NCBI GenBank assembly: GCA_964019335.1
Contig: OZ025748.1
Coordinates: forward strand, 248,001 to 312,000
Direction of reading: 5' to 3'
Length of the DNA stretch: 64,000 bases
From: Diplonema japonicum
Taxonomy: Eukaryota > Protista > Euglenozoa: Diplonemea
Shown: positions 1 to 64,000 of the stretch, in pieces
Layout: every line of letters begins with the position of its first letter
Numbering within the stretch: position 1 is the first letter of the stretch
Translations under genes and position numbers: made by a program
The notes under the pieces: generated by a model
Told to the model about the DNA's origin: nothing
The model's input: the letters and a program-made list of their open reading frames with translations, nothing else
Databases searched by the model: none

Positions 1-2
1 AG

Positions 3-263
3 TTCCACATCAGTGGAAGAAACGGCATGAAGATCAGAGGAAACCCCGCAAAATTGATGCGCGAAGGGCCTTCACAGTTTAGACACATCGCCGGAAGCAA
101 GGACGACATTAGAAGGAGCTACCTGTACAAACCGCAGACCCGCGAGAAGAAGGAGTTCTTGAGGAAGAGAATGGGCAGGTGGGCGATACCCACCCCTCTG
201 AACACGCAGTTTGTGAAGGGGATGCCGGCGTACACCACGAAGAGTAAATACCCCTCGGCTTAG
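3..263 (+). CDS. 3' end of a basic hypothetical protein (5'-truncated by window edge)
   Basis: Frame is open from position 3 (FHISGRNGMKIRGNP...KYPSA*) with coding-like composition, followed by an A-tract; no family recognised. Confidence 0.6.
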   Translation, partial: FHISGRNGMKIRGNPAKLMREGPSQFRHIAGSKDDIRRSYLYKPQTREKKEFLRKRMGRWAIPTPLNTQFVKGMPAYTTKSKYPSA

Positions 264-274
264 GGCAACAACAA

Positions 275-311
<37 letters not shown>

Positions 312-375
312 ATCACATTATTTATTCTTCCGTTCCGCTCTCATAACCACGCTCCAGTAGATCTGAATCCCAGAC

Positions 376-948
376 ATGGAGGTCGGGCAATTAGTAGCCA
401 TGTTGGGCAAGATGGAGCGCACCATCGCTAGCTTGGTGCACAAGGTAGACCAGCTGACAGAAGAAGTGCGGGATCTGAAACAGGACCGCGACGTAGTGGT
501 CGTGGTAAAGAAGGGGAACGTGAAGGTGGTGAATTCTTCAGCAGACCACAAGGTGGCAAAACCGCAGACCACGAGGAAAGATCCTAAAATCGAATCGGTG
601 GCAAAAACGCCAAATTTCGTGGTGTGTCCTACGCAAAAAAGTAAAACGGACGAGTCTCGTGGTCAGCAAAAAGCACAGAAAAAGCCGGCGGCCGAGCCGC
701 CCGCGGCAACCGTAGTACAACTTTCAGACAATGTAATAAAGAACCAGAACCAGAATGAGAAACAAAAATCGTGTCCTGACAACACGCACGTCTCTCAGGA
801 TGCGCACAATGAACCGTCTGCACAGCGGGAATCCGAACGCAATGCGTCTACACAACAGCACAAGAAAACGAAGAAACGAGGAAAACGGGGCGGCGCGGGC
901 AGGCACAAGCCTCAAGACGCTGGGGGAGGGGGAGGGGAAGAGAAATAA
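376..948 (+). CDS. Hypothetical protein, N-terminal coiled coil and low-complexity basic tail
   Basis: 190-aa ORF with heptad pattern (LVHKVDQLTEEVRDLKQ), preceded by a pyrimidine tract and AG. Confidence 0.7.
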   Translation: MEVGQLVAMLGKMERTIASLVHKVDQLTEEVRDLKQDRDVVVVVKKGNVKVVNSSADHKVAKPQTTRKDPKIESVAKTPNFVVCPTQKSKTDESRGQQKAQKKPAAEPPAATVVQLSDNVIKNQNQNEKQKSCPDNTHVSQDAHNEPSAQRESERNASTQQHKKTKKRGKRGGAGRHKPQDAGGGGGEEK

Positions 949-1050
949 AACTTTTTTTTCCCCCCCCTCTCTTCTTTTTTTTTTCTCCCCTTCCTCCCAT
1001 CAAAACATAGGTTTTAATACACACACAAAAAAAAAAAAAAAAAAAAAAAA

Positions 1051-1611
1051 ATGACTGACGCAGCAGATACCACTGTTACTGTCACAAAACCCGTGCCGCC
1101 CCCTGTAGTGGCCGTCCCAAAGAAGTTCGATAGTGGAAACACACACAGTTTTGTGAGGGTGAAGAAGCCAAGGAAGTTTGGTGGCTCCTCGATGAGATTC
1201 GTAGTGGTTGCCGGGAGATACCTGTTCCGGAGCCTGCCCAGCGGCATCTTGCGTGGGGTTGTACCTTTGGAGAATATTGCGGAGGTTCACGTAGAGCGAG
1301 AAAAGGCGCTGCTGGTCATGGATTCTGGACACAAGAACTGGAAACTTACAATTGATGTGTCCTTCAAGGGAAATACCCACTCGTCCGTCGAGGAAATCGT
1401 GAGTATCATCAACCAGGCAAGGGCCACATTTGTTCCAGCACCGGCCCCTCTTGTGATCAAAACTGGTAGCTTGCCTTCTTCTGGGTCATCGCGAACGTCT
1501 TCAAAAGCGCAAGTTAAAAAAATGCTTTTCTTGAGAGGGATGCAGCCTATGAAACCCGTGGCTGAAGGGGTCAAACTTACTCCAAGCATGCTAGATGGCG
1601 TGAACTTCTAG
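1051..1611 (+). CDS. Hypothetical protein with probable PH-like domain
   Basis: 186 aa; beta-rich segment FVRVKKPRKFGGSSMRFVVVAGRYLF...GILRGVVPLENIAEV followed by a helix (VEEIVSIINQAR), resembling a PH fold. Confidence 0.65.
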   Translation: MTDAADTTVTVTKPVPPPVVAVPKKFDSGNTHSFVRVKKPRKFGGSSMRFVVVAGRYLFRSLPSGILRGVVPLENIAEVHVEREKALLVMDSGHKNWKLTIDVSFKGNTHSSVEEIVSIINQARATFVPAPAPLVIKTGSLPSSGSSRTSSKAQVKKMLFLRGMQPMKPVAEGVKLTPSMLDGVNF

Positions 1612-3209
1612 GTTCGCAGAGAGTGAGGAGGAAAAAAAGAAGGAAAAAAAAATTTTTTTTTATTGTATTGCCATTTGACCTATTCTTTTTGAGTAAGGTT
1701 TGTGGGGGTACTGTGTTGGAAAAAAAAAAAAAAAAGAAAGAAAAGAAAGAAAAGATGGGGAAGTGTTCTTCTTAACCACTTCTCCTTAATTTAACTCCCC
1801 CTCTCCCCACTTGTAAAAAGAAAAAAATTAAAAAAAAAATAACTAGTGAGGGGGGGAAGAAAAAAAACCCCTCCCCCTCATGTTCTCTTCTCTTCTTTCT
1901 CTCTCTGTTTTTCCTATTTTAAAAAAAAAAAATGTGAGTTAATTAACTGCCAACACAAAAAGAATAATTAAAGTGTATTACTCTTGTTACATTTCCCATT
2001 CTCTTTTTTTTTCTTCTTGGGACAGCAGGACCAAGTGCCTTCAGTTCTTGGTTTGTAGGTATTCGCACCAAGTCCAAAAGTAAGGCAAGGGAGACAGACT
2101 GTGACATGTTGATCACATTTTTATCCTTTTGTCCTTTGATATTTCTGTCACAAAGTGGAGCCATATTCTCCTTAACACAGTTTAATTTCCCCCTTTTTTT
2201 TTATTTGTCCCTCTATTTATTTCATTCAAATCATTTGAAATTGGAAAGAAAAAAAAAGGGGGGGAGAAAAGAAGGAAGTCAAACTTTCTCTTTCCCCCCC
2301 CTCCCCCCTCTTCATTTTTTTTCCTTCATTTTCTTTGATCTGCATTTTCTTTAATAAAGAACAGAGCAGAAAAATGATTTTCGAATTCCTCTCCTCTCGC
2401 ACTATCTCTTTTATTTTCTCTTTCTTGCCATCATTTATTTTTTTGGCAAATTTCCTTAAGCAATGAAATCTTTGCATAAAAAAAGAAAAAGTAGCATTCT
2501 ACAGCCTATGCTGGTCAGATAGAAAGTGTTACTTTTTTTTTTTGTTCTTCTTTTTTTTCACAAATTACCCCAGAAACCCCCGATAGGGGGGTGGGGGCCT
2601 CTCTCCACATATTCCCGACACATGAATTTAAAAAAAAAAAAAACCTTTTTTGCTTTTTTTTTTTTTGTTTCTTTTCTTCTTTTCTTCCCTCCTTCTTCCT
2701 TTCTGCAAAAACCCCTTTACCTATGTTTCTATTGCTTCATCAGCGGGCTTAACAAGGATGCCTTAAGATAGGAGTGGAAATAGGAACGAGATGGAAAAGG
2801 CGGGTGGAATGGGGGAAAAAAAAAAAGGAGGAAGAAAAAAGAAAAGTGTATTAATTTACTTCAAAAAAAGAAAAAAGCAGAATAGAGAAGGGGGAAAAAA
2901 AAAAAAAAAAAAGATCAAGTCGCCCCTCCCCCCCTCTCATTCTTCCTCTATTTCAAAACATAAGAAAAATACAAAACCATGTTTGATTTTGTCGGGAGGC
3001 GAATTCCCTCCTGCCATTTCCGGTTCAGCCGGTTACAGAGAAAAACGGTGAAATGCCCCTTCTGTACAGCACACGAGGGAGTTTTAAAAAAAAAAAAAGA
3101 ATCTTTGGGTCACCATGGTTTTATTGTGTTTTCTTCAGTTTTTTTTTTTTTTAATTTTTTTTTATTTGCATATTTTTCTTGAAAGTACGCAAGCACGCAT
3201 ACCTGAAGT

Positions 3210-3244
<35 letters not shown>

Positions 3245-4019
3245 CCCTTTTTTTTTCCTGCGTGAAAAAGAGACAGTCTGGGTAACGTGTTCTCGGGGTT
3301 ATAAACTTTTCTCCAGGGTTTCTACCCCGTTGCATGTTTCAACAAAACGGGCTCCTCTTTTCTTCTTTTTTTTTTATTCGATTAAAAAAAAAGAAGGGGC
3401 GAAAAATGAAAAAGAAAAATGAAAAAAAAAAAGTAATTTTTTTTTTCTTTCCTCTTTTCGTTTTCCCCCCCCTTCATCCGAGCATCTTTAAATTTCTTCT
3501 TTCTTTTTTCATATATTTTGTCTCAAAGAGAAAGTTTAAACACTGGCCATTTTGTTGGTAGGCATTTTTCACTACTTTCTTGTACTCCCTCCCTCCCCCC
3601 ATCCTCGAATCAGTCTGACTTCCTCTTTTTTTTTTTTTTTTTTTGTACATTCCTTCCTTCTAGTTTTATCTTTGGGCCAAAAGCCGTATTCATCCTTTCT
3701 TTAAAAAAAGGGAACTAGAAGATTAAAAAAAAAAAACTCTCAAAATAAAATGGGCGGACGAGGGTAGGAATCCTTCCCTCTCCTTCACATAGTTCAATTT
3801 TCTTCCTGCATTTTTTGCATTTTTTGACTAGCTTGTTTTTCTTTTTTTTTTCTTTCTTATTTCCCCCTTTTCGTGTGAACATGTTAATGTCAAGGCAGCT
3901 CAAAAAAAAAGGGGGGGGTAAAAAAAAAACCCCGTCAATCTAAATCTAACTTCATGTAATTCCTATATTTATTATATTATCCCAACAAAAAAAAAAACGC
4001 CCCCCCAGACAAAAAAAAA

Positions 4020-5372
4020 ATGCCACGAAGCGTAGGCGAAGCAAGCGAGGCAAGCACCATTATGGAGTCGACTGCAGAAGGAGGCCCGGCAGAGGAGACC
4101 CTCGCGGCTGTGTTCGCCAGGTTTGCAGGCAGCAACGACCATGGCTCAGCACCCGGGAAGAGCTTCGAGGAAAACCCCCCGGTAGAACTGGTACCCACGA
4201 GAGAAGAAATGGAAGAAGGTGGCGTGAGACTCCTCTACCACCAGTGCGTGAACGCTCTGGCCTTTATGGGCCTGTTCTCTTCATCTGAGATGATGACGGC
4301 TGCCGACCAACGTGTCGCCATGCGTCTCTGGCCAAGATTCTCACCAAAACAAGACGGAAGATGCTACTTCAACGACTTTATCAAAGTTGTAAGAAAACTT
4401 CACGCCAAACGCTTACAAACTGTCACGACAGTCACGACAACCAAACCGGAAACGCATCACCGCCGGATATCTCCCGTGCGGCCCTTGAAGACAAAACTCT
4501 TTGAAAAGACCCTATCACCACGCGCCCCTTCTGAAGTAGCAACCAACGACGAAAGAGACCTAAAACTCGCCCAAGCAGAGGCCACCATGCAAGAGCTCCG
4601 CTCAGAAGTCTCGTTTCTCCAGAAGGAACTTCGAACCGCAAAGTCCTCCAACCACAACGAAATCAAAAAACTAAAGGAAAGCTACAGATTGGAAAAGGTT
4701 AAAACACAAGCTTTGAGGGAAAAACTCGAAGAATGCTCCGGAAGCAAGACCAGAGTTCTAATGCTGGAAGACGAGGTTGAGGAGCTCAAAAAATGCTTGG
4801 ACGAAGAAGTGGAACGTAGGGTAGCAGAGGTTAAGGCGATGAAGACCACGGTGAACATGCTGCAAAAGAAAACAGAGCAAACACCTCCCGTGTCACCTGC
4901 TCGTGAAAGTTCTGGAAGGGAGAAAGAAGGTGAGGTGGGCCGCACTACCCCGACACCACCCTGTGCCCCTGTGTGGGACAGGCCCGGCCGACCTTATCTC
5001 AGCATGCTGTCACCAACACGAGGCGGTGCAAGGAGCCATACCAATGGTACTTCGGTGAACGGCAGTCAACGGGCCGAGTATTTAGACACTCACGAAGTTG
5101 AAAGCTTCCCTTCATCGCACGAGCCACGTGAGCCGTCTGTGTCCCCCAACGACAGCGAACCGGGGCATGACCTTTTGATTCCTATTCCTGGTGGGGGGTC
5201 TCAGCTTATAAGGGTCGACACTTCAGCCTTGCAGGTCATGTCGCAGGGGTCGCGGGGGCCTGTCCGTGTGCCTTTGAGCGCTCCAGCCCTTCCTCATAGA
5301 AAGATTGTGTCGCCTGGTCGTGCTGGGCATGCTGGGCGGGAGCAGCATAGAAGGATTCCTCATTACCCTTGA
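4020..5372 (+). CDS. Coiled-coil protein with degenerate EF-hand-like N-terminal region
   Basis: 450-aa ORF; FSPKQDGRCYFNDFIKVV is EF-hand-like; long central coiled coil; Pro/Ser-rich tail. Confidence 0.75.
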   Translation: MPRSVGEASEASTIMESTAEGGPAEETLAAVFARFAGSNDHGSAPGKSFEENPPVELVPTREEMEEGGVRLLYHQCVNALAFMGLFSSSEMMTAADQRVAMRLWPRFSPKQDGRCYFNDFIKVVRKLHAKRLQTVTTVTTTKPETHHRRISPVRPLKTKLFEKTLSPRAPSEVATNDERDLKLAQAEATMQELRSEVSFLQKELRTAKSSNHNEIKKLKESYRLEKVKTQALREKLEECSGSKTRVLMLEDEVEELKKCLDEEVERRVAEVKAMKTTVNMLQKKTEQTPPVSPARESSGREKEGEVGRTTPTPPCAPVWDRPGRPYLSMLSPTRGGARSHTNGTSVNGSQRAEYLDTHEVESFPSSHEPREPSVSPNDSEPGHDLLIPIPGGGSQLIRVDTSALQVMSQGSRGPVRVPLSAPALPHRKIVSPGRAGHAGREQHRRIPHYP

Positions 5373-5380
5373 AGGGGGAC

Positions 5381-5423
<43 letters not shown>

Positions 5424-5966
5424 ACTCCTATATAACTCTTGTTGTTATTGTTTGTACTTTCTCCCCCCCCCCCCCCCCCCGCTTTTTTATGCTTTGTTTT
5501 TTTTTTTTAACACCCTCCGCCTCACTTCTTTTTTTTTCCCTCAACCTGACAACAAGTGAGAATGTCGCACCGTCTGGGAGGGGGAGAGAATGGGGGGGGA
5601 AATTAAAAAAGAAAATGGAGAAGAAAGTAAATGGAAAAAAAAAAAAAGGAGAAAAAAAAAAAAAAAAAGGCTCCTCCCTTGTTCTTTTGTCGGGGTGAGA
5701 TAATGGTGCTGGTGGTGTATGAAGGTTTTTTTTTTTTTTTTTTGTTTTAACAATATTATTGTCGAGACTAAAAACTAGTTGATGGCAGCGTAATGAGCTA
5801 TTTTATTAGGTAAAATTCCGCTCGTGCGCACAAACAAATGGAGCGCCAAACTAGTTTTTTTCTTTTCTTTCTACCTGACAAATCGTTGCTGTCTCTTTGT
5901 GTCAAACAGGGCGCAAAAAAGGCTATAAAAAATGGCTAAAAGTCTTAACCCGCGGTAAATTCAGGA

Positions 5967-5997
<31 letters not shown>

Positions 5998-6366
5998 GGC
6001 AAATAATTTTGCCTCGTACTCCACTCCCAGCGTCATAAAAAAACCCGACACGCGAGAAAAAAAAAAGAGGAAAAAAAAAAAAGGAAATTAAAGGATATAA
6101 AAGCACCCCCCTCCCCCCACCCTAGATTAGATTGTTAATTTTTTAAACCCTCCCAACGGTAGCTTTAGTCCTTCGCGTAGACACCCCTCCCCCAAAAAAG
6201 AAAAAAATCCGATATTTTAGAAGTATCTACGAGGATTGACCCCCCCCCCCCCATTTCTCCTTTCTTTTTTTTAAAAAGATTTTCTTCCATCCTTTAATTA
6301 GCTCTAAATTTGTCGGATTTAGTTCCTTTTTTTTTAACATAAATATATATTTCTGTTCTTTTCAAA

Positions 6367-6417
<51 letters not shown>

Positions 6418-6437
6418 AAGGGAAGAAAAAACAAAAC

Positions 6438-7376
6438 ATGATGAACCGCACGGTAATTGCCCTGGCGATGCTGGGGGTTGTGAGCGGGTTCAGGCTCACG
6501 GAGCTTGAGGGAGAGCTGAAGAAAAACAGCGAGGCGGGGCGTCTCCCCACAGTGACAGCACACGGGATGGGAGACAGCTGCTTCAACAGGGGTTTCAAAC
6601 AGCTGACGGAGGCGGTGGCGAACACAACGGGAAGCTACGCCGTGTGCATCCCCGGGGCTCCTAACGAGCCTGAAGACACGCTGTCAGGGTTCTTTGTGAA
6701 CATGAACGAGAACGTCAAGATCTTCGCGAAGAAGGTGAAGGAGGACCCGAAGCTCGCAGGTGGCTTCAATGCGATCGGGTTGTCGCAGGGGAACAGCGTG
6801 ATCAGGGGGTACATCCAGAAGTACAACGACCCCCCTGTGAAGACATGGCTGTCCGTCCACGGTACTGTAATGGGTGTCGCAGGCTTCCCGAACTGCAACC
6901 CTGCTGGGCTTCTTGCCCCCGTGTGCGACCAGCTGGACGAGAAGCTTGGTGACGAGGCCTACTACATTGAGACACAGGAGGCACTCTTCCAGGCGAACTA
7001 CTTCCGCGACCCTATGAGGGTGAACACCTCGCAGTACAAAAGGAACTCGCAGCTCGGGGAGTGGAACGGTGAGGGTGAGAGGGTGAACCCTCTGTACAAG
7101 GAGAACTTCGTCAAGGTGGAGAGGTTCGCCATGATCAAGGCGATGAAGGACACGATGGTGTACCCCAACTGGGGTGAGTGGTGGGGGCAGTTCACCCCCG
7201 GCTCCTACCACACCATCCAGAAGATCAACGAGACCGACATGTACCAGAGGGACACCTTCGGACTCAAGACCGTCCACGAGGCCGGGAAGATCCTCTTTAA
7301 CCACACCGACGGTAACCACCTTGTCTTCTCCATGGAGCAGCTCGAGTGGTGGGTCAACAACTACTTCCTTGGGTGA
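6438..7376 (+). CDS. PPT1: Palmitoyl-protein thioesterase 1 (lysosomal)
   Basis: Signal peptide; HGMGDSC motif; nucleophile GFNAIGLSQG; QANYFRDP; catalytic Asp (KDTMV) and His (GNHL); strong GC3 bias. Confidence 0.93.
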   Translation: MMNRTVIALAMLGVVSGFRLTELEGELKKNSEAGRLPTVTAHGMGDSCFNRGFKQLTEAVANTTGSYAVCIPGAPNEPEDTLSGFFVNMNENVKIFAKKVKEDPKLAGGFNAIGLSQGNSVIRGYIQKYNDPPVKTWLSVHGTVMGVAGFPNCNPAGLLAPVCDQLDEKLGDEAYYIETQEALFQANYFRDPMRVNTSQYKRNSQLGEWNGEGERVNPLYKENFVKVERFAMIKAMKDTMVYPNWGEWWGQFTPGSYHTIQKINETDMYQRDTFGLKTVHEAGKILFNHTDGNHLVFSMEQLEWWVNNYFLG

Positions 7377-7413
7377 ACGCTGTGATGGAAGTTTAAAAGT
7401 GTTATGGTGAGTG

Positions 7414-7444
<31 letters not shown>

Positions 7445-7934
7445 TTTCAACATCGTTATCTCTTTTCCTTTTTTTCAGGGAGACTGCAGAAGAAGGTGAA
7501 AGGAAGGAGGGCCTTCCCTGCTGAACCATGCAAGAGAGTACATACGCTGCGATCAATCGGAGGGACGAAGGCGGTGATCGGATGGAGTAGAAGAGCAATG
7601 TTTGCATCAACGAAGACCAAGTACGACCTGGAGGAGCTGGGGAAGCAATGGGCAAAGGAAAGAAGGAAAAAGTAGCCAAGCTGGGGAGGAGACCGGCACG
7701 ACCACCGAAGAAGGAGAAACCGCTGCTGAAGGGGGATAGGTGCAGGTAGAGCATGAGAACAAGGGGGCGTCTCACAACGACTTCCTTTAACTCTTTTTCC
7801 TTTTTTTTTTTGTTTGAAAAGATGAAAGAGAGATTAGGTGGAGGGAAAAAAAAAAAAAGGAAACAAACTTTTTTTTATTTAATACGTGTTTTTTGCATCT
7901 CGGAAACAAAAAAAAAAATTGAAAAGAATGAAAG

Positions 7935-7965
<31 letters not shown>

Positions 7966-8613
7966 AAGAAGAAGAGGAAGAGGATGGGGGTGGTTGGACA
8001 TACGATTGAGGGAAATAGATGGGCAAGGTTCAGCTTTGCTACGTAATTTTCTCCGTTCACTTCCTGCTGCTCCCCGCCCTACTCAGCCCTTTTGATCCTT
8101 TTTTTTTTAATTTTTTTATTTTATTTATTTATTTTTTTTTTTGCTGTGGTACTCCCCCCCCCCCCCCCCCCCCCCCATTAGCCCCTTTTCTCTCTCTCTT
8201 TTCATTATTGGTTTTATTTTTTTTTTTCTTAATTTTTACGCTAATTTAAAAAAAAAAATCACCTCAGGGCAAAGACAATTAAAAAAAAAACACACAAAAA
8301 AAACACAACACAAACTCGCACCCCCCCCTTCCCCGTCTTTTATCCCCTACTTTTTTTTTCTTAAGAAATAATGAGGTAAAAAGAAATAAAAAAGAAACCT
8401 TTTTTCTTTTTCTCCCCTACCCCCCCCCCCCCACCACCACCGGTAAATAAAGTAACCCTCCTTTTTTATATACAAATTTTTTTTTCTTTCTTTCTTTATT
8501 TCTTTTATAAGATAAGAGAAAAAAAAATCGAAAGAAAAAAAAATCTTTTTTATAAAAAAAAAACCCCCCCATTTTTTTTTTCTCTTCTCTTTCCTCCCCA
8601 CTCCCCCTTTAGT

Positions 8614-10344
8614 ATGGAACACACAGTACCAGCTTTGGTTCTTGCTGCAACTGTGTGGCTGACAACGGTACTGGGAGATGTGGTGCCGTACGTGGCGTTT
8701 GGGTACACGGACGACCCTTTTGTCAAATTCGGTCGGGGTATGCTTGGAGGGGATGGGGCAAACTGGCTGTACTGCACCATACCTTCCATGGCCATGACCA
8801 TTGTTCAAGAGGGAGTGGGTGTAACAGCTATCCTAACAGCAATGGCGTCATGGTTAATAGGCTTAGGGACCGTTCTAAGCAGAGAAGAGAGCGTCGATAC
8901 CATGGTAGTCCCTGAGGTATCGTCACGACCGTTAATGCCACGCAGGCTGCTACTATGCTCTGCTGTTTTAAAGTACAGTCTACAGCTGATAATTTTCGTG
9001 AACAGGGTTGCAACCTGCCCGACGGTGTTCATTACGGGAACTTTTGACATGCACGCGGGTGCTGCGTCGGCATTGTTCCTTGTAGTGGCGTTGTTTTTCG
9101 CTACCGCGGAGCCACGGCCCGACACTACTGTCGACGATTCGCGAGATAAATCGCTGTTCTGCCTCACCGTATCCATCGTTCTTGCAGCGCTTGGAAAAGC
9201 TGTTTACGTTATTGGTGCAACAGACATCGCTGAACCACTTCGAAACACCATTTTACTAGCATCCTTCTTAATCGTCATCACGTGTCTGATCGCGTTAGTG
9301 GCTGTTATAACAGGTTACATCCACAACCCTTGTATTGTACCGCCTGCTGTAACGACTGGGTTGTCCATCACCATTGCTATTATGGCTGTTGTTCGTTTCG
9401 CTGCTGAAACGCTGCTGACAAACCCTTTTCAGGTCGCGGATTTGACTGAGCTGGTTGCAATGGGGCTCTTCGGGTGGGCAATGGCACTGACCGTTGTTTC
9501 GGAAAAGGACCAGATATTCTACCGGTTCAGAGTGCAGCGCGTGAACCACCTTTGGGTCCGTTTCTGTGTTGTTTTGTTCGCTGTCTTACTCGGTAACACC
9601 GCGCAGTTGTGTATGTTCTACCGAAACGGACTGCACACGTTGGGTGGAATGGTCGCCTTTACCGGTTCATCGGTACAATTACTGTGCATTGTGGTCTCGT
9701 CGGGAAGATGGTTTTGGATGAACAATCTTGAACTGGATCTGAGAATATCAGTGGCGTTGTCGATCGGTGCAATGTTGGGTGCCTTTGCTTCATTTATGAC
9801 AAATTTAACCGTTTTGGGATTGATTACCTTTATAAGATGTGTTACGGCCGCTGTGATATTATGCCGGGTTTTACCGCCGTTGAGGTGGGGCAACAGGGAG
9901 GAGACTGCGGTATACTATGCGTTAAGTATCGAGGCGATTCAGTCGAAAATGGTGTCGTTTTGTTGCGTGCTTCCGTTGTTGCACTCCACCACCCGGCCGT
10001 CTGTCATCTCAGTGTGGTTCTCGTTGATGTTGGCCTTAGTTGCCGTGTTTTATATGGTGCAGCAGCATATTCCTGAGAAGACGAGGTTTGCGTCGCAAGG
10101 GAGTGTGTCGCTGGTGGTTGAGTCCTTGGTTCCCATCCTTGCGCTGTTTTTCACGGTGGTGCTGACAGCGGAGTACGCTTGGCATTATGCGGACACGTTT
10201 GCGTCTATGGACAACAATGCCTACAGAAGCGGGTCGGAGGGGGTGAGCATTGTGTCTGGATCGGTCCGCGATGTACTGGGTGTGTTCGCCGTGGTGCTGC
10301 TTTGGCCCTTTTGTTTGATTGAGGATTTGCCAGAAGTATGTTGG

Positions 10345-10376
<32 letters not shown>

Positions 10377-10432
10377 GTGACACATCTCCTTCTGAACACC
10401 GCTGGAACTCCGAATCTGATATGGAAGTCTAG
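8614..10432 (+). CDS. Polytopic membrane protein, 2 exons (8614-10335, 10376-10432)
   Basis: Many hydrophobic helices. The poly-Lys end of the raw ORF disappears on removing a phase-0 GT..AG intron 10336-10375, giving ...LPE|CDTSPSEHRWNSESDMEV*. Confidence 0.75.
10336..10375 (+). other. 40-nt poly(A)-bodied intron
   Basis: GTATGTTGG-(A)30-G; phase 0; removal gives a normal C-terminus. Confidence 0.7.
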
Positions 10433-10450
10433 ATGGGGGGAGGGGGGATG

Positions 10451-10483
<33 letters not shown>

Positions 10484-10588
10484 TTTTTGGTCTGTTTTTT
10501 TTTTTTTTTTTTTCCCTTCTCTTTATTATTATTATTGTCACCATCCCCCTCCCCACAGTCTCACACGCCTTTTTTTTTATCTCTCTCT

Positions 10589-10631
<43 letters not shown>

Positions 10632-11926
10632 CTTTGAAGTTTTCAAAAAAAGAAAAGAAAAAAAAAAAGAAGGTTCCCTTCAATAAGAAAAAAAAAAGAA
10701 GGAAACGTACTACCATAATAAACCCCCCCCCCTTTTTTTACCCCGTTCTTTTTTTTTTTGTACGATACTGAACAAGGCGTCGTTCAGTGTAAGAACAAAA
10801 AAGAGTAGTGGGTAAGCATGCAGTACTTATCTCAGGATTTGTACTGTGTGCACAAACAAATGCTAAGTACTAACTCTTTTTTTTTTTTTTTTTTTTTAAA
10901 AGTCCCATAGCCAGATCAGGTTGTACTCAGAAAAAGGGGAGGAGAAAAATAGAGTTTAAAAAAAAAAAAAAAAAAAAAGAGAGAGAAAAAGAGAAGAAAA
11001 AACAAAAAAAAAGAGGGGATGCAGAGAAAGAGGGACAGAGGGTGAGTGTGAGATGGTTTTTTTTTCTTTTTTTTCTGTGTCCCCACCCCCTTTTTTTTTC
11101 GCACTTTTTTTTTCTTCCAGATATGTTACCTCCTCCCCCCCTCCTTTTTTTTTTTTTTACTCCCTCACTTCCCTTTTTTTTCCAGAAAAAAAAAACCCCC
11201 CCCGAAAACCTGGGGAGGGGAAAAAAAAAAAGAAAACAGAAAAAAAAAAAAAAAAAGAACAAACAAAAAAAAAACAAGCACTTTTCTTTTTTTTGTGCGA
11301 TTTAGGTAATACGCTGTGATTCATCCCCTCTCCCCCCGACCCCCCCCCTTTTTTTTACTCTAGTGAATATTGCTCTCTCCAAAAGAAAAAGAAAAAAAGC
11401 AAGTCGAACCCCAACACCTTTTCACGTTCCCCCTCAGCACGCCAAGCCTGCACACGCCCCATCTAGTGTCAGAGCTCTTGGTGGACTCTCTTAGAACCTA
11501 AGCAAAGAGAAGAGGAAGGAGTGAAAGGTTGAAGGGTGAGTAAGAAAATATCGATTTTATTTGTTTTTTTTTTTTTTTTCTCTTCTTTGAAGTGAACTTC
11601 TCGAATGATAATTTTTTTCTCTTGTATGGTAGGGAATTTGGGGGGGGGGGGATTATTTGTGAGAAATGAAGGGGGAAAGATTCGGGGGGGAAAAAAAAAA
11701 AAGAAAACTATCAAATAAACTTGCGGACGGTGAAGCCACTAGTCTGATATTTTTATTTTGGTATGTTCTTTTTTTTTCTTTTTTTTTTTCTTTCTTTCCC
11801 CATTATTATTATTGTTCTTTCTCTTTTTTCCCCTCTTTTTTTTTTGATTTTTTTTTGTACTAACGATATAGTAGATTGTCAGTGCTTAAGACTATTCGCC
11901 CGCAGTGCGGTTTGTTGATTTTATAC

Positions 11927-11986
<60 letters not shown>

Positions 11987-14416
11987 CCGTGTTATAAAAT
12001 CTGCTTGTGAGCTCAAACGCCAGAAGGGCGTATGTTGTCCCTCCCCCCCCTCTTTTCTCCTTTTTTATCATCTTCTAAAAAAAGAAAGAGAAGAAATCCC
12101 ATTTCCCCTCCCTCTTTCATTTGCCCATTTTTTTTGGCTAAAAATTTAAAAAAAAAAAAAAGAAAAACACACACACACACCACAAAAAAAAAAAAATGAA
12201 AAGAAAGAACGAAGGAAGAAAAAAAAATTTGGGTCATTTTCTTTTTTTCTCTCTTTTCTAGTCCTTTTTTTTTTTTAAATACGTTATTTCGGTTTCTTTC
12301 CTTTTTTTTTTTCCCCCTTCCTCTAAACCTTTTTTTTTATTATTTTGGCAGGATGTTGTTGACATTTCTGCCATCGTTGTAGGTTCACCCCCCCCCCTTC
12401 CCCCTTCTCTTTACCCTTTCATACCTTCTCCACAAACAACTTTTTTTTTAGAACAAAGAAAATATTGAAAAGATCCTTTCGAGGCAAGGAAAAAATTTTT
12501 AAAAAAAAAGAAAACTATAAAAGAAAAAGGTGAGTTACTTGCCCCTTCTTAGAAGACGAACACCAAAAAAAAAAGGGCACGTGAAAGCAAAACAAAGATC
12601 ATTCTTTTTTTTTTCCCCCTCTTTTTAGACAAAAAAAACCCCCCCCCCCACCCCTATTTAGGGTCATACTTTGCTGAATATTGCAATGTTGCACTCATCG
12701 ATCTAGCCAGACATCCGGCTCCCTGACTTTTTGTGACCCAGAACGAAATGGTGTGGAGGGTGTCTATCACAGTGGCTATTGAAGGAAAAAGAAAGAATGG
12801 AGAAAGAAAGAAAACTCTCCCCACTAGGGTCTCGAGTACAGCCTAAGTAATATTTTCTTCTTTTTTTTTTTTTTTATTGGACCAGGGAATGTAAAAAAAA
12901 AAGAGAAAAAAAAAAAGAAGAAGAGGAAAATAATTTCTCTTTGTGTGCCCCCTTATCCCCTTTCTTGCGTCTTGGTTCAATTACCTACCCCCCCCCCCCC
13001 CCCCCCCCTCCCTCCCCTCTTTCTTTTTCACGTAACTATTGCCCTGTAGAGTAAAAAGAAAAAAAAGAGCGGGGGCGTGTTCTTATCAACAAAAAAAGCT
13101 AATCTTCCTCGGGCTAAGGAAAAATGGGGAGGGGATATGAATGACATCCTTTTTTTTTCTCCCTTAGGCAGTAAGGGTTAAAAATTTGCATTCCCCCCCC
13201 CCCCCTTTCTCCCTGAACCTTTGCAGGAAGAATATGAGACAAAATGTGTTTTCTCTCTTTCCCCCCCCCCCCCCCCCCTCTCTTTCCCTTCTTTTAAGTA
13301 AGTATTTTAAACAAAAACAAGAACAAAAAAAAAAAAAAACAGGGGGGGAAAAAAAAACCCTTTTTTTTTATTATTGTCCACCCGGAAAACAGAAGATTTT
13401 TTTTTCTCTTTTTACAAACATCTGCTGAGGAAAGTGAGCTGGAGATATGGTCCTGTTTACCATTCTTCTTTTTCGGGGGGGGGGGGGGGGAGAGAATATT
13501 CGCGGGGAAAAAAAAAACAATTACAGAGGCGTTATGAGATACAAAAAAAGTTTTTTTTTTACTGCTTACCGTCTTCGACGAGCCCTTATTTGTGAAGTTT
13601 TGTCATTACTACTAAGGACCTTTCGCTTCTTTTTTTTTTAGTTTATTTTCCGCCCCCCCCCTTTCTCGCTTAATTATTTTTTTCTCCCTCTTTCTTTTTC
13701 GTTTTGTGCCGTTCCGTCCATCTCCTTTCTTTACACTGGATAAAGAGCAAAAGAGTTTTAGGGGCCTGAACAGGACAGTGCGCAAGAGGATAAGAAACAA
13801 CGAGGGTTTTTTTTTTTTTTTTTTTTTTCTTTTTTTTTTTCCGAGACAAAAAAAAAAGAAAGGAAAAAAAAAAAAAAAACTAAAGAAAGGAAAAAAAAAA
13901 AAAACTAGAATGGAAAATCTGTCACCCCCCCCCCCCCCCCTTCCTTCCCCCCTTTTACCACGCACACACATATTTTATATTTCTTTTTTTTCTCTTTTAT
14001 TTTATTCTTCTTTTCCCCACCCTTCTTTTTTTTTTTTTTTCCTTCCCCCATTTTTTTTTTTTTTTTATATTCTTCCCATTTTATTTACCCCTTCGGATTC
14101 TAATTTGATTTCCTCCGAAAATTATTTTGACGGGAAAAAAAGAAAATCTCCAAGGTGCACTCCGAGAAAATTCACACAAATGAACTAAGCAAGCTCTATA
14201 AGGCACTTTTTCCCTTCTTTTTTTTCTTTAAAACCCCCGTTGCTGCAATGGCCAATGCGGATCCCATGGCCCTCAAAGGATCAGGCAAAATTAATTGGGG
14301 GGGGGTCTCGGGCAGATTCAAGATCAAGGCAATTTTTTTTTTTTTTTTTTTCGAAGACGAAGGTGGGGGTGGAGGGAAAAAAAAAAAAAAAGAAAAAAGA
14401 AGGGGGAAAAAAAAAA

Positions 14417-15070
14417 ATGTCGTTTGCCGATATAGGGCAGGACCAGCAATACACAGAAGAGGATTTCGAGATTATCGAAGCAAAGACCAAGGCACACAAG
14501 AAGGAGATCTCGCAGGGGCTGCAGAGGTGTGACCGTATTGTCCAGGAAACGAACGCGCAGGCCGCTACCACAAATGTCGAGCTCAGACGGCAGGGGGAGG
14601 TGATCAAAGAAATCGAAGAAAAAGTGGACCACACCGAGGAAAGTTTGAACTATGCGGACCACCTCGTGAAGAGCATCGACTCCTTTTGGTACGCGCTGAA
14701 CCCCTTTAAGAAGAAGAAGAAGAAAAAGTCACCAGACGCACAAACCGGTTTCACACCTTCTGAGGCTACGGAAGCATCCTCTTCAGGTGCATCCGCGGCT
14801 TACAAGTCTTCGCGCGTGCCAGCAAGTCGGTCGAAAAAGATTTCAGAAGAACAGGCCCTCGAACAGGAGCAGGCAACTGGCTTTTCACACGGCGACCAAC
14901 AAGCTCTCAATAACATCCACCACGGGCTTCAAACCTTGAAGGAGCAAATGGTCATTTCTGGGGATCAGATCGACGCGCAGAACAAGGACCTGGACAGGCT
15001 GGGGCCTAAAATGGAGCATACAACCAACCGTATGAAGAAGACTACTGGTAAGGTTAAATCGATGTGTTGA
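14417..15070 (+). CDS. SNAP-25-like Qbc SNARE
   Basis: MSFADIG...; two SNARE coiled-coil motifs (TNVELRRQGEVIKEIEEKVDHTEESL and LNNIHHGLQTLKEQ...QIDAQNKDLDRL) joined by a linker; no TM anchor. Confidence 0.85.
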   Translation: MSFADIGQDQQYTEEDFEIIEAKTKAHKKEISQGLQRCDRIVQETNAQAATTNVELRRQGEVIKEIEEKVDHTEESLNYADHLVKSIDSFWYALNPFKKKKKKKSPDAQTGFTPSEATEASSSGASAAYKSSRVPASRSKKISEEQALEQEQATGFSHGDQQALNNIHHGLQTLKEQMVISGDQIDAQNKDLDRLGPKMEHTTNRMKKTTGKVKSMC

Positions 15071-15098
15071 GGAGGAAGAGGCGGGAATGTTTCATACT

Positions 15099-15147
<49 letters not shown>

Positions 15148-16256
15148 GCTTCTGGATTCTCACACAAAAAAAAAAGAAAAAATAGAGAAAGAAAAAAAGA
15201 AAAAAAAAAGAAATAGTAATTCTTAGAAGGGGAAAGTTTTTTTTTTTTTTATTTCGTGTGATTTTTTTTTTTTTTTCTGTCCTTTTAGGTGGGCCGTTGC
15301 TAACCATCATAGTGAATTTTTTTTATACCCCTTTTCGGCATCTTGGGGGGGCCCGACGGCAGATGACCACTCTTCTCCTCGAGCTAAACCGCCCCCTACC
15401 TAGAACGACTCCAATGTAATGTTTCTCGCCAAAATTCAGCCGTCGATTTCATTGCGACAAACAAGGGGGGATGTTTGGATTAAAATAAAGTAGTTCGTTT
15501 CCCCCCGTTTTCATATTTTCCTAACGCTCCATATTCGCTAAGTGACCCGCCCTATGTCCCAAAGGGGTTATAGGGGGCTATAGGGGAAAAATTGCCAAAA
15601 ATGCCCAAAGGTTCATTGAATTTTTTTTTCCAAAAAATCCATATGTCGAACATGAAAGAACGGTGAGTTCCAAGGAAGTTCCAAAAAGAATTTTCCAAAA
15701 AAAAAATATTGGGGGCCAACCAAAATGACCTTGGAAGTCGCCATTTTGAGTTATGGCCATTTTTGCCAAACTTTTGCACTTTCCCTTTGAAAAACATGGT
15801 TAACAGGGTTCGATCCCAGAAGCCAGCATCTTCCTGACCAGTAGTTCAGCCGAAAATATTTTCGAGTTCCTTTCCCTTCCTTCCCCTTCCTCTCACTGTT
15901 TCCCATTTCCCCTTTTTTTTCACACTCACCAATGATTCGCTCAATAGGAGCAATACCTCCCTGGGGGGCTTTCCGCCGGAGGTTCCAGCCAAAGAAGGAC
16001 ATCCAGCTGGAAGGTAGGCCCCCGTTTTTCTCTCACTTGACTGAGGGAATAATGTAATTCAGCCCTCTTCGGCTGTCCCAAAGCAGAGCACGGGTTGGTG
16101 GGGGACCAGGGCTCCTCCTGCTTGCAGAAGCCTGGTCCTTGCCCTCCCTATTTCCCCATGGTTTCCCTTCACCTTTTTTCCTTTTTCTCAGGTGTTGCTC
16201 TCCATGGCGGCCCTGCATTGGTATTTTGAAAAAAGAAAAAAAAAAATATTTTCGAA

Positions 16257-16335
16257 GGCCTAGTAGTCTAGTTGGGGGGCTTTGCCCTGTACCTAGGCGA
16301 AGCGGGTTCAAACCCCACTCCAGCGGATTTTTTTT
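16257..16335 (+). pseudogene. tRNA-like Pol III cassette (A box, B box, T-run) inside the transposon
   Basis: A box TAGTCTAGTTGG 16264-16275, hairpin TTTGCC-ctgtaccta-GGCGAA, B box GGTTCAAACCC 16305-16315, T8 at 16328-16335; acceptor stem does not pair. Confidence 0.55.
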
Positions 16336-16540
16336 AGGCTCACCACAGGGGAGAAACGGCAGCCTAAACCGGTATTTCCGTGAAAGCTTTTCGTAAGCTT
16401 GTGGGAGTCTAGTTGAGAAAAGTGCAGTTTTGAGGGAAGGGCAGCTCTTAACATTGTAAGATTGTTAGTTGTTAGTCAGTAAGCATAACAGTCCTGTCCT
16501 CTGCACTTCGGCCGTAATCACCAAATACAAACGGGTGGAG

Positions 16541-17600
16541 ATGACGAGAAGGTCAAAGAGGGTTCCATAAGGGAGTTTATAGTTGAAGAGACAGATGCGC
16601 GTCTACGCCGTCCACCACAGGGCAACGTACAGTCCAAATGGCATGGCATAGTCATTTGAAAGTGACGTTGCCTTTGGGGCAGAAGTTATTTCTGCTTGGA
16701 AGGTACTTATGTGGGATCACCGGTCACGTTTGCGTTGGAAGATCCTTGACCGCGTGCCCTGGTTTGATGACCAGCCTGAACGGAACGGAGACTATGAAAC
16801 AAGCAGTGACGACGACCGGAGAATACTTCCTACTCCTGAGAGTACACGGGCAACTCGAAGGGAAAGACCAAGCAAGCCCTTCCAGCCAGCAGAGAGCCTC
16901 AGACAACGAGGACTCCAGATGGACAGGATCGCGATAGCGGAGTACAGCCACAAGGAGCTCCACTACCGGGTCCACTACACAAAAGAGGGCAAGAAGTGAA
17001 ATCTCAGAGCAGACGGGGTGGAAGTGCCATATGCAGGCAAAAACAAAGGATGGCACCCCAGCCTCATCTTGTACAAGAAGCACAAGACCGAGGAAGCAGG
17101 GGAGGGCCACCCGAGGCACAACAGAGGACATGGACAACCTCCCCAACGCAGCAGCAAGAAGACATCAGTACCTCACCCCCCCCCTTCCTCCTCCTCCCTT
17201 CCTGCTGTTCTACTTCGGGTGGATCAAGCGTCTGAAGAAACAGATTTTTCTGGTGACCCCTACTCTTCAGTGTACTAGTTTCTTTTCATCATTATTCTGT
17301 GTTGGTCACCGAACACACCAACACCGGCTGAGGAAGACGCAGTACAACTTGCTGGAAATGGTGGCAAAACGAGACCAGCTTCTCCAGGACAAGAGAATGC
17401 TAGAAACGTACACGACGCACCCCTGGAACAGATAACGGAAGGAAACGCTCATGCACACCACCTGAGTGGTAGGAGCTGAAGAAGCACGTGAGCGGGAGCC
17501 TGATGATGAAGCACGGAGAAGACATTATCAAGTAGCTCAGGAAGCTGAAGTAGTACGACGGACCGAGGAAGACGAGTCACCGCAATGGAACTCGTACTAG
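16541..17600 (+). pseudogene. Decayed cargo ORF inside the transposon
   Basis: Coding-like, purine-rich sequence broken by several stops (...MWDHRSRLRWKILDRVPW...MDRIAIAEYSHKELHYRVHYTKEGKK*...); no transposase motif recognised. Confidence 0.5.
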
Positions 17601-17823
17601 ACTTCGAGAACAGGGAAAGAGGTAGAGATAAGTAGACAAGGACGTTCCAGAACAGGAACCTCCTTTATCTCATCTCTTATTCTGTGTTTATTTCATCACA
17701 GTGTTGATCCTGAGGCACGTCGTGAGTGTGTATCGCGGAGGATATCTGGTGTGGAAAGAAGGGAACCTACTCCACCCACTAAGCCGGATGCCTGAGTAAA
17801 GATGGGGGGTCACAGTTTTGAAT

Positions 17824-17912
17824 TCCTGTGTGGTAGAGTGGTTACCGTGCTCACCTGTCAGGCCCCCTTGTTCCAGGAGTCGCGGGTTCGAATCCCGACG
17901 CAGTGGTTTTTT
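17824..17912 (+). pseudogene. tRNA-Asp(GUC)-like pseudo-tRNA inside the transposon
   Basis: A box TGGTAGAGTGG 17831-17841; CTGTCA anticodon-loop-like; B box GGTTCGAATCC 17885-17895; acceptor TCCTGTG/CGCAGTG pairs 6/7 including G-U; G discriminator; T6 terminator; anticodon stem broken by extra sequence. Confidence 0.6.
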
Positions 17913-18151
17913 CATCAGGGTTCGAACCCCACTTGTGCCGTGTTTTTTCCACCGGAGCTGCTTCATTTTGTATAGTACAAAGTAAGGCAAATCACCAAAA
18001 AAGTTTTTATTACAAAAAAAAATTCCATATGTCGAACATTGGGCCACGGACGCAAATAAATCCATTCCAGCCCTAGAAAAAGCAATTAGAAATTTTTTTA
18101 GCTCTTCAAAATGCGGGTTCTGGTGGGTCACTTAGCGAATATAGAGCGTAA

Positions 18152-18186
<35 letters not shown>

Positions 18187-18679
18187 CGCTCTTTTCTCTT
18201 CCTTTTCGTTTTTTTTTTTTTTTTTTTTTTTTTTTTCCTCTTCCCCTCCACAACCTCTTTGTGTTTTTTATTATTATTATTATTATTTTTATCTCACATT
18301 TTGTCTGCGCGCAACCCTCCGTCTGTCTAGCCACATTTCTGTCGTTTTAATAATCGATAACCACCAAGCCAAGTGCCGCATTTCAGGTGAAAAGTTGAAC
18401 CCTGACAAATGCGAGAGCACACATTCTTCAAAAAAAAAAAAATAAATAAATAAATAAATAAAATAAAATAAAAAAAGTAAATAAAATTTTAAAAAAAATA
18501 AAAACAAAGATCAAAAGGTTTGAACTGCCTTTCGATGATCTTCGCCCTACCAAGTCTCAGAAAAATAAAAAAAATAAAAAAAAAGAAAAAATGTTTTTTT
18601 TTTTTCGTTTTTATAATATAAAAAAAAAAAAAAAAAAAAAATAAATAAAAAAAAAAGGAGAGGGCGGGTGAGGTGTTAC

Positions 18680-19822
18680 ATGGAAGATGCGAACAACAAA
18701 GACACAGAACAGCTCTGTCACGATTGCCTACGACCGAAGTCTGCCAGCAAATTCTGTCAAGAAACAGGACACGAGCACCGCCGTGCTCCTGATGGGATCC
18801 CCGGCCTGACCCTAGCCTCGAGACTGTCGACTGCTGGCTTGCGACGTGTCTCCTCCGCGATGGGAGGCAAAAAACGCCCGTCCACCGCAGAACCGTTGAG
18901 ACGCGCAAACAGCAGCGTCAGGTTTGCAACGTACGATGAAAACGACGACGGTACGATGACACCAAGACCGGGCGAGGATCCGTTCAAAAACAACTGGAAC
19001 AGCTTCAGAAAGAACAGCAATCAAAACCCAAGTTCACAATCATCGGCACCTGTGATAACCAAACGCAACAGCACCTCCTTCAGACGGGGGATGAGCATGG
19101 CGACGGGCGCTGTACACCAGTTCGCCATCAACAAGGAGTACACCGACAAGCAAGACGAAGAGGTCCAAGATCTTCAGGACCAACGTGACGAGCTGCAGCG
19201 CTTTGTGGACGATCGCGAGACACTGCTCGACAACAGCGGGTTCAGGTTGAACAAGTTCCAAGACGACTGTCTACAGGCCATCATTGCACGTCGCGTCGCC
19301 TGCAAGATGCTCCGCGGGCTGCGTTCAAAGTCTATCACTAAAACCGCCGACGAACCCGGACACGGCGGCCGTGGTATCAGACGAACCTTAATGCACCGCT
19401 CTGTCTTGAACAAAGGTCCATTGGGAAAGGTGTTCGTTGAGGCTCAGAGAGTTGCCGCCAGCGCCAAATCCCGACCGTCGTCTGCACCAATATCCGGTAG
19501 GCTCGTTAAGCCAGCAATTAATGGTGCTTCCGATCCCCCTGCCATTGCTGCCTGGCGGCACCTTTCGCGGTCGAGGGCGAATAACCCCACTTTGCTCGCA
19601 TTTGCTTCCACTCAGTCTGATCAGCTGCAGGTGCTCACAACGAAGATCGACTGGAACACTCTTCTAGACAATCAAACGTCGCAGTTTATGAACTTGCGTG
19701 CTGCTGATGAGGGGTACCGCTCCATGCTGGACAAGTACGAGAAGTACCAGGCGTTGATCCAAAAGAGGCTTGACAACCTGCTCAGCCTTGACACGCTTGT
19801 TCCGGTTTCCACTGGGATGTAG
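18680..19822 (+). CDS. Hypothetical protein with N-terminal Cys/His zinc-finger-like motif and coiled coils
   Basis: MEDANN...CHDCLRPKSASKFCQETGHEH (C-x2-C-x9-C-x2-TG-x2-H); ~380-aa ORF. Confidence 0.75.
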   Translation: MEDANNKDTEQLCHDCLRPKSASKFCQETGHEHRRAPDGIPGLTLASRLSTAGLRRVSSAMGGKKRPSTAEPLRRANSSVRFATYDENDDGTMTPRPGEDPFKNNWNSFRKNSNQNPSSQSSAPVITKRNSTSFRRGMSMATGAVHQFAINKEYTDKQDEEVQDLQDQRDELQRFVDDRETLLDNSGFRLNKFQDDCLQAIIARRVACKMLRGLRSKSITKTADEPGHGGRGIRRTLMHRSVLNKGPLGKVFVEAQRVAASAKSRPSSAPISGRLVKPAINGASDPPAIAAWRHLSRSRANNPTLLAFASTQSDQLQVLTTKIDWNTLLDNQTSQFMNLRAADEGYRSMLDKYEKYQALIQKRLDNLLSLDTLVPVSTGM

Positions 19823-19979
19823 AGGGGAAAAAAAAAAAAAAAAAAGGTTTCCGTGTGTATACAAAAAAAAAAAAAAAAAAAAAGAAAATGAAGAAAAAAA
19901 TTGTTATTTAGTCTTTCCCACTCCCTCCCACCCCCACCCCCTTTTCTGTTCAAAAATACTTCCCATCAAGCGACGAGAT

Positions 19980-22367
19980 ATGATGGTGATCCCTGGGTCG
20001 CGGCGGGGGGTGAAACGACGTTTCAGGGACGTTGAAGAACCGCTCAAAGAAGCCGATCAAGAATTGGATTTGTTCAACTGGGGTGAATCGTCGCCGTGCT
20101 CACAGGAAAAAGCCCCTGCCTCCACGCCCGTCCCAACCTCTGCTAAGAAAGCGAAGAAGGTACTCAAACAACACCCATGGATCCCCAACGAGCTTGTTGA
20201 GACTGCAGATGCAATACAAGAACTCACCGACGAGAAAGGGTACGTTTTGCCGGGTAGGAACGTCCCGGACGAAATATTTCTCAAGGTGTTGGAGGTTGGA
20301 TGGGGTTTCAAGGAGTTTCGCAAAGGCCAGTTGGAATGCATACAAAGAACTGTGTGCAGCAGAAGCTGTCTGTGCATCCTCCCAACGGGAATGGGGAAGT
20401 CGCTGTGCTATCAGTTCTGTGTGCTGTGGTTTCGCCTTGCGACCCCTGCGAAGCCTGTTTTATGTGTCGTTATCTCACCTCTCATCGCACTAATGACGGA
20501 TCAAGTGAAGAATCTACCTAAGCTGGTAAATGGAGCATTGATGTCAAGTGCTACCAATATTGACACGCAAAACCGTCTTATCGCAAAGGTGAAGACGGGT
20601 TTGCTGAACATTTTGTTCATTTCGCCGGAGCGCGCGGCCAACTCGCAACCCTTTTCAAACTTTTTGACGCAGCTGCGCGAACACATCTGCTTCGCATGTA
20701 TTGACGAGGCGCACTGTCTTTCAGAATGGTCGCACAACTTCCGTCCATGTTACCTCCGCTTGCGTGACTGTTTCATCTCACATCACGCAATCAACACAGT
20801 GATGGGCTTAACGGGTACTGCCACGGTGGCGACCACGAAGGACATCAAGCAGTTGCTTAGTTTAGATGATGGCGATGTCGTCCGGCATGTCGATCATCGT
20901 GACAATTTGAAACTGTCGTGCGAGATCGTCGACAGCAAGCTGCAGGACAAGAACGACAGGGAGCACCAGTGGTTGGCGAAGGTTGTCAGCGTGCTGCAGC
21001 AGCCGCCCTTCGACACCGGCAGCGTAGTGGTGTATGTCAACACACAGAACAGCGCTGAGATCATCGCGGATCACCTGCAGCTGCGTGGGATCGATGCCAT
21101 TTCATACCATGCAGAATGCTCTGAACGACAATCGCGGCAAACCAAGTTCATGACCGGTGCTGTTCGGGTCATCGTTGCCACGGTAGCGTTCGGCATGGGT
21201 ATCGACAAGGCTGACGTGAGGGGTGTCGTGCACCTTCGTCTCCCGCCCTCTCTCGAGTCTTACATTCAAGAGATCGGCCGTGCGGGACGCGATCACCTCC
21301 CAGCACATTGCACCGCCGTGATCCGTCCGGAGGACTACTTCACAACACGTTCTTCGATTTACAAAAACATGATATCGTTGGAAACCTGTGAATACCTCGT
21401 CAGATCTGTTTTGGAGGTTGGTTCGAAGGAGCTTCATCGAGACTTGGAAGCGGCGAGCGGCAGTGTTGTGCATCATGCTCAGCTTGACAGGTTGTCCCGT
21501 GCGACTTCGACGACACCAGAGGTCGTCGAGACGCTCTGCACGGTGTTGGGGCAGATGTTTCCCGGGCTTGTCGCATTGAAGGGTCAACACCACACAACAT
21601 GTGCCATCACACTCCCCACTGGGTACGACTCAGGAGACACAACAGAAACCGCGTCTACACTTACCCTCCTGGGCGACGAGTGGGTTCAGAAGGATGTTGT
21701 TCTAGAATACATCCGAGGGCTGCAGCGTTCGGCTGCCATGTCATCTACAAAGACAAAGTACTTGGGAACAACAAACAGAGTCAGTATGGACATAGTTAAG
21801 GCCACCAGACAGCTGGGCCTCACGTCGGACGTCATTATGGGGAAGATCGAGGAGTACAAGAAGAAGTGGAAGTGGCGTGTGGCACTTCGTGACAACGCCA
21901 TGATATGCACGCTTTACAGAACAGTGAGCGAACAAGAGGCGCATGACATCGCGTCAGCCGTCCACGCCCAGCTGGAGAAGATTCGAAATGCAGAAGTAAC
22001 GAAGCTTAACATCTGCCACGGGTTTCTTAGTAAGCTTGCTAAAGCACCGAAGAACTACCCCTCGCACCTTGTGCTCAGCACCTACACCACAGAGGACCCT
22101 AATTCTGACTTTTCTGTTGCGAAGTCGCATGCCAGTGTGCCCCCGCCCCCTGCTTCAACTCCGTGTGTCGTTCCGCATACTGCTATTCAAAAGGCAGTTC
22201 GTGCGGATCCTGCTGCCCTTTCAGATCCCCTTTATGTGGCCAAGATCTGTTATGGTATCCTTCCGGGGCAAACAGCCCTGCCGGACCACCCCTTGTGGAA
22301 GGTGTACCCGGATCATGATTTCAACTGGCTGATGGCACAGGCACGCGAGGCCGTCGAAGACGACTAA
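19980..22367 (+). CDS. RECQL4: RecQ-family DNA helicase, RECQL4-like
   Basis: Motif 0 FRKGQ; motif I LPTGMGKSLCYQ; VISPLIALMTDQ; CIDEAHCLSEWSHNFRPCYLRL; ATVAFGMGIDKADVR; YIQEIGRAGRD. The upstream part of the raw ORF is homopolymer spacer. Confidence 0.9.
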   Translation: MMVIPGSRRGVKRRFRDVEEPLKEADQELDLFNWGESSPCSQEKAPASTPVPTSAKKAKKVLKQHPWIPNELVETADAIQELTDEKGYVLPGRNVPDEIFLKVLEVGWGFKEFRKGQLECIQRTVCSRSCLCILPTGMGKSLCYQFCVLWFRLATPAKPVLCVVISPLIALMTDQVKNLPKLVNGALMSSATNIDTQNRLIAKVKTGLLNILFISPERAANSQPFSNFLTQLREHICFACIDEAHCLSEWSHNFRPCYLRLRDCFISHHAINTVMGLTGTATVATTKDIKQLLSLDDGDVVRHVDHRDNLKLSCEIVDSKLQDKNDREHQWLAKVVSVLQQPPFDTGSVVVYVNTQNSAEIIADHLQLRGIDAISYHAECSERQSRQTKFMTGAVRVIVATVAFGMGIDKADVRGVVHLRLPPSLESYIQEIGRAGRDHLPAHCTAVIRPEDYFTTRSSIYKNMISLETCEYLVRSVLEVGSKELHRDLEAASGSVVHHAQLDRLSRATSTTPEVVETLCTVLGQMFPGLVALKGQHHTTCAITLPTGYDSGDTTETASTLTLLGDEWVQKDVVLEYIRGLQRSAAMSSTKTKYLGTTNRVSMDIVKATRQLGLTSDVIMGKIEEYKKKWKWRVALRDNAMICTLYRTVSEQEAHDIASAVHAQLEKIRNAEVTKLNICHGFLSKLAKAPKNYPSHLVLSTYTTEDPNSDFSVAKSHASVPPPPASTPCVVPHTAIQKAVRADPAALSDPLYVAKICYGILPGQTALPDHPLWKVYPDHDFNWLMAQAREAVEDD

Positions 22368-22584
22368 AAAAGAAAAAAAAATAATAATAATAAAAGAAAA
22401 GAAAGAAAGAAAAAAAAAAGATTTTTTTTTTATTATCCTATGCTATAGAAAAGGCAAAAGAATTTTTTTTTATTATTATTGTCAAAATCCCCCCCCCCCC
22501 CCCCCATCCCCTCTGTATACTTTTTTTCCTTTTTTTTTTTCCCCCCTTCTTTCTGTCGATTTTTTTTTCTCTTTTTTTCTCGTA

Positions 22585-22618
<34 letters not shown>

Positions 22619-22655
22619 TAACAAAAAAAGGGGGAAAAAAGGCAAAAAAAAAAAA

Positions 22656-23627
22656 ATGCACGATAGGAAACGTGAGGAGCAGTCCGAAACGGAGAAGAGG
22701 AACACGGCAGCGAAGATCGCAGCTTACAAGAAGTTGTGCGAGCTGTGCATCGGGATGAGGAAGCAGAACCTCCACACGCTGGAAGCCTACAAAACGGTCG
22801 AGAAAATTCTGTTGATCAACCCCGAGTTCTACACCATGTGGAACTACAAAAAAGAAATCCTCAACGCGCTGATGAAAGGCGACCGAAAGCGGGTAATCTA
22901 CGGAAGCGGCGATGTAATCGAAGGCGTGGCAGAGACAGCGGAACAAATCAACGCACGCTGGTTCACATGCGAGCTCGCCTTCAACCAAAAAATCATTAAG
23001 GACCGCGATCATAAGTCATACTGCACGTGGCACCACCGGAGATATCTTGTGAAGAATATTCTGTGCGCAGATTTTTACAAAGACACCCTTCGCACCGAAA
23101 AAGCGCTTTGCGAAAAACTTCTATTGGTGGACGACCGGAATTTTCACTGCTGGGGATACAGGGCTTGGATCACAGAGAGGCTGCAAACGTTGGGTGAATT
23201 TTCTGAACAAACCGAACTCGATCACGCCAAGGTAAGACTTTCATCTAATTTCTCCAATTATTCTGCTTGGCATGCTAGGGGGAAGATCGTCCAAGCATCC
23301 CCTGCCCAGACGACAAAGGATTCCTTAGTGTCCGAGGATATTGCCCTAGCAGAGAACGCTTTTTACACTGAGCCGTCCGACCAGTCGGCATGGATCTACG
23401 GGTACTGGGCCCTGACTCTCAGCCAGGCATCACCCCCCGACACCCCTCTTGAGGCCTTCAAGGCTTACGCAACAGAGTTGCACGAGGATGATGAGTCTTG
23501 TAAGTGGCCCGCCCTCACCCTGCTGCGATACGAAACAGATCCAACAAAACGGGTAGAATTGATCGAAGGCCTTATTGAAACCGATCCTATGAGGGCTGGG
23601 TACTACAGGGATTTGTTGCAGGGTTGA
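22656..23627 (+). CDS. RABGGTA: Rab geranylgeranyltransferase (GGTase II) alpha subunit
   Basis: MHDRKR N-terminus; PPTA repeats NPEFYTMWNYKK, KSYCTWHHRR, RNFHCWGYR, NFSNYSAWHAR, YTEPSDQSAWIY; C-terminal DPMRAGYYRDL. Confidence 0.9.
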   Translation: MHDRKREEQSETEKRNTAAKIAAYKKLCELCIGMRKQNLHTLEAYKTVEKILLINPEFYTMWNYKKEILNALMKGDRKRVIYGSGDVIEGVAETAEQINARWFTCELAFNQKIIKDRDHKSYCTWHHRRYLVKNILCADFYKDTLRTEKALCEKLLLVDDRNFHCWGYRAWITERLQTLGEFSEQTELDHAKVRLSSNFSNYSAWHARGKIVQASPAQTTKDSLVSEDIALAENAFYTEPSDQSAWIYGYWALTLSQASPPDTPLEAFKAYATELHEDDESCKWPALTLLRYETDPTKRVELIEGLIETDPMRAGYYRDLLQG

Positions 23628-23728
23628 AAAAAAAAAAAATGAGGGAAAAAAAAGAAAAAAAAAAGAGGGGGGAAAAAAAAAGTGTGTTATTTGCAGGGAA
23701 GGGGGGGAATTTCTTTTTATTTTCCCCC

Positions 23729-23763
<35 letters not shown>

Positions 23764-23892
23764 CTTCTTCTTTTTCTTTCCTCCGGCTTCTCTTGCCTTT
23801 TTTTTTCCCCCATTTTTTTCCCCTTCTTTTTTATAGAAGTGTCAAAAAAAAAAAAAAAAGAGAGAGAAAGAACAACAAAAAAAAAAAAAAAA

Positions 23893-24816
23893 ATGAACAC
23901 CACGATGATGGACCCTGTTACATTCCAGCAGCAGATGGTGCAGCTTCAGGCAGCGGGGCTCCCACCCCAGACGATGCCTCTACAGCAGGGAGTGTGGGTG
24001 TGCCTGCCGCAGCAGGATGCGGTGGGGATGCAGAGGCTGATGATGACTCAGCACGGCCAACTCATTTCACCCATGATGACACAGGCGCAAGCACAGGCCG
24101 CTCAAGCACAGGATGTTGCTGCAAGGCTGAATGCTGGAATCTTCGCGGTGAACGAGTCCATCGGGGGCACGCAGCCTACAGGAGGCCAGCAACAGGTAGC
24201 AACACGAGCACCAGCAAGCGCACACCCCGCACCTGTGTCTATTCCTGTTTCTTCGTCTCCAGTTCGTGCTGGAAGCCCGGAACTTGTTTCAAAACCTGCT
24301 GGCAGGCCTGCAAGGGCATCTGTAAGGATTGAAGTCCCCCCCGCGTCGCCAAAAGCGGGAAGTGGGCTCCCCCCATTGGATGATTCTTCTGAAGAAGAAT
24401 CCCCCCAGGCAGGGAAGTCGAAGAAGAAGTCCCGAAAAAGCAGAAGGCGCAAGTTGGACACTGCCAGGTTCAAGACTGTCATGTGCAGGAACTTTTTGAA
24501 ATCGGGCTGTGCGTTTGGTAATGAGTGTGCCTTTGCGCACAGCAACGATGAGATTCGTGATGATGAGAGTAGTGCGTCTCCGGCCCCGTCCCCTGCCTCC
24601 ACTCCGACTGCCGTGTGTGGCAGGGCGGCCTCGGAAGGCTTCACCGGCAACTCATCACCGCTCGCCAAGAAGAACCTCAAGAAGACCCCCCCCAACAGAA
24701 AGGCCTCCATCATAGAGGACCCCAGTATGGTTCGCTCACACCGAGGCGCGCTTGACTGGCGGAGGGCTTCGGCGGCTCCTTTAATCGACCAGAAAAATGT
24801 TTGTTTTGGGGGAGGG

Positions 24817-24847
<31 letters not shown>

Positions 24848-24915
24848 AGGCGCAAGTTTTAGCATTAGCCGCAAATCTGCGTCGTGCATCGGCACCTGCT
24901 GCTCTTCATGTATGA
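23893..24915 (+). CDS. CCCH zinc-finger RNA-binding protein, 2 exons (23893-24798, 24850-24915)
   Basis: RFKTVMCRNFLKSGCAFGNECAFAH (C-x7-C-x5-C-x3-H); Gln-rich N-terminus; an in-frame 51-nt GT..CAG intron explains the poly-Lys. Confidence 0.88.
24799..24849 (+). other. 51-nt poly(A)-bodied intron
   Basis: GTTTGT...GGG-(A)30-CAG; in frame and stop-free. Confidence 0.7.
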
Positions 24916-25547
24916 AAGTCGTGCAAAATAAGTATTTTGAAAAAAAAAAATTAAAAACAGCGACAAATGTTGCTTGAACTGGAAGACGAGGAAGAAGAAG
25001 AATGAGGGGAAAAAAAAGTATTTTTTTAAACTATAAACAAAGAAGAAGAGGGGGGGGAAAAAAAAAGCGGGGGGAAACACGCCCTCTTCTTTTTTTTTTT
25101 TCTTTTTTCCCTTCGACCCATTTTTATTTTTCCAGGCGGTTAACAATCTGATTTTTTTCTTTTGACCCCCCCCCCCGCTTTCCTGTGTGCTCCCCCCTTT
25201 CCTTTCCCTTCCCCTTCTTTGTCTTCTCTTTATTTTTTCTCACCAATCTCTATGGCAGCACCCCCTACTTTTCTTTTTTTGTTACAGTTACTACTGCTAC
25301 AAGCGTGTGAGATGGAGGGGGGGGTGGGGGTGATGAGTTCAGGAAAACAAATCTTGGAACAGGGAGAGGGGGGTGCCTCAACACCAAATTCAGTCAGGTG
25401 TAAATGGCCCCCAGTATAGTAGAAAAAGAAGAAGAAAAAAAAAAGGAAAAAATAAAGGGGGAGATAGCTCACTATTCTGTCAATCCCCCCCCCCCCCCCC
25501 CCCCGGCTTACTGATGCTTTGTTGTCCACCTTAAAAAAGAATTGAAA

Positions 25548-26182
25548 CATAGCCTGCACGTTATAACGCAAGCATAACGTTATCAAATTGATATTTTAAA
25601 ATACCCGGTATCAAATACCATAACGCAAAAAAAAAAGGGGCCCATAATCTTGTTACGTACCCGTTATTTTAACGATATCGAATTAAAATAACGTTATTTA
25701 ATTCGGGCAAATATTAAAAATAAGGTTATTTTATTCCGCATTCGTTAGCTTTCTCTGGAATATCCGCACCAGCACTAAAGAGAGTCCTTGTCTCCAGACG
25801 TTCCTGCCACCACGGACTACTCGTGTTGTAAGAACAGGCTTTTACCCTCTGCTTACGATGCAGCGAACAAAGCGCTGTTCCTCATGCATCTCATGCATCG
25901 TCTGGAGTCCCACTGACTCGGGAACCTCTTCTAAGTACTTACTGGGGGTAGCCATGCCTTCCAAACACCCACAAGTACCTCTCTAGCTCTCAGCTCTTAG
26001 CTTCTTATCCCTCCCTGTTGCATTGAAACAGCGTCTTCTCATTCTCCAAATTTTCACCGATTAAAACGGATGTTAAGTTACTCGTATAGAGGACCTCGGC
26101 GTGCCCAGGCCAATTTTGCACTATTTAAATACCCGAACCGATTAAAATACCCAATTGGTATCGGTATAACGTGCAGGCTATG
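25548..26182. mobile_element. MITE / internally deleted DNA transposon, 635 bp
   Basis: Perfect 18-bp TIRs CATAGCCTGCACGTTATA (25548-25565 and reverse complement 26165-26182); 6-bp duplication TTGAAA (25542-25547, 26183-26188); subterminal ATAACG/CGTTAT and AAATACC repeats. Confidence 0.88.
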
Positions 26183-29100
26183 TTGAAAGAAAAAAAAAAA
26201 AAAAAAAGGTGGTTTTTTTTTTTTTTTTTTTTTCTTCTTTCATTTAGTCTTTTTTTCCCTGCCCCCCCCCCCCCCATTTTTCTTTTCACTCTCTTAAAAA
26301 GTAAAGCCTACATTTTTTTTTTTCGGGAAAAAACAGTGAGAGAAAAAAAAAGAAATTAAAAAAAAAAAGTTATCTAAAAAAAAAAAAAAAAAAAAAAAAA
26401 ACCCAACAGTGACACCATTGCGCAAGTATTATCATCTTGCTCCGGGTGGGGGAGGAGGGGGGGGGGGGGGGGGGGGGGGCTTTCCTAAAGACTTAAGCTC
26501 TCGCTACAGGTTTAACATTCCCCCCTTTTTTTGATTATCCCCCCCCCTCCACTTCTGTGTTTCTTCTTTTCATTTCGTGTTCTTCGGGTCTAAGATTCTC
26601 CAGGTGCAGTTGCCAGCCACCCGGGCTGGTTCTCTTCCCCCCCTTTTTTTCTTACTCGGTGGGTGCCACGATTGATACGGAACGAGACCCCTTTGTGCAG
26701 TAGACCTTCCCCTTCTGCTTTCTGCAGTATTTCTTTTTTTTTTTTTTTTTTTAAATATGTGTTGCAGAAACATTAAAGAGAGTAAAAATTGTAAAAGCTG
26801 CGAAGAGGTTAGTTCCCCCCCCCCCCCCCCCCCCCTCTACACTCTGTTTATTTTATTTTATTTTCCCGGCATAAATTTAAAAAAAAAAAAAGAAAACAGA
26901 ACGAATGAAAAAGAAAAAAATTCAACTTACTACATCGGCCCCTCTTCCCCTTCCTTTTTTTTTTAAAGCTTTTTTTTTTTCTTTTTTTTTTTTTTAGCTT
27001 GCCTTCTCCACTTGCGACAAGACTCCCCCTCCCCCCCCCTTTTTTTTCTTGATCAATTTTCTTTTTCTTTAGAAAGAGAAATATGCTCTCTTTCCTGGGG
27101 GTTTTTTTCTTTTCTTTTTTTCCCCTTTATTTGGTGGGTCGTAACTAATGCTTCTCGTTCCCACATATTCCATCATTGTGAATTTTTTTTTTTCCACTAC
27201 TCTCTTTTCTGTTTTTAAGAGTTGGTAGTTATATTATGTCTCTCCCTCCCCCACCCCATTCTTCTAAGAAAATATGAAACAAGAAACGAAAAGGAAAAAA
27301 AAAAAGAAAAAAAAAAGATTAAAGATCCCTTGAGCAAAAGAGAATCTTTCTTAAACAATTTCCTTTTTTTTTTTGGAGAACAATTTAACAAAAGAGAAAA
27401 AAGGAGGAGGAGAAGGAAGTGGTGGGGGGGGAAGGTGGGTCACCGTCTGCGCAACCCCCCTTCATTTTCTGTCACTTGGACTTTGCCTTCATTTAATGCG
27501 AGCCATTCTCATCCTTCCTTTTTTATTATTATTTTTTTTTTCTCCTCTTTAAAAGAAATACAAACACAAACTTTTTTAAAAAGAAAACACGAAAAGTAAC
27601 GAGGGTACGGTGCTCCTTGGCCCTGCTCTTTCTCCCCCCCCCTTTTTTTTAAGCCCTTTCAAGAAGACTCTTCAAGATGGCACAAAATGTTAAGTGCTGT
27701 GGAGCAGGGAGCCGCTTTTTATGGAAGCATAAAAAAAAAAAGGAAGGAAAAAAGGAGGAAAAAAAAGGAATAAAAAAGAGAATATGTAAACACTGGGGAA
27801 GGGGGGGTGGGGGAGGCAAAGGTGGGGAAGAAAAAAAAAAACTTTTTCTCTTTATCCCTCGCATTTTTCTCCCCTCCTCCTTTTCTCTTCTTTTTTTTTT
27901 TTTTAAATTTCTTTACTGAATATTCTATTGTTCCTTTTTTTTTTGATCGCCTTCTTAGAAAACTCCTTTTGCCCTATTTACCCCTCCCTGCTATCGGGGG
28001 GGGGGGGGGGGGGGGAGGAGGGGTGCTCTTTTAGTCTGTTGAACGTGCAGGGGCTATGTTTTCCCCACCCCCCTTTTTCTTTCTCTTCCTCCTCCCATAT
28101 CGCACGAATAAGCGATTTAAATTTAAAAAAAAAAAGATTTTTAAAATTGCCCTGTTTTTTTTTTTTTGTTTTTTTTTTTTGTGTATTGACAAAAGTATAT
28201 TGTCAGTACTAAAGGCTATTCGTTGGCAGCGCAGAATTGATTTTTATACCATTTTTTTTTTTTTTTTTTTTTTTGGAATGAACTCACTTCGTTCCGCAGC
28301 TATAAGATTTCTAATGCGCGCAAACAAACAAAAAAAAACACTTGAATAGTCACCGCGCTCCCTGAGATAAATATTCTGCTAAAATTCGGTGGGGTATTTC
28401 CCCCTCTTTTTCCCCCTCTTTTCTTTAAGGGTTATCAGATTTTTTTTTTTTTTTTTGTAGTCAACAAGGAAGGGAAAGGATGCGGAGATAAAAAATAGGT
28501 TATTTTTTTAAAGATTTTTTTTTTTTCTTAGCTTTCAAAAAAAAAAGGGGGAGGACAGTGAAGAAACAGCCGGAAAAAAAAAAAGAAAGAAAATGAAAGA
28601 AAAAGAAGAAAAAACAAAACAAAAAATAAAACAGTGTGTACACAAAAAAACCCAAGGACAGTCCTTCAGGGACACAGCAGTGGGGAAAGAAGAAAAAAAA
28701 AAGGCAAGGAATTCAATTGTTGCTAAATCTCTCTTGGTGGTGAGGGGGGGTTTTTTTTTTAAAAAAAAAAAAAGGGAGAGGAGGGAAAAAAAAAGAAGGA
28801 AATATTTTTTATACTCTATTTTTCCCTCCTCCTCCCCTCCCCCATTCTATATTTTTTAATTAATTCCTGCCTATAAATGTCCTTTTCCGGGTTTTAATCC
28901 ACACACAAACAAAGGCTGGAGTAAGACTTTTAACCCCCCCTGCTTTCACTTTACTTCAATCATAACTGGCGGCGAAAGGGGGAAAAAAAAGTGTTTTTTT
29001 TTGTTGTTCTCTCTTTTTTTTTCTTCTCTTTCACCCCCCCCCCCCCCCCCCAACTCACGCTTTCTCCCCTCTCCCTTACTTTCCTTTTTCTTGTTAAAAG

Positions 29101-30246
29101 GAAGGCCGTGATCTAGTTTTGCTTTTCGAAGAAGTGCCTCACCCATTCTCCCTCTCCCCCAACTTTAACATGGAGTTCCCAAATTGAATACACATGCAGG
29201 CTATGAAGCAAAAAAAAGGGGGGGGGGTAGACCAACGTATTGAAAGCATTCCACAAGAGGGGCAAAAGAGAGAAGAAAAAAAAAAAGAAGAAGAAGAAGA
29301 AAAAGGGGGGTTTTCTCCCCCACTTATTTTCCCTTTTCCCTCCCCATTATTTTTTTTAACCCCCCAATTTTTATCCCCACTGTAGCAAAGGAAACAGCAA
29401 AGGAACAAGGGAACTAGAGAGGAAGGAAAGAAGGAGCACGGGAAAAAAAAAAAAAAAAAAAAAAAAAAAGGTAAGAAAAAGATGGAAAGGCTGTCCAAAG
29501 TTCTTCCTTCCTTTTTTTTCTTTTTTTTTCTCACTTCGATGAAATGGTATGATGATACCCTTCTTTTTTTTTATTTATTTATTTATTTTTTTTTCTTCTT
29601 CTTTTATTTTTTTTTTATTGCTCCTTTTAACAAAAGATTTAATGAAGCAAACAAAGCAAAATGAAAAAAGAAATATAGATCCTTGCTGCCTTTCCCTCCC
29701 CACCCCCTTTCTTTTTATATATTTCTTTGAGAATGATTCTGTATCTGGAGGAGAAAAAAGAAAAAGAAAAGAAAAAAGAAGAAAATATAAAAAAAGAAAA
29801 GAAGAGAAAAAAAAAAAGAAAAAAAACAAGAAACACCAACGAGACACGTTCAATACTTAGATTATTTATGTTCTTTCTTCTTTCCTGACGCCCATTTCAA
29901 AAAAAAAAGAAACTATTGGCACAAAAAGATTTAACCTTGGAAATCTCGACTCTTTAAGGGAAAGAGAGTATTGAATTTTGATGGCAAATGAAGTGAAGTC
30001 TTTTCTGCTATGTCACACATAGTGGTTAAAGACACAATTGTAAATGCATTTCTCTCCTTTTTTTTTTTTTTTTTTTTAAAGATTAAGTGTCTCAAGGGGG
30101 GGGGGGGGGGGGGGGGACAGGAAAAATTTTAAAAAAGAAAAAAAAAAGAAAACCTCCCCCCCTCCCCCCCCATCCCGTCTTGTCACATTTTTTTTTCTCT
30201 TTTTTTTCCCCCACCTCCTCCCCCCCTTCCCCGTCCCCCCGACGCG

Positions 30247-30284
30247 ACACACACACACACGCACACACACACACACACACACAC
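30247..30284. repeat. (AC)n microsatellite
   Basis: Visible dinucleotide run with one interruption. Confidence 0.9.
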
Positions 30285-30374
30285 GCCGTTTTTTTTTTCT
30301 TTTTTCTCCCCCCCTTTTTTTCCCCCCTCCCCATTTCTCCAGCTTCTCACTAACGTTATCACGTATCCTACAGA

Positions 30375-33158
30375 ATGCATGACTTTCTTACGCTTCGGGA
30401 ATGCTTGGCAGCTCTAGAAGAGGAAGACAATCTTTACGAAGCTGAAAAACTAAGAAAACACGATCACTGGCGCCAGGCACTAGAGGTAAGACGAAGGCTA
30501 CGACGACTGGACAACACCAAGGTACGAGAAAGACTGGACAAAATATGGGCTGAAATGGAAGAGGTGGAACTGGCGGGGATACAAGCCGAGCAAGCCTTCG
30601 GGTACTGGGAAAGACTGACACACATCGGACTCGATTGGCTAATTAGGGATGCAGCGTCTCGTCTATGCACTCAAATCCCCGAGAACAAATGGCACACTCC
30701 AATATCGTTCGGACTGACAATTTTATGCCTACATGATTCAAAAGGGACCTCTATAACATACTCTGACTGGTGCAAGGGCATCCGGGTCTGTGGAAACCTT
30801 GAACTCTCCGCTCCGCACCCTCTTGATTCTTGCGACGAGAGGTCGCCTTTCTGCGGACACACAACCACCTCCACAGTAACCGGGGACTGCGTCAACCTCA
30901 CGGTAGGTTCAAGCGAACTATCAATAAAAAACAGCACCCTCTTCTCGAATCTTGACGTATCTCGACATCCTATTCCACAATATCACAAAATACCAGTAGG
31001 AGACGAGGGGTTGTTTTTGTACTGTGTGTTGCAAGTCGATGTTAAGTGGTGGCGGGGGTGGAGGAAACACTGTAAAACAACCTCGTTGCAGCCACGTGAG
31101 CAACATGAAAATGCCTTGATGTGGCACGCAGAGGTCACAACCCATCAAACCTCCGAGCTCACCCTCATGCACCTCCATGATTACAATGCCATCGATGTTA
31201 TGCACAACGCACCGATACGACCTTATTTACCAGGGGTCCTGAGAGTTTCCGGGGCTGCGAAAACTCCCAATGTGTCGGAGCAAACTAATCTAAGAACTCT
31301 CCGTCCTGCAGTTGCTATGTCGACAAAAACTAGTATGGCGTATATTTCAGGCGGGCTCCTACCTGGTTCGGAAGGAAACCCTAGCAATACCGTGACTGAG
31401 GTGGATCTTGGGAACTACACCACCCGACAGGTTGCCAACATGCCCTTCCCCCTCGAGTCGCACACAATGGTATCATACAATGGAAGGGTTTACGTGTATG
31501 GCGGTTATGGAAAGCTTTCTTGCGAACCAACCGCGAATCTTCTCGAAGCTGGTCCTTGCGATAAGGATCCACCGTATATTATACCGGAAGATCCTTCCGA
31601 GCAGCCTGATGAGGGGTCCTCCGGTGAGGGGCATTCATTTGGAAGCAGGGCCTCGTCGATTATGTTACCGCGGTCTCGGCGGAGAAGTATGTCAGGTAGA
31701 CGGCGATCCAGCATGATAGGGAGAAGGGTCCTCGACTCGTACTCCAAGCTGTCCAGACGTCTGTCAAGAAGAAAGAAGAGCTTCTCGCGGTACTCACGTG
31801 CGTCGTCATCCGCTACTTTGGAGACCGTATCGGATGTCAAATCGACAACAAAACCGCCCGCTAAGTACGGGCTGTACTGCAGTGTGTCGGAATGGATGGC
31901 GGAGAAATGGGTCACCCTTCCGACCACACGTGACAAGGTGTCTGGCATCCCAGTACATCGAAGTGGTCACACCGCCACCATGCGAGGCCATTACATGCTC
32001 GTCCTCGGCGGTTGGGGGATGCTCCCTGACAAGCTTGTCATGAAGCGCACAAACACCATGTTGTCCCTGTCATTGAAGTCCGGTAGATGGCGTCGGGTTG
32101 CTTACGACGAAGACGTTGAATCCCCTCATCCAAGGTCGGACCACACTGCTGTCATGTATGGTGAGGTGATGTACGTGTACGGAGGGGTGGGGTGCGCGCA
32201 CACACAAAACAGCGAGTCTGAAACCACCGATGATGACACTCCATGGGGCAACATGGTGAAGAGTCACCACGACATGGGCACCTGCTCGTCCACTCTCGAC
32301 GAGTTCTGGCTCTTCGATCCAATGGGCTTCTGGAGCAGGCTTACAAGCAGAACCGCAACACACCCCCCTCCACTCTCATCACACAGTGCTTGTGTCTACC
32401 GAGACTCTATGATACTTGTTGGCGGGCCTGGAATGCCGCACATGTACCAATGGTCCTTCCCAACAGACACATGGAGGTCCATACACGTTCCTAAGGTGAT
32501 CCCTTCGTCGGTGTTGGAACGCTGTGGGCATGTAATGTTGCCTGTCGGGCAGGACACTGGGGTTCTATTGATAGGCGGGGTTGGGGTGGGCAACGGGAAG
32601 GTGCCGTCCGGGATGTCTACGAGCTCTTTCGAGTTCAAACCGCATGAGACGGAAAGCTTGCGGCCTGAAGACATGTTGCCAGCGGCATTGCTTCTTTTAA
32701 AAGAAGGTGCCCCTCTCGATTTCGACTGGAAGGTGTTAAATGAGATGTACCCTGTAGGGCTGTGTTGGAAGGAGAACGGGATGAACAGTTCTCCCAAACA
32801 GCCGGTGCTATCATTGGAGAAACCATCACCGCCGAAGGCGGTGGCTATCATGGACACACAGGTGCAGAGCAAGGTGCAAATCAAACAAAACCAGGTTCAA
32901 AACTTAACCCGCCCGAGTCACAGGAGCGAGGGTCAGCTGCCTCGAACTTCAAGCAAATTGCACCCAGGAAAGTACCGTGCGCGGTCGCAGGCACAGTCGG
33001 TGTTTGATCGGCTCACCGTAGACCAGTACACTTATAATCCTGTGGAGAAAATAAGCAGTCCGAGAAGAAAAAGTCGGGGCAATAAATACGAGGCTTCTTC
33101 AATGTTGCGCAGAAAATTGCTGGAGCGGTTGAATACCTATTCAGGGGGTGTCGACTAG
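30375..33158 (+). CDS. Kelch-repeat beta-propeller protein
   Basis: Six Kelch-like blades: MAYISGG, SHTMV..VYVYGG, RSGHTAT..LVLGG, RSDHTAV..MYVYGG, SSHSAC..ILVGG, RCGHVM..LLIGG; Arg/Ser-rich insert between blades 2 and 3. Confidence 0.88.
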   Translation: MHDFLTLRECLAALEEEDNLYEAEKLRKHDHWRQALEVRRRLRRLDNTKVRERLDKIWAEMEEVELAGIQAEQAFGYWERLTHIGLDWLIRDAASRLCTQIPENKWHTPISFGLTILCLHDSKGTSITYSDWCKGIRVCGNLELSAPHPLDSCDERSPFCGHTTTSTVTGDCVNLTVGSSELSIKNSTLFSNLDVSRHPIPQYHKIPVGDEGLFLYCVLQVDVKWWRGWRKHCKTTSLQPREQHENALMWHAEVTTHQTSELTLMHLHDYNAIDVMHNAPIRPYLPGVLRVSGAAKTPNVSEQTNLRTLRPAVAMSTKTSMAYISGGLLPGSEGNPSNTVTEVDLGNYTTRQVANMPFPLESHTMVSYNGRVYVYGGYGKLSCEPTANLLEAGPCDKDPPYIIPEDPSEQPDEGSSGEGHSFGSRASSIMLPRSRRRSMSGRRRSSMIGRRVLDSYSKLSRRLSRRKKSFSRYSRASSSATLETVSDVKSTTKPPAKYGLYCSVSEWMAEKWVTLPTTRDKVSGIPVHRSGHTATMRGHYMLVLGGWGMLPDKLVMKRTNTMLSLSLKSGRWRRVAYDEDVESPHPRSDHTAVMYGEVMYVYGGVGCAHTQNSESETTDDDTPWGNMVKSHHDMGTCSSTLDEFWLFDPMGFWSRLTSRTATHPPPLSSHSACVYRDSMILVGGPGMPHMYQWSFPTDTWRSIHVPKVIPSSVLERCGHVMLPVGQDTGVLLIGGVGVGNGKVPSGMSTSSFEFKPHETESLRPEDMLPAALLLLKEGAPLDFDWKVLNEMYPVGLCWKENGMNSSPKQPVLSLEKPSPPKAVAIMDTQVQSKVQIKQNQVQNLTRPSHRSEGQLPRTSSKLHPGKYRARSQAQSVFDRLTVDQYTYNPVEKISSPRRKSRGNKYEASSMLRRKLLERLNTYSGGVD

Positions 33159-33484
33159 GCTTTTTTTTAAAAAAAAAATCTTCATTTACACAATTTTTCC
33201 CCCCCCCCAGTAAATCTTTTTTCTCGTTAAAAAAAAAAAACTACAACACTTGTTATTGTTGCAGCGTTATGCGTTACAAAAAAAATATAAATTTCCCCCT
33301 TCTTTTTTTTTTTCAGTATTTGTTTTTTTTTAAGCCCCCCCCAAGTCACATCAATGATTGAATGATACTTGTCATCAATCATTCAAGTAATGAATAAGAA
33401 AACAAAAAAGGGGGAAGGGAGTGAAGAAGAGGTGGGCCGCTAACCCAACGAGCCTTCTGGCCGTAAAGTAGGGGCCGGTACCAC

Positions 33485-36400
33485 ATGCAATCTTCTAATG
33501 GCAGCAACTGCTACGTGGAATGGAGAGCGGGGGACCTGGACGTGATGCGTGTCGACGAGGAGAAAACCCGGCTCAGGAAGAAACAGCTGGAGGAGAAACA
33601 ACTAGCGAAGGTACCAACTACAACAAAAAAAGAAGAAGGGAAAAAAAAAAAAAAAAAAAAAAGGAACAACTGTTGAAAGGGAAATCAGAGTCATTCCGCG
33701 CGCAGTTCAAGAATCAGATTGCCAACATGGGTGAGGAAGTATGATGAGATATCTTTACAAAGAAAAAAAAAAAAAAAAAAAAAAAAAACCAGGACCCGCA
33801 AGTCTGGTCAAGCAACCTCAGCATAGTATGCGGGGATGTGGCTACTTTAGTGGAGCGACGCCGCAGCGTGACTGTGCTGGTGTACGGTCATGAGAAGTCG
33901 GGGAAGAGCCGCACTGCGGACAAAGTAGTAGCTTCAACACTGCACTTGCTGCAGCAGGTAATCGACTCAGCAGCAAACCACCACGAGAGAAAGCTGTCCA
34001 ACCTCGAGAAGGAAAAACGAAAAAAAGAACTGGAAGAAGAGCTGCGGCTGCAACAGGAACGAGAGGATGCAGAAGCTGCGAAGGAAGCGCAGATCGCCGC
34101 CGGAACCGCAGTGGCTGCCGCTCGCGGAATGAACTCCGCGAGGAAATCAAAAGTAGTCCTTCCTCCGCCTACTCCGGGCGATACAGCCAAGAAGTCCTTG
34201 AGCCCTACTGCAAGCAGCAAACGCGGCTCAGGCAAAAGAGTGAGCCTAATGAAACGGCAGTCTATCTCCGCAGAAGTTTCTAACAAGATGCACGGCATCC
34301 TCCCCCCACCCGTCCTTGACAAAATCGACTTGAGTAAAGGGTTGGGTTCACGTACAACGACGCCGAACAATTTCACAGCGGAGCCGGCATTCGTCCCCTT
34401 CGAGACCCTCCCCGAGTCCGTGAAGCTTCCCCCCATCACACATGACGCCACACCGAAATCGCAACAGCGCGCCTCGAAAAGACTCACCCGCACCAAAGTG
34501 GACGGGGATGACACCGCGAGAAAACGAAGAAGCTCCATAGGAATGACCAGCTTAAGGTACTTTTGTTTGTTTTTTTTTTTTTTATTATTATAACACCCAC
34601 CCCAGCCGGAACGGTTTGAAGGGCGTCATCACAGGGCTGAGCTTTGACAGGGTGAGCACGCACGTGAAGCTCCCCCCGCTTGTGAAGCTGCCACAGTGGG
34701 TATGGTGCTTTTTCTTTACATTTGTTTCCAACCCTCTTAGGTACAATGCTCTGAAATCGAGTTCTGGGTGCGCAGCAGGGAGAAGGACCACCAGATGACG
34801 GTGGTGTGGGTGGGGGATGGGAACGCAGCGTCGCTGATCAAAATCAGTCTGAACACTGACGAGAACATGGAGCACTGCGAAGGGGTGCTGCTCTTCATGT
34901 TGCGGGACCAGTACAGCAGTACGTACATCGCCACCTGCGGAACAGAAGACCTCTGCAACGACAAGTGGCACCACGTGAGCTTCAGAATCGTGAACCCAGC
35001 AGAAAACATCATCACACTCACTGTTGACAACAGAACGGTGCGAATGAGTATCAAAACAGCGGAGAATCCAAAAGACTTCGGCGACTGGACACAAAACGGT
35101 CTCGTTGGCGGTGAATACGTAGGTCGGTCCAAGGTCGACCACTTCTTAAAAGGTGAAATTCTTGACTTGAAGTTCTGGTCTTTCGAGGGCACCGACGACG
35201 GCCCCGCTACCTTGCAGGCTCACTACTCCTTCACGGACTCAGACGCCACCACCGGCACGCTCACAGACCTCACAGGAGGACAAGGCGCGGAGGTTTTCTT
35301 CCCCGAATGGGGCATGATAGAGTTCCCCGAAACATGTCTGCACTTCAATGGTGCTTTCACGCATATCAACACGGGGACGCTGGGCGACTTTGGCCAGCTC
35401 ATGGGTTCTTGCCGTGTGGAATTTTGGCTGCGATCAGGCTGTACAGACCGGTCAATGGCCGTGCTCAGAGTCACAGACACATCACATAAACACGCTGTAA
35501 TCGGTGTAGAGCTGAATAAAGGAGCAGACGGGAACTTCCGCCGCGGTTGCACCTGCTTCACTATCAGAGACACGCAAGGGAAGGAGCTCGTGGCAGTGCA
35601 GACGATAACTGATCTCTGTGACGGGAAGTGGCACCAGGTGACGTGGGACGTGGTGTGCTCCGAAAACGTAATGAGCGTCAAGATAGACAAGTTCGACGTG
35701 TCCCTGGACTACAGCAAAGCGGAGCAGCCCAGCAGCTTCTGTTCCCTCACGCAGTGGGTGCCAATAGGCGCACACAACCACAGGGGCACGCTTCAGGACC
35801 ACTTTGAAGGTTATCTCAAAGAAGTGAAAATATGCGGCGGTGGCGTGGGCAGCATCCAACAGGTGGTGGCACAGTGGCAGCTGGACGAAGGGGTCGGCGC
35901 CACCGTCGTTATGGACAAGACGGGGAACGGGAACAACGGTATCATCTACGACAGAAATATGAAGAAGAAATCCAGCAGGTGGTACTCCGTGAAGCAACCT
36001 GAAGGGCTCGTCCTGGCAGTACCGATGCTGGGGTCCCCGCGCGCCAACATTAATCTGGAACACAGCTGCAACGAAGTCCAAATATCAGCAGTGCACATCA
36101 TCCCCACCGCAAGCGAGCCGGGTCTTTACACCGAGACGATCATAGATCTCATTGACGGTGGAAACGACTTGAAGCTGGAAGACAGCACCGCGAACCCATA
36201 CGGGAGGGGGGTCCATCCTCAGAAGCTCATGAAGTACGTCGCAAAGCACACTTTCAAAGCAGTGCAGTCTTGCGCGCATGCCCAACAGCTGGTAGAGCAA
36301 GCCAACAAACACACAGACCCAAAAAGCCTGGGAACGCGAATCTTCACATTGCTGATCGGCGAGGGACGGCTCACGGTCGTGGACCTGGCGAGCTTCTCAC

Positions 36401-38871
36401 AGAAAACACGCAGCGTGTGGGATTCAACGCTCGAGGATTGGGTGGAACCCAAGACTCTGATTTCTCAAGATGACAAGGCCGTCAATTTCTGCAACAAAAA
36501 GGCAAGCGCGACAGAGCGCACCATCATGAAATTCGGCAAATCGCCCGCGCTGTTCAGAAGGTCCAAGGCAGGCATGGAAACGGTCGACTTCTCGGAGACG
36601 TTGACGACGCAACTACTGCAGTACTCCCTCTTGCGTGACATGGAGTCCTTCCTGACCTTTGTACACATGTTGAAGGACACCCCGACCGCAGCGGAACAGA
36701 AGTGCACCGAGTGGTTCGTCAAAGGATTTTGCGGCGCAACGCAGTCTTTTGCGTGTGGTGTGGTTCAGAAAGCTGTGAGGGTGTTCCTGGCGAAGAAAAA
36801 GATCAGCGCCATCAAGCAGTCCAAGGAGGAGAACGAGGAAGGTCGAAGGCGCATCATAAAACTGCAAGAGGCGCACCCCGAACTGCTCTGCGTGAGAGAC
36901 AGCAAGATCGTGTTGCTTGTGGACGTGACGAGACTGCAGGACGAGAGGATGCCCCACTTACACAGCGCAGGGCAGAGGTGTAAGGAGCTAGAGGACAACT
37001 ATGCAAGGCAAGGGTGGGAAGTGCGTGTCCTGGCCAAGGCCGACGCTTCCCTCCGGAGCATCATTGACAACGTGGGCTTGCTGCAAGGCTACCTGGGAAC
37101 CTCCTTCATCATGGTGCACTACGTAGGCTACGCGGCTTACAGCGCGCCCTACCACAAGTGGATGGAAAGAAGTGAGCTACACGAGTTGACGAAAACCGCA
37201 GAAGAAGCAGCACGAGAAGAAGTCATGCAGACAGAGGCCCGCACACGCACTGCCATGCAGCACGGAATGGCCGACGAAGAAGAGGAGACACGAGCAGCCG
37301 AAGCCATTCGTATTTCAGAAGACAAGGAACTCCGTAAAGAAATGCGGCGGAAGGAATTGGAAGCGAAGATGGAGGCCAAGCGGGCCTCCCAGCAGAAGAG
37401 CAGCGGCTGGGTCATGTCGACGAAGGTGGAACCGAAACACTCCGAGAAGGCGAAGTCACAACAGCAGCAAGACAACAAATGGGAGATCGAGGAGGCTAGG
37501 AGGATGAAGACACCCCTGCCTTTTGAACCCTCGCCCACACCAATAATGGAACCCCTGCCTGACGAGGTTCAGTGGTCGCCCGAGGAGCATCAGTTCCTCA
37601 CAGCCTATGACACACCTGTAGAGTACTCCAGCAGCAACACTCTCCCTTTCAGCGCATTACGAGAGTGTCTTCTGAAAGAAGAACTGGGCAAACATGTCAT
37701 CATTGCGGCAGAGTGCTACCCAGCCCCGAATACAACATCCCCTGCTTGGGCGTGGCTCGGCGCTTCTACAGGAGAAGTGCAGGAGTGGACGGGTAAAGGC
37801 GCACCCGAATATCTAGGGTATTATTTAAACAAAGCACTATGTGGGGGAGGGGCTTTGGATGTGACCGGGTTGTGCAAGTCTGAGGAGAGAAAGAAGAGGG
37901 AAGAAGATGTTCGCAAACTACACGAAAGTGAGGTGGAAGCCGCGCTGAGCGCCGGGAGGCCTGTCCCCATCGACAGCTTTTCAAAGGAGGGTGTAGCATG
38001 GCCGGGGTTCGCAAAGTATATCTCAAGCGGAATGCGAAAGAGGGACATCACAAGTAGCAACACGGTGGAGGGCAGCACCTACGTAGGCGACATGCTGATC
38101 GCAGACAAAAACATGAGAACGCTGCGATCGATTCCGCAGAGACGGCAGGCGAAGGAGAAACAGGCGGCGGCCATAGCAACAGCATACATCAGCTTGAATA
38201 CTACTTTGCCGGAGCTTTCAAACGACGAAATACCCGACATGATAGCTGACAGGATGAATGAGGTCCAAGGTATAAGGCAGCGTGTGGCACACAGACCAGT
38301 GCATAGAAAACTCGTAATCGTCTTGCGGTTCAACGGTGACATCGTCAAAGCAGGGCTTCCATGGTGCAGCACGCTAGACTGGGAGGACTACGTCGCTGAG
38401 CTCACAGGAGGAAAGCAGAAGATGTCATACATAGTCCAATGTGAGGACAAAGGCTCGTTTTCGCTGCACATCACCCTCCACGAGGACGAACATGCTATAG
38501 TGACAAGCATCGCAACGAAGTTTCGTGCAAAGCTCGGCCTGGAGTTTCGCCCTGCCCAGCTCAGCAACGAGGTTGTCTTGACCCCCTGTGCTGCTGGGCT
38601 TCTGTACTGCACAGGGATCGCCTGTTCCTTGTACTCCATCATGGCTGTGAAAAAAGCGTTTTTATCAGGAAGCCAGTCAGATGAAGAGTTCCGATTGGTG
38701 ATTTTCGACATTGCTTCGCAAGATGAGCATGTTCACATGAACGACGAGCGCAAGACTATTCTCCAGAAGCGTAAGCAGGAGGTGGCAAGGCTGCGCGAGG
38801 AGAACATGACCGAGGACGAGAAAAGAAAGCGACAGGTAGAGGAAACACGGAAAAGCTTACGCTCCATGTGA
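33485..38871 (+). CDS. Multidomain protein (~1729 aa): split degenerate kinesin motor, 2x LamG, IQ-like motif, caspase-like domain, coiled coils
   Basis: Exons 33485-33610, 33664-33738, 33793-34556, 34606-34699, 34741-38871 join in frame through four GT..AG introns. LamG motifs EIEFWVRS, LCNDKWHHV, LCDGKWHQV, FEGYLKEVKI, WQLDEGVG..DKTGNGNNG. P-loop YGHEKSGKS. Confidence 0.8.
33611..33663 (+). other. 53-nt poly(A)-bodied intron
   Basis: AAG|GTACC...(A)22-G; needed to join two reading frames. Confidence 0.75.
33739..33792 (+). other. 54-nt poly(A)-bodied intron
   Basis: GAA|GTATGA...(A)26-CCAG; contains in-frame stops, and removal joins the frames. Confidence 0.78.
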
Positions 38872-39029
38872 AAAAAAAAAAAAAAGAAGAAGAAAAAAAA
38901 AGATTTTTTTTGTTTTGTTTTCTTCTTTCTCATCTGTTTATATTACCTCTCTTTATACCTCTCTTTTTCTTTTTCTTCTTTTTATAAACTATCCAAACAA
39001 ACCCCCCCCCCCCCCCCCCCCCCAGGGGC

Positions 39030-39932
39030 ATGGACCTACCTGTAGATGTCGTGAAGCACATTCTGCAGTACCTGCCCCTAATCGAAATAGGGAGGGCTGG
39101 GGGCGTTGCTAAAGTCTGGTTTCGGGCGTCTCGTGAGCCGGGTTTTTGGAAGGTTCTTTCGCTCAGGAACAAGTGGGTGAACCGTGACAAAAGAGTTCTG
39201 TTCGATTACAAGCGGTACTACGGGGTGGCGAGGCTGAGGGCAGCAGAGGTGGTCGAACTGAAACCATCTTTGAAGAGCAAGGCCGATGCCACACTGCTAA
39301 AGTCCATCACAGGGGCTTGCCCCAACGTCACCGAGCTCTGCATCACTGGCTGCATACACGTTTCGGATTCGGTGTTGGTGTCTTTCCTATCATCAACATC
39401 AAACTTATCCACGTTAAAAGCGGGAAGTTGCTGGAAAACAGCCGATCTAAAGATGCATCACTTCTCTTCTACAACTCTCCTTCGCGCCTTGCCAGGCGTA
39501 CCGCTGCTCTCAAGGTTGGACATCTCAGGTTGGGGAATCACTGATGTGGGCGTCCAGACCATCGTCAACAATTGTAAAGGGCTGAGGGCGCTATCGATTG
39601 AAGGCTGTGTTCTTCTCACGCCCTGGGCTTTCACTATCCTCTCGGATTCTGTCTTTTTGTCCTTCTTAGATATTTCGCGTGTATTCCTAACCTCGGAGCA
39701 CTGGGTGTCTCTCAGCACCTCCCCGCCCCCCCGTCTCTCCACCTTGCTGGCAGCTCACTGCGTGGCACACAAACCATCGTTCCTTAAACTGTCCTCGCTC
39801 GGTGTGACTATTCACATTCCCAATGCGACGAGCAATCGCACAATGCTCCAGAAGATAGCCGGCAAGAACCCACTGATCTCAACCTGCCCCCAGCAGGCCG
39901 AGGCTGCCCTTGACGCCTGTTTCCAGTATTAA
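39030..39932 (+). CDS. F-box / leucine-rich-repeat protein
   Basis: F-box LPVDVVKHILQYLP...VAKVW; RNI-like LRRs (CPNVTELCITGC, LSRLDISGWGITD, CKGLRALSIEGC). Confidence 0.88.
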   Translation: MDLPVDVVKHILQYLPLIEIGRAGGVAKVWFRASREPGFWKVLSLRNKWVNRDKRVLFDYKRYYGVARLRAAEVVELKPSLKSKADATLLKSITGACPNVTELCITGCIHVSDSVLVSFLSSTSNLSTLKAGSCWKTADLKMHHFSSTTLLRALPGVPLLSRLDISGWGITDVGVQTIVNNCKGLRALSIEGCVLLTPWAFTILSDSVFLSFLDISRVFLTSEHWVSLSTSPPPRLSTLLAAHCVAHKPSFLKLSSLGVTIHIPNATSNRTMLQKIAGKNPLISTCPQQAEAALDACFQY

Positions 39933-40060
39933 GGGCGTGAGCGGACGTTTAACATCTCTCTTTCGTGTGCTTTCTTCCCCTCCCCTTGCCCCTCCTCTTA
40001 AAATAGTTTAGCAAAGGTAGCAAATAGCTTTTCCTCTTTCGGAAAAGAACAAAAACAAAA

Positions 40061-40642
40061 ATGGGAGCCGACATGTCAACGATGATCATCACGTGCAACA
40101 AGAAGGCATACCTCGATGCACCTGCTTCGTGGGCCTACGCGCAGATGAGCGACGCGCGGGTGTGGTTCGCTGCCTACTCGGAGCACGACGACAGCCCTGT
40201 GGTGAACCTGCACGGCCCGACCATCAAAGCAGGGTGTGAGTTCGATGCGGTGAAGAAGGTGAAGGTTCAGCAGCAGAAGACGAGCGGGAACTACAGAACA
40301 ACGTGGATGGAGATGAGGGATGTTTCGGTGGAGCTGAAGCTGGAAGAGGCAACACCGGACTCCTACGTGAAGTTCTGGGGGAAGGAAACCTGGGTCGACT
40401 CCGACAGCAAGGTGGGCGACCCTTATGTTCTTGAGTTCAGGATCAACCCCTTGTCCCCAAGCACGTGCGAAGTCGAGGCCACTATGATATTTTCCAACTC
40501 CAGTGCCTGCCTCATCCCGTGTGTCCTGCTCTGCGGGAGTTGCATCAAAAGTGCCGCTCAGGGGAAGATGGGCGGGGCTCAGATCAAATTGAAGAAGATC
40601 CTTGACGGTAAGATGAAAAAGGGAGGTCAGGGCATGCGCTAG
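40061..40642 (+). CDS. SRPBCC/START-like hypothetical protein, copy 1
   Basis: 193 aa; LDAPASWAYAQMSD..W start, beta-rich core and terminal helix (IKLKKILD) fit the SRPBCC pattern; MGADMS fits the N-myristoylation consensus. Confidence 0.7.
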   Translation: MGADMSTMIITCNKKAYLDAPASWAYAQMSDARVWFAAYSEHDDSPVVNLHGPTIKAGCEFDAVKKVKVQQQKTSGNYRTTWMEMRDVSVELKLEEATPDSYVKFWGKETWVDSDSKVGDPYVLEFRINPLSPSTCEVEATMIFSNSSACLIPCVLLCGSCIKSAAQGKMGGAQIKLKKILDGKMKKGGQGMR

Positions 40643-41834
40643 AAAATTATCTTTTTTCCCGCTTTTAACAGCCACGTCAGGCACCAGACAGCAACCGCTG
40701 AACGGTGACCGATTAGTGTGGATTTCTTCTTGAACAGTGAGCACCCCCATGCACACTGTAACTTTATCGATTTTTCTTTTTTTTTTTACTTACCCTTTCA
40801 ACGTTTTTCAAAAAAAAAAAAAAAAAAAAGAATTGATTTCACCGAAAATGAAAACTTTTTTTTTTGCCTCGATCGCAAGCTTATGGAGAGAACCATTGGC
40901 TCACACTGGTCGTCTCTCCGACTGGTCCCCCCCCTATCAAATCTTTCGTAGAATCCCCACGCCCCCTACCCAGTTTGTTGTGTGAGTGAGGCCATGCCCC
41001 CACAATATTCTCCCAACGAACGGAAGAAATAGCGGACGAATGAAATATTATTTACCTTTTAGAAATTCATACATGTGCCCACGGGCACTTACACCAAATG
41101 GGCTCTTCCCAGTGGGTGTATGGAAAGACCTTTTTATTTCCCGCTTTTTTTTTTTTTTTTCTTTTTTTTTTTTCCACCTCCCTTTTTAATTACTTTGCCA
41201 AAAAAAAAAAATGGATATTTTAAAATTTTTATATTGGGAGAAAAAGTACCCCCCTAAGTGCTGTGAATTGCTCAAGATCACCCCCCCCCCCCCCCCTTTG
41301 GTTCTTGATATTGTTCAACGATCTATCTGTGCCCTCCCACTTCTTCAGTTGGAATGTGGAAGCATCTTGTTCTGAGCACCACATCGGCCTTAAGACTTAA
41401 GTGCTGGTCGCGCCTCTCCCAAATAATAAGAAAGAAGAATTTTTTTTTTTAAAAAAAAGAAGAGGAAAAGAAAGTTTTATCTCATATTTGGTTGTGTTTG
41501 TTGCTTTCTTACTCCAGCTTCTCTAGCCTCAATCTTGTGTATTTTTTTTTGCTTTTTTTTTGTCTTTCTTACGCAGAATTATTCGTCCCTTCAATGTGCA
41601 GGAGAGTCTCGCCCTTCTTTCCTTTCCTTTCCTTTCCTTTTATAGGTCTCTATCTCCCTCTTATTTTCTTCTTATTTTTTTCGGCAACACGAGTGCGGCG
41701 TCGCTCTTGGCGCTCCGCCTGCCATGAGGTTCGAAGGAACTACCTGAACTGAACCCAACTAGGCGCTGATCGGACACCACGCACACTGCAGTGGGCTGTT
41801 GCTGACACTTCTCCCCATCATTCGAATATTTCTT

Positions 41835-43845
41835 TTTTTTGTTTTACTGCTGCCACACCCTTTATTGAAGGATTTCCTTAGTAGTCAAATGAGGACGATG
41901 TCTGTTGTGATGCTTGCCCTGCTTGCGGGGTCCGCGCAGGGTCTGTCTGTGGAGTACGTGAACGCGAACGCGAGGACGATGTTCAAGGCCTTCAAGACGG
42001 ACTACAGCAAGGTGTACACCTCTGTTGTGGAGGAGGAGAGGAGGTTCGCGATCTTCTCGGAGAACCTGATGAAGGCGGCGAGGTACGAGATGGAGCAGAC
42101 GCACGGGGCCACCTTCGGGGTGAACGCCTTCTCCGACCTCTCGGCCGAGGAGTTCAAGGGGCGCCACAACCTGAGGGTCCCGAAGAAGACTGGTCCTCCT
42201 GCTGCCCCTGTTTCTGTGACGGGTCCCACTGAGGTTGATTGGAGGACGAAGGGTGCTGTTACCCATGTGAAGAACCAGGCTCAGTGTGGAAGGTGTTTAA
42301 AAAAACGAATAAATAAATAAATAAATAAAAATAAACAAAAAAAAATAATTCTTTTTTTTTCATTTTTTTTTTCACAGCTGCTGGGCCTTCTCTACAACTG
42401 GAGGGATCGAGGGTCAGTGGTTCCTTTCAGGTCAGACCCTGACCTCGCTGTCTGAACAGGAGCTTGTGTCGTGCGACAAGAACGACGACGGGTGCAACGG
42501 GGGTCTCATGGACAACGCCTTCAAGTGGCTTCTGTCTGCGCACAGCGGTCAGGTGGTGACGGAGGCCTCGTACCCTTACACCTCGGGTGGCGGGAACAGC
42601 GGGTCGTGCCAAGAGGTGTCTGGGAAGGCGGTGGGGGCCACCATAAAGGGCTACAAGGACATCGCGCACGACGAGACCTCGATGGCGACCTTCGTCGGTG
42701 TCAGCGGTCCCCTCTCCATCGCTGTGGACGCGCAGAAGTGGCAGACCTACACCGGTGGGGTCCTCTCCAACTGCTGCGGGATCTTCGGGTGCCAGCTGGA
42801 CCACGGCGTCCTCATCGTCGGCTACGCCCCCGAGTACTGGATCATCAAGAACTCCTGGGGTCCCAGCTGGGGCGAGAACGGCTACATCCGCGTCAAGAGG
42901 GGCGACAACGAGTGCGGCCTCAACGAGTCCCCTTGCTCCTCGGAGATCTGAGATGGGTGAACTTGAAAGAGTGGTTTTTTAAGAGAAAACAAAAATTGTT
43001 AAACTCTTAATTCAATCCGTGTACTCCTTTCCCCCCCTACCTACTATTTTTTCTTTTCCATTTTCTTTTTTTTTTTCTCTTTCTCTCTTTGATCTTTCCT
43101 GTTTGAAATGCTTCTAACAAGTAAAACGTGGTGGCTGCAGCACAGCTTCCGTCCGAATCTCATTAATTTAAAAACAAGAGTGCTTCCTTTGTTACATGTT
43201 TGTGTCCCTTTTTTTCCTCTTTATTTATTCGTTTTCCTTGTGTTCCCCGCTGTATCTACCACACACAGGACCAGGCTGGGCTTGAGCTGCACACCGCACG
43301 CATCAAGGTCACGACGCAGAACGCAGAAGAAGCTACAGCGTCAACAGACCCGCAAACCCGATGTGCACATCCAACAGAAATGGTCCAGCAAGATGCTGGG
43401 AAGAAGTCTTTTTTAAAAGTTGTTTTACCACCACCCCCCCCGCAGGAGCCACTAAGGACCTGGCTCTTCCATAGCCTTGTCCACAGAGCAAATGCGGAGA
43501 CCGTGGTCGGGAGAAGTACGGACACTAGTAGGAGCCATTGAAGGGTGCCTCTCGCCTGAAGAGGTCAGCACCTGGAGGAGTCGCTCTGAAAAGGAAACGC
43601 GTTTCCTTAAGTATCTGAAAAATAAGGAATCGGAAACGTTTCCCCGTTTCTTGCCAGCATAGCCTGGGGGGGGGGGGGGGGGGTGATTCGGTTCACAACC
43701 AAAAAAAAGGAAAACATAAAGCTGTCGTTGCTACCAAGCGGGTGCTGCATGGCAGGTCTGGGAATCCTTTCTAAGGTTCCTGTATGACACAGCAATGCAA
43801 CGAGGTAACCCTACTTTGGTTTAAATGTCTTAACCGGGCTGCGAG

Positions 43846-43924
<79 letters not shown>

Positions 43925-44031
43925 CAAAAACCACGTAACAAAAATAACAAAATCAAAAAATCAATTTAAACTCCAACCCATCCACACGAAAACCCAGACA
44001 CACCCATCCCAAATGAGTAGTATGTAGAACT
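41835..44031 (+). repeat. ~2.2-kb direct repeat, copy 1 (cathepsin gene, spacer, galM 5' stub)
   Basis: Near-identical to 47637-49793 (offset 5802), including the intron. Confidence 0.95.
41889..42951 (+). CDS. Cathepsin L-like cysteine peptidase (C1A), copy 1; exons 41889-42292, 42378-42951
   Basis: Signal peptide; I29 prodomain (ERRFAIFSEN, FGVNAFSDLSAEEF); QCGS|CWAFS restored across an 85-nt intron; LDHGVLIVGY; YWIIKNSWG; 325 aa. Confidence 0.95.
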
Positions 44032-44329
44032 TTACTATTTTTCTTTTCCACCTGTAATCAAGTAAATGGTGCTTGTGCAGGGTGCCCCCACCGGCTTCCT
44101 TTAAATCATCGAATTTCCATTTTCTTCTCCTTTCTCTCTTTGATTCCTGTTTGAAATACTTCTAACAAGTAAAACGTGGCGGCTGTGGCACAGCTTCCGT
44201 CCGATTTCATTAATTAAAAAAACAAGATTGCTTCCTTTTGTTACATGTTTGTGTCCCTTTTTTTTCCTCTTTGTGTTTCCCGCCGTATTTACCACACTCA
44301 GGATCCTTGGGGGGAATCTTCAAAAGAAA

Positions 44330-47300
44330 ATGAATCGAGTAGCTGTGTCCATGGTGGCCATTATGGCAACCTTGCCGCCCACCCAAGCGGCCAGTCCGGG
44401 GAACTGTCCCAACGTGCAGTTTAGTTCAAGTGGAGCAGACACCTTGACATGTGATTATTTGAACAAATGCCCGAACTGCAACATGAACTGCAATGCGAAC
44501 CAGAAATGCACCACAAAGTGTACCGCTGACAGGGCATGCGAGAGAGCGACTCTGAACTGCCCTGACGGGAAGGATTGTGTTGTGAAGTGCGAATGGGACA
44601 ACGCATGCACCGATATGACAGTGAACTGCCCGACAACGGGAAAATGTTTGATCACCTGCGCCAACCAATGGGCATGCAAGGGTATGAAAATCCGGCAACG
44701 CGGCGGCGGGGGCCAGCTGGACCTGAAGTGCAACGGACACAACTCTTGCACCAACGCCAACGTTGTGTGCCCGACAAGCGGGGCGAAGTGCACAATAGGT
44801 TGCCCCGAGCAGAACTCGTGCAGCACCATGACTGTGACAGCAGCGGGGACGTCCCCCCTCGACATGGATTGCAAAAGCACCCGTGCGTGCTTCAAGAGCA
44901 CCATCACCTGCCCCGCCTCGGCCGACTGCAACGTACAGTGTGAAAGTCCTGAGAACTCCTGCCTCCAAATGAAGGTCAAGCCAGAGAAGAAGCAGCCTTC
45001 AAACACCCCGCAGACAGGCACCGTCACCGTTACCTGCAAGAACAACAACGACTGCCGCTTCGCGAAGCTCGACTGCGGCTACGCGGCCAGCTGCAAGATG
45101 ACGTGCACCGGGAACTACGCCTGCGAGGAGGTCGAGATGAAGTGCACCAACTCCGGGACATGCATCCAGAGATGCTCGTATCACAAGTCTTGCAGCAGAG
45201 TAAAGGTGTTGCATTCCTATGGCGCTGCCACCGGTGGTGAGACACGCCTTCTATGCGAGACTGAATCGGCATGCGAAACATCTCAACTGACCTGCAAGGC
45301 CAACAGGGAATGCAACAGAAAGTGCCGTGGCCACCGTGGATGCTTCGATTCTACTTTCGACTGTTCCCAGTCTGGGGTCGAACGGTGCTCGCAGGACTGC
45401 CGCGGGGGCGAATGGGTCTGCCAGACGACCATGAAGTGCCCCTCCGAACCTTACAAATGCGAGTCGACCTGTGTCGGCGACAACGCCTGCAAGGGGTCCC
45501 TCACAGGGCACGCCTACCCGACGTACTGCCAGCAAACAGGGTCCAAACCTCCTTGTGACAACGGCTACCAGAATGCAGCTGATAAGACCACGGAGGCACC
45601 CACCCCGTCACCGGGCACTGATGCCCCGCCCACAGCGGTGCCTACCACACCACAACCTGCTACATCTTCCCCTGTCACCTCCTCTGTTCCCACGCCAGCG
45701 CCAGCAATTTCCGTTCCTGCAACAGGTGTGCCTATAACAAATGCTCCCCTGACCGGAGTTCCAGCCACCAGCGTGCCAGAAACAGCTTTTCCTGCCTCAC
45801 AACCACCTGTCACCTTTGGCAAACCCTACTTTTGTTCCTGTGACACTATCACCAACAGATGCACCGGCCACGAACCCTCCGATGACCTTCCAGCCTGCTG
45901 TGGGTGGCACAGCGACACCGAAGACGTTTGCTCCTGTCACAGGTGCAGCGGACACAAGTGCACCTGACACAGATGCTGCAGTTACGCCCGCTCCGCCTTC
46001 TGGAAAGGCGCTGACGGGGAGTGCGAAGGACAAGGTGAACGGGGCGACGTCTGTGTCTTCAGGAACTGCGTTGCTGTCCGGGGCAGGTGCCGGTGCGATA
46101 GCGAGAGTTGCTGTCTTGAAGGACCTGGGCTGCGAGGTGGAGGACGTGGACATCGACGAGGACGAGACTCTGGACTGGGAGTTCCACCCTACAGGGCTGG
46201 GCGTCGGGAACTCGCCACGGAAGTACCTGTTCGGTGCGGTTGTGATGAACCCTGTGCTCATCCTGGGGATCCTCACCTTGCTGGCGGGCCTCGCCGCTTG
46301 CCTAAAATTCTGCAAGGGGTTGCCGACCTGGGGGGCGGCGCTTGGCGCTGTGAAGGCTCCCGGTTTGATCTTCATCCCGTTCCTGTTCCTGGTGCAGGGG
46401 ACGTCTTTGATCTCGGCACGTGTGGCGTTCTTCCCCGGGAACGGGTTGGGAACCTTCGAGGTCGGGCTGGCGTGGGTCGTGCTTATCATATGCATCACGT
46501 CTCCGGGGGTGCTGTACGCAGGGGTGCTGCGGAGGGTGCACACGGAGGCCTGCATGATCCCCGACGCAAGGCTGCACCCCGACGACCCACTGGTGAAGAG
46601 GCTGTGTGCGACAAGCGGTGCACCGAAGGTAAATGCCTACACAGGTGTCACGGCGGTGTTGTACAAGCTGGCCTTCGGGGACAGGATCTGGGTGTCGAGC
46701 GACGCGGGGAGCTTCTTCGCAGACATGTATGGAGGCGCCTTCGACTCGTTCAAGCCCGGGGCGGTGGTGTGGTTCCCCTGTCTGGAGATCATGGTGATGG
46801 TCATCCTGTCGATGCTGGCGGCATGGAGGCCGACGAAGGGGATGGCGTGCGATACGAGGAATATCTTCATCTGCTGCTTGTTCGCAGGGTTCTTCTTCAC
46901 CATCGTTATAAAACGCCCGTACCTGTCGGTGTTCGACAACTTTGTGGCGGTCCTGCTGTCCTTCTGCATGTTCCTGTCGGTTCTGCTGATGACGACGGGG
47001 CTGTGGATGCAGCTGCATTCGGAGTCCTTCCCGTTCCTGTCCTCTGCTTACATCCTGCTCTCCACCGCTTACATTGTCCTCTTCAAGGCGGTCTGGGATA
47101 TGGTCGTCTACTTCATTGACATCTACATAGGCCGCCGCCAGTCGGCAAGAACTCTTGCAAGGGAATCTGCTAACTCATCGAACCACAGCATACCGGAGAT
47201 GAGCATGGAGATTATGATTTACGTGACACTCCCTAACAGGGTGCCTGATCAGATTGAGATATTGGACCCTATATCCGATACGGTGAGCCTTCATACCAGC

Positions 47301-47354
47301 AGTTCGTATACCTCCATTGGTTTCAACGAGAAGAATGGTCAGTTCAGGATTTGA
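44330..47354 (+). CDS. Cys-rich surface protein with Thr/Pro stalk and multi-TM C-terminus; one +1 frameshift at ~45815-45817
   Basis: Signal peptide MNRVAVSMVAIMATL; repeated C-x5-C-x6-C units; TxAP stalk continues across the frame change (PPVT/LANPTFVPVT); about seven hydrophobic helices in the second frame. Confidence 0.8.
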
Positions 47355-47636
47355 AGAGGGGGTAACAACAGTTTTTTTTTCTTCCTTCCCCCTTCAGTGG
47401 GGGGAGTTGCATATGAAAACACGAAAAGAAAAAGCAGAATACAAAAAAAAAAGAGGGGGGAAAGAAGAGTAAGGAGGAAAAGAAATTGGAAAGCCATCTC
47501 TTTTTTTTTGAAAACTTCCCTAAATTTCTTGCTTTGTCCCCCCCCCCCCCCTTTATTTCATCCCCAGAATATTCGCTCGCCCTTCTCCCCCTTCTTTTTT
47601 TCTCAGGCGTCCTGCCACGTAGGTACCCTTAAAAAC

Positions 47637-49793
47637 TTTTTTGTTTTACTGCTGCCACACCCTTTATTGAAGGATTTCCTTAGTAGTCAAATGAGGACGA
47701 TGTCTGTTGTGATGCTTGCCCTGCTTGCGGGGTCCGCGCAGGGTCTGTCTGTGGAGTACGTGAACGCGAACGCGAGGACGATGTTCAAGGCCTTCAAGAC
47801 GGACTACAGCAAGGTGTACACCTCTGTTGTGGAGGAGGAGAGGAGGTTCGCGATCTTCTCGGAGAACCTGATGAAGGCGGCGAGGTACGAGATGGAGCAG
47901 ACGCACGGGGCCACCTTCGGGGTGAACGCCTTCTCCGACCTCTCGGCCGAGGAGTTCAAGGGGCGCCACAACCTGAGGGTCCCGAAGAAGACTGGTCCTC
48001 CTGCTGCCCCTGTTTCTGTGACGGGTCCCACTGAGGTTGATTGGAGGACGAAGGGTGCTGTTACCCATGTGAAGAACCAGGCTCAGTGTGGAAGGTGTTT
48101 AAAAAAACGAATAAATAAATAAATAAATAAAAATAAACAAAAAAAAATAATTCTTTTTTTTTCATTTTTTTTTTCACAGCTGCTGGGCCTTCTCTACAAC
48201 TGGAGGGATCGAGGGTCAGTGGTTCCTTTCAGGTCAGACCCTGACCTCGCTGTCTGAACAGGAGCTTGTGTCGTGCGACAAGAACGACGACGGGTGCAAC
48301 GGGGGTCTCATGGACAACGCCTTCAAGTGGCTTCTGTCTGCGCACAGCGGTCAGGTGGTGACGGAGGCCTCGTACCCTTACACCTCGGGTGGCGGGAACA
48401 GCGGGTCGTGCCAAGAGGTGTCTGGGAAGGCGGTGGGGGCCACCATAAAGGGCTACAAGGACATCGCGCACGACGAGACCTCGATGGCGACCTTCGTCGG
48501 TGTCAGCGGTCCCCTCTCCATCGCTGTGGACGCGCAGAAGTGGCAGACCTACACCGGTGGGGTCCTCTCCAACTGCTGCGGGATCTTCGGGTGCCAGCTG
48601 GACCACGGCGTCCTCATCGTCGGCTACGCCCCCGAGTACTGGATCATCAAGAACTCCTGGGGTCCCAGCTGGGGCGAGAACGGCTACATCCGCGTCAAGA
48701 GGGGCGACAACGAGTGCGGCCTCAACGAGTCCCCTTGCTCCTCGGAGATCTGAGATGGGTGAACTTGAAAGAGTGGTTTTTTAAGAGAAAACAAAAATTG
48801 TTAAACTCTTAATTCAATCCGTGTACTCCTTTCCCCCCCTACCTACTATTTTTTCTTTTCCATTTTCTTTTTTTTTTTCTCTTTCTCTCTTTGATCTTTC
48901 CTGTTTGAAATGCTTCTAACAAGTAAAACGTGGTGGCTGCAGCACAGCTTCCGTCCGAATCTCATTAATTTAAAAACAAGAGTGCTTCCTTTGTTACATG
49001 TTTGTGTCCCTTTTTTTCCTCTTTATTTATTCGTTTTCCTTGTGTTCCCCGCTGTATCTACCACACACAGGACCAGGCTGGGCTTGAGCTGCACACCGCA
49101 CGCATCAAGGTCACGACGCAGAACGCAGAAGAAGCTACAGCGTCAACAGACCCGCAAACCCGATGTGCACATCCAACAGAAATGGTCCAGCAAGATGCTG
49201 GGAAGAAGTCTTTTTTAAAAGTTGTTTTACCACCACCCCCCCCGCAGGAGCCACTAAGGACCTGGCTCTTCCATAGCCTTGTCCACAGAGCAAATGCGGA
49301 GACCGTGGTCGGGAGAAGTACGGACACTAGTAGGAGCCATTGAAGGGTGCCTCTCGCCTGAAGAGGTCAGCACCTGGAGGAGTCGCTCTGAAAAGGAAAC
49401 GCGTTTCCTTAAGTATCTGAAAAATAAGGAATCGGAAACGTTTCCCCGTTTCTTGCCAGCATAGCCTGGGGGGGGGGGGGGGGGTGATTCGGTTCACAAC
49501 CAAAAAAAAGGAAAACATAAAGCTGTCGTTGCTACCAAGCGGGTGCTGCATGGCAGGTCTGGGAATCCTTTCTAAGGTTCCTGTATGACACAGCAATGCA
49601 ACGAGGTAACCCTACTTTGGTTTAAAATGTCTTGACCGGGCTGCGAGAATTTTAAAAAAAAAAAAAAAAAAAAAAAGCAAAAAAAAAAAACCACGTAACA
49701 AAAAAATAACAAAATTCAAAAAAAAATCAACCCATCCAACAACACGAAAACCCAGATACACACCCCCCCATCCCAAATGAGTAGTGTAGAACT
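47637..49793 (+). repeat. ~2.2-kb direct repeat, copy 2
   Basis: Near-identical to 41835-44031; runs into the intact galM start. Confidence 0.95.
47691..48753 (+). CDS. Cathepsin L-like cysteine peptidase (C1A), copy 2; exons 47691-48094, 48180-48753
   Basis: Same protein and intron as copy 1; no differences seen by eye. Confidence 0.95.
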
Positions 49794-51001
49794 GAAGGAA
49801 GTGGTGCTGCAGCTGAACGGAAACGAAGAGAACGCCAGCGAAATAATCCTAGAAAACGAAAATGGAATGCGTGCCGTTATACTCTCATACGGTGCGGCAC
49901 TATGCGAGGTTCAGGTGGAGAACGTCGCGGGGAAGAAGCTGGATGTCACGCTCGGCTTCGACAAGCCTGAAGACTACACCAGACAGGACAACCCCTTCTT
50001 CGGCTCCACCGTAGGCAGGGTCGCGGGCAGAATCCAAAACGGAAGATTCCGCATCCCGGGCCGATCAGAAGAGGTCATTCTATCCCCCTGCGACGCTCCA
50101 TTCATCAACAAGACAGCAAACCTCCACGGAGGGCCCGACGGCTTCAACAAACGAAACTGGACAGTCTCAGGACACTCAGCAGACAATGGGTCCGCAGCTG
50201 TCGCACTGGCACTAACAAGCCCGAACCTTGACCAAGGCTTCCCTGGCCAGCTGACCGCTACTGTAACATACACTCTAACACCTGAAAACGATTTGGAAAT
50301 TTGCTTCGATGCGAATTCCACAGAAGACACCGTTTGCAGCATGACAAACCACGCTTATTGGAACCTTGCAGGGCACGATAAACCAGAAAGCATGAAGGAC
50401 CATGAAGTTAAAATTTTCAGCACGAAATATCTGCCCACCAAAGCGGGCATCTACACAGGTGAAGTCCGTGATGTACTGAAGGGCTCCGTGCACGATCTGA
50501 CAGAGGGGAAACGCTTTGAAGAAGCGGCGCAAGGAATGTTGAAGGAAGACCCCGAGTTCCCCCACGGTGATGCGTACATAGCACAACACACTGATAAGGT
50601 TTGCCGCCCCGTTGCTTCCCTCTTCAGCCCTTCTTCTGGTATTCAAATGACCGTCAGCACCACGGAGCCTGTTATACAAACGTACTATGCTTCTATCCTT
50701 GATGTTAAGGATGGGAAGGGCAAGATGGACTACCCGCCTTACTCGGCTATGTGTATCGAGCCGCAGGGCTATGCGGACTCCGTGAGCGACCCACTTCCAT
50801 CCGACCCTGTGCGTGCGGCCTTTTGCGAAAAGTTCGGACATACTTTGCTGTTGAAGAAAGGGGAGGCGTACAAGCACAAAACGGTCTGGCCTTTTCTTTT
50901 TATTTTTTTAATTTTTTTATTTTTTTTTATGGAGAGGGAGGGAAAAAAAAACTTTTTGTCAGGTATACTCGTTTGCTATAGTCGAACCAAGCAGTCCCTG
51001 A
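49777..51001 (+). CDS. GALM: Aldose 1-epimerase (galactose mutarotase); exons 49777-50883, 50963-51001
   Basis: FFGSTVGRVAGRI, NLHGGPDGF, DQGFPG, MTNHAYWNL, MCIEPQ; removing a 79-nt intron restores the typical end YKHKT|VYSF. Confidence 0.92.
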
Positions 51002-51225
51002 CTGAAATAAAAAATAAAAAAGAGGGGGGGGGGGAATAGTGTGGGAGGGAAGACAAAAAAGAAGAGAAAAAGAATACGGTGGGGGGGGGGGGGGGGGGGG
51101 TACTCTCTAACACGTAAGAACAAAAAGGGACGTTATTATTTTCTTTTTTGCTTTTGTTTTGCTCGCCACGGTTGTTACATTTTTCCCTCCTCCCCTTCCA
51201 CATTCAAGAAGAAAAAAAAAAAGAA

Positions 51226-51257
<32 letters not shown>

Positions 51258-51328
51258 AAAAAAAACAGGTATCTAAACCCTTCCCCTTCTCCTGTCTCCC
51301 TTTCTTTCAACAAAAAACAAAAACAAAA

Positions 51329-51910
51329 ATGGGAGCCGACATGTCAACGATGATCATCACGTGCAACAAGAAGGCATACCTCGATGCACCTGCTTCGTGG
51401 GCCTACGCGCAGATGAGCGACGCGCGGGTGTGGTTCGCTGCCTACTCGGAGCACGACGACAGCCCTGTGGTGAACCTGCACGGCCCGACCATCAAAGCAG
51501 GGTGTGAGTTCGATGCGGTGAAGAAGGTGAAGGTTCAGCAGCAGAAGACGAGCGGGAACTACAGAACAACGTGGATGGAGATGAGGGATGTTTCGGTGGA
51601 GCTGAAGCTGGAAGAGGCAACACCGGACTCCTACGTGAAGTTCTGGGGGAAGGAAACCTGGGTCGACTCGAACAGCAAGGTGGGCGACCCTTATGTTCTT
51701 GAGTTCAGGATCAACCCCTTGTCCCCAAGCACGTGCGAAGTCGAGGCCACTATGACATTTTCCAACTCCAGTGCCTGCCTCATCCCGTGCGTCCTGCTCT
51801 GCGGGAGTTGCATCAAAAACGCCGCTCAGGGGAAGATGGGCGGGGCTCAGATCAAATTGAAGAAGATCCTTGACGGTAAGATGAAAAAGGGAGGTCAGGG
51901 CATGCGCTAG
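51329..51910 (+). CDS. SRPBCC/START-like hypothetical protein, copy 2
   Basis: Paralog of 40061-40642 with 3 amino-acid differences (D>N, I>T, S>N). Confidence 0.75.
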   Translation: MGADMSTMIITCNKKAYLDAPASWAYAQMSDARVWFAAYSEHDDSPVVNLHGPTIKAGCEFDAVKKVKVQQQKTSGNYRTTWMEMRDVSVELKLEEATPDSYVKFWGKETWVDSNSKVGDPYVLEFRINPLSPSTCEVEATMTFSNSSACLIPCVLLCGSCIKNAAQGKMGGAQIKLKKILDGKMKKGGQGMR

Positions 51911-53504
51911 AAAAAAAAAAAAGGAAAAAAAAAAAAAAAAAAAAAAAGCAAAAAAAAAAAATCGTGGTGAGATAATAAGGGGCGTCTTATAAAGACCTGC
52001 TTTTAACTCATAAATATTTTTTTTTTTTTGTGGTTTTTTTTTTTTCTTTTTTTTTTTTTCTTTTTTTTGTGGTTTTTTTTTTTTTTTTTTTGCCAACGTT
52101 TTTATTAAATAATTCACTTCACTGGAAAAAAAAAAGAAGAAAAAAAAAGAAGAAGAGGAGAAAAAAAAAAAGTCTTTTTTTTTTCCTCCCACGAGCTAAT
52201 GGAGAAAACCATTGGTTCACACCTATCGCCCACTTGAAAGGCTCACTGGCGGCAGGCCGACACTCGTTGACGCCATGGGGTCTTCTTCTGTGTGGGCATC
52301 AACCGAACAGATCAGAATTCACCCTTCCCCTCCAAAGAAAAGAAAAAGAAGAGAATAACAGAAATTCTAGCCCAGTTTGTTGTGTGAGTGAGGCCTACCC
52401 CCACAATATTCTCACAACGAAAAAAGAAAAAAGAAAAATATCAGATTATTCGAAAGTTATATTTGAAAAAAAAAAAAAAAAAAAAAAGCCTTTATTTCCC
52501 TGTAATCCACTTACCGGTGATAAAAAAAGAAAACTTGAAATGAGGGAGAAATCACTGCAAAATGCAAAAAAACTTTTTTTTCCTTACTTTAAAAAATCCA
52601 TGAATGTACCCCCCCCCCCCCCCCCCCCCCGGAAGGTGAATAAGGAGAGAAAGCACAGTAAAGGGTGTTCCTTCTTTCTCACTTTTTTTTTCCCTTTCCT
52701 TTCCCAGTGGGGTATATGGTACACACACTTTTTTGTTTTTGTCTTCCCCCCCACTTTACCTAACATTCTTACCTACTCATGTAGAGGGATGTAGCTTGAC
52801 TTTCTTTTCTTTTTTCTCCCCCCCCTCCCCCTCCCTCCCATCCGCTTTTATTTCCTTTTGTTTTTTGGTGAAGTTAAACACACGAAGCAGAGAAGGAGAC
52901 AAGCATCATGCTGTGTAGAAATGGGTTAGGCAAGTGTCCTCTCCCCATACCTACCTACATGGCGCATGCAGTGTGCTAAAAATCACCCTCCCCAAGAGGA
53001 AAACGTTACTGTTTTTTTTTTTCTTTTTTTTTCTTTTTTTTTTTTATCTTTCTAATCCAAATGCAACAACACGGGCGAAAAAAGAGAGGAAAAAAAAAAA
53101 AAAAAAGGAAAAGAAAAAAAGGTGAGGGAGAAATGACAACCTGAAGCTTAAATACTTCATATGGAACCTATGGTGTTCTTGTTTTTTTTTTTGTTTTTTT
53201 TTCCCTCCTTCATTCTGCCACTGGACACAGCGTTACATGCTGAGATCCAGTGCCTTACCCCTACTATGGGAGGGGTGTTGAATAATGGAGTAGTGTCTGA
53301 AATGTATGCGTGACCACCGTTTTTTTTTTCTGTTTTTTTTCTTCTGTTTTTTTTTTTTTCCTTCACACATTTAAATTTTATGAACATTTATTTCCCTTGA
53401 AAGAGAAAAAAAAACAGCATGTTTTCGTGATGTCATATAATTCGCTTTTATTTCTTTTTTTTTTTTTTTTTGTTTTTTGTGAAGAAACACAACATTTCCC
53501 CTCC

Positions 53505-53537
<33 letters not shown>

Positions 53538-53835
53538 TTTCTCTCCTTTTTTTTTTCTTAGCCCTTTTTATTTACTTTTTTCTTATTCTTCCGCCAACCC
53601 AACCAACCCACAGAAAGCTAAAGCCTACAGCGACATGTGTGCCTCGTGCGTGATACCTGCTTGTCCCCGAAATCCCCCTTGGTACCAACAAGAACACGGG
53701 CTGGAGAAGAAGTACTTCACCAAACCAAGAAGTTAGTCGCCCTGTCTGTCTCCACAAAGTTCCGGTCTCCTTAACCCCTATGTGTAAAGATCACTTTAAG
53801 ACAGGGCAACATAACAAAAGAAAAAATAAAAAAAA

Positions 53836-55926
53836 ATGAACGATATGACAGTGTTCGTGAAGATGGGAGGCGGGGTTCACGATGTGGAAGTGTCGGGGAA
53901 GGAGACGGTGGGGATCCTGTACAAGAAGGCGGGGTGTGCTGCTGGTTTACTCGAAGGCAAGTTCGAACTGGTTTGGGAGGGCGAGGTCCTGGACAGGAAC
54001 GGGGGTGAAGATATCCAGGAACTCGGGCTCGTGGAGGGCAGCGTGGTCCATGTGGAGGCGAAGATGAGAACCGTTCAGCTGGAGGAGCTTGAGAGCTCAG
54101 AAGTGGTTTCAGAGCTTGAGGAGCTTGTGAGAGCTGACCCTGAGCTGGTTCTGGTGGTGGAGGTGGGGAACTCGCCAGCTGTCGAAGTCTTGTCCATGAA
54201 GAAGACGGTCCTTCCTTCCGGACTTCGGTTCCTCGTTGTCACCGACTCCACAGGCTGTGTTACAAGGATAGGCTCTGAATTTCTTGAAGAGTGCGACCAC
54301 CTGACGTCTGTTGATCTCATCCTCCCCAATGTTTCCACCATTGATGATTTCTTTTTATATGAGTGCAAAAAGCTAGAAACCATCAACTTGAATGCGATGA
54401 CCAATCTTTCTTCTATTGGTGATTACTTCTTGTCTGGGTGCGTAAAACTAGAAACCATCAACTTGAATGCGATGACCAATCTTTCTTCTATTGGTGATTA
54501 CTTCTTGTATGGGTGCGTAAAACTAGAAACCATCAACTTGAATGCGTTGACCAATCTTTCTTCCATTGGTCATAACTTCTTGGAGAAGTGCAAAAAACTA
54601 GAAACCATCAACTTGAATGCGATGACCAATCTTTCTTCTATTGGTGATGGCTTCTTGTTTGGGTGCGAAAAACTAGAAACCATCAACTTGAATGCGATGA
54701 CCAATCTTTCTTCCATTGGTCATAACTTCTTGGAGAAGTGCAAAAAACTAGAAACCATCAACTTGAATGCGATGACCAATCTTTCTTCCATTGGTGATGG
54801 CTTCTTGTTTGGGTGCGAAAAACTAGAAACCATCAACTTGAATGCGATGACCAATCTTTCTTCCATTGGTCATAACTTCTTGTATGGGTGCGAAAAACTA
54901 GAAACCATCGACTTGAATGCGATGACCAATCTTTCTTCTATTAGTGATAGCTTCTTGTCTGGGTGCGTAAAACTAGAAACCATCAACTTGAATGCGTTGA
55001 CCAATCTTTCTTCTATTGGTGATAGCTTCTTGGAAGGGTGCAAAAAACTAGAAACCATCAACTTGAATGCGATGACCAATCTTTCTTCTATTGGTGATCG
55101 CTTCTTGGAAGGGTGCGAAAAACTAGAAACCATCGACTTGAATGCGATGACCAATCTTTCTTCCATTGGTCATTGCTTCTTGTCTGGGTGCAAAAAACTA
55201 GAAACCATCAACTTGAATGCGATGACCAATCTTTCTTCTATTGGTGATTACTTCTTGTATGGGTGCGTAAAACTAGAAACCATCAACTTGAATGCGATGA
55301 CCAATCTTTCTTCCATTGGTCATAACTTCTTGTATGGGTGCGAAAAACTAGAAACCATCGACTTGAATGCGATGACCAATCTTTCTTCTATTAGTGATAG
55401 CTTCTTGTCTGGGTGCGAAAAACTAGAAACCATCGACTTGAATGCGTTGACCAATCTTTCTTCTATTGGTGATAGCTTCTTGTTTAGGTGCAAAAAACTA
55501 GAACCCATCGACTTGAATGCGATGACCAATCTTTCTTCTATTGGTGATAGCTTCTTGGAAGGGTGCAAAAAACTAGAAACCATCAACTTGAATGCGATGA
55601 CCAATCTTTCTTCCATTGGTGATCGCTTCTTGTTTGGGTGCAAAAAACTAGAAACCATCGACTTGAATGCGATGACCAATCTTTCTTCCATTGGTCATTG
55701 CTTCTTGTCTGGGTGCAAAAAACTAGAAACCATCAACTTGAATGCGATGACCAATCTTTCTTCTATTGGTGATCGCTTCTTGTTTGGGTGCGAAAAACTA
55801 GAAACCATCGACTTGAATACGTTGACCAATCTTTCTTCCATTGGTGATAGCTTCTTGTCTGGGTGCGTAAAACTAGAAACTGTCGACTTGAATTTAAAAA
55901 GAAAAAAAAGAAAAGTCGGTGTTTAG
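53836..55926 (+). CDS. Ubiquitin-like N-terminal domain plus BspA/TpLRR-type LRR protein
   Basis: MTVFVK..VEVSGKETVGIL...FELVWEGEVL...LGLVEGSVVHV (beta-grasp pattern); ~21 25-aa repeats KLETINLNAMTNLSSIGxxFLxxC. Confidence 0.88.
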   Translation: MNDMTVFVKMGGGVHDVEVSGKETVGILYKKAGCAAGLLEGKFELVWEGEVLDRNGGEDIQELGLVEGSVVHVEAKMRTVQLEELESSEVVSELEELVRADPELVLVVEVGNSPAVEVLSMKKTVLPSGLRFLVVTDSTGCVTRIGSEFLEECDHLTSVDLILPNVSTIDDFFLYECKKLETINLNAMTNLSSIGDYFLSGCVKLETINLNAMTNLSSIGDYFLYGCVKLETINLNALTNLSSIGHNFLEKCKKLETINLNAMTNLSSIGDGFLFGCEKLETINLNAMTNLSSIGHNFLEKCKKLETINLNAMTNLSSIGDGFLFGCEKLETINLNAMTNLSSIGHNFLYGCEKLETIDLNAMTNLSSISDSFLSGCVKLETINLNALTNLSSIGDSFLEGCKKLETINLNAMTNLSSIGDRFLEGCEKLETIDLNAMTNLSSIGHCFLSGCKKLETINLNAMTNLSSIGDYFLYGCVKLETINLNAMTNLSSIGHNFLYGCEKLETIDLNAMTNLSSISDSFLSGCEKLETIDLNALTNLSSIGDSFLFRCKKLEPIDLNAMTNLSSIGDSFLEGCKKLETINLNAMTNLSSIGDRFLFGCKKLETIDLNAMTNLSSIGHCFLSGCKKLETINLNAMTNLSSIGDRFLFGCEKLETIDLNTLTNLSSIGDSFLSGCVKLETVDLNLKRKKRKVGV
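54340..55893 (+). repeat. 75-bp coding tandem repeat, ~21 units
   Basis: Unit AAACTAGAAACCATC(A/G)ACTTGAATGCG(A/T)TGACCAATCTTTCTTC(T/C)ATT plus a variable segment. Confidence 0.95.
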
Positions 55927-56311
55927 AAGAAGAAGAAAAAAAGAGGGGAAAAAAAGAAGAAAAAAGAACGCCCTGACGCTGAGGAACATCTTTGTGGAAA
56001 AACCAACGGAAAGCAATCCAATACCTCGAAGACACCGGGGACCTGCCCCCCTCCGCAACAACTCCACAACAACCATCTAACCTGCTGAAGTAGCATGCCG
56101 ATCAGAAGGCGGCTGAGGCACTTGTCATTTAATCAGAATCCCGAGATCGCATCCCTGATCCCCAAATAGAGAGTGTACCATCCTGTTTCTCGCGGAAACA
56201 GAGAACCTACCCCCTCCCCACCACAGCACCCGACCAATCAGATGCAGCAGTGTGAAAAAAAAAAAGCCCCCCTCCCCAAACAAACAAACATTTCCCCACC
56301 CCCGATAATAT

Positions 56312-56473
56312 GCTTAATTCCTGGTACGTGGGAGGCTCCTCTTGAGGATGTCAGTCACTTTTTCCCTTTTTTATTCGACTCTCTGTTTTCGTATGCAGTA
56401 TTTATTCTTTTCCACCCCCCCCTTTTTACCTATTTTTTCGCTTCTCTACTCAAACATAAAATCATTTCAGTAG
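56312..56473. repeat. ~160-bp interspersed element, copy 1
   Basis: Matches 56930-57083; flanked by CCACCCCCGATAA at 56296-56308 and 56474-56486. Confidence 0.85.
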
Positions 56474-56929
56474 CCACCCCCGATAACGTATAATTAAGAA
56501 AAAATATGGGGGGGAAAGGATTCTGAGGTCCGGCACCCTTAGTAGTCAAAAAAAAAAAAGAAAAGAACAAAAAGTGTAAAGTGTTAAACAGCCAGCAAAG
56601 CTTGTGGAAAGAGAACACCAAGAAAAAATAAGAGAGAGAAGAAAAAAAGACCAGGACACCCCCTCCCCGGTCGTGAGAGGCCTATGGGTGTGGCACGCCA
56701 TGTCACAGACCTCGCACCCTATTATCTAGTTTCCACCCTTTCCATTTTCTTTCCAATTTTAATCTTTTTACTACCCTTTCTGCTTTTCGGTCCCGGGTAT
56801 GACGTTAAACTGCGTCCGCCGACGCGTCTGAACCAGCACTTCCTGGCGACCAGGCCGTCTTTTCTCTTTTCCTACTTCACTTCGTTCCGTTATTTTCATT
56901 ATTCTGGCCGGGCCATGGAAGCAACCTCT

Positions 56930-57083
56930 GCTTAATTCCTGGTACGTGGGAGGCTCCTCTTGAGGATGTCAGTCACTTTTTATTCGACTCTCTGTTTTCG
57001 TATGCAGTATTTATTCTTTTCCACCCCCCCCTTTTTACCTATTTCTTTCGCTTCTCTACTCTAACTTAAAACCATTTCAGTTG
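56930..57083. repeat. ~160-bp interspersed element, copy 2
   Basis: Matches 56312-56473; flanked by CCTCT at 56925-56929 and 57084-57088. Confidence 0.85.
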
Positions 57084-57418
57084 CCTCTAACTGCACTACC
57101 TTGTGGGCGCCGTTTAGACGCAACCAGAGGCTCTGCAGGTTTTTAACTCTTAAGATTAGCTTTTAAGACTTCTCACAGCTTTGCTGTACCAACCCCAGCG
57201 ACCAACAATGGGGACTTACTTCACCGTAGGTCACTCTGCAGGGTCGCATTTATGTAGACCCAAATACGAAACTGTTCTCCCCCCGTTCGTCGTTGAAAAC
57301 CGAAGTTTTCGAGGGCTTTCTTCCGAAAAAAGCCCGTTTTTGATAAAATGCCTTTTGACCGCACAACTAGAGACTCCCCACCTCTACATCCTACATCCTG
57401 AGAAATCCGCTCAGCCCC

Positions 57419-58166
57419 TTGCACGCGAAGGGGGTCCATGCGAGACACGGCGACGGTGCGAAGGACTCGGTGATGCTTTCGATCAACAAGACGATGTGCA
57501 CCGTTGGGGAGGGAGAGCTCTCCCTGGAGATGGTGTACTGGGGGGGATCGACAAGCTGTGAGGGGACGGGGCAGCTGCTGCGGCTGATCGAGGGGAAGTG
57601 CGTGGAGACGCAGCTCGGGTCGGCGCTGTTCAACGTGTCTCTGTCCTCGAGCGAGATCTGCACGATGATGCAGTTCCTGACCGACGCGTGGAAGGGGGGA
57701 CTGAGGCTGAGGGGATACCTCGGCTCCAACTGCACGGGGCTGGTGACAGAGAATGGCATGATCCCGACGAAGGTCCCCTCGTGCGGGGCGGAGCCGCAGT
57801 GCAAGGGGTGCTGCGCTCTGGAACAGCAAGGGCTGCACGAAGACCGGGCAGTTCAAGAAGGTTCTGACCTCGTGCCGGAAGGTGGCGGGGTCTTGGGAGG
57901 GCGGGCTCGTGAGCACCGGCTACAGCAACGACAAGTGCACCTCTGTGGACAACACCGAGTACTACCTTGGGCTCCCGCTCTACATGAACGACGGGTCGAA
58001 GCAGCTGTGCAGCGAGACCGTTGACAGCTACCTCGGTGTCTCCATGGAGGCAGACTTCGTGGCACCCCTCACCATCGACACCTACTGCAAGTGGGTGGAG
58101 CTCAACACGAAGTTCGGTGTCGACGGCTTCCTTACTTGGAACCAGTTCAAGGAGTTTCAATTGTGA
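57419..58166 (+). pseudogene. 5'-truncated, frameshifted gene for a Cys-containing secreted-type protein
   Basis: GC3-rich coding signal in the frame of 57419 up to ~57810, then in the frame ending 58166 (LWNSKGCTKTGQF...KEFQL*); no start codon or signal peptide visible. Confidence 0.65.
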
Positions 58167-58937
58167 CTAAATTAACCAGCTGACTGTGAAACTCCACCGT
58201 CTGCTGGACTTGTTGGGCTTTCGGGAGCCAAAATTCAATTCAATTAAGTTTCGTTCTTCAATTTTTTTTTTCTTCTTCTTTTTTTTCTTTTTTTTTTCTC
58301 AAAATAAAGGAATTCAAATCAAGCTCGATCGTGTACACCGAAGCTTGAATCATCTGTCCTTCTTTTTTTCTTCTTTTTTTTTTTCTTTTTTCTTTCTATA
58401 TGAAAGGTGAGTGAAAAATTTGAATAACACTGGGGGCGGGGGGCAGGGGCCTGGTAATGGAAAATAAGGGAAGACACTGGGGAGGGAGGTGAAAAGAAAG
58501 GATAGGAGTGAAGCCAGAGTCGAGAGATTGAGTTAGAAACAATTCAGTGTCTTACATTCCTGGTTTGTTTCACGGGTGGCCCTCAACAGGGGCTTGCCCT
58601 TTTTTTCTCTTTTTTCTCTCTCTCTTTTTTTTTTTCTTTTTGCTTTCGGGAGGAATTCCTTAGAAATTATGTCACATAAGGGACAAAGTACAACCTTTTT
58701 CATGATTTCTCATTTGTTTTCTGTCTGTCTTATATGTTGTTCATATAAGCGAGACATGTATTCCTTCCTCTTATTCGGAAAAAAATAAAAAATAAAAAAA
58801 AATATATAAAATAGAGGTACTCTCTCTCCCTGTTCTTCTATTATATCCGTTCTGGACTTTTCTTTTTCGAATTTTGTGTCTTCCATTATTCTATCTTGCT
58901 TGTACTCTTCTCAGGGGAAGGGGCAGCCCGGTACACG

Positions 58938-60203
58938 ATGGAGGTCAGCCCGCACAAGAAAAACACACGCGTGAAGGGGTCGTACCACTACTTACATTCA
59001 TGCGGGAGACAGGATCAAAAGTTCTTTCCGTTCAGCGGGGTGCCGACCACCCTGAAGGTGGGGAAGGCACTGGACAAGATCTATGATGTGAGACACGAAT
59101 ATTCAAGCAAACACAAAAGGTCGCGAACGCCTCGTCTGGTTGACAAGACGGGCACGAAGAAGGTGCTGTTAAGAAGCAGCACACCGAAAAAGGAGACTAT
59201 CGTGCCTGAGGGCCCTGACTGCTGCACGTACGACCCATTGAAGGCAATGAAAGAGGTGAAACAGAGGGGGAGGATTGACATACGAATCAGCGCAGCGAAG
59301 AGGATGGACGAAGCTCTGTCACCAGTGCAGAGAGAAGAGAAAGCAAAGGAGTACGAGGATATGCAGAAGACGTTGCACACCCGAGAGAAGTCCAACGAGC
59401 CAGTACAACGCATGAACAAAGCGGTCAAACATGTTCCGGGGGTCGACTTCTCAAAACACCACCCACACCCCTCCCTCCAGCCAAGACCGCCATCTCCGCC
59501 TGCGACACCCGTTTCCGCTGAAACCTCTGCTAGTCCCATCCCTGCTGTCCTCTCTGCTCCCCCACCTGTTGCTATCCATCACAGGCCCTCCACACCACCT
59601 GGGGGCATGTTTGGTCAAAAGCGGAAGACCCTCGATTCCTACTCTTGGAATCCGTCGTCGTACCCCGCTGCAGGTCGCGCGATTGAGTTCCAAGATAAGA
59701 TCAGCTACCGCGCGCAGGACAGGCACACCCCACGTGTGTCCATGGGCAGAGCGTCAGGACGCGAGCGGGACAACAGATCAAAGGACAACTGCGAGGCGCT
59801 TGAACGCATCATGAAGAAGGTGAACAGACAGCAAGCCGTGCGTGATAAAAAGGCTTCTTTTGTCGAGGAGGACAGGCAGTCGACATTCAAGAAGTGCAGG
59901 GGGGTCGATATCTGGCTGTCCGGGGGGCGCATGGGCATGGCCGTGCAAGGGTACTGTGAGGGCTCTGACAACGCGCGCTCTGCAGCGTGGGTTGCTAATG
60001 AGGCGCAGTCCATCAACAGAAGGGTGAAAAACGAGATGCATGTGAACGAGCCTGCCAGGGAGAGAGGGAAGAAAGGAGCGAAACTCAAGCCCTCCACGCC
60101 TGCACCAGCTCTTGTGGAGCACGCTACGGAGCTGGAGACACCTTCGGAGCCGTCGCCGATGGCGGCTGATGCCGCGGACATCGCTGTTGATTTCGAGGAA
60201 TAG
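58938..60203 (+). CDS. Basic, low-complexity hypothetical protein
   Basis: ~421-aa ORF from the first ATG after a pyrimidine tract and CAG; no family recognised. Confidence 0.75.
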   Translation: MEVSPHKKNTRVKGSYHYLHSCGRQDQKFFPFSGVPTTLKVGKALDKIYDVRHEYSSKHKRSRTPRLVDKTGTKKVLLRSSTPKKETIVPEGPDCCTYDPLKAMKEVKQRGRIDIRISAAKRMDEALSPVQREEKAKEYEDMQKTLHTREKSNEPVQRMNKAVKHVPGVDFSKHHPHPSLQPRPPSPPATPVSAETSASPIPAVLSAPPPVAIHHRPSTPPGGMFGQKRKTLDSYSWNPSSYPAAGRAIEFQDKISYRAQDRHTPRVSMGRASGRERDNRSKDNCEALERIMKKVNRQQAVRDKKASFVEEDRQSTFKKCRGVDIWLSGGRMGMAVQGYCEGSDNARSAAWVANEAQSINRRVKNEMHVNEPARERGKKGAKLKPSTPAPALVEHATELETPSEPSPMAADAADIAVDFEE

Positions 60204-60364
60204 CAATATTTTGACTTTTTTTTTTTCCATTCTTTGTTGAGTATTCGTCCCTCCGCTCTCCCCCATCTTCGATTGCGAAAAAATCCTTCTCTGCCTTCGT
60301 GTTCGTGTTTTATTCTGATTTTAATGTACCTCTTTCACTATCGCCCCATAGGGAGAGATATGCA

Positions 60365-63300
60365 ATGGACGCACCCCGCAGGCGGTCTGCTTCCATGGGC
60401 GTGGCCTCTGCCCTTGCCCGGAAGCAGGTGCTGCAACAAGAACGGAGCAAAATAAAAAAGTACACCTTTGCAGAGGAGCACTACGACGCGGCTGAGATCG
60501 AGCGCAGGAAGAAGGAACAGATGGAGAACGAGGTCGCGAAGGCAAGGCGTGCAACGGAGGCAGCTCTCAGACACGCGGAAGAAGTGGAAGGGCTAAAGGA
60601 CAGGGTGTCCGACGAGCTGGCAAAGAAGGAGAAAGAAATGGCCGCAATCCAACAAGACGTTGCGGTGCAGACCAAGAAAGCACAGGAGAAGATAAGGTCA
60701 TACGAGATGCAGTATCGATACCTGTCTGAAGAGCTGGTGGACAAGAAGAACGAGGAAAAGGAAATTCGAAGAGAAGTGTCATACATGAAACGCAAAGTGG
60801 AGGAAACCCGCGAGAACGCAGCCTGGGAGCGCGACACTGCGGTGCAGGCACTGCAGGTTGCGATCAAAAAAGAAGGGAACATCAACAGAGAGCTCGAGGG
60901 TCTACCTGAGAAAATCGAGTCCGAGATGAAAAAAAAGCTAGAGAAGGAAATAGGAAAGGGCGACCTCAAAAAATTTGACCAAGAGGAGATGATCAAGGCG
61001 ATCGTAGCCCGTGTGACAGACGGGTACAACCTGCAGCACGCGCTGACGGATTTAGTGGAGAGCCTTAAGGCGCAGCTTGAGGTTGAAATACCTTCTGTAA
61101 GTACTGTGTCCAGCCATGAAAGCGATGTGTCCCCTGTATTCCCCTTCATGCCCGATCCTGAACCTGAAGCACCTCCCACACCAAGCTCTTCGTTCCTTGA
61201 TGGTAACGATGCTGACTATCTCCTCATGCAAGTCGAACATCCTAACTGCCGCATGCTGCGCAGCATGTCGCCCTGTTTTATGAGGCTGCAGCAAAGTCTG
61301 CAGGCTTCGGCGTCAGCCGCGCTTTGTGTCCTTGTCGCCGCCGCCCTCCCAGATTTGACTGACTACTTCAAAAACTGGGTCCCCGAAACCCTTTGCCTCA
61401 ACTTGCGGTTAGGCGACTCAGGTGAAATGACGACAACCTGCGTGCGGCTCATCACAGCCGAGGACGGCACTGCCACCTACGAAGCTGACCTCGAGATCTC
61501 CCGAGACGCTATGGCATCCTTGTCCCCCAGATCCCCTGCTGCACGATCGCGTTCACGATCCAGATCACGACCCTCTTCATCTGTGCAGAGAACACCAAAC
61601 AGACAATTAAGCCAGACACGGCTCTCAGCAACCCCAAACAGAAGGCCCACTCAAGAGGAACGCATGACAAAACACCTCCAGAGAAAACTGGAGTACGAGG
61701 TTGAAGCCAAGAAACGGGCGGTCATGAAAGCAGAACAGCTGGAAAAGGACAGAGAACATGCGGAGAAAGAGCGGAGACGGAAGGAAGCGCAAACCATCAT
61801 ACGGAATAAACTGACTCCGAAGAAAGTAGCACCGAAGAGGGAGCCTCCAAACGCACCTACGTCGCCGGTGCAAGAACTTCTAACGAGTGCCATGGTGCAC
61901 ACGTCGGTGGAGGAACTGGTCCCGCACATGTTACTGAGGGAGAAGATCGACCAGGTGGTCAGCGATCTGAAGAAAGAAGACTCTGTGCAGGGCAGTGAAA
62001 ACGGTACCTCCGTCACGGGACCTATGTACCCAGTTCCCCATCTTCACTTCCATCAAGAACAGCGATCACCGCGAACAACACTACAGACACACTCCGCCTC
62101 TCTGCAAACAGACCGGGCACCTGACACAGGTGACGTTGCCGACCGCTTGCGAAGGTACTCGCTAGCAGTGGCGAAGGGCACCGGTATCAATATCGTAGAT
62201 GAGACGATGACGAAGCGTCCCTCTAAACCACAGGTGCTGACGCCCAAGGGGAAGCGCAGCAGTGCCACCGTGATCCAACTGCACTCTGAGACGCCCGATC
62301 TAGGAAGCACACAGCAGAGGCTTGCCAACTACTCGTTCCCCTTGCACGAAGCCACACGGCACTCGCCTCCTGGCAATGCACACATGTACCCAACGTCGCC
62401 CTCTTCCATGCGAACAGCGAAGTCGTCGCCCAACTCAAAGTCTGTGCGGGTAGATGCTAGTGCCAGGGCTCCTTCTGTTCCTGAATCGGTGGTTAGCCCT
62501 AATGTCCGTCTCCACGCTGCGGAGCAGCCTGAGCATTCTACGTCACCTGCGGGCAGCCCAAGGTCGGGAGCGGGTTCCATGCGGTCACTCCCTTCCGCTG
62601 CGAGCTTCGACGTTCAAGAGCAAATGCGCCAACAGCAGAAACGAGAAATGGAGCTTGAAAGGATCCTTCAGGAGCAAGACCTGAACAGCAGCAACAACAG
62701 CACTATGAAAAAAGAGTATACCCCGCAGCACATGCCCATCCAGCAGCAGCAGCGGCCCGACCTCTCGGTGCAGACACGTCCCGACGATGCCACAGTCCTT
62801 TCCCAAGCGTCGCCCATCTACAGTCAGGGCAGGTCCGTGGTGGCTCTCGATGGCTTGCTCCCCCCAATGGCCATGGACAAGGTCTCCTTTATTGATGACG
62901 CCATACAGCTGCCGCACGGTTCTCCTTACGAAGGATGGGTGAGTCCTTTCGACCAGATCCCAACCCCGCCCTCCAGCACTCACGCATCGAAGACGTCTTT
63001 AATGCGCTACAGTCCTTCAAGCAACAGCCCCCGCGGTTTGGCGACAACACTGCCGCAAGACATGCTGCCATCCTCTGCATCTGATGACAACGAGCGCCAC
63101 ATGCGTGCTCAGCAGCTCCTTCGGCAACAGCAGCAGCTGCTGCATCATGAGCACAACTCTCAAGTTCCAACTGTCCAACAGGTGCACCAACATTCTCCCC
63201 AGCAGCAGCAACACCACCATCAACAGGCACGCTATCTGCAACATCAGCTGCAACAGCCTCAACAACAGTTCCAACATTCTCAGCAACCACAACACACTCA

Positions 63301-64000
63301 GCAGCAACGACAGCCACAACATCCACAACCACAGCAGCATCAGCCACACCCACAACCACAGCAGCATCAGCCACAACAGCCACAGCCACAACATCTACAA
63401 CCACAGCAGCATCAGCCACAACAGCAACACCCGCAACCACTGCAACATCAGCTGCAACAGCCACAACCACAACAGCCACAACCACAACCACAACAGCAAC
63501 ACCCACAACCACGGCAGCAACCACAACCACAACCACAACAGCATCAGCTACAAAAGCAGCATGCACAAGATCAGGAGACACTCGGATCTCTACAAAGTAC
63601 ACCGCTGCAGCTTCCAGCAGAACAGCCACAGCAACTGCAACCACAGGAACGGAAGCAACTTCCCACAGAGCCGCCACGACAAGAAGAGAAGCCACCCCAG
63701 ACAACTGTGCGTAAACAAGATGATATCCCCACCACCACCACCACCACCCCCCCTGCGCAAACAAGTCAACTAGCCGGGGACCAAGAGCAAAAAGAAAAGG
63801 AGCAGAGCCCTGAGAGAGTGGAGAGCCCGACGGGGAACATCCTTAGCGACACGGAGAGCATCGTAAGTGACACTGCACTGTACAATATGAGGCTTCTGTC
63901 GCAGGTAAGACACACGGTGACGGCGGAGCTGAACAAGGCGTGGGATGAAGCATTCGAAGACAAGAAAGAGGATAAAAAAGAGGATAAGAAGGAGACACAG
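60365..64000 (+). CDS. Large coiled-coil protein with RS segment and Gln/Pro/His-rich region (3'-truncated by window edge)
   Basis: MDAPRRRSASMGV... reads open to the window end (~1212 codons), so it is missing from the ORF track; N-terminal coiled coil, RSRSRSRSR at ~61545, Q/P/H repeats ~63110-63640. Confidence 0.85.
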   Translation, partial: MDAPRRRSASMGVASALARKQVLQQERSKIKKYTFAEEHYDAAEIERRKKEQMENEVAKARRATEAALRHAEEVEGLKDRVSDELAKKEKEMAAIQQDVAVQTKKAQEKIRSYEMQYRYLSEELVDKKNEEKEIRREVSYMKRKVEETRENAAWERDTAVQALQVAIKKEGNINRELEGLPEKIESEMKKKLEKEIGKGDLKKFDQEEMIKAIVARVTDGYNLQHALTDLVESLKAQLEVEIPSVSTVSSHESDVSPVFPFMPDPEPEAPPTPSSSFLDGNDADYLLMQVEHPNCRMLRSMSPCFMRLQQSLQASASAALCVLVAAALPDLTDYFKNWVPETLCLNLRLGDSGEMTTTCVRLITAEDGTATYEADLEISRDAMASLSPRSPAARSRSRSRSRPSSSVQRTPNRQLSQTRLSATPNRRPTQEERMTKHLQRKLEYEVEAKKRAVMKAEQLEKDREHAEKERRRKEAQTIIRNKLTPKKVAPKREPPNAPTSPVQELLTSAMVHTSVEELVPHMLLREKIDQVVSDLKKEDSVQGSENGTSVTGPMYPVPHLHFHQEQRSPRTTLQTHSASLQTDRAPDTGDVADRLRRYSLAVAKGTGINIVDETMTKRPSKPQVLTPKGKRSSATVIQLHSETPDLGSTQQRLANYSFPLHEATRHSPPGNAHMYPTSPSSMRTAKSSPNSKSVRVDASARAPSVPESVVSPNVRLHAAEQPEHSTSPAGSPRSGAGSMRSLPSAASFDVQEQMRQQQKREMELERILQEQDLNSSNNSTMKKEYTPQHMPIQQQQRPDLSVQTRPDDATVLSQASPIYSQGRSVVALDGLLPPMAMDKVSFIDDAIQLPHGSPYEGWVSPFDQIPTPPSSTHASKTSLMRYSPSSNSPRGLATTLPQDMLPSSASDDNERHMRAQQLLRQQQQLLHHEHNSQVPTVQQVHQHSPQQQQHHHQQARYLQHQLQQPQQQFQHSQQPQHTQQQRQPQHPQPQQHQPHPQPQQHQPQQPQPQHLQPQQHQPQQQHPQPLQHQLQQPQPQQPQPQPQQQHPQPRQQPQPQPQQHQLQKQHAQDQETLGSLQSTPLQLPAEQPQQLQPQERKQLPTEPPRQEEKPPQTTVRKQDDIPTTTTTTPPAQTSQLAGDQEQKEKEQSPERVESPTGNILSDTESIVSDTALYNMRLLSQVRHTVTAELNKAWDEAFEDKKEDKKEDKKETQ

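Follow-up and report, generated by a model that had tools for sequence, protein, structure and literature searches.

The stretch of Diplonema japonicum DNA analysed here (the window, 64,000 nucleotides) encodes a kinesin-derived protein of 1729 residues whose motor fold is encoded in two collinear pieces, separated by an insert of ~690 residues made of a coiled-coil and disordered stalk followed by two LamG beta-sandwiches (Table 1). We think it most likely, with a probability of roughly 0.85, that this cytosolic protein has lost its motor chemistry and serves as a static cytoskeletal scaffold or adaptor.

Table 1. Positions in the window of the split-kinesin gene and of the domains and motifs that it encodes
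Feature	Position	Strand	Remarks
Gene, whole	33485-38871	+	five exons, four GT-AG introns; 1729 codons + TGA, 5190 nt
Exon 1	33485..33610	+	ATG; 42 codons; tiles onto orthologues P0010 and P0156
Intron 1	33611..33663	+	53 nt, GTACCA...AG, A-rich; junction backed by collinear orthologues
Exon 2	33664..33738	+	25 codons; counterpart of kinesin beta2 region
Intron 2	33739..33792	+	54 nt, GTATGA...AG; stop codons and poly-A run inside
Exon 3	33793..34556	+	kinesin N-piece, then coiled-coil/low-complexity linker
Kinesin N-piece	~33793-34030	+	helix alpha1, strand beta3, P-loop, helix alpha2; family profile match
Walker A (P-loop), GHEKSGKS	33886..33909	+	GxxxxGK[ST] intact
Intron 3	34557..34605	+	49 nt, GTACTT...AG, T-rich; Artemidia transcript-derived orthologue P0011 collinear across junction
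Exon 4	34606..34699	+	phase 2; 31 codons; LamG domain 1 begins here
LamG domain 1	34606..35190	+	limits approximate; interrupted by intron 4; Laminin_G_3 match in orthologue P0001
Intron 4	34700..34740	+	41 nt, GTATGG...AG
Exon 5	34741..38871	+	1376 codons + TGA, open frame
LamG domain 2	35320..35850	+	limits approximate; Pfam Laminin_G_2, E 9.1e-10, 39.5 bits
Kinesin C-piece	36040..36741	+	strands beta4-beta8, helices alpha3-alpha6
Beta4-like strand	~36076-36111	+	inside kinesin C-piece
Degenerate switch II, DLASFS	36382..36399	+	replaces DLAGSE; Gly and Glu lost
IQ-like motif	36760..36798	+	long single helix after alpha6; residues 254-315 of window model
Caspase-like domain, N-terminal part	36886..37137	+	Tyr at catalytic His position (37129-37131)
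Insert in caspase-like domain	37168..37593	+	coiled-coil/disordered; helices 414-480, 507-527; low pLDDT 478-509, 529-542
Caspase-like domain, C-terminal part	37594..38118	+	structural alignments over model residues 305-730
Cys	37714-37716	+	directly after strand where caspases carry catalytic Cys
C-terminal alpha/beta domain and two terminal helices	38161..38865	+	domain to ~38718; model mostly confident, block pLDDT 72-91

The gene model obtained is identical to that of an earlier note on this DNA, which had joined five exons into one gene for ~1729 residues. All four introns start with GTA[C/T] and end with AG, with a GC content of 19-37% against ~54% in the exons, and each of the four junctions is tiled by collinear orthologues: P0010, P0156 (D. 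papillatum DIPPA_04325), and the transcript-derived P0011. The RNA-seq confirmation that had been proposed for these junctions was not obtained: the contigs from public runs (X5-X7) contain no spliced joints, retain introns 3-4, and break at homopolymer runs around introns 1-2. Run X1 gave fragments inside exon 5 only. Positions 33801-38865 are the same, without differences, in three runs from two studies (P3, P4), some of which may represent the source sample. Orthologue P0001 is 34% identical over the whole of exon 5, and over the C-terminal 980 residues the identity to orthologues is 30-34%, which argues for selection on the protein.

At this locus, Pfam finds only LamG: the Kinesin model (PF00225) has no match up to E 10 and its gathering score is not reached. 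The kinesin ancestry is established by family profiles built from ~45 homologues and aligned to the kinesin profile with hhalign. The N-piece covers kinesin positions 14-116 (Prob 95.7%, E 9.1e-9), the C-piece covers positions 105-330 (Prob 95.2%, E 2.8e-8), and the two matches are collinear, while reversed and column-shuffled controls gave Prob <=0.5% and E 0.13-0.87. When only the window's own subfamily is used, the N-piece has a non-significant match (Prob 2.3%, E 0.021), and its assignment therefore rests on the wider family, for which the alignment to kinesin spans 94 columns and includes strands upstream of the P-loop. A jackhmmer run with the family covers residues 9-80 of exon 3, the N-piece of the Euglena member P0008 passes the Pfam Kinesin cut-off (36.6 vs 29.3 bits), and true kinesin loci of the same genome are matched by the family profile. 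Exon 1 encodes an N-terminal segment in which no kinesin similarity of its own was detectable. A paralogue model in which the halves are reassembled shows the eight-stranded central sheet and flanking helices of the kinesin motor fold; its head core is predicted with high confidence, and in the whole-head structural search, all 50 of the 50 matches listed are kinesins, with ~90% of the motor aligned. The view that the kinesin motor motifs occur in the right order but in two pieces is thus borne out by sequence profiles and by structure, and the lack of any kinesin match, named beforehand as the outcome that would overturn it, did not occur.

The two LamG domains lie within the motor fold, between the N-piece and the C-piece, as had been claimed. 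Pfam Laminin_G_2 matches there in two stretches (39.5 bits for a cut-off of 22.9). The insertion point is the junction of helix alpha2 and strand beta4, near loop 6. The pair adopts a tandem beta-sandwich fold as in laminin and neurexin, and the paralogue model matches the laminin LG4-5 pairs, including that of laminin alpha1, with an E of 4.5e-17 over ~450 columns. Laminin and neurexin LG domains are extracellular, whereas the pair described here sits inside a cytoskeletal motor fold, and we see, as the earlier note did, no signal peptide in the encoded protein. Intracellular ConA-like domains do exist, e.g., in BEACH proteins. Among kinesins, Plasmodium kinesin-5 reportedly carries a large loop-6 insert in its motor domain. 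Both this protein and kinesin-6 (MKLP2/KIF20A) resemble the window protein in that helix alpha2 and strand beta4 are separated by an additional subdomain, but their inserts are of ~100 residues and largely disordered, in contrast to ~690 residues with two folded LamG domains. They also keep all ATPase motifs, unlike the window protein with its degenerate switches, whose locus escapes the Pfam kinesin model. In MKLP2, 99 residues inserted in loop 6 make up a subdomain that projects from the core of the motor, pointing away from the microtubule (PMC5602324).

The nucleotide-binding motifs of the head have decayed unevenly, much as first read. The window copy, orthologue P0010, and most members of the family share an intact Walker A. 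Several members, and the D. papillatum orthologue as well, no longer have the motif, so that binding a nucleotide may be of no importance to the family. The switch I motif NxxSSRSH is not present in the window, where a Thr stands in place of the final His, the only part of the motif kept by most members. Switch II, which reads DLAS in the window, has the family consensus DLxG without the Glu, and DLxG is kept in many members. The switch I SSR and the switch II Glu are missing from every family member examined. The kinesin switches are needed for ATP hydrolysis, and these very residues make the salt bridge by which the attacking water is positioned. The motifs suggest that the head is catalytically dead. 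Its binding to microtubules also seems doubtful from the sequence: the family does not conserve the PYRDSK Arg, a canonical microtubule contact, and has Asp, Glu, or another residue there. A comparison of net charge across alpha4-alpha5 was uninformative.

The IQ-like domain predicted after the motor stands as a helix with the family consensus IQKxxR, but not at the Pfam threshold: Pfam IQ has no match in the window and remains under its 20.3-bit cut-off in homologues (P0036, 18.2 bits; P0014, E 0.025; P0001, E 0.72). A helix directly after a kinesin head is also found in KCBP, an active minus-end motor in which it binds calmodulin; it differs from the window motif, a weak sequence match that is best called putative. 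The caspase-like domain expected further downstream was found in the window's own structural model, which has the caspase/hemoglobinase fold. Pfam Peptidase_C14 has no match in the window, nor at the locus in a genome-wide scan, and the Euglena P0008 scores 19.8 bits for a cut-off of 21.4. The alignment by hhalign places the caspase SGHG on G-Y-A in the window. Across the family, the position of the catalytic His is taken by Tyr, Phe, Leu, Arg, or another residue, with H-G kept only in P0008, and that of the catalytic Cys varies (Cys, Thr, Leu, Ala) in a region where the profile alignment is weak (Prob 4.9%). With Tyr in place of the catalytic His, the domain is predicted to be dead. Compared with the pseudo-caspases and paracaspases of clan CD (c-FLIP protease-like domain, MALT1, Raptor N-terminal domain), it differs in being fused behind a kinesin-derived head and in being interrupted by a coiled-coil/disordered insert of ~140 residues, and no death-fold or Ig domains were seen in the protein.

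The suggested search of Euglenozoa for the same domain order recovered members in diplonemids, Euglena, and prokinetoplastids, labelled only as "hypothetical protein" (the GenBank label of the D. papillatum members) or as transcripts. To judge from these sequences, the split-motor architecture is kept across Euglenozoa, in diplonemids, a euglenid, and prokinetoplastids. The scan flagged at least five apparent paralogues in the same genome. One of them (L008:1715-7957) has the whole architecture in one ORF. Its comparison with the Trinity transcript protein EP01064_Diplonema_japonicum_P012362, which covered 1300 residues, shows 100% identity. We found no published description of a LamG-split kinesin architecture.

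Could the P-loop piece instead represent an NTPase module of STAND/AAA type, or belong to another gene that merely precedes that of a LamG protein? It has sub-threshold Pfam matches to ATPase_2 (E 1.8e-4), AAA_16, and nSTAND6, but these span little beyond Walker A and none is at cut-off, which compares poorly with the family alignment to kinesin and the Pfam Kinesin match of P0008. The gene models P0001 and P0004 do begin downstream of the P-loop; however, the single uninterrupted ORF of the paralogue and its transcript unite both parts, and the separate mRNAs for the P-loop and LamG exons that would have contradicted the earlier note did not turn up. This origin of the P-loop piece is contradicted by these data and highly improbable. 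A myosin-derived core has a practically negligible chance of being correct, even if orthologue P0001 reads D-L-K-G-F, like the myosin DIxGFE, and an IQ-like helix follows the head. This is because the whole-head matches are to kinesins, no myosin is among the structural matches listed in any search, and the ~125 residues between switch II and the IQ motif fit a kinesin and are too short for the relay and converter of a myosin.

The remaining alternatives accept the kinesin origin. It is very unlikely that the window copy represents a pseudogene in decay or an error of the assembly, with "introns" that are homopolymer frameshifts. The introns are homopolymer-rich and the public-run contigs break there, a word-based search of the protein collection gave no protein identical to the window copy, and this copy is more degenerate than its paralogues (DLAS, switch I His lost). 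Yet exon 5 is open over all its codons, the four GT-AG gaps restore the frame exactly where the orthologues continue, and the agreement between runs and the identity retained by orthologues also oppose this view. An active, non-canonical kinesin ATPase, with other residues replacing the switches and the LamG insert gating turnover or microtubule binding via helix alpha2, is somewhat less improbable but still unlikely. It would be in line with the Walker A of most members, the DLxG of many, the His that remains as the last residue of switch I, and the confidently predicted core; moreover, helix alpha2 and its flanking loops are an allosteric region in kinesin-5. Against it are the loss of SSR and Glu in every member examined, the additional loss of the switch II Gly and switch I His in the window copy, and the members without Walker A.

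The scaffold or adaptor reading would account for these features as follows. Exons 1-3 would supply the N-terminal third of the motor, up to the P-loop and helix alpha2, and the other two thirds (beta4-alpha6), encoded after the insert, would pack with it into one kinesin core, as in the paralogue model. The LamG pair would hang off the alpha2/beta4 junction, and the core would be followed by the IQ-like helix, the caspase-fold domain with its coiled-coil insert, and another alpha/beta domain. With its Walker A preserved, the head may still be able to bind nucleotide, but a kinesin ATPase cycle would be impossible without switch I and the Gly and Glu of switch II, and the caspase domain would be unable to cut without its His. 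It is this loss of both chemistries that points to a non-motile scaffold. The head could then act as an anchor or a nucleotide-stabilised platform, the LamG pair might offer a binding site for a ligand or partner, a light chain resembling calmodulin might be recruited by the IQ helix, and oligomerisation or partner binding might fall to the pseudo-caspase and the coiled coils. A more elaborate version, which we regard as speculative and rather unlikely, is a ligand-gated switch in which the binding of a partner or glycan to LamG would be relayed by helix alpha2 to the nucleotide pocket, controlling how the head attaches to microtubules in the euglenozoan feeding or pellicle apparatus, with an output via the IQ-bound light chain and the pseudo-caspase. 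If true, a motor would here have given rise to a regulated cytoskeletal anchor of a novel kind.

A comparable case is KinesinWW (DIPPA_09231), which occurs in diplonemids and prokinetoplastids and is located at the feeding apparatus: a degenerate, kinesin-like protein that likewise has no functional motor motifs and is fused to a protein-interaction domain (PMC13615690). It differs by its WW domain, by the loss of the P-loop where the window protein keeps Walker A, and in that no LamG insert, IQ motif, or caspase fold is described for it.

Our analysis suggests that the kinesin fold tolerates far more than thought, because an insert of folded domains of this size was retained across diplonemids, a euglenid, and prokinetoplastids. 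Few eukaryotic folds are as constrained as the kinesin motor domain, and the inserts known in it are, to our knowledge, short loops. The family would illustrate the conversion of a motor into a scaffold. It also escapes standard annotation: kinesin inventories of Euglenozoa likely miss it because Pfam finds only LamG and GenBank says "hypothetical protein". In the sea, diplonemids are one of the most abundant groups of heterotrophs, and the dissection of their microtubule-based feeding apparatus is only beginning; proteins of this family are well-defined candidates that could be tagged and localised in Paradiplonema papillatum.

The five-exon gene of the window encodes a conserved kinesin-superfamily variant that has gone unannotated and whose domain-in-domain architecture is unprecedented; it is not a separate kind of system. 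Standard profile searches are blind to it. The exons were searched one by one; above the Pfam cut-off, exon 5 matches only Laminin_G_2 (E 9.1e-10), and exon 3 gives only generic P-loop matches below threshold. Across all pieces of this gene and of an intron-less paralogue from the same genome, Pfam finds LamG and sub-threshold generic P-loops, with no kinesin, IQ, or caspase match, and a six-frame PF00225 scan of the 62.5-Mb genome puts none of its 128 kinesin matches at the locus, even at E 10. Plain HMMER also fails to link the kinesins with the second part of the putative motor (the C-piece, beta4 to alpha6, encoded after the LamG pair): an HMM of 20 kinesin sequences finds nothing significant in it, and the reverse search with a C-piece HMM returns no kinesin, so that profile-profile comparison was needed.

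An exhaustive HMMER search with residues 1-1200 of the paralogue as query returned 197 proteins at E ≤0.001, about 45 of which have the region following the LamG domains. We used hhalign to compare family profiles of the C-piece (51 rows) and of the N-piece, the part up to the P-loop and alpha2 (31 rows), with a profile built from 20 genuine kinesin motors of D. japonicum (L010-L029). Columns 14-116 of the kinesin profile were matched by the N-piece (Prob 95.7%, E 9.1e-9, 94 columns) and columns 105-330 of 331 by the C-piece (Prob 95.2%, E 2.8e-8, 205 columns). The two matches are collinear and between them cover nearly the whole motor; reversed and column-shuffled controls stayed flat (Prob ≤0.5%, E 0.13-0.87). 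The N-terminus of the window subfamily taken alone gave no significant match to kinesin. The N-piece of the Euglena gracilis homologue P0008 exceeds even the curated Pfam Kinesin cut-off (36.6 vs 29.3 bits), and when the family profile was searched back on the genome, its N-terminal part matched true kinesin loci and its caspase-like part a Peptidase_C14 locus. A STAND/AAA origin of the P-loop piece, a myosin origin of the core, and the reading of the window gene as a pseudogene were rejected.

Structure models support the view that the halves join into one motor fold. The intron-less paralogue served for the test of the whole fold: residues 1-1200 were modelled with AlphaFold2 from a 42-row family alignment (mean pLDDT 79.5), and Foldseek matched the model first to laminin and neurexin LG pairs (E 4.5e-17) and next to kinesin motors (E ~1e-6). 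Since the kinesin alignments span both pieces (model residues 1 to 1037-1041 vs kinesin chain ~6 to 342) and take in 282-305 of 308-347 target residues, on the scale of 90%, with an rmsd of 3.2-4.0 Å, the two pieces, lying ~690 residues apart in sequence, make one complete kinesin core in this model. A model of the window protein's own C-terminal 980 residues (35929-38868; mean pLDDT 82.3) had kinesins as all of the Foldseek matches listed, with a best E of 9e-5.

The place of the insert can be given to within a loop. The N-piece stays aligned past the P-loop and along an unbroken helix spanning both halves of alpha2, with a 9-column gap at kinesin loop 5, and the alignment of the window C-piece begins at kinesin-1 residue 117, just ahead of beta4. 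In the paralogue model, alpha2 (106-120) runs on into a long helix (122-174) that exits the core, and the chain re-enters through a short helix (791-802) followed by beta4 (809-820). From these alignment ends and modelled helix paths, we assign the insert to the alpha2/beta4 junction, near loop 6; a position inside alpha2 is the less likely alternative. Kinesin-6 likewise carries an insert at loop 6, which juts out of the core and points away from the microtubule (PMC5602324), but it comprises 99 residues, whereas ~690 separate the motor pieces in the window family.

The earlier note's description of a kept Walker A, an absent switch I, and a degenerate switch II holds for the window protein. 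Walker A is intact there (G-H-E-K-S-G-K-S) and in most family members, and in some it is very near the kinesin GQTGSGKTYTM (G-Q-P-R-S-G-K-S-Y-A-M). Several members do not have it, and because it is degenerate in the D. papillatum orthologue P0156 (G-P-E-K-P-E-K-A), nucleotide binding appears not to be conserved even inside the subfamily of the window gene. Of switch I, the family keeps only the final His, replaced by Thr in the window; at switch II the family has DLxG and lacks the Glu, and the window reads D-L-A-S. A clear P-W-D-D-S-L-V-T-R-L-L, comparable to kinesin PYRDSKLTRLL, persists in some members, with the microtubule-contact Arg replaced. Comparison of net charge in the microtubule-binding alpha4-alpha5 region was non-discriminating. 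With the switch I/II salt-bridge partners missing and the window copy devoid of the gamma-phosphate-sensing Gly, the window head would be unable to run the kinesin ATPase cycle.

Could the P-loop exons and the LamG exons belong to separate mRNAs? For the family, this scenario is removed by the paralogue L008:1715-7957 (contig C44), where a single uninterrupted ORF encodes, in order, the P-loop piece, a linker, two LamG domains, the C-piece, the IQ-like helix, and the caspase-like domain, and is 100% identical, across the 1300 residues compared, to a protein from an assembled transcript (EukProt EP01064_Diplonema_japonicum_P012362). The identity to this transcript protein places the genome in D. 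japonicum or a near-identical strain. This paralogue, without introns over the whole architecture, also has an additional C-terminal helical-repeat extension. As for the window gene, the orthologues P0010 (ENA), P0156 (KAJ9451672.1, DIPPA_04325), and P0011 (an Artemidia motanka Trinity transcript), aligned to the translated DNA, span all four predicted junctions collinearly, and exons 1, 2, and 3 tile the orthologue N-termini with neither gap nor overlap. Together with the C44 ORF and its transcript, this collinearity makes separate mRNAs very unlikely here too. The five-exon model of the earlier note was reached again by reading the sequence: the four introns (53, 54, 49, and 41 nt) have 5' ends GTAC or GTAT and 3' ends AG, their GC content is 19-37% vs ~54% in the exons, and the exon phases close to give 1729 codons and a TGA. 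Contigs from three of four public sequencing runs (X5-X7) span 33801-38865, keep introns 3 and 4, show no joints, and are interrupted at homopolymers in the region of introns 1 and 2; those from the fourth (X1) are short fragments, all inside exon 5. These contigs look like DNA and bear on splicing neither way.

Exons and neighbours of the window gene, with family paralogues elsewhere in the D. japonicum genome
Feature	Position	Strand	Remarks
Exon 1	33485-33610	+	read from sequence
Exon 2	33664-33738	+	read from sequence
Exon 3	33793-34556	+	read from sequence
Exon 4	34606-34699	+	read from sequence
Exon 5	34741-38871	+	read from sequence
Kelch-repeat beta-propeller protein gene	30375-33158	+	927 aa, flanks window gene
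F-box/LRR protein gene	39030-39932	+	300 aa, flanks window gene
Family paralogue	C22:660634-663291	-	genome search with family profile
Family paralogue (examined copy)	C44:30461-33382	+	genome search with family profile
Family paralogue	C6:92535-95048	-	genome search with family profile
Family paralogue	C32:148172-150700	+	genome search with family profile

Extended homopolymer stretches (A, T, and C) fill introns and intergenic DNA (33160-33400, 33612-33800, 34570-34590, 38870-38960). The Logan contigs of X5-X7 break there, and assemblies are probably prone to length errors at these sites. Elsewhere in the window, runs of adjoining same-strand ORFs in differing frames (18668-24915, 44228-48122, 49777-52794) suggest further multi-exon genes whose introns are likewise very short. 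Kelch-repeat and F-box/LRR proteins, such as those encoded on either side of the window gene, typically serve as substrate adaptors in ubiquitin ligases.

Beyond the motor, a helix of 60 residues after alpha6 bears an IQ-like motif (36760-36798; family consensus IQKxxR); Pfam IQ is absent from the window and sub-threshold in homologues. The caspase-like domain, interrupted by a coiled-coil and disordered insert (residues 414-555 of the window model), matches ten metacaspases of the same genome in hhalign (Prob 94.3%, E 1.1e-7), weakly in its second half. A Tyr is aligned to the catalytic His, and the Cys after the next strand is present in the window and not conserved across the family. Given the missing His, the domain is probably unable to cleave. 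The last ~235 residues (38161-38865) are modelled, mostly confidently (block pLDDT 72-91), as an alpha/beta domain and two long helices; the fold-search lists were taken up by matches to kinesins and caspases. The Euglena protein P0008 (EP00667_P000956) is the least degenerate member and the only one with H-G at the caspase catalytic His, near the Peptidase_C14 cut-off (19.8 vs 21.4 bits). These traits, together with its recognisable kinesin N-piece, suggest an ancestor whose head was more canonical and whose protease may have been active.

The family is found in the diplonemids D. japonicum, D. papillatum, Flectonema, Artemidia, Namystynia, and Lacrimia, in Euglena gracilis, and in the prokinetoplastids Apiculatamorpha and Papus. 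A word-based search with a kinetoplastid/euglenid alignment, whose limited sensitivity cannot show absence, returned no trypanosomatid homologue. There are at least five paralogues in the D. japonicum genome, which also has at least 128 Pfam kinesin motor matches, mostly in long uninterrupted ORFs, a very large repertoire for 62.5 Mb. Members are labelled "hypothetical protein" in GenBank and elsewhere bear transcript labels or no name, and literature searches on the architecture, on degenerate kinesins, and on locus tags of D. papillatum turned up no account of such a protein layout. The nearest published case is KinesinWW, a degenerate kinesin of diplonemids located at the cytopharynx (PMC13615690), which is a protein distinct from this family.

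The observation made in the earlier note is thus confirmed and its structural interpretation supported. The most economical reading of the protein is a static cytoskeletal scaffold: a kinesin-derived platform, possibly stabilised by nucleotide, on which the LamG pair would present a binding surface and the IQ helix would hold a light chain, while the pseudo-caspase and coiled-coil modules may carry out assembly.
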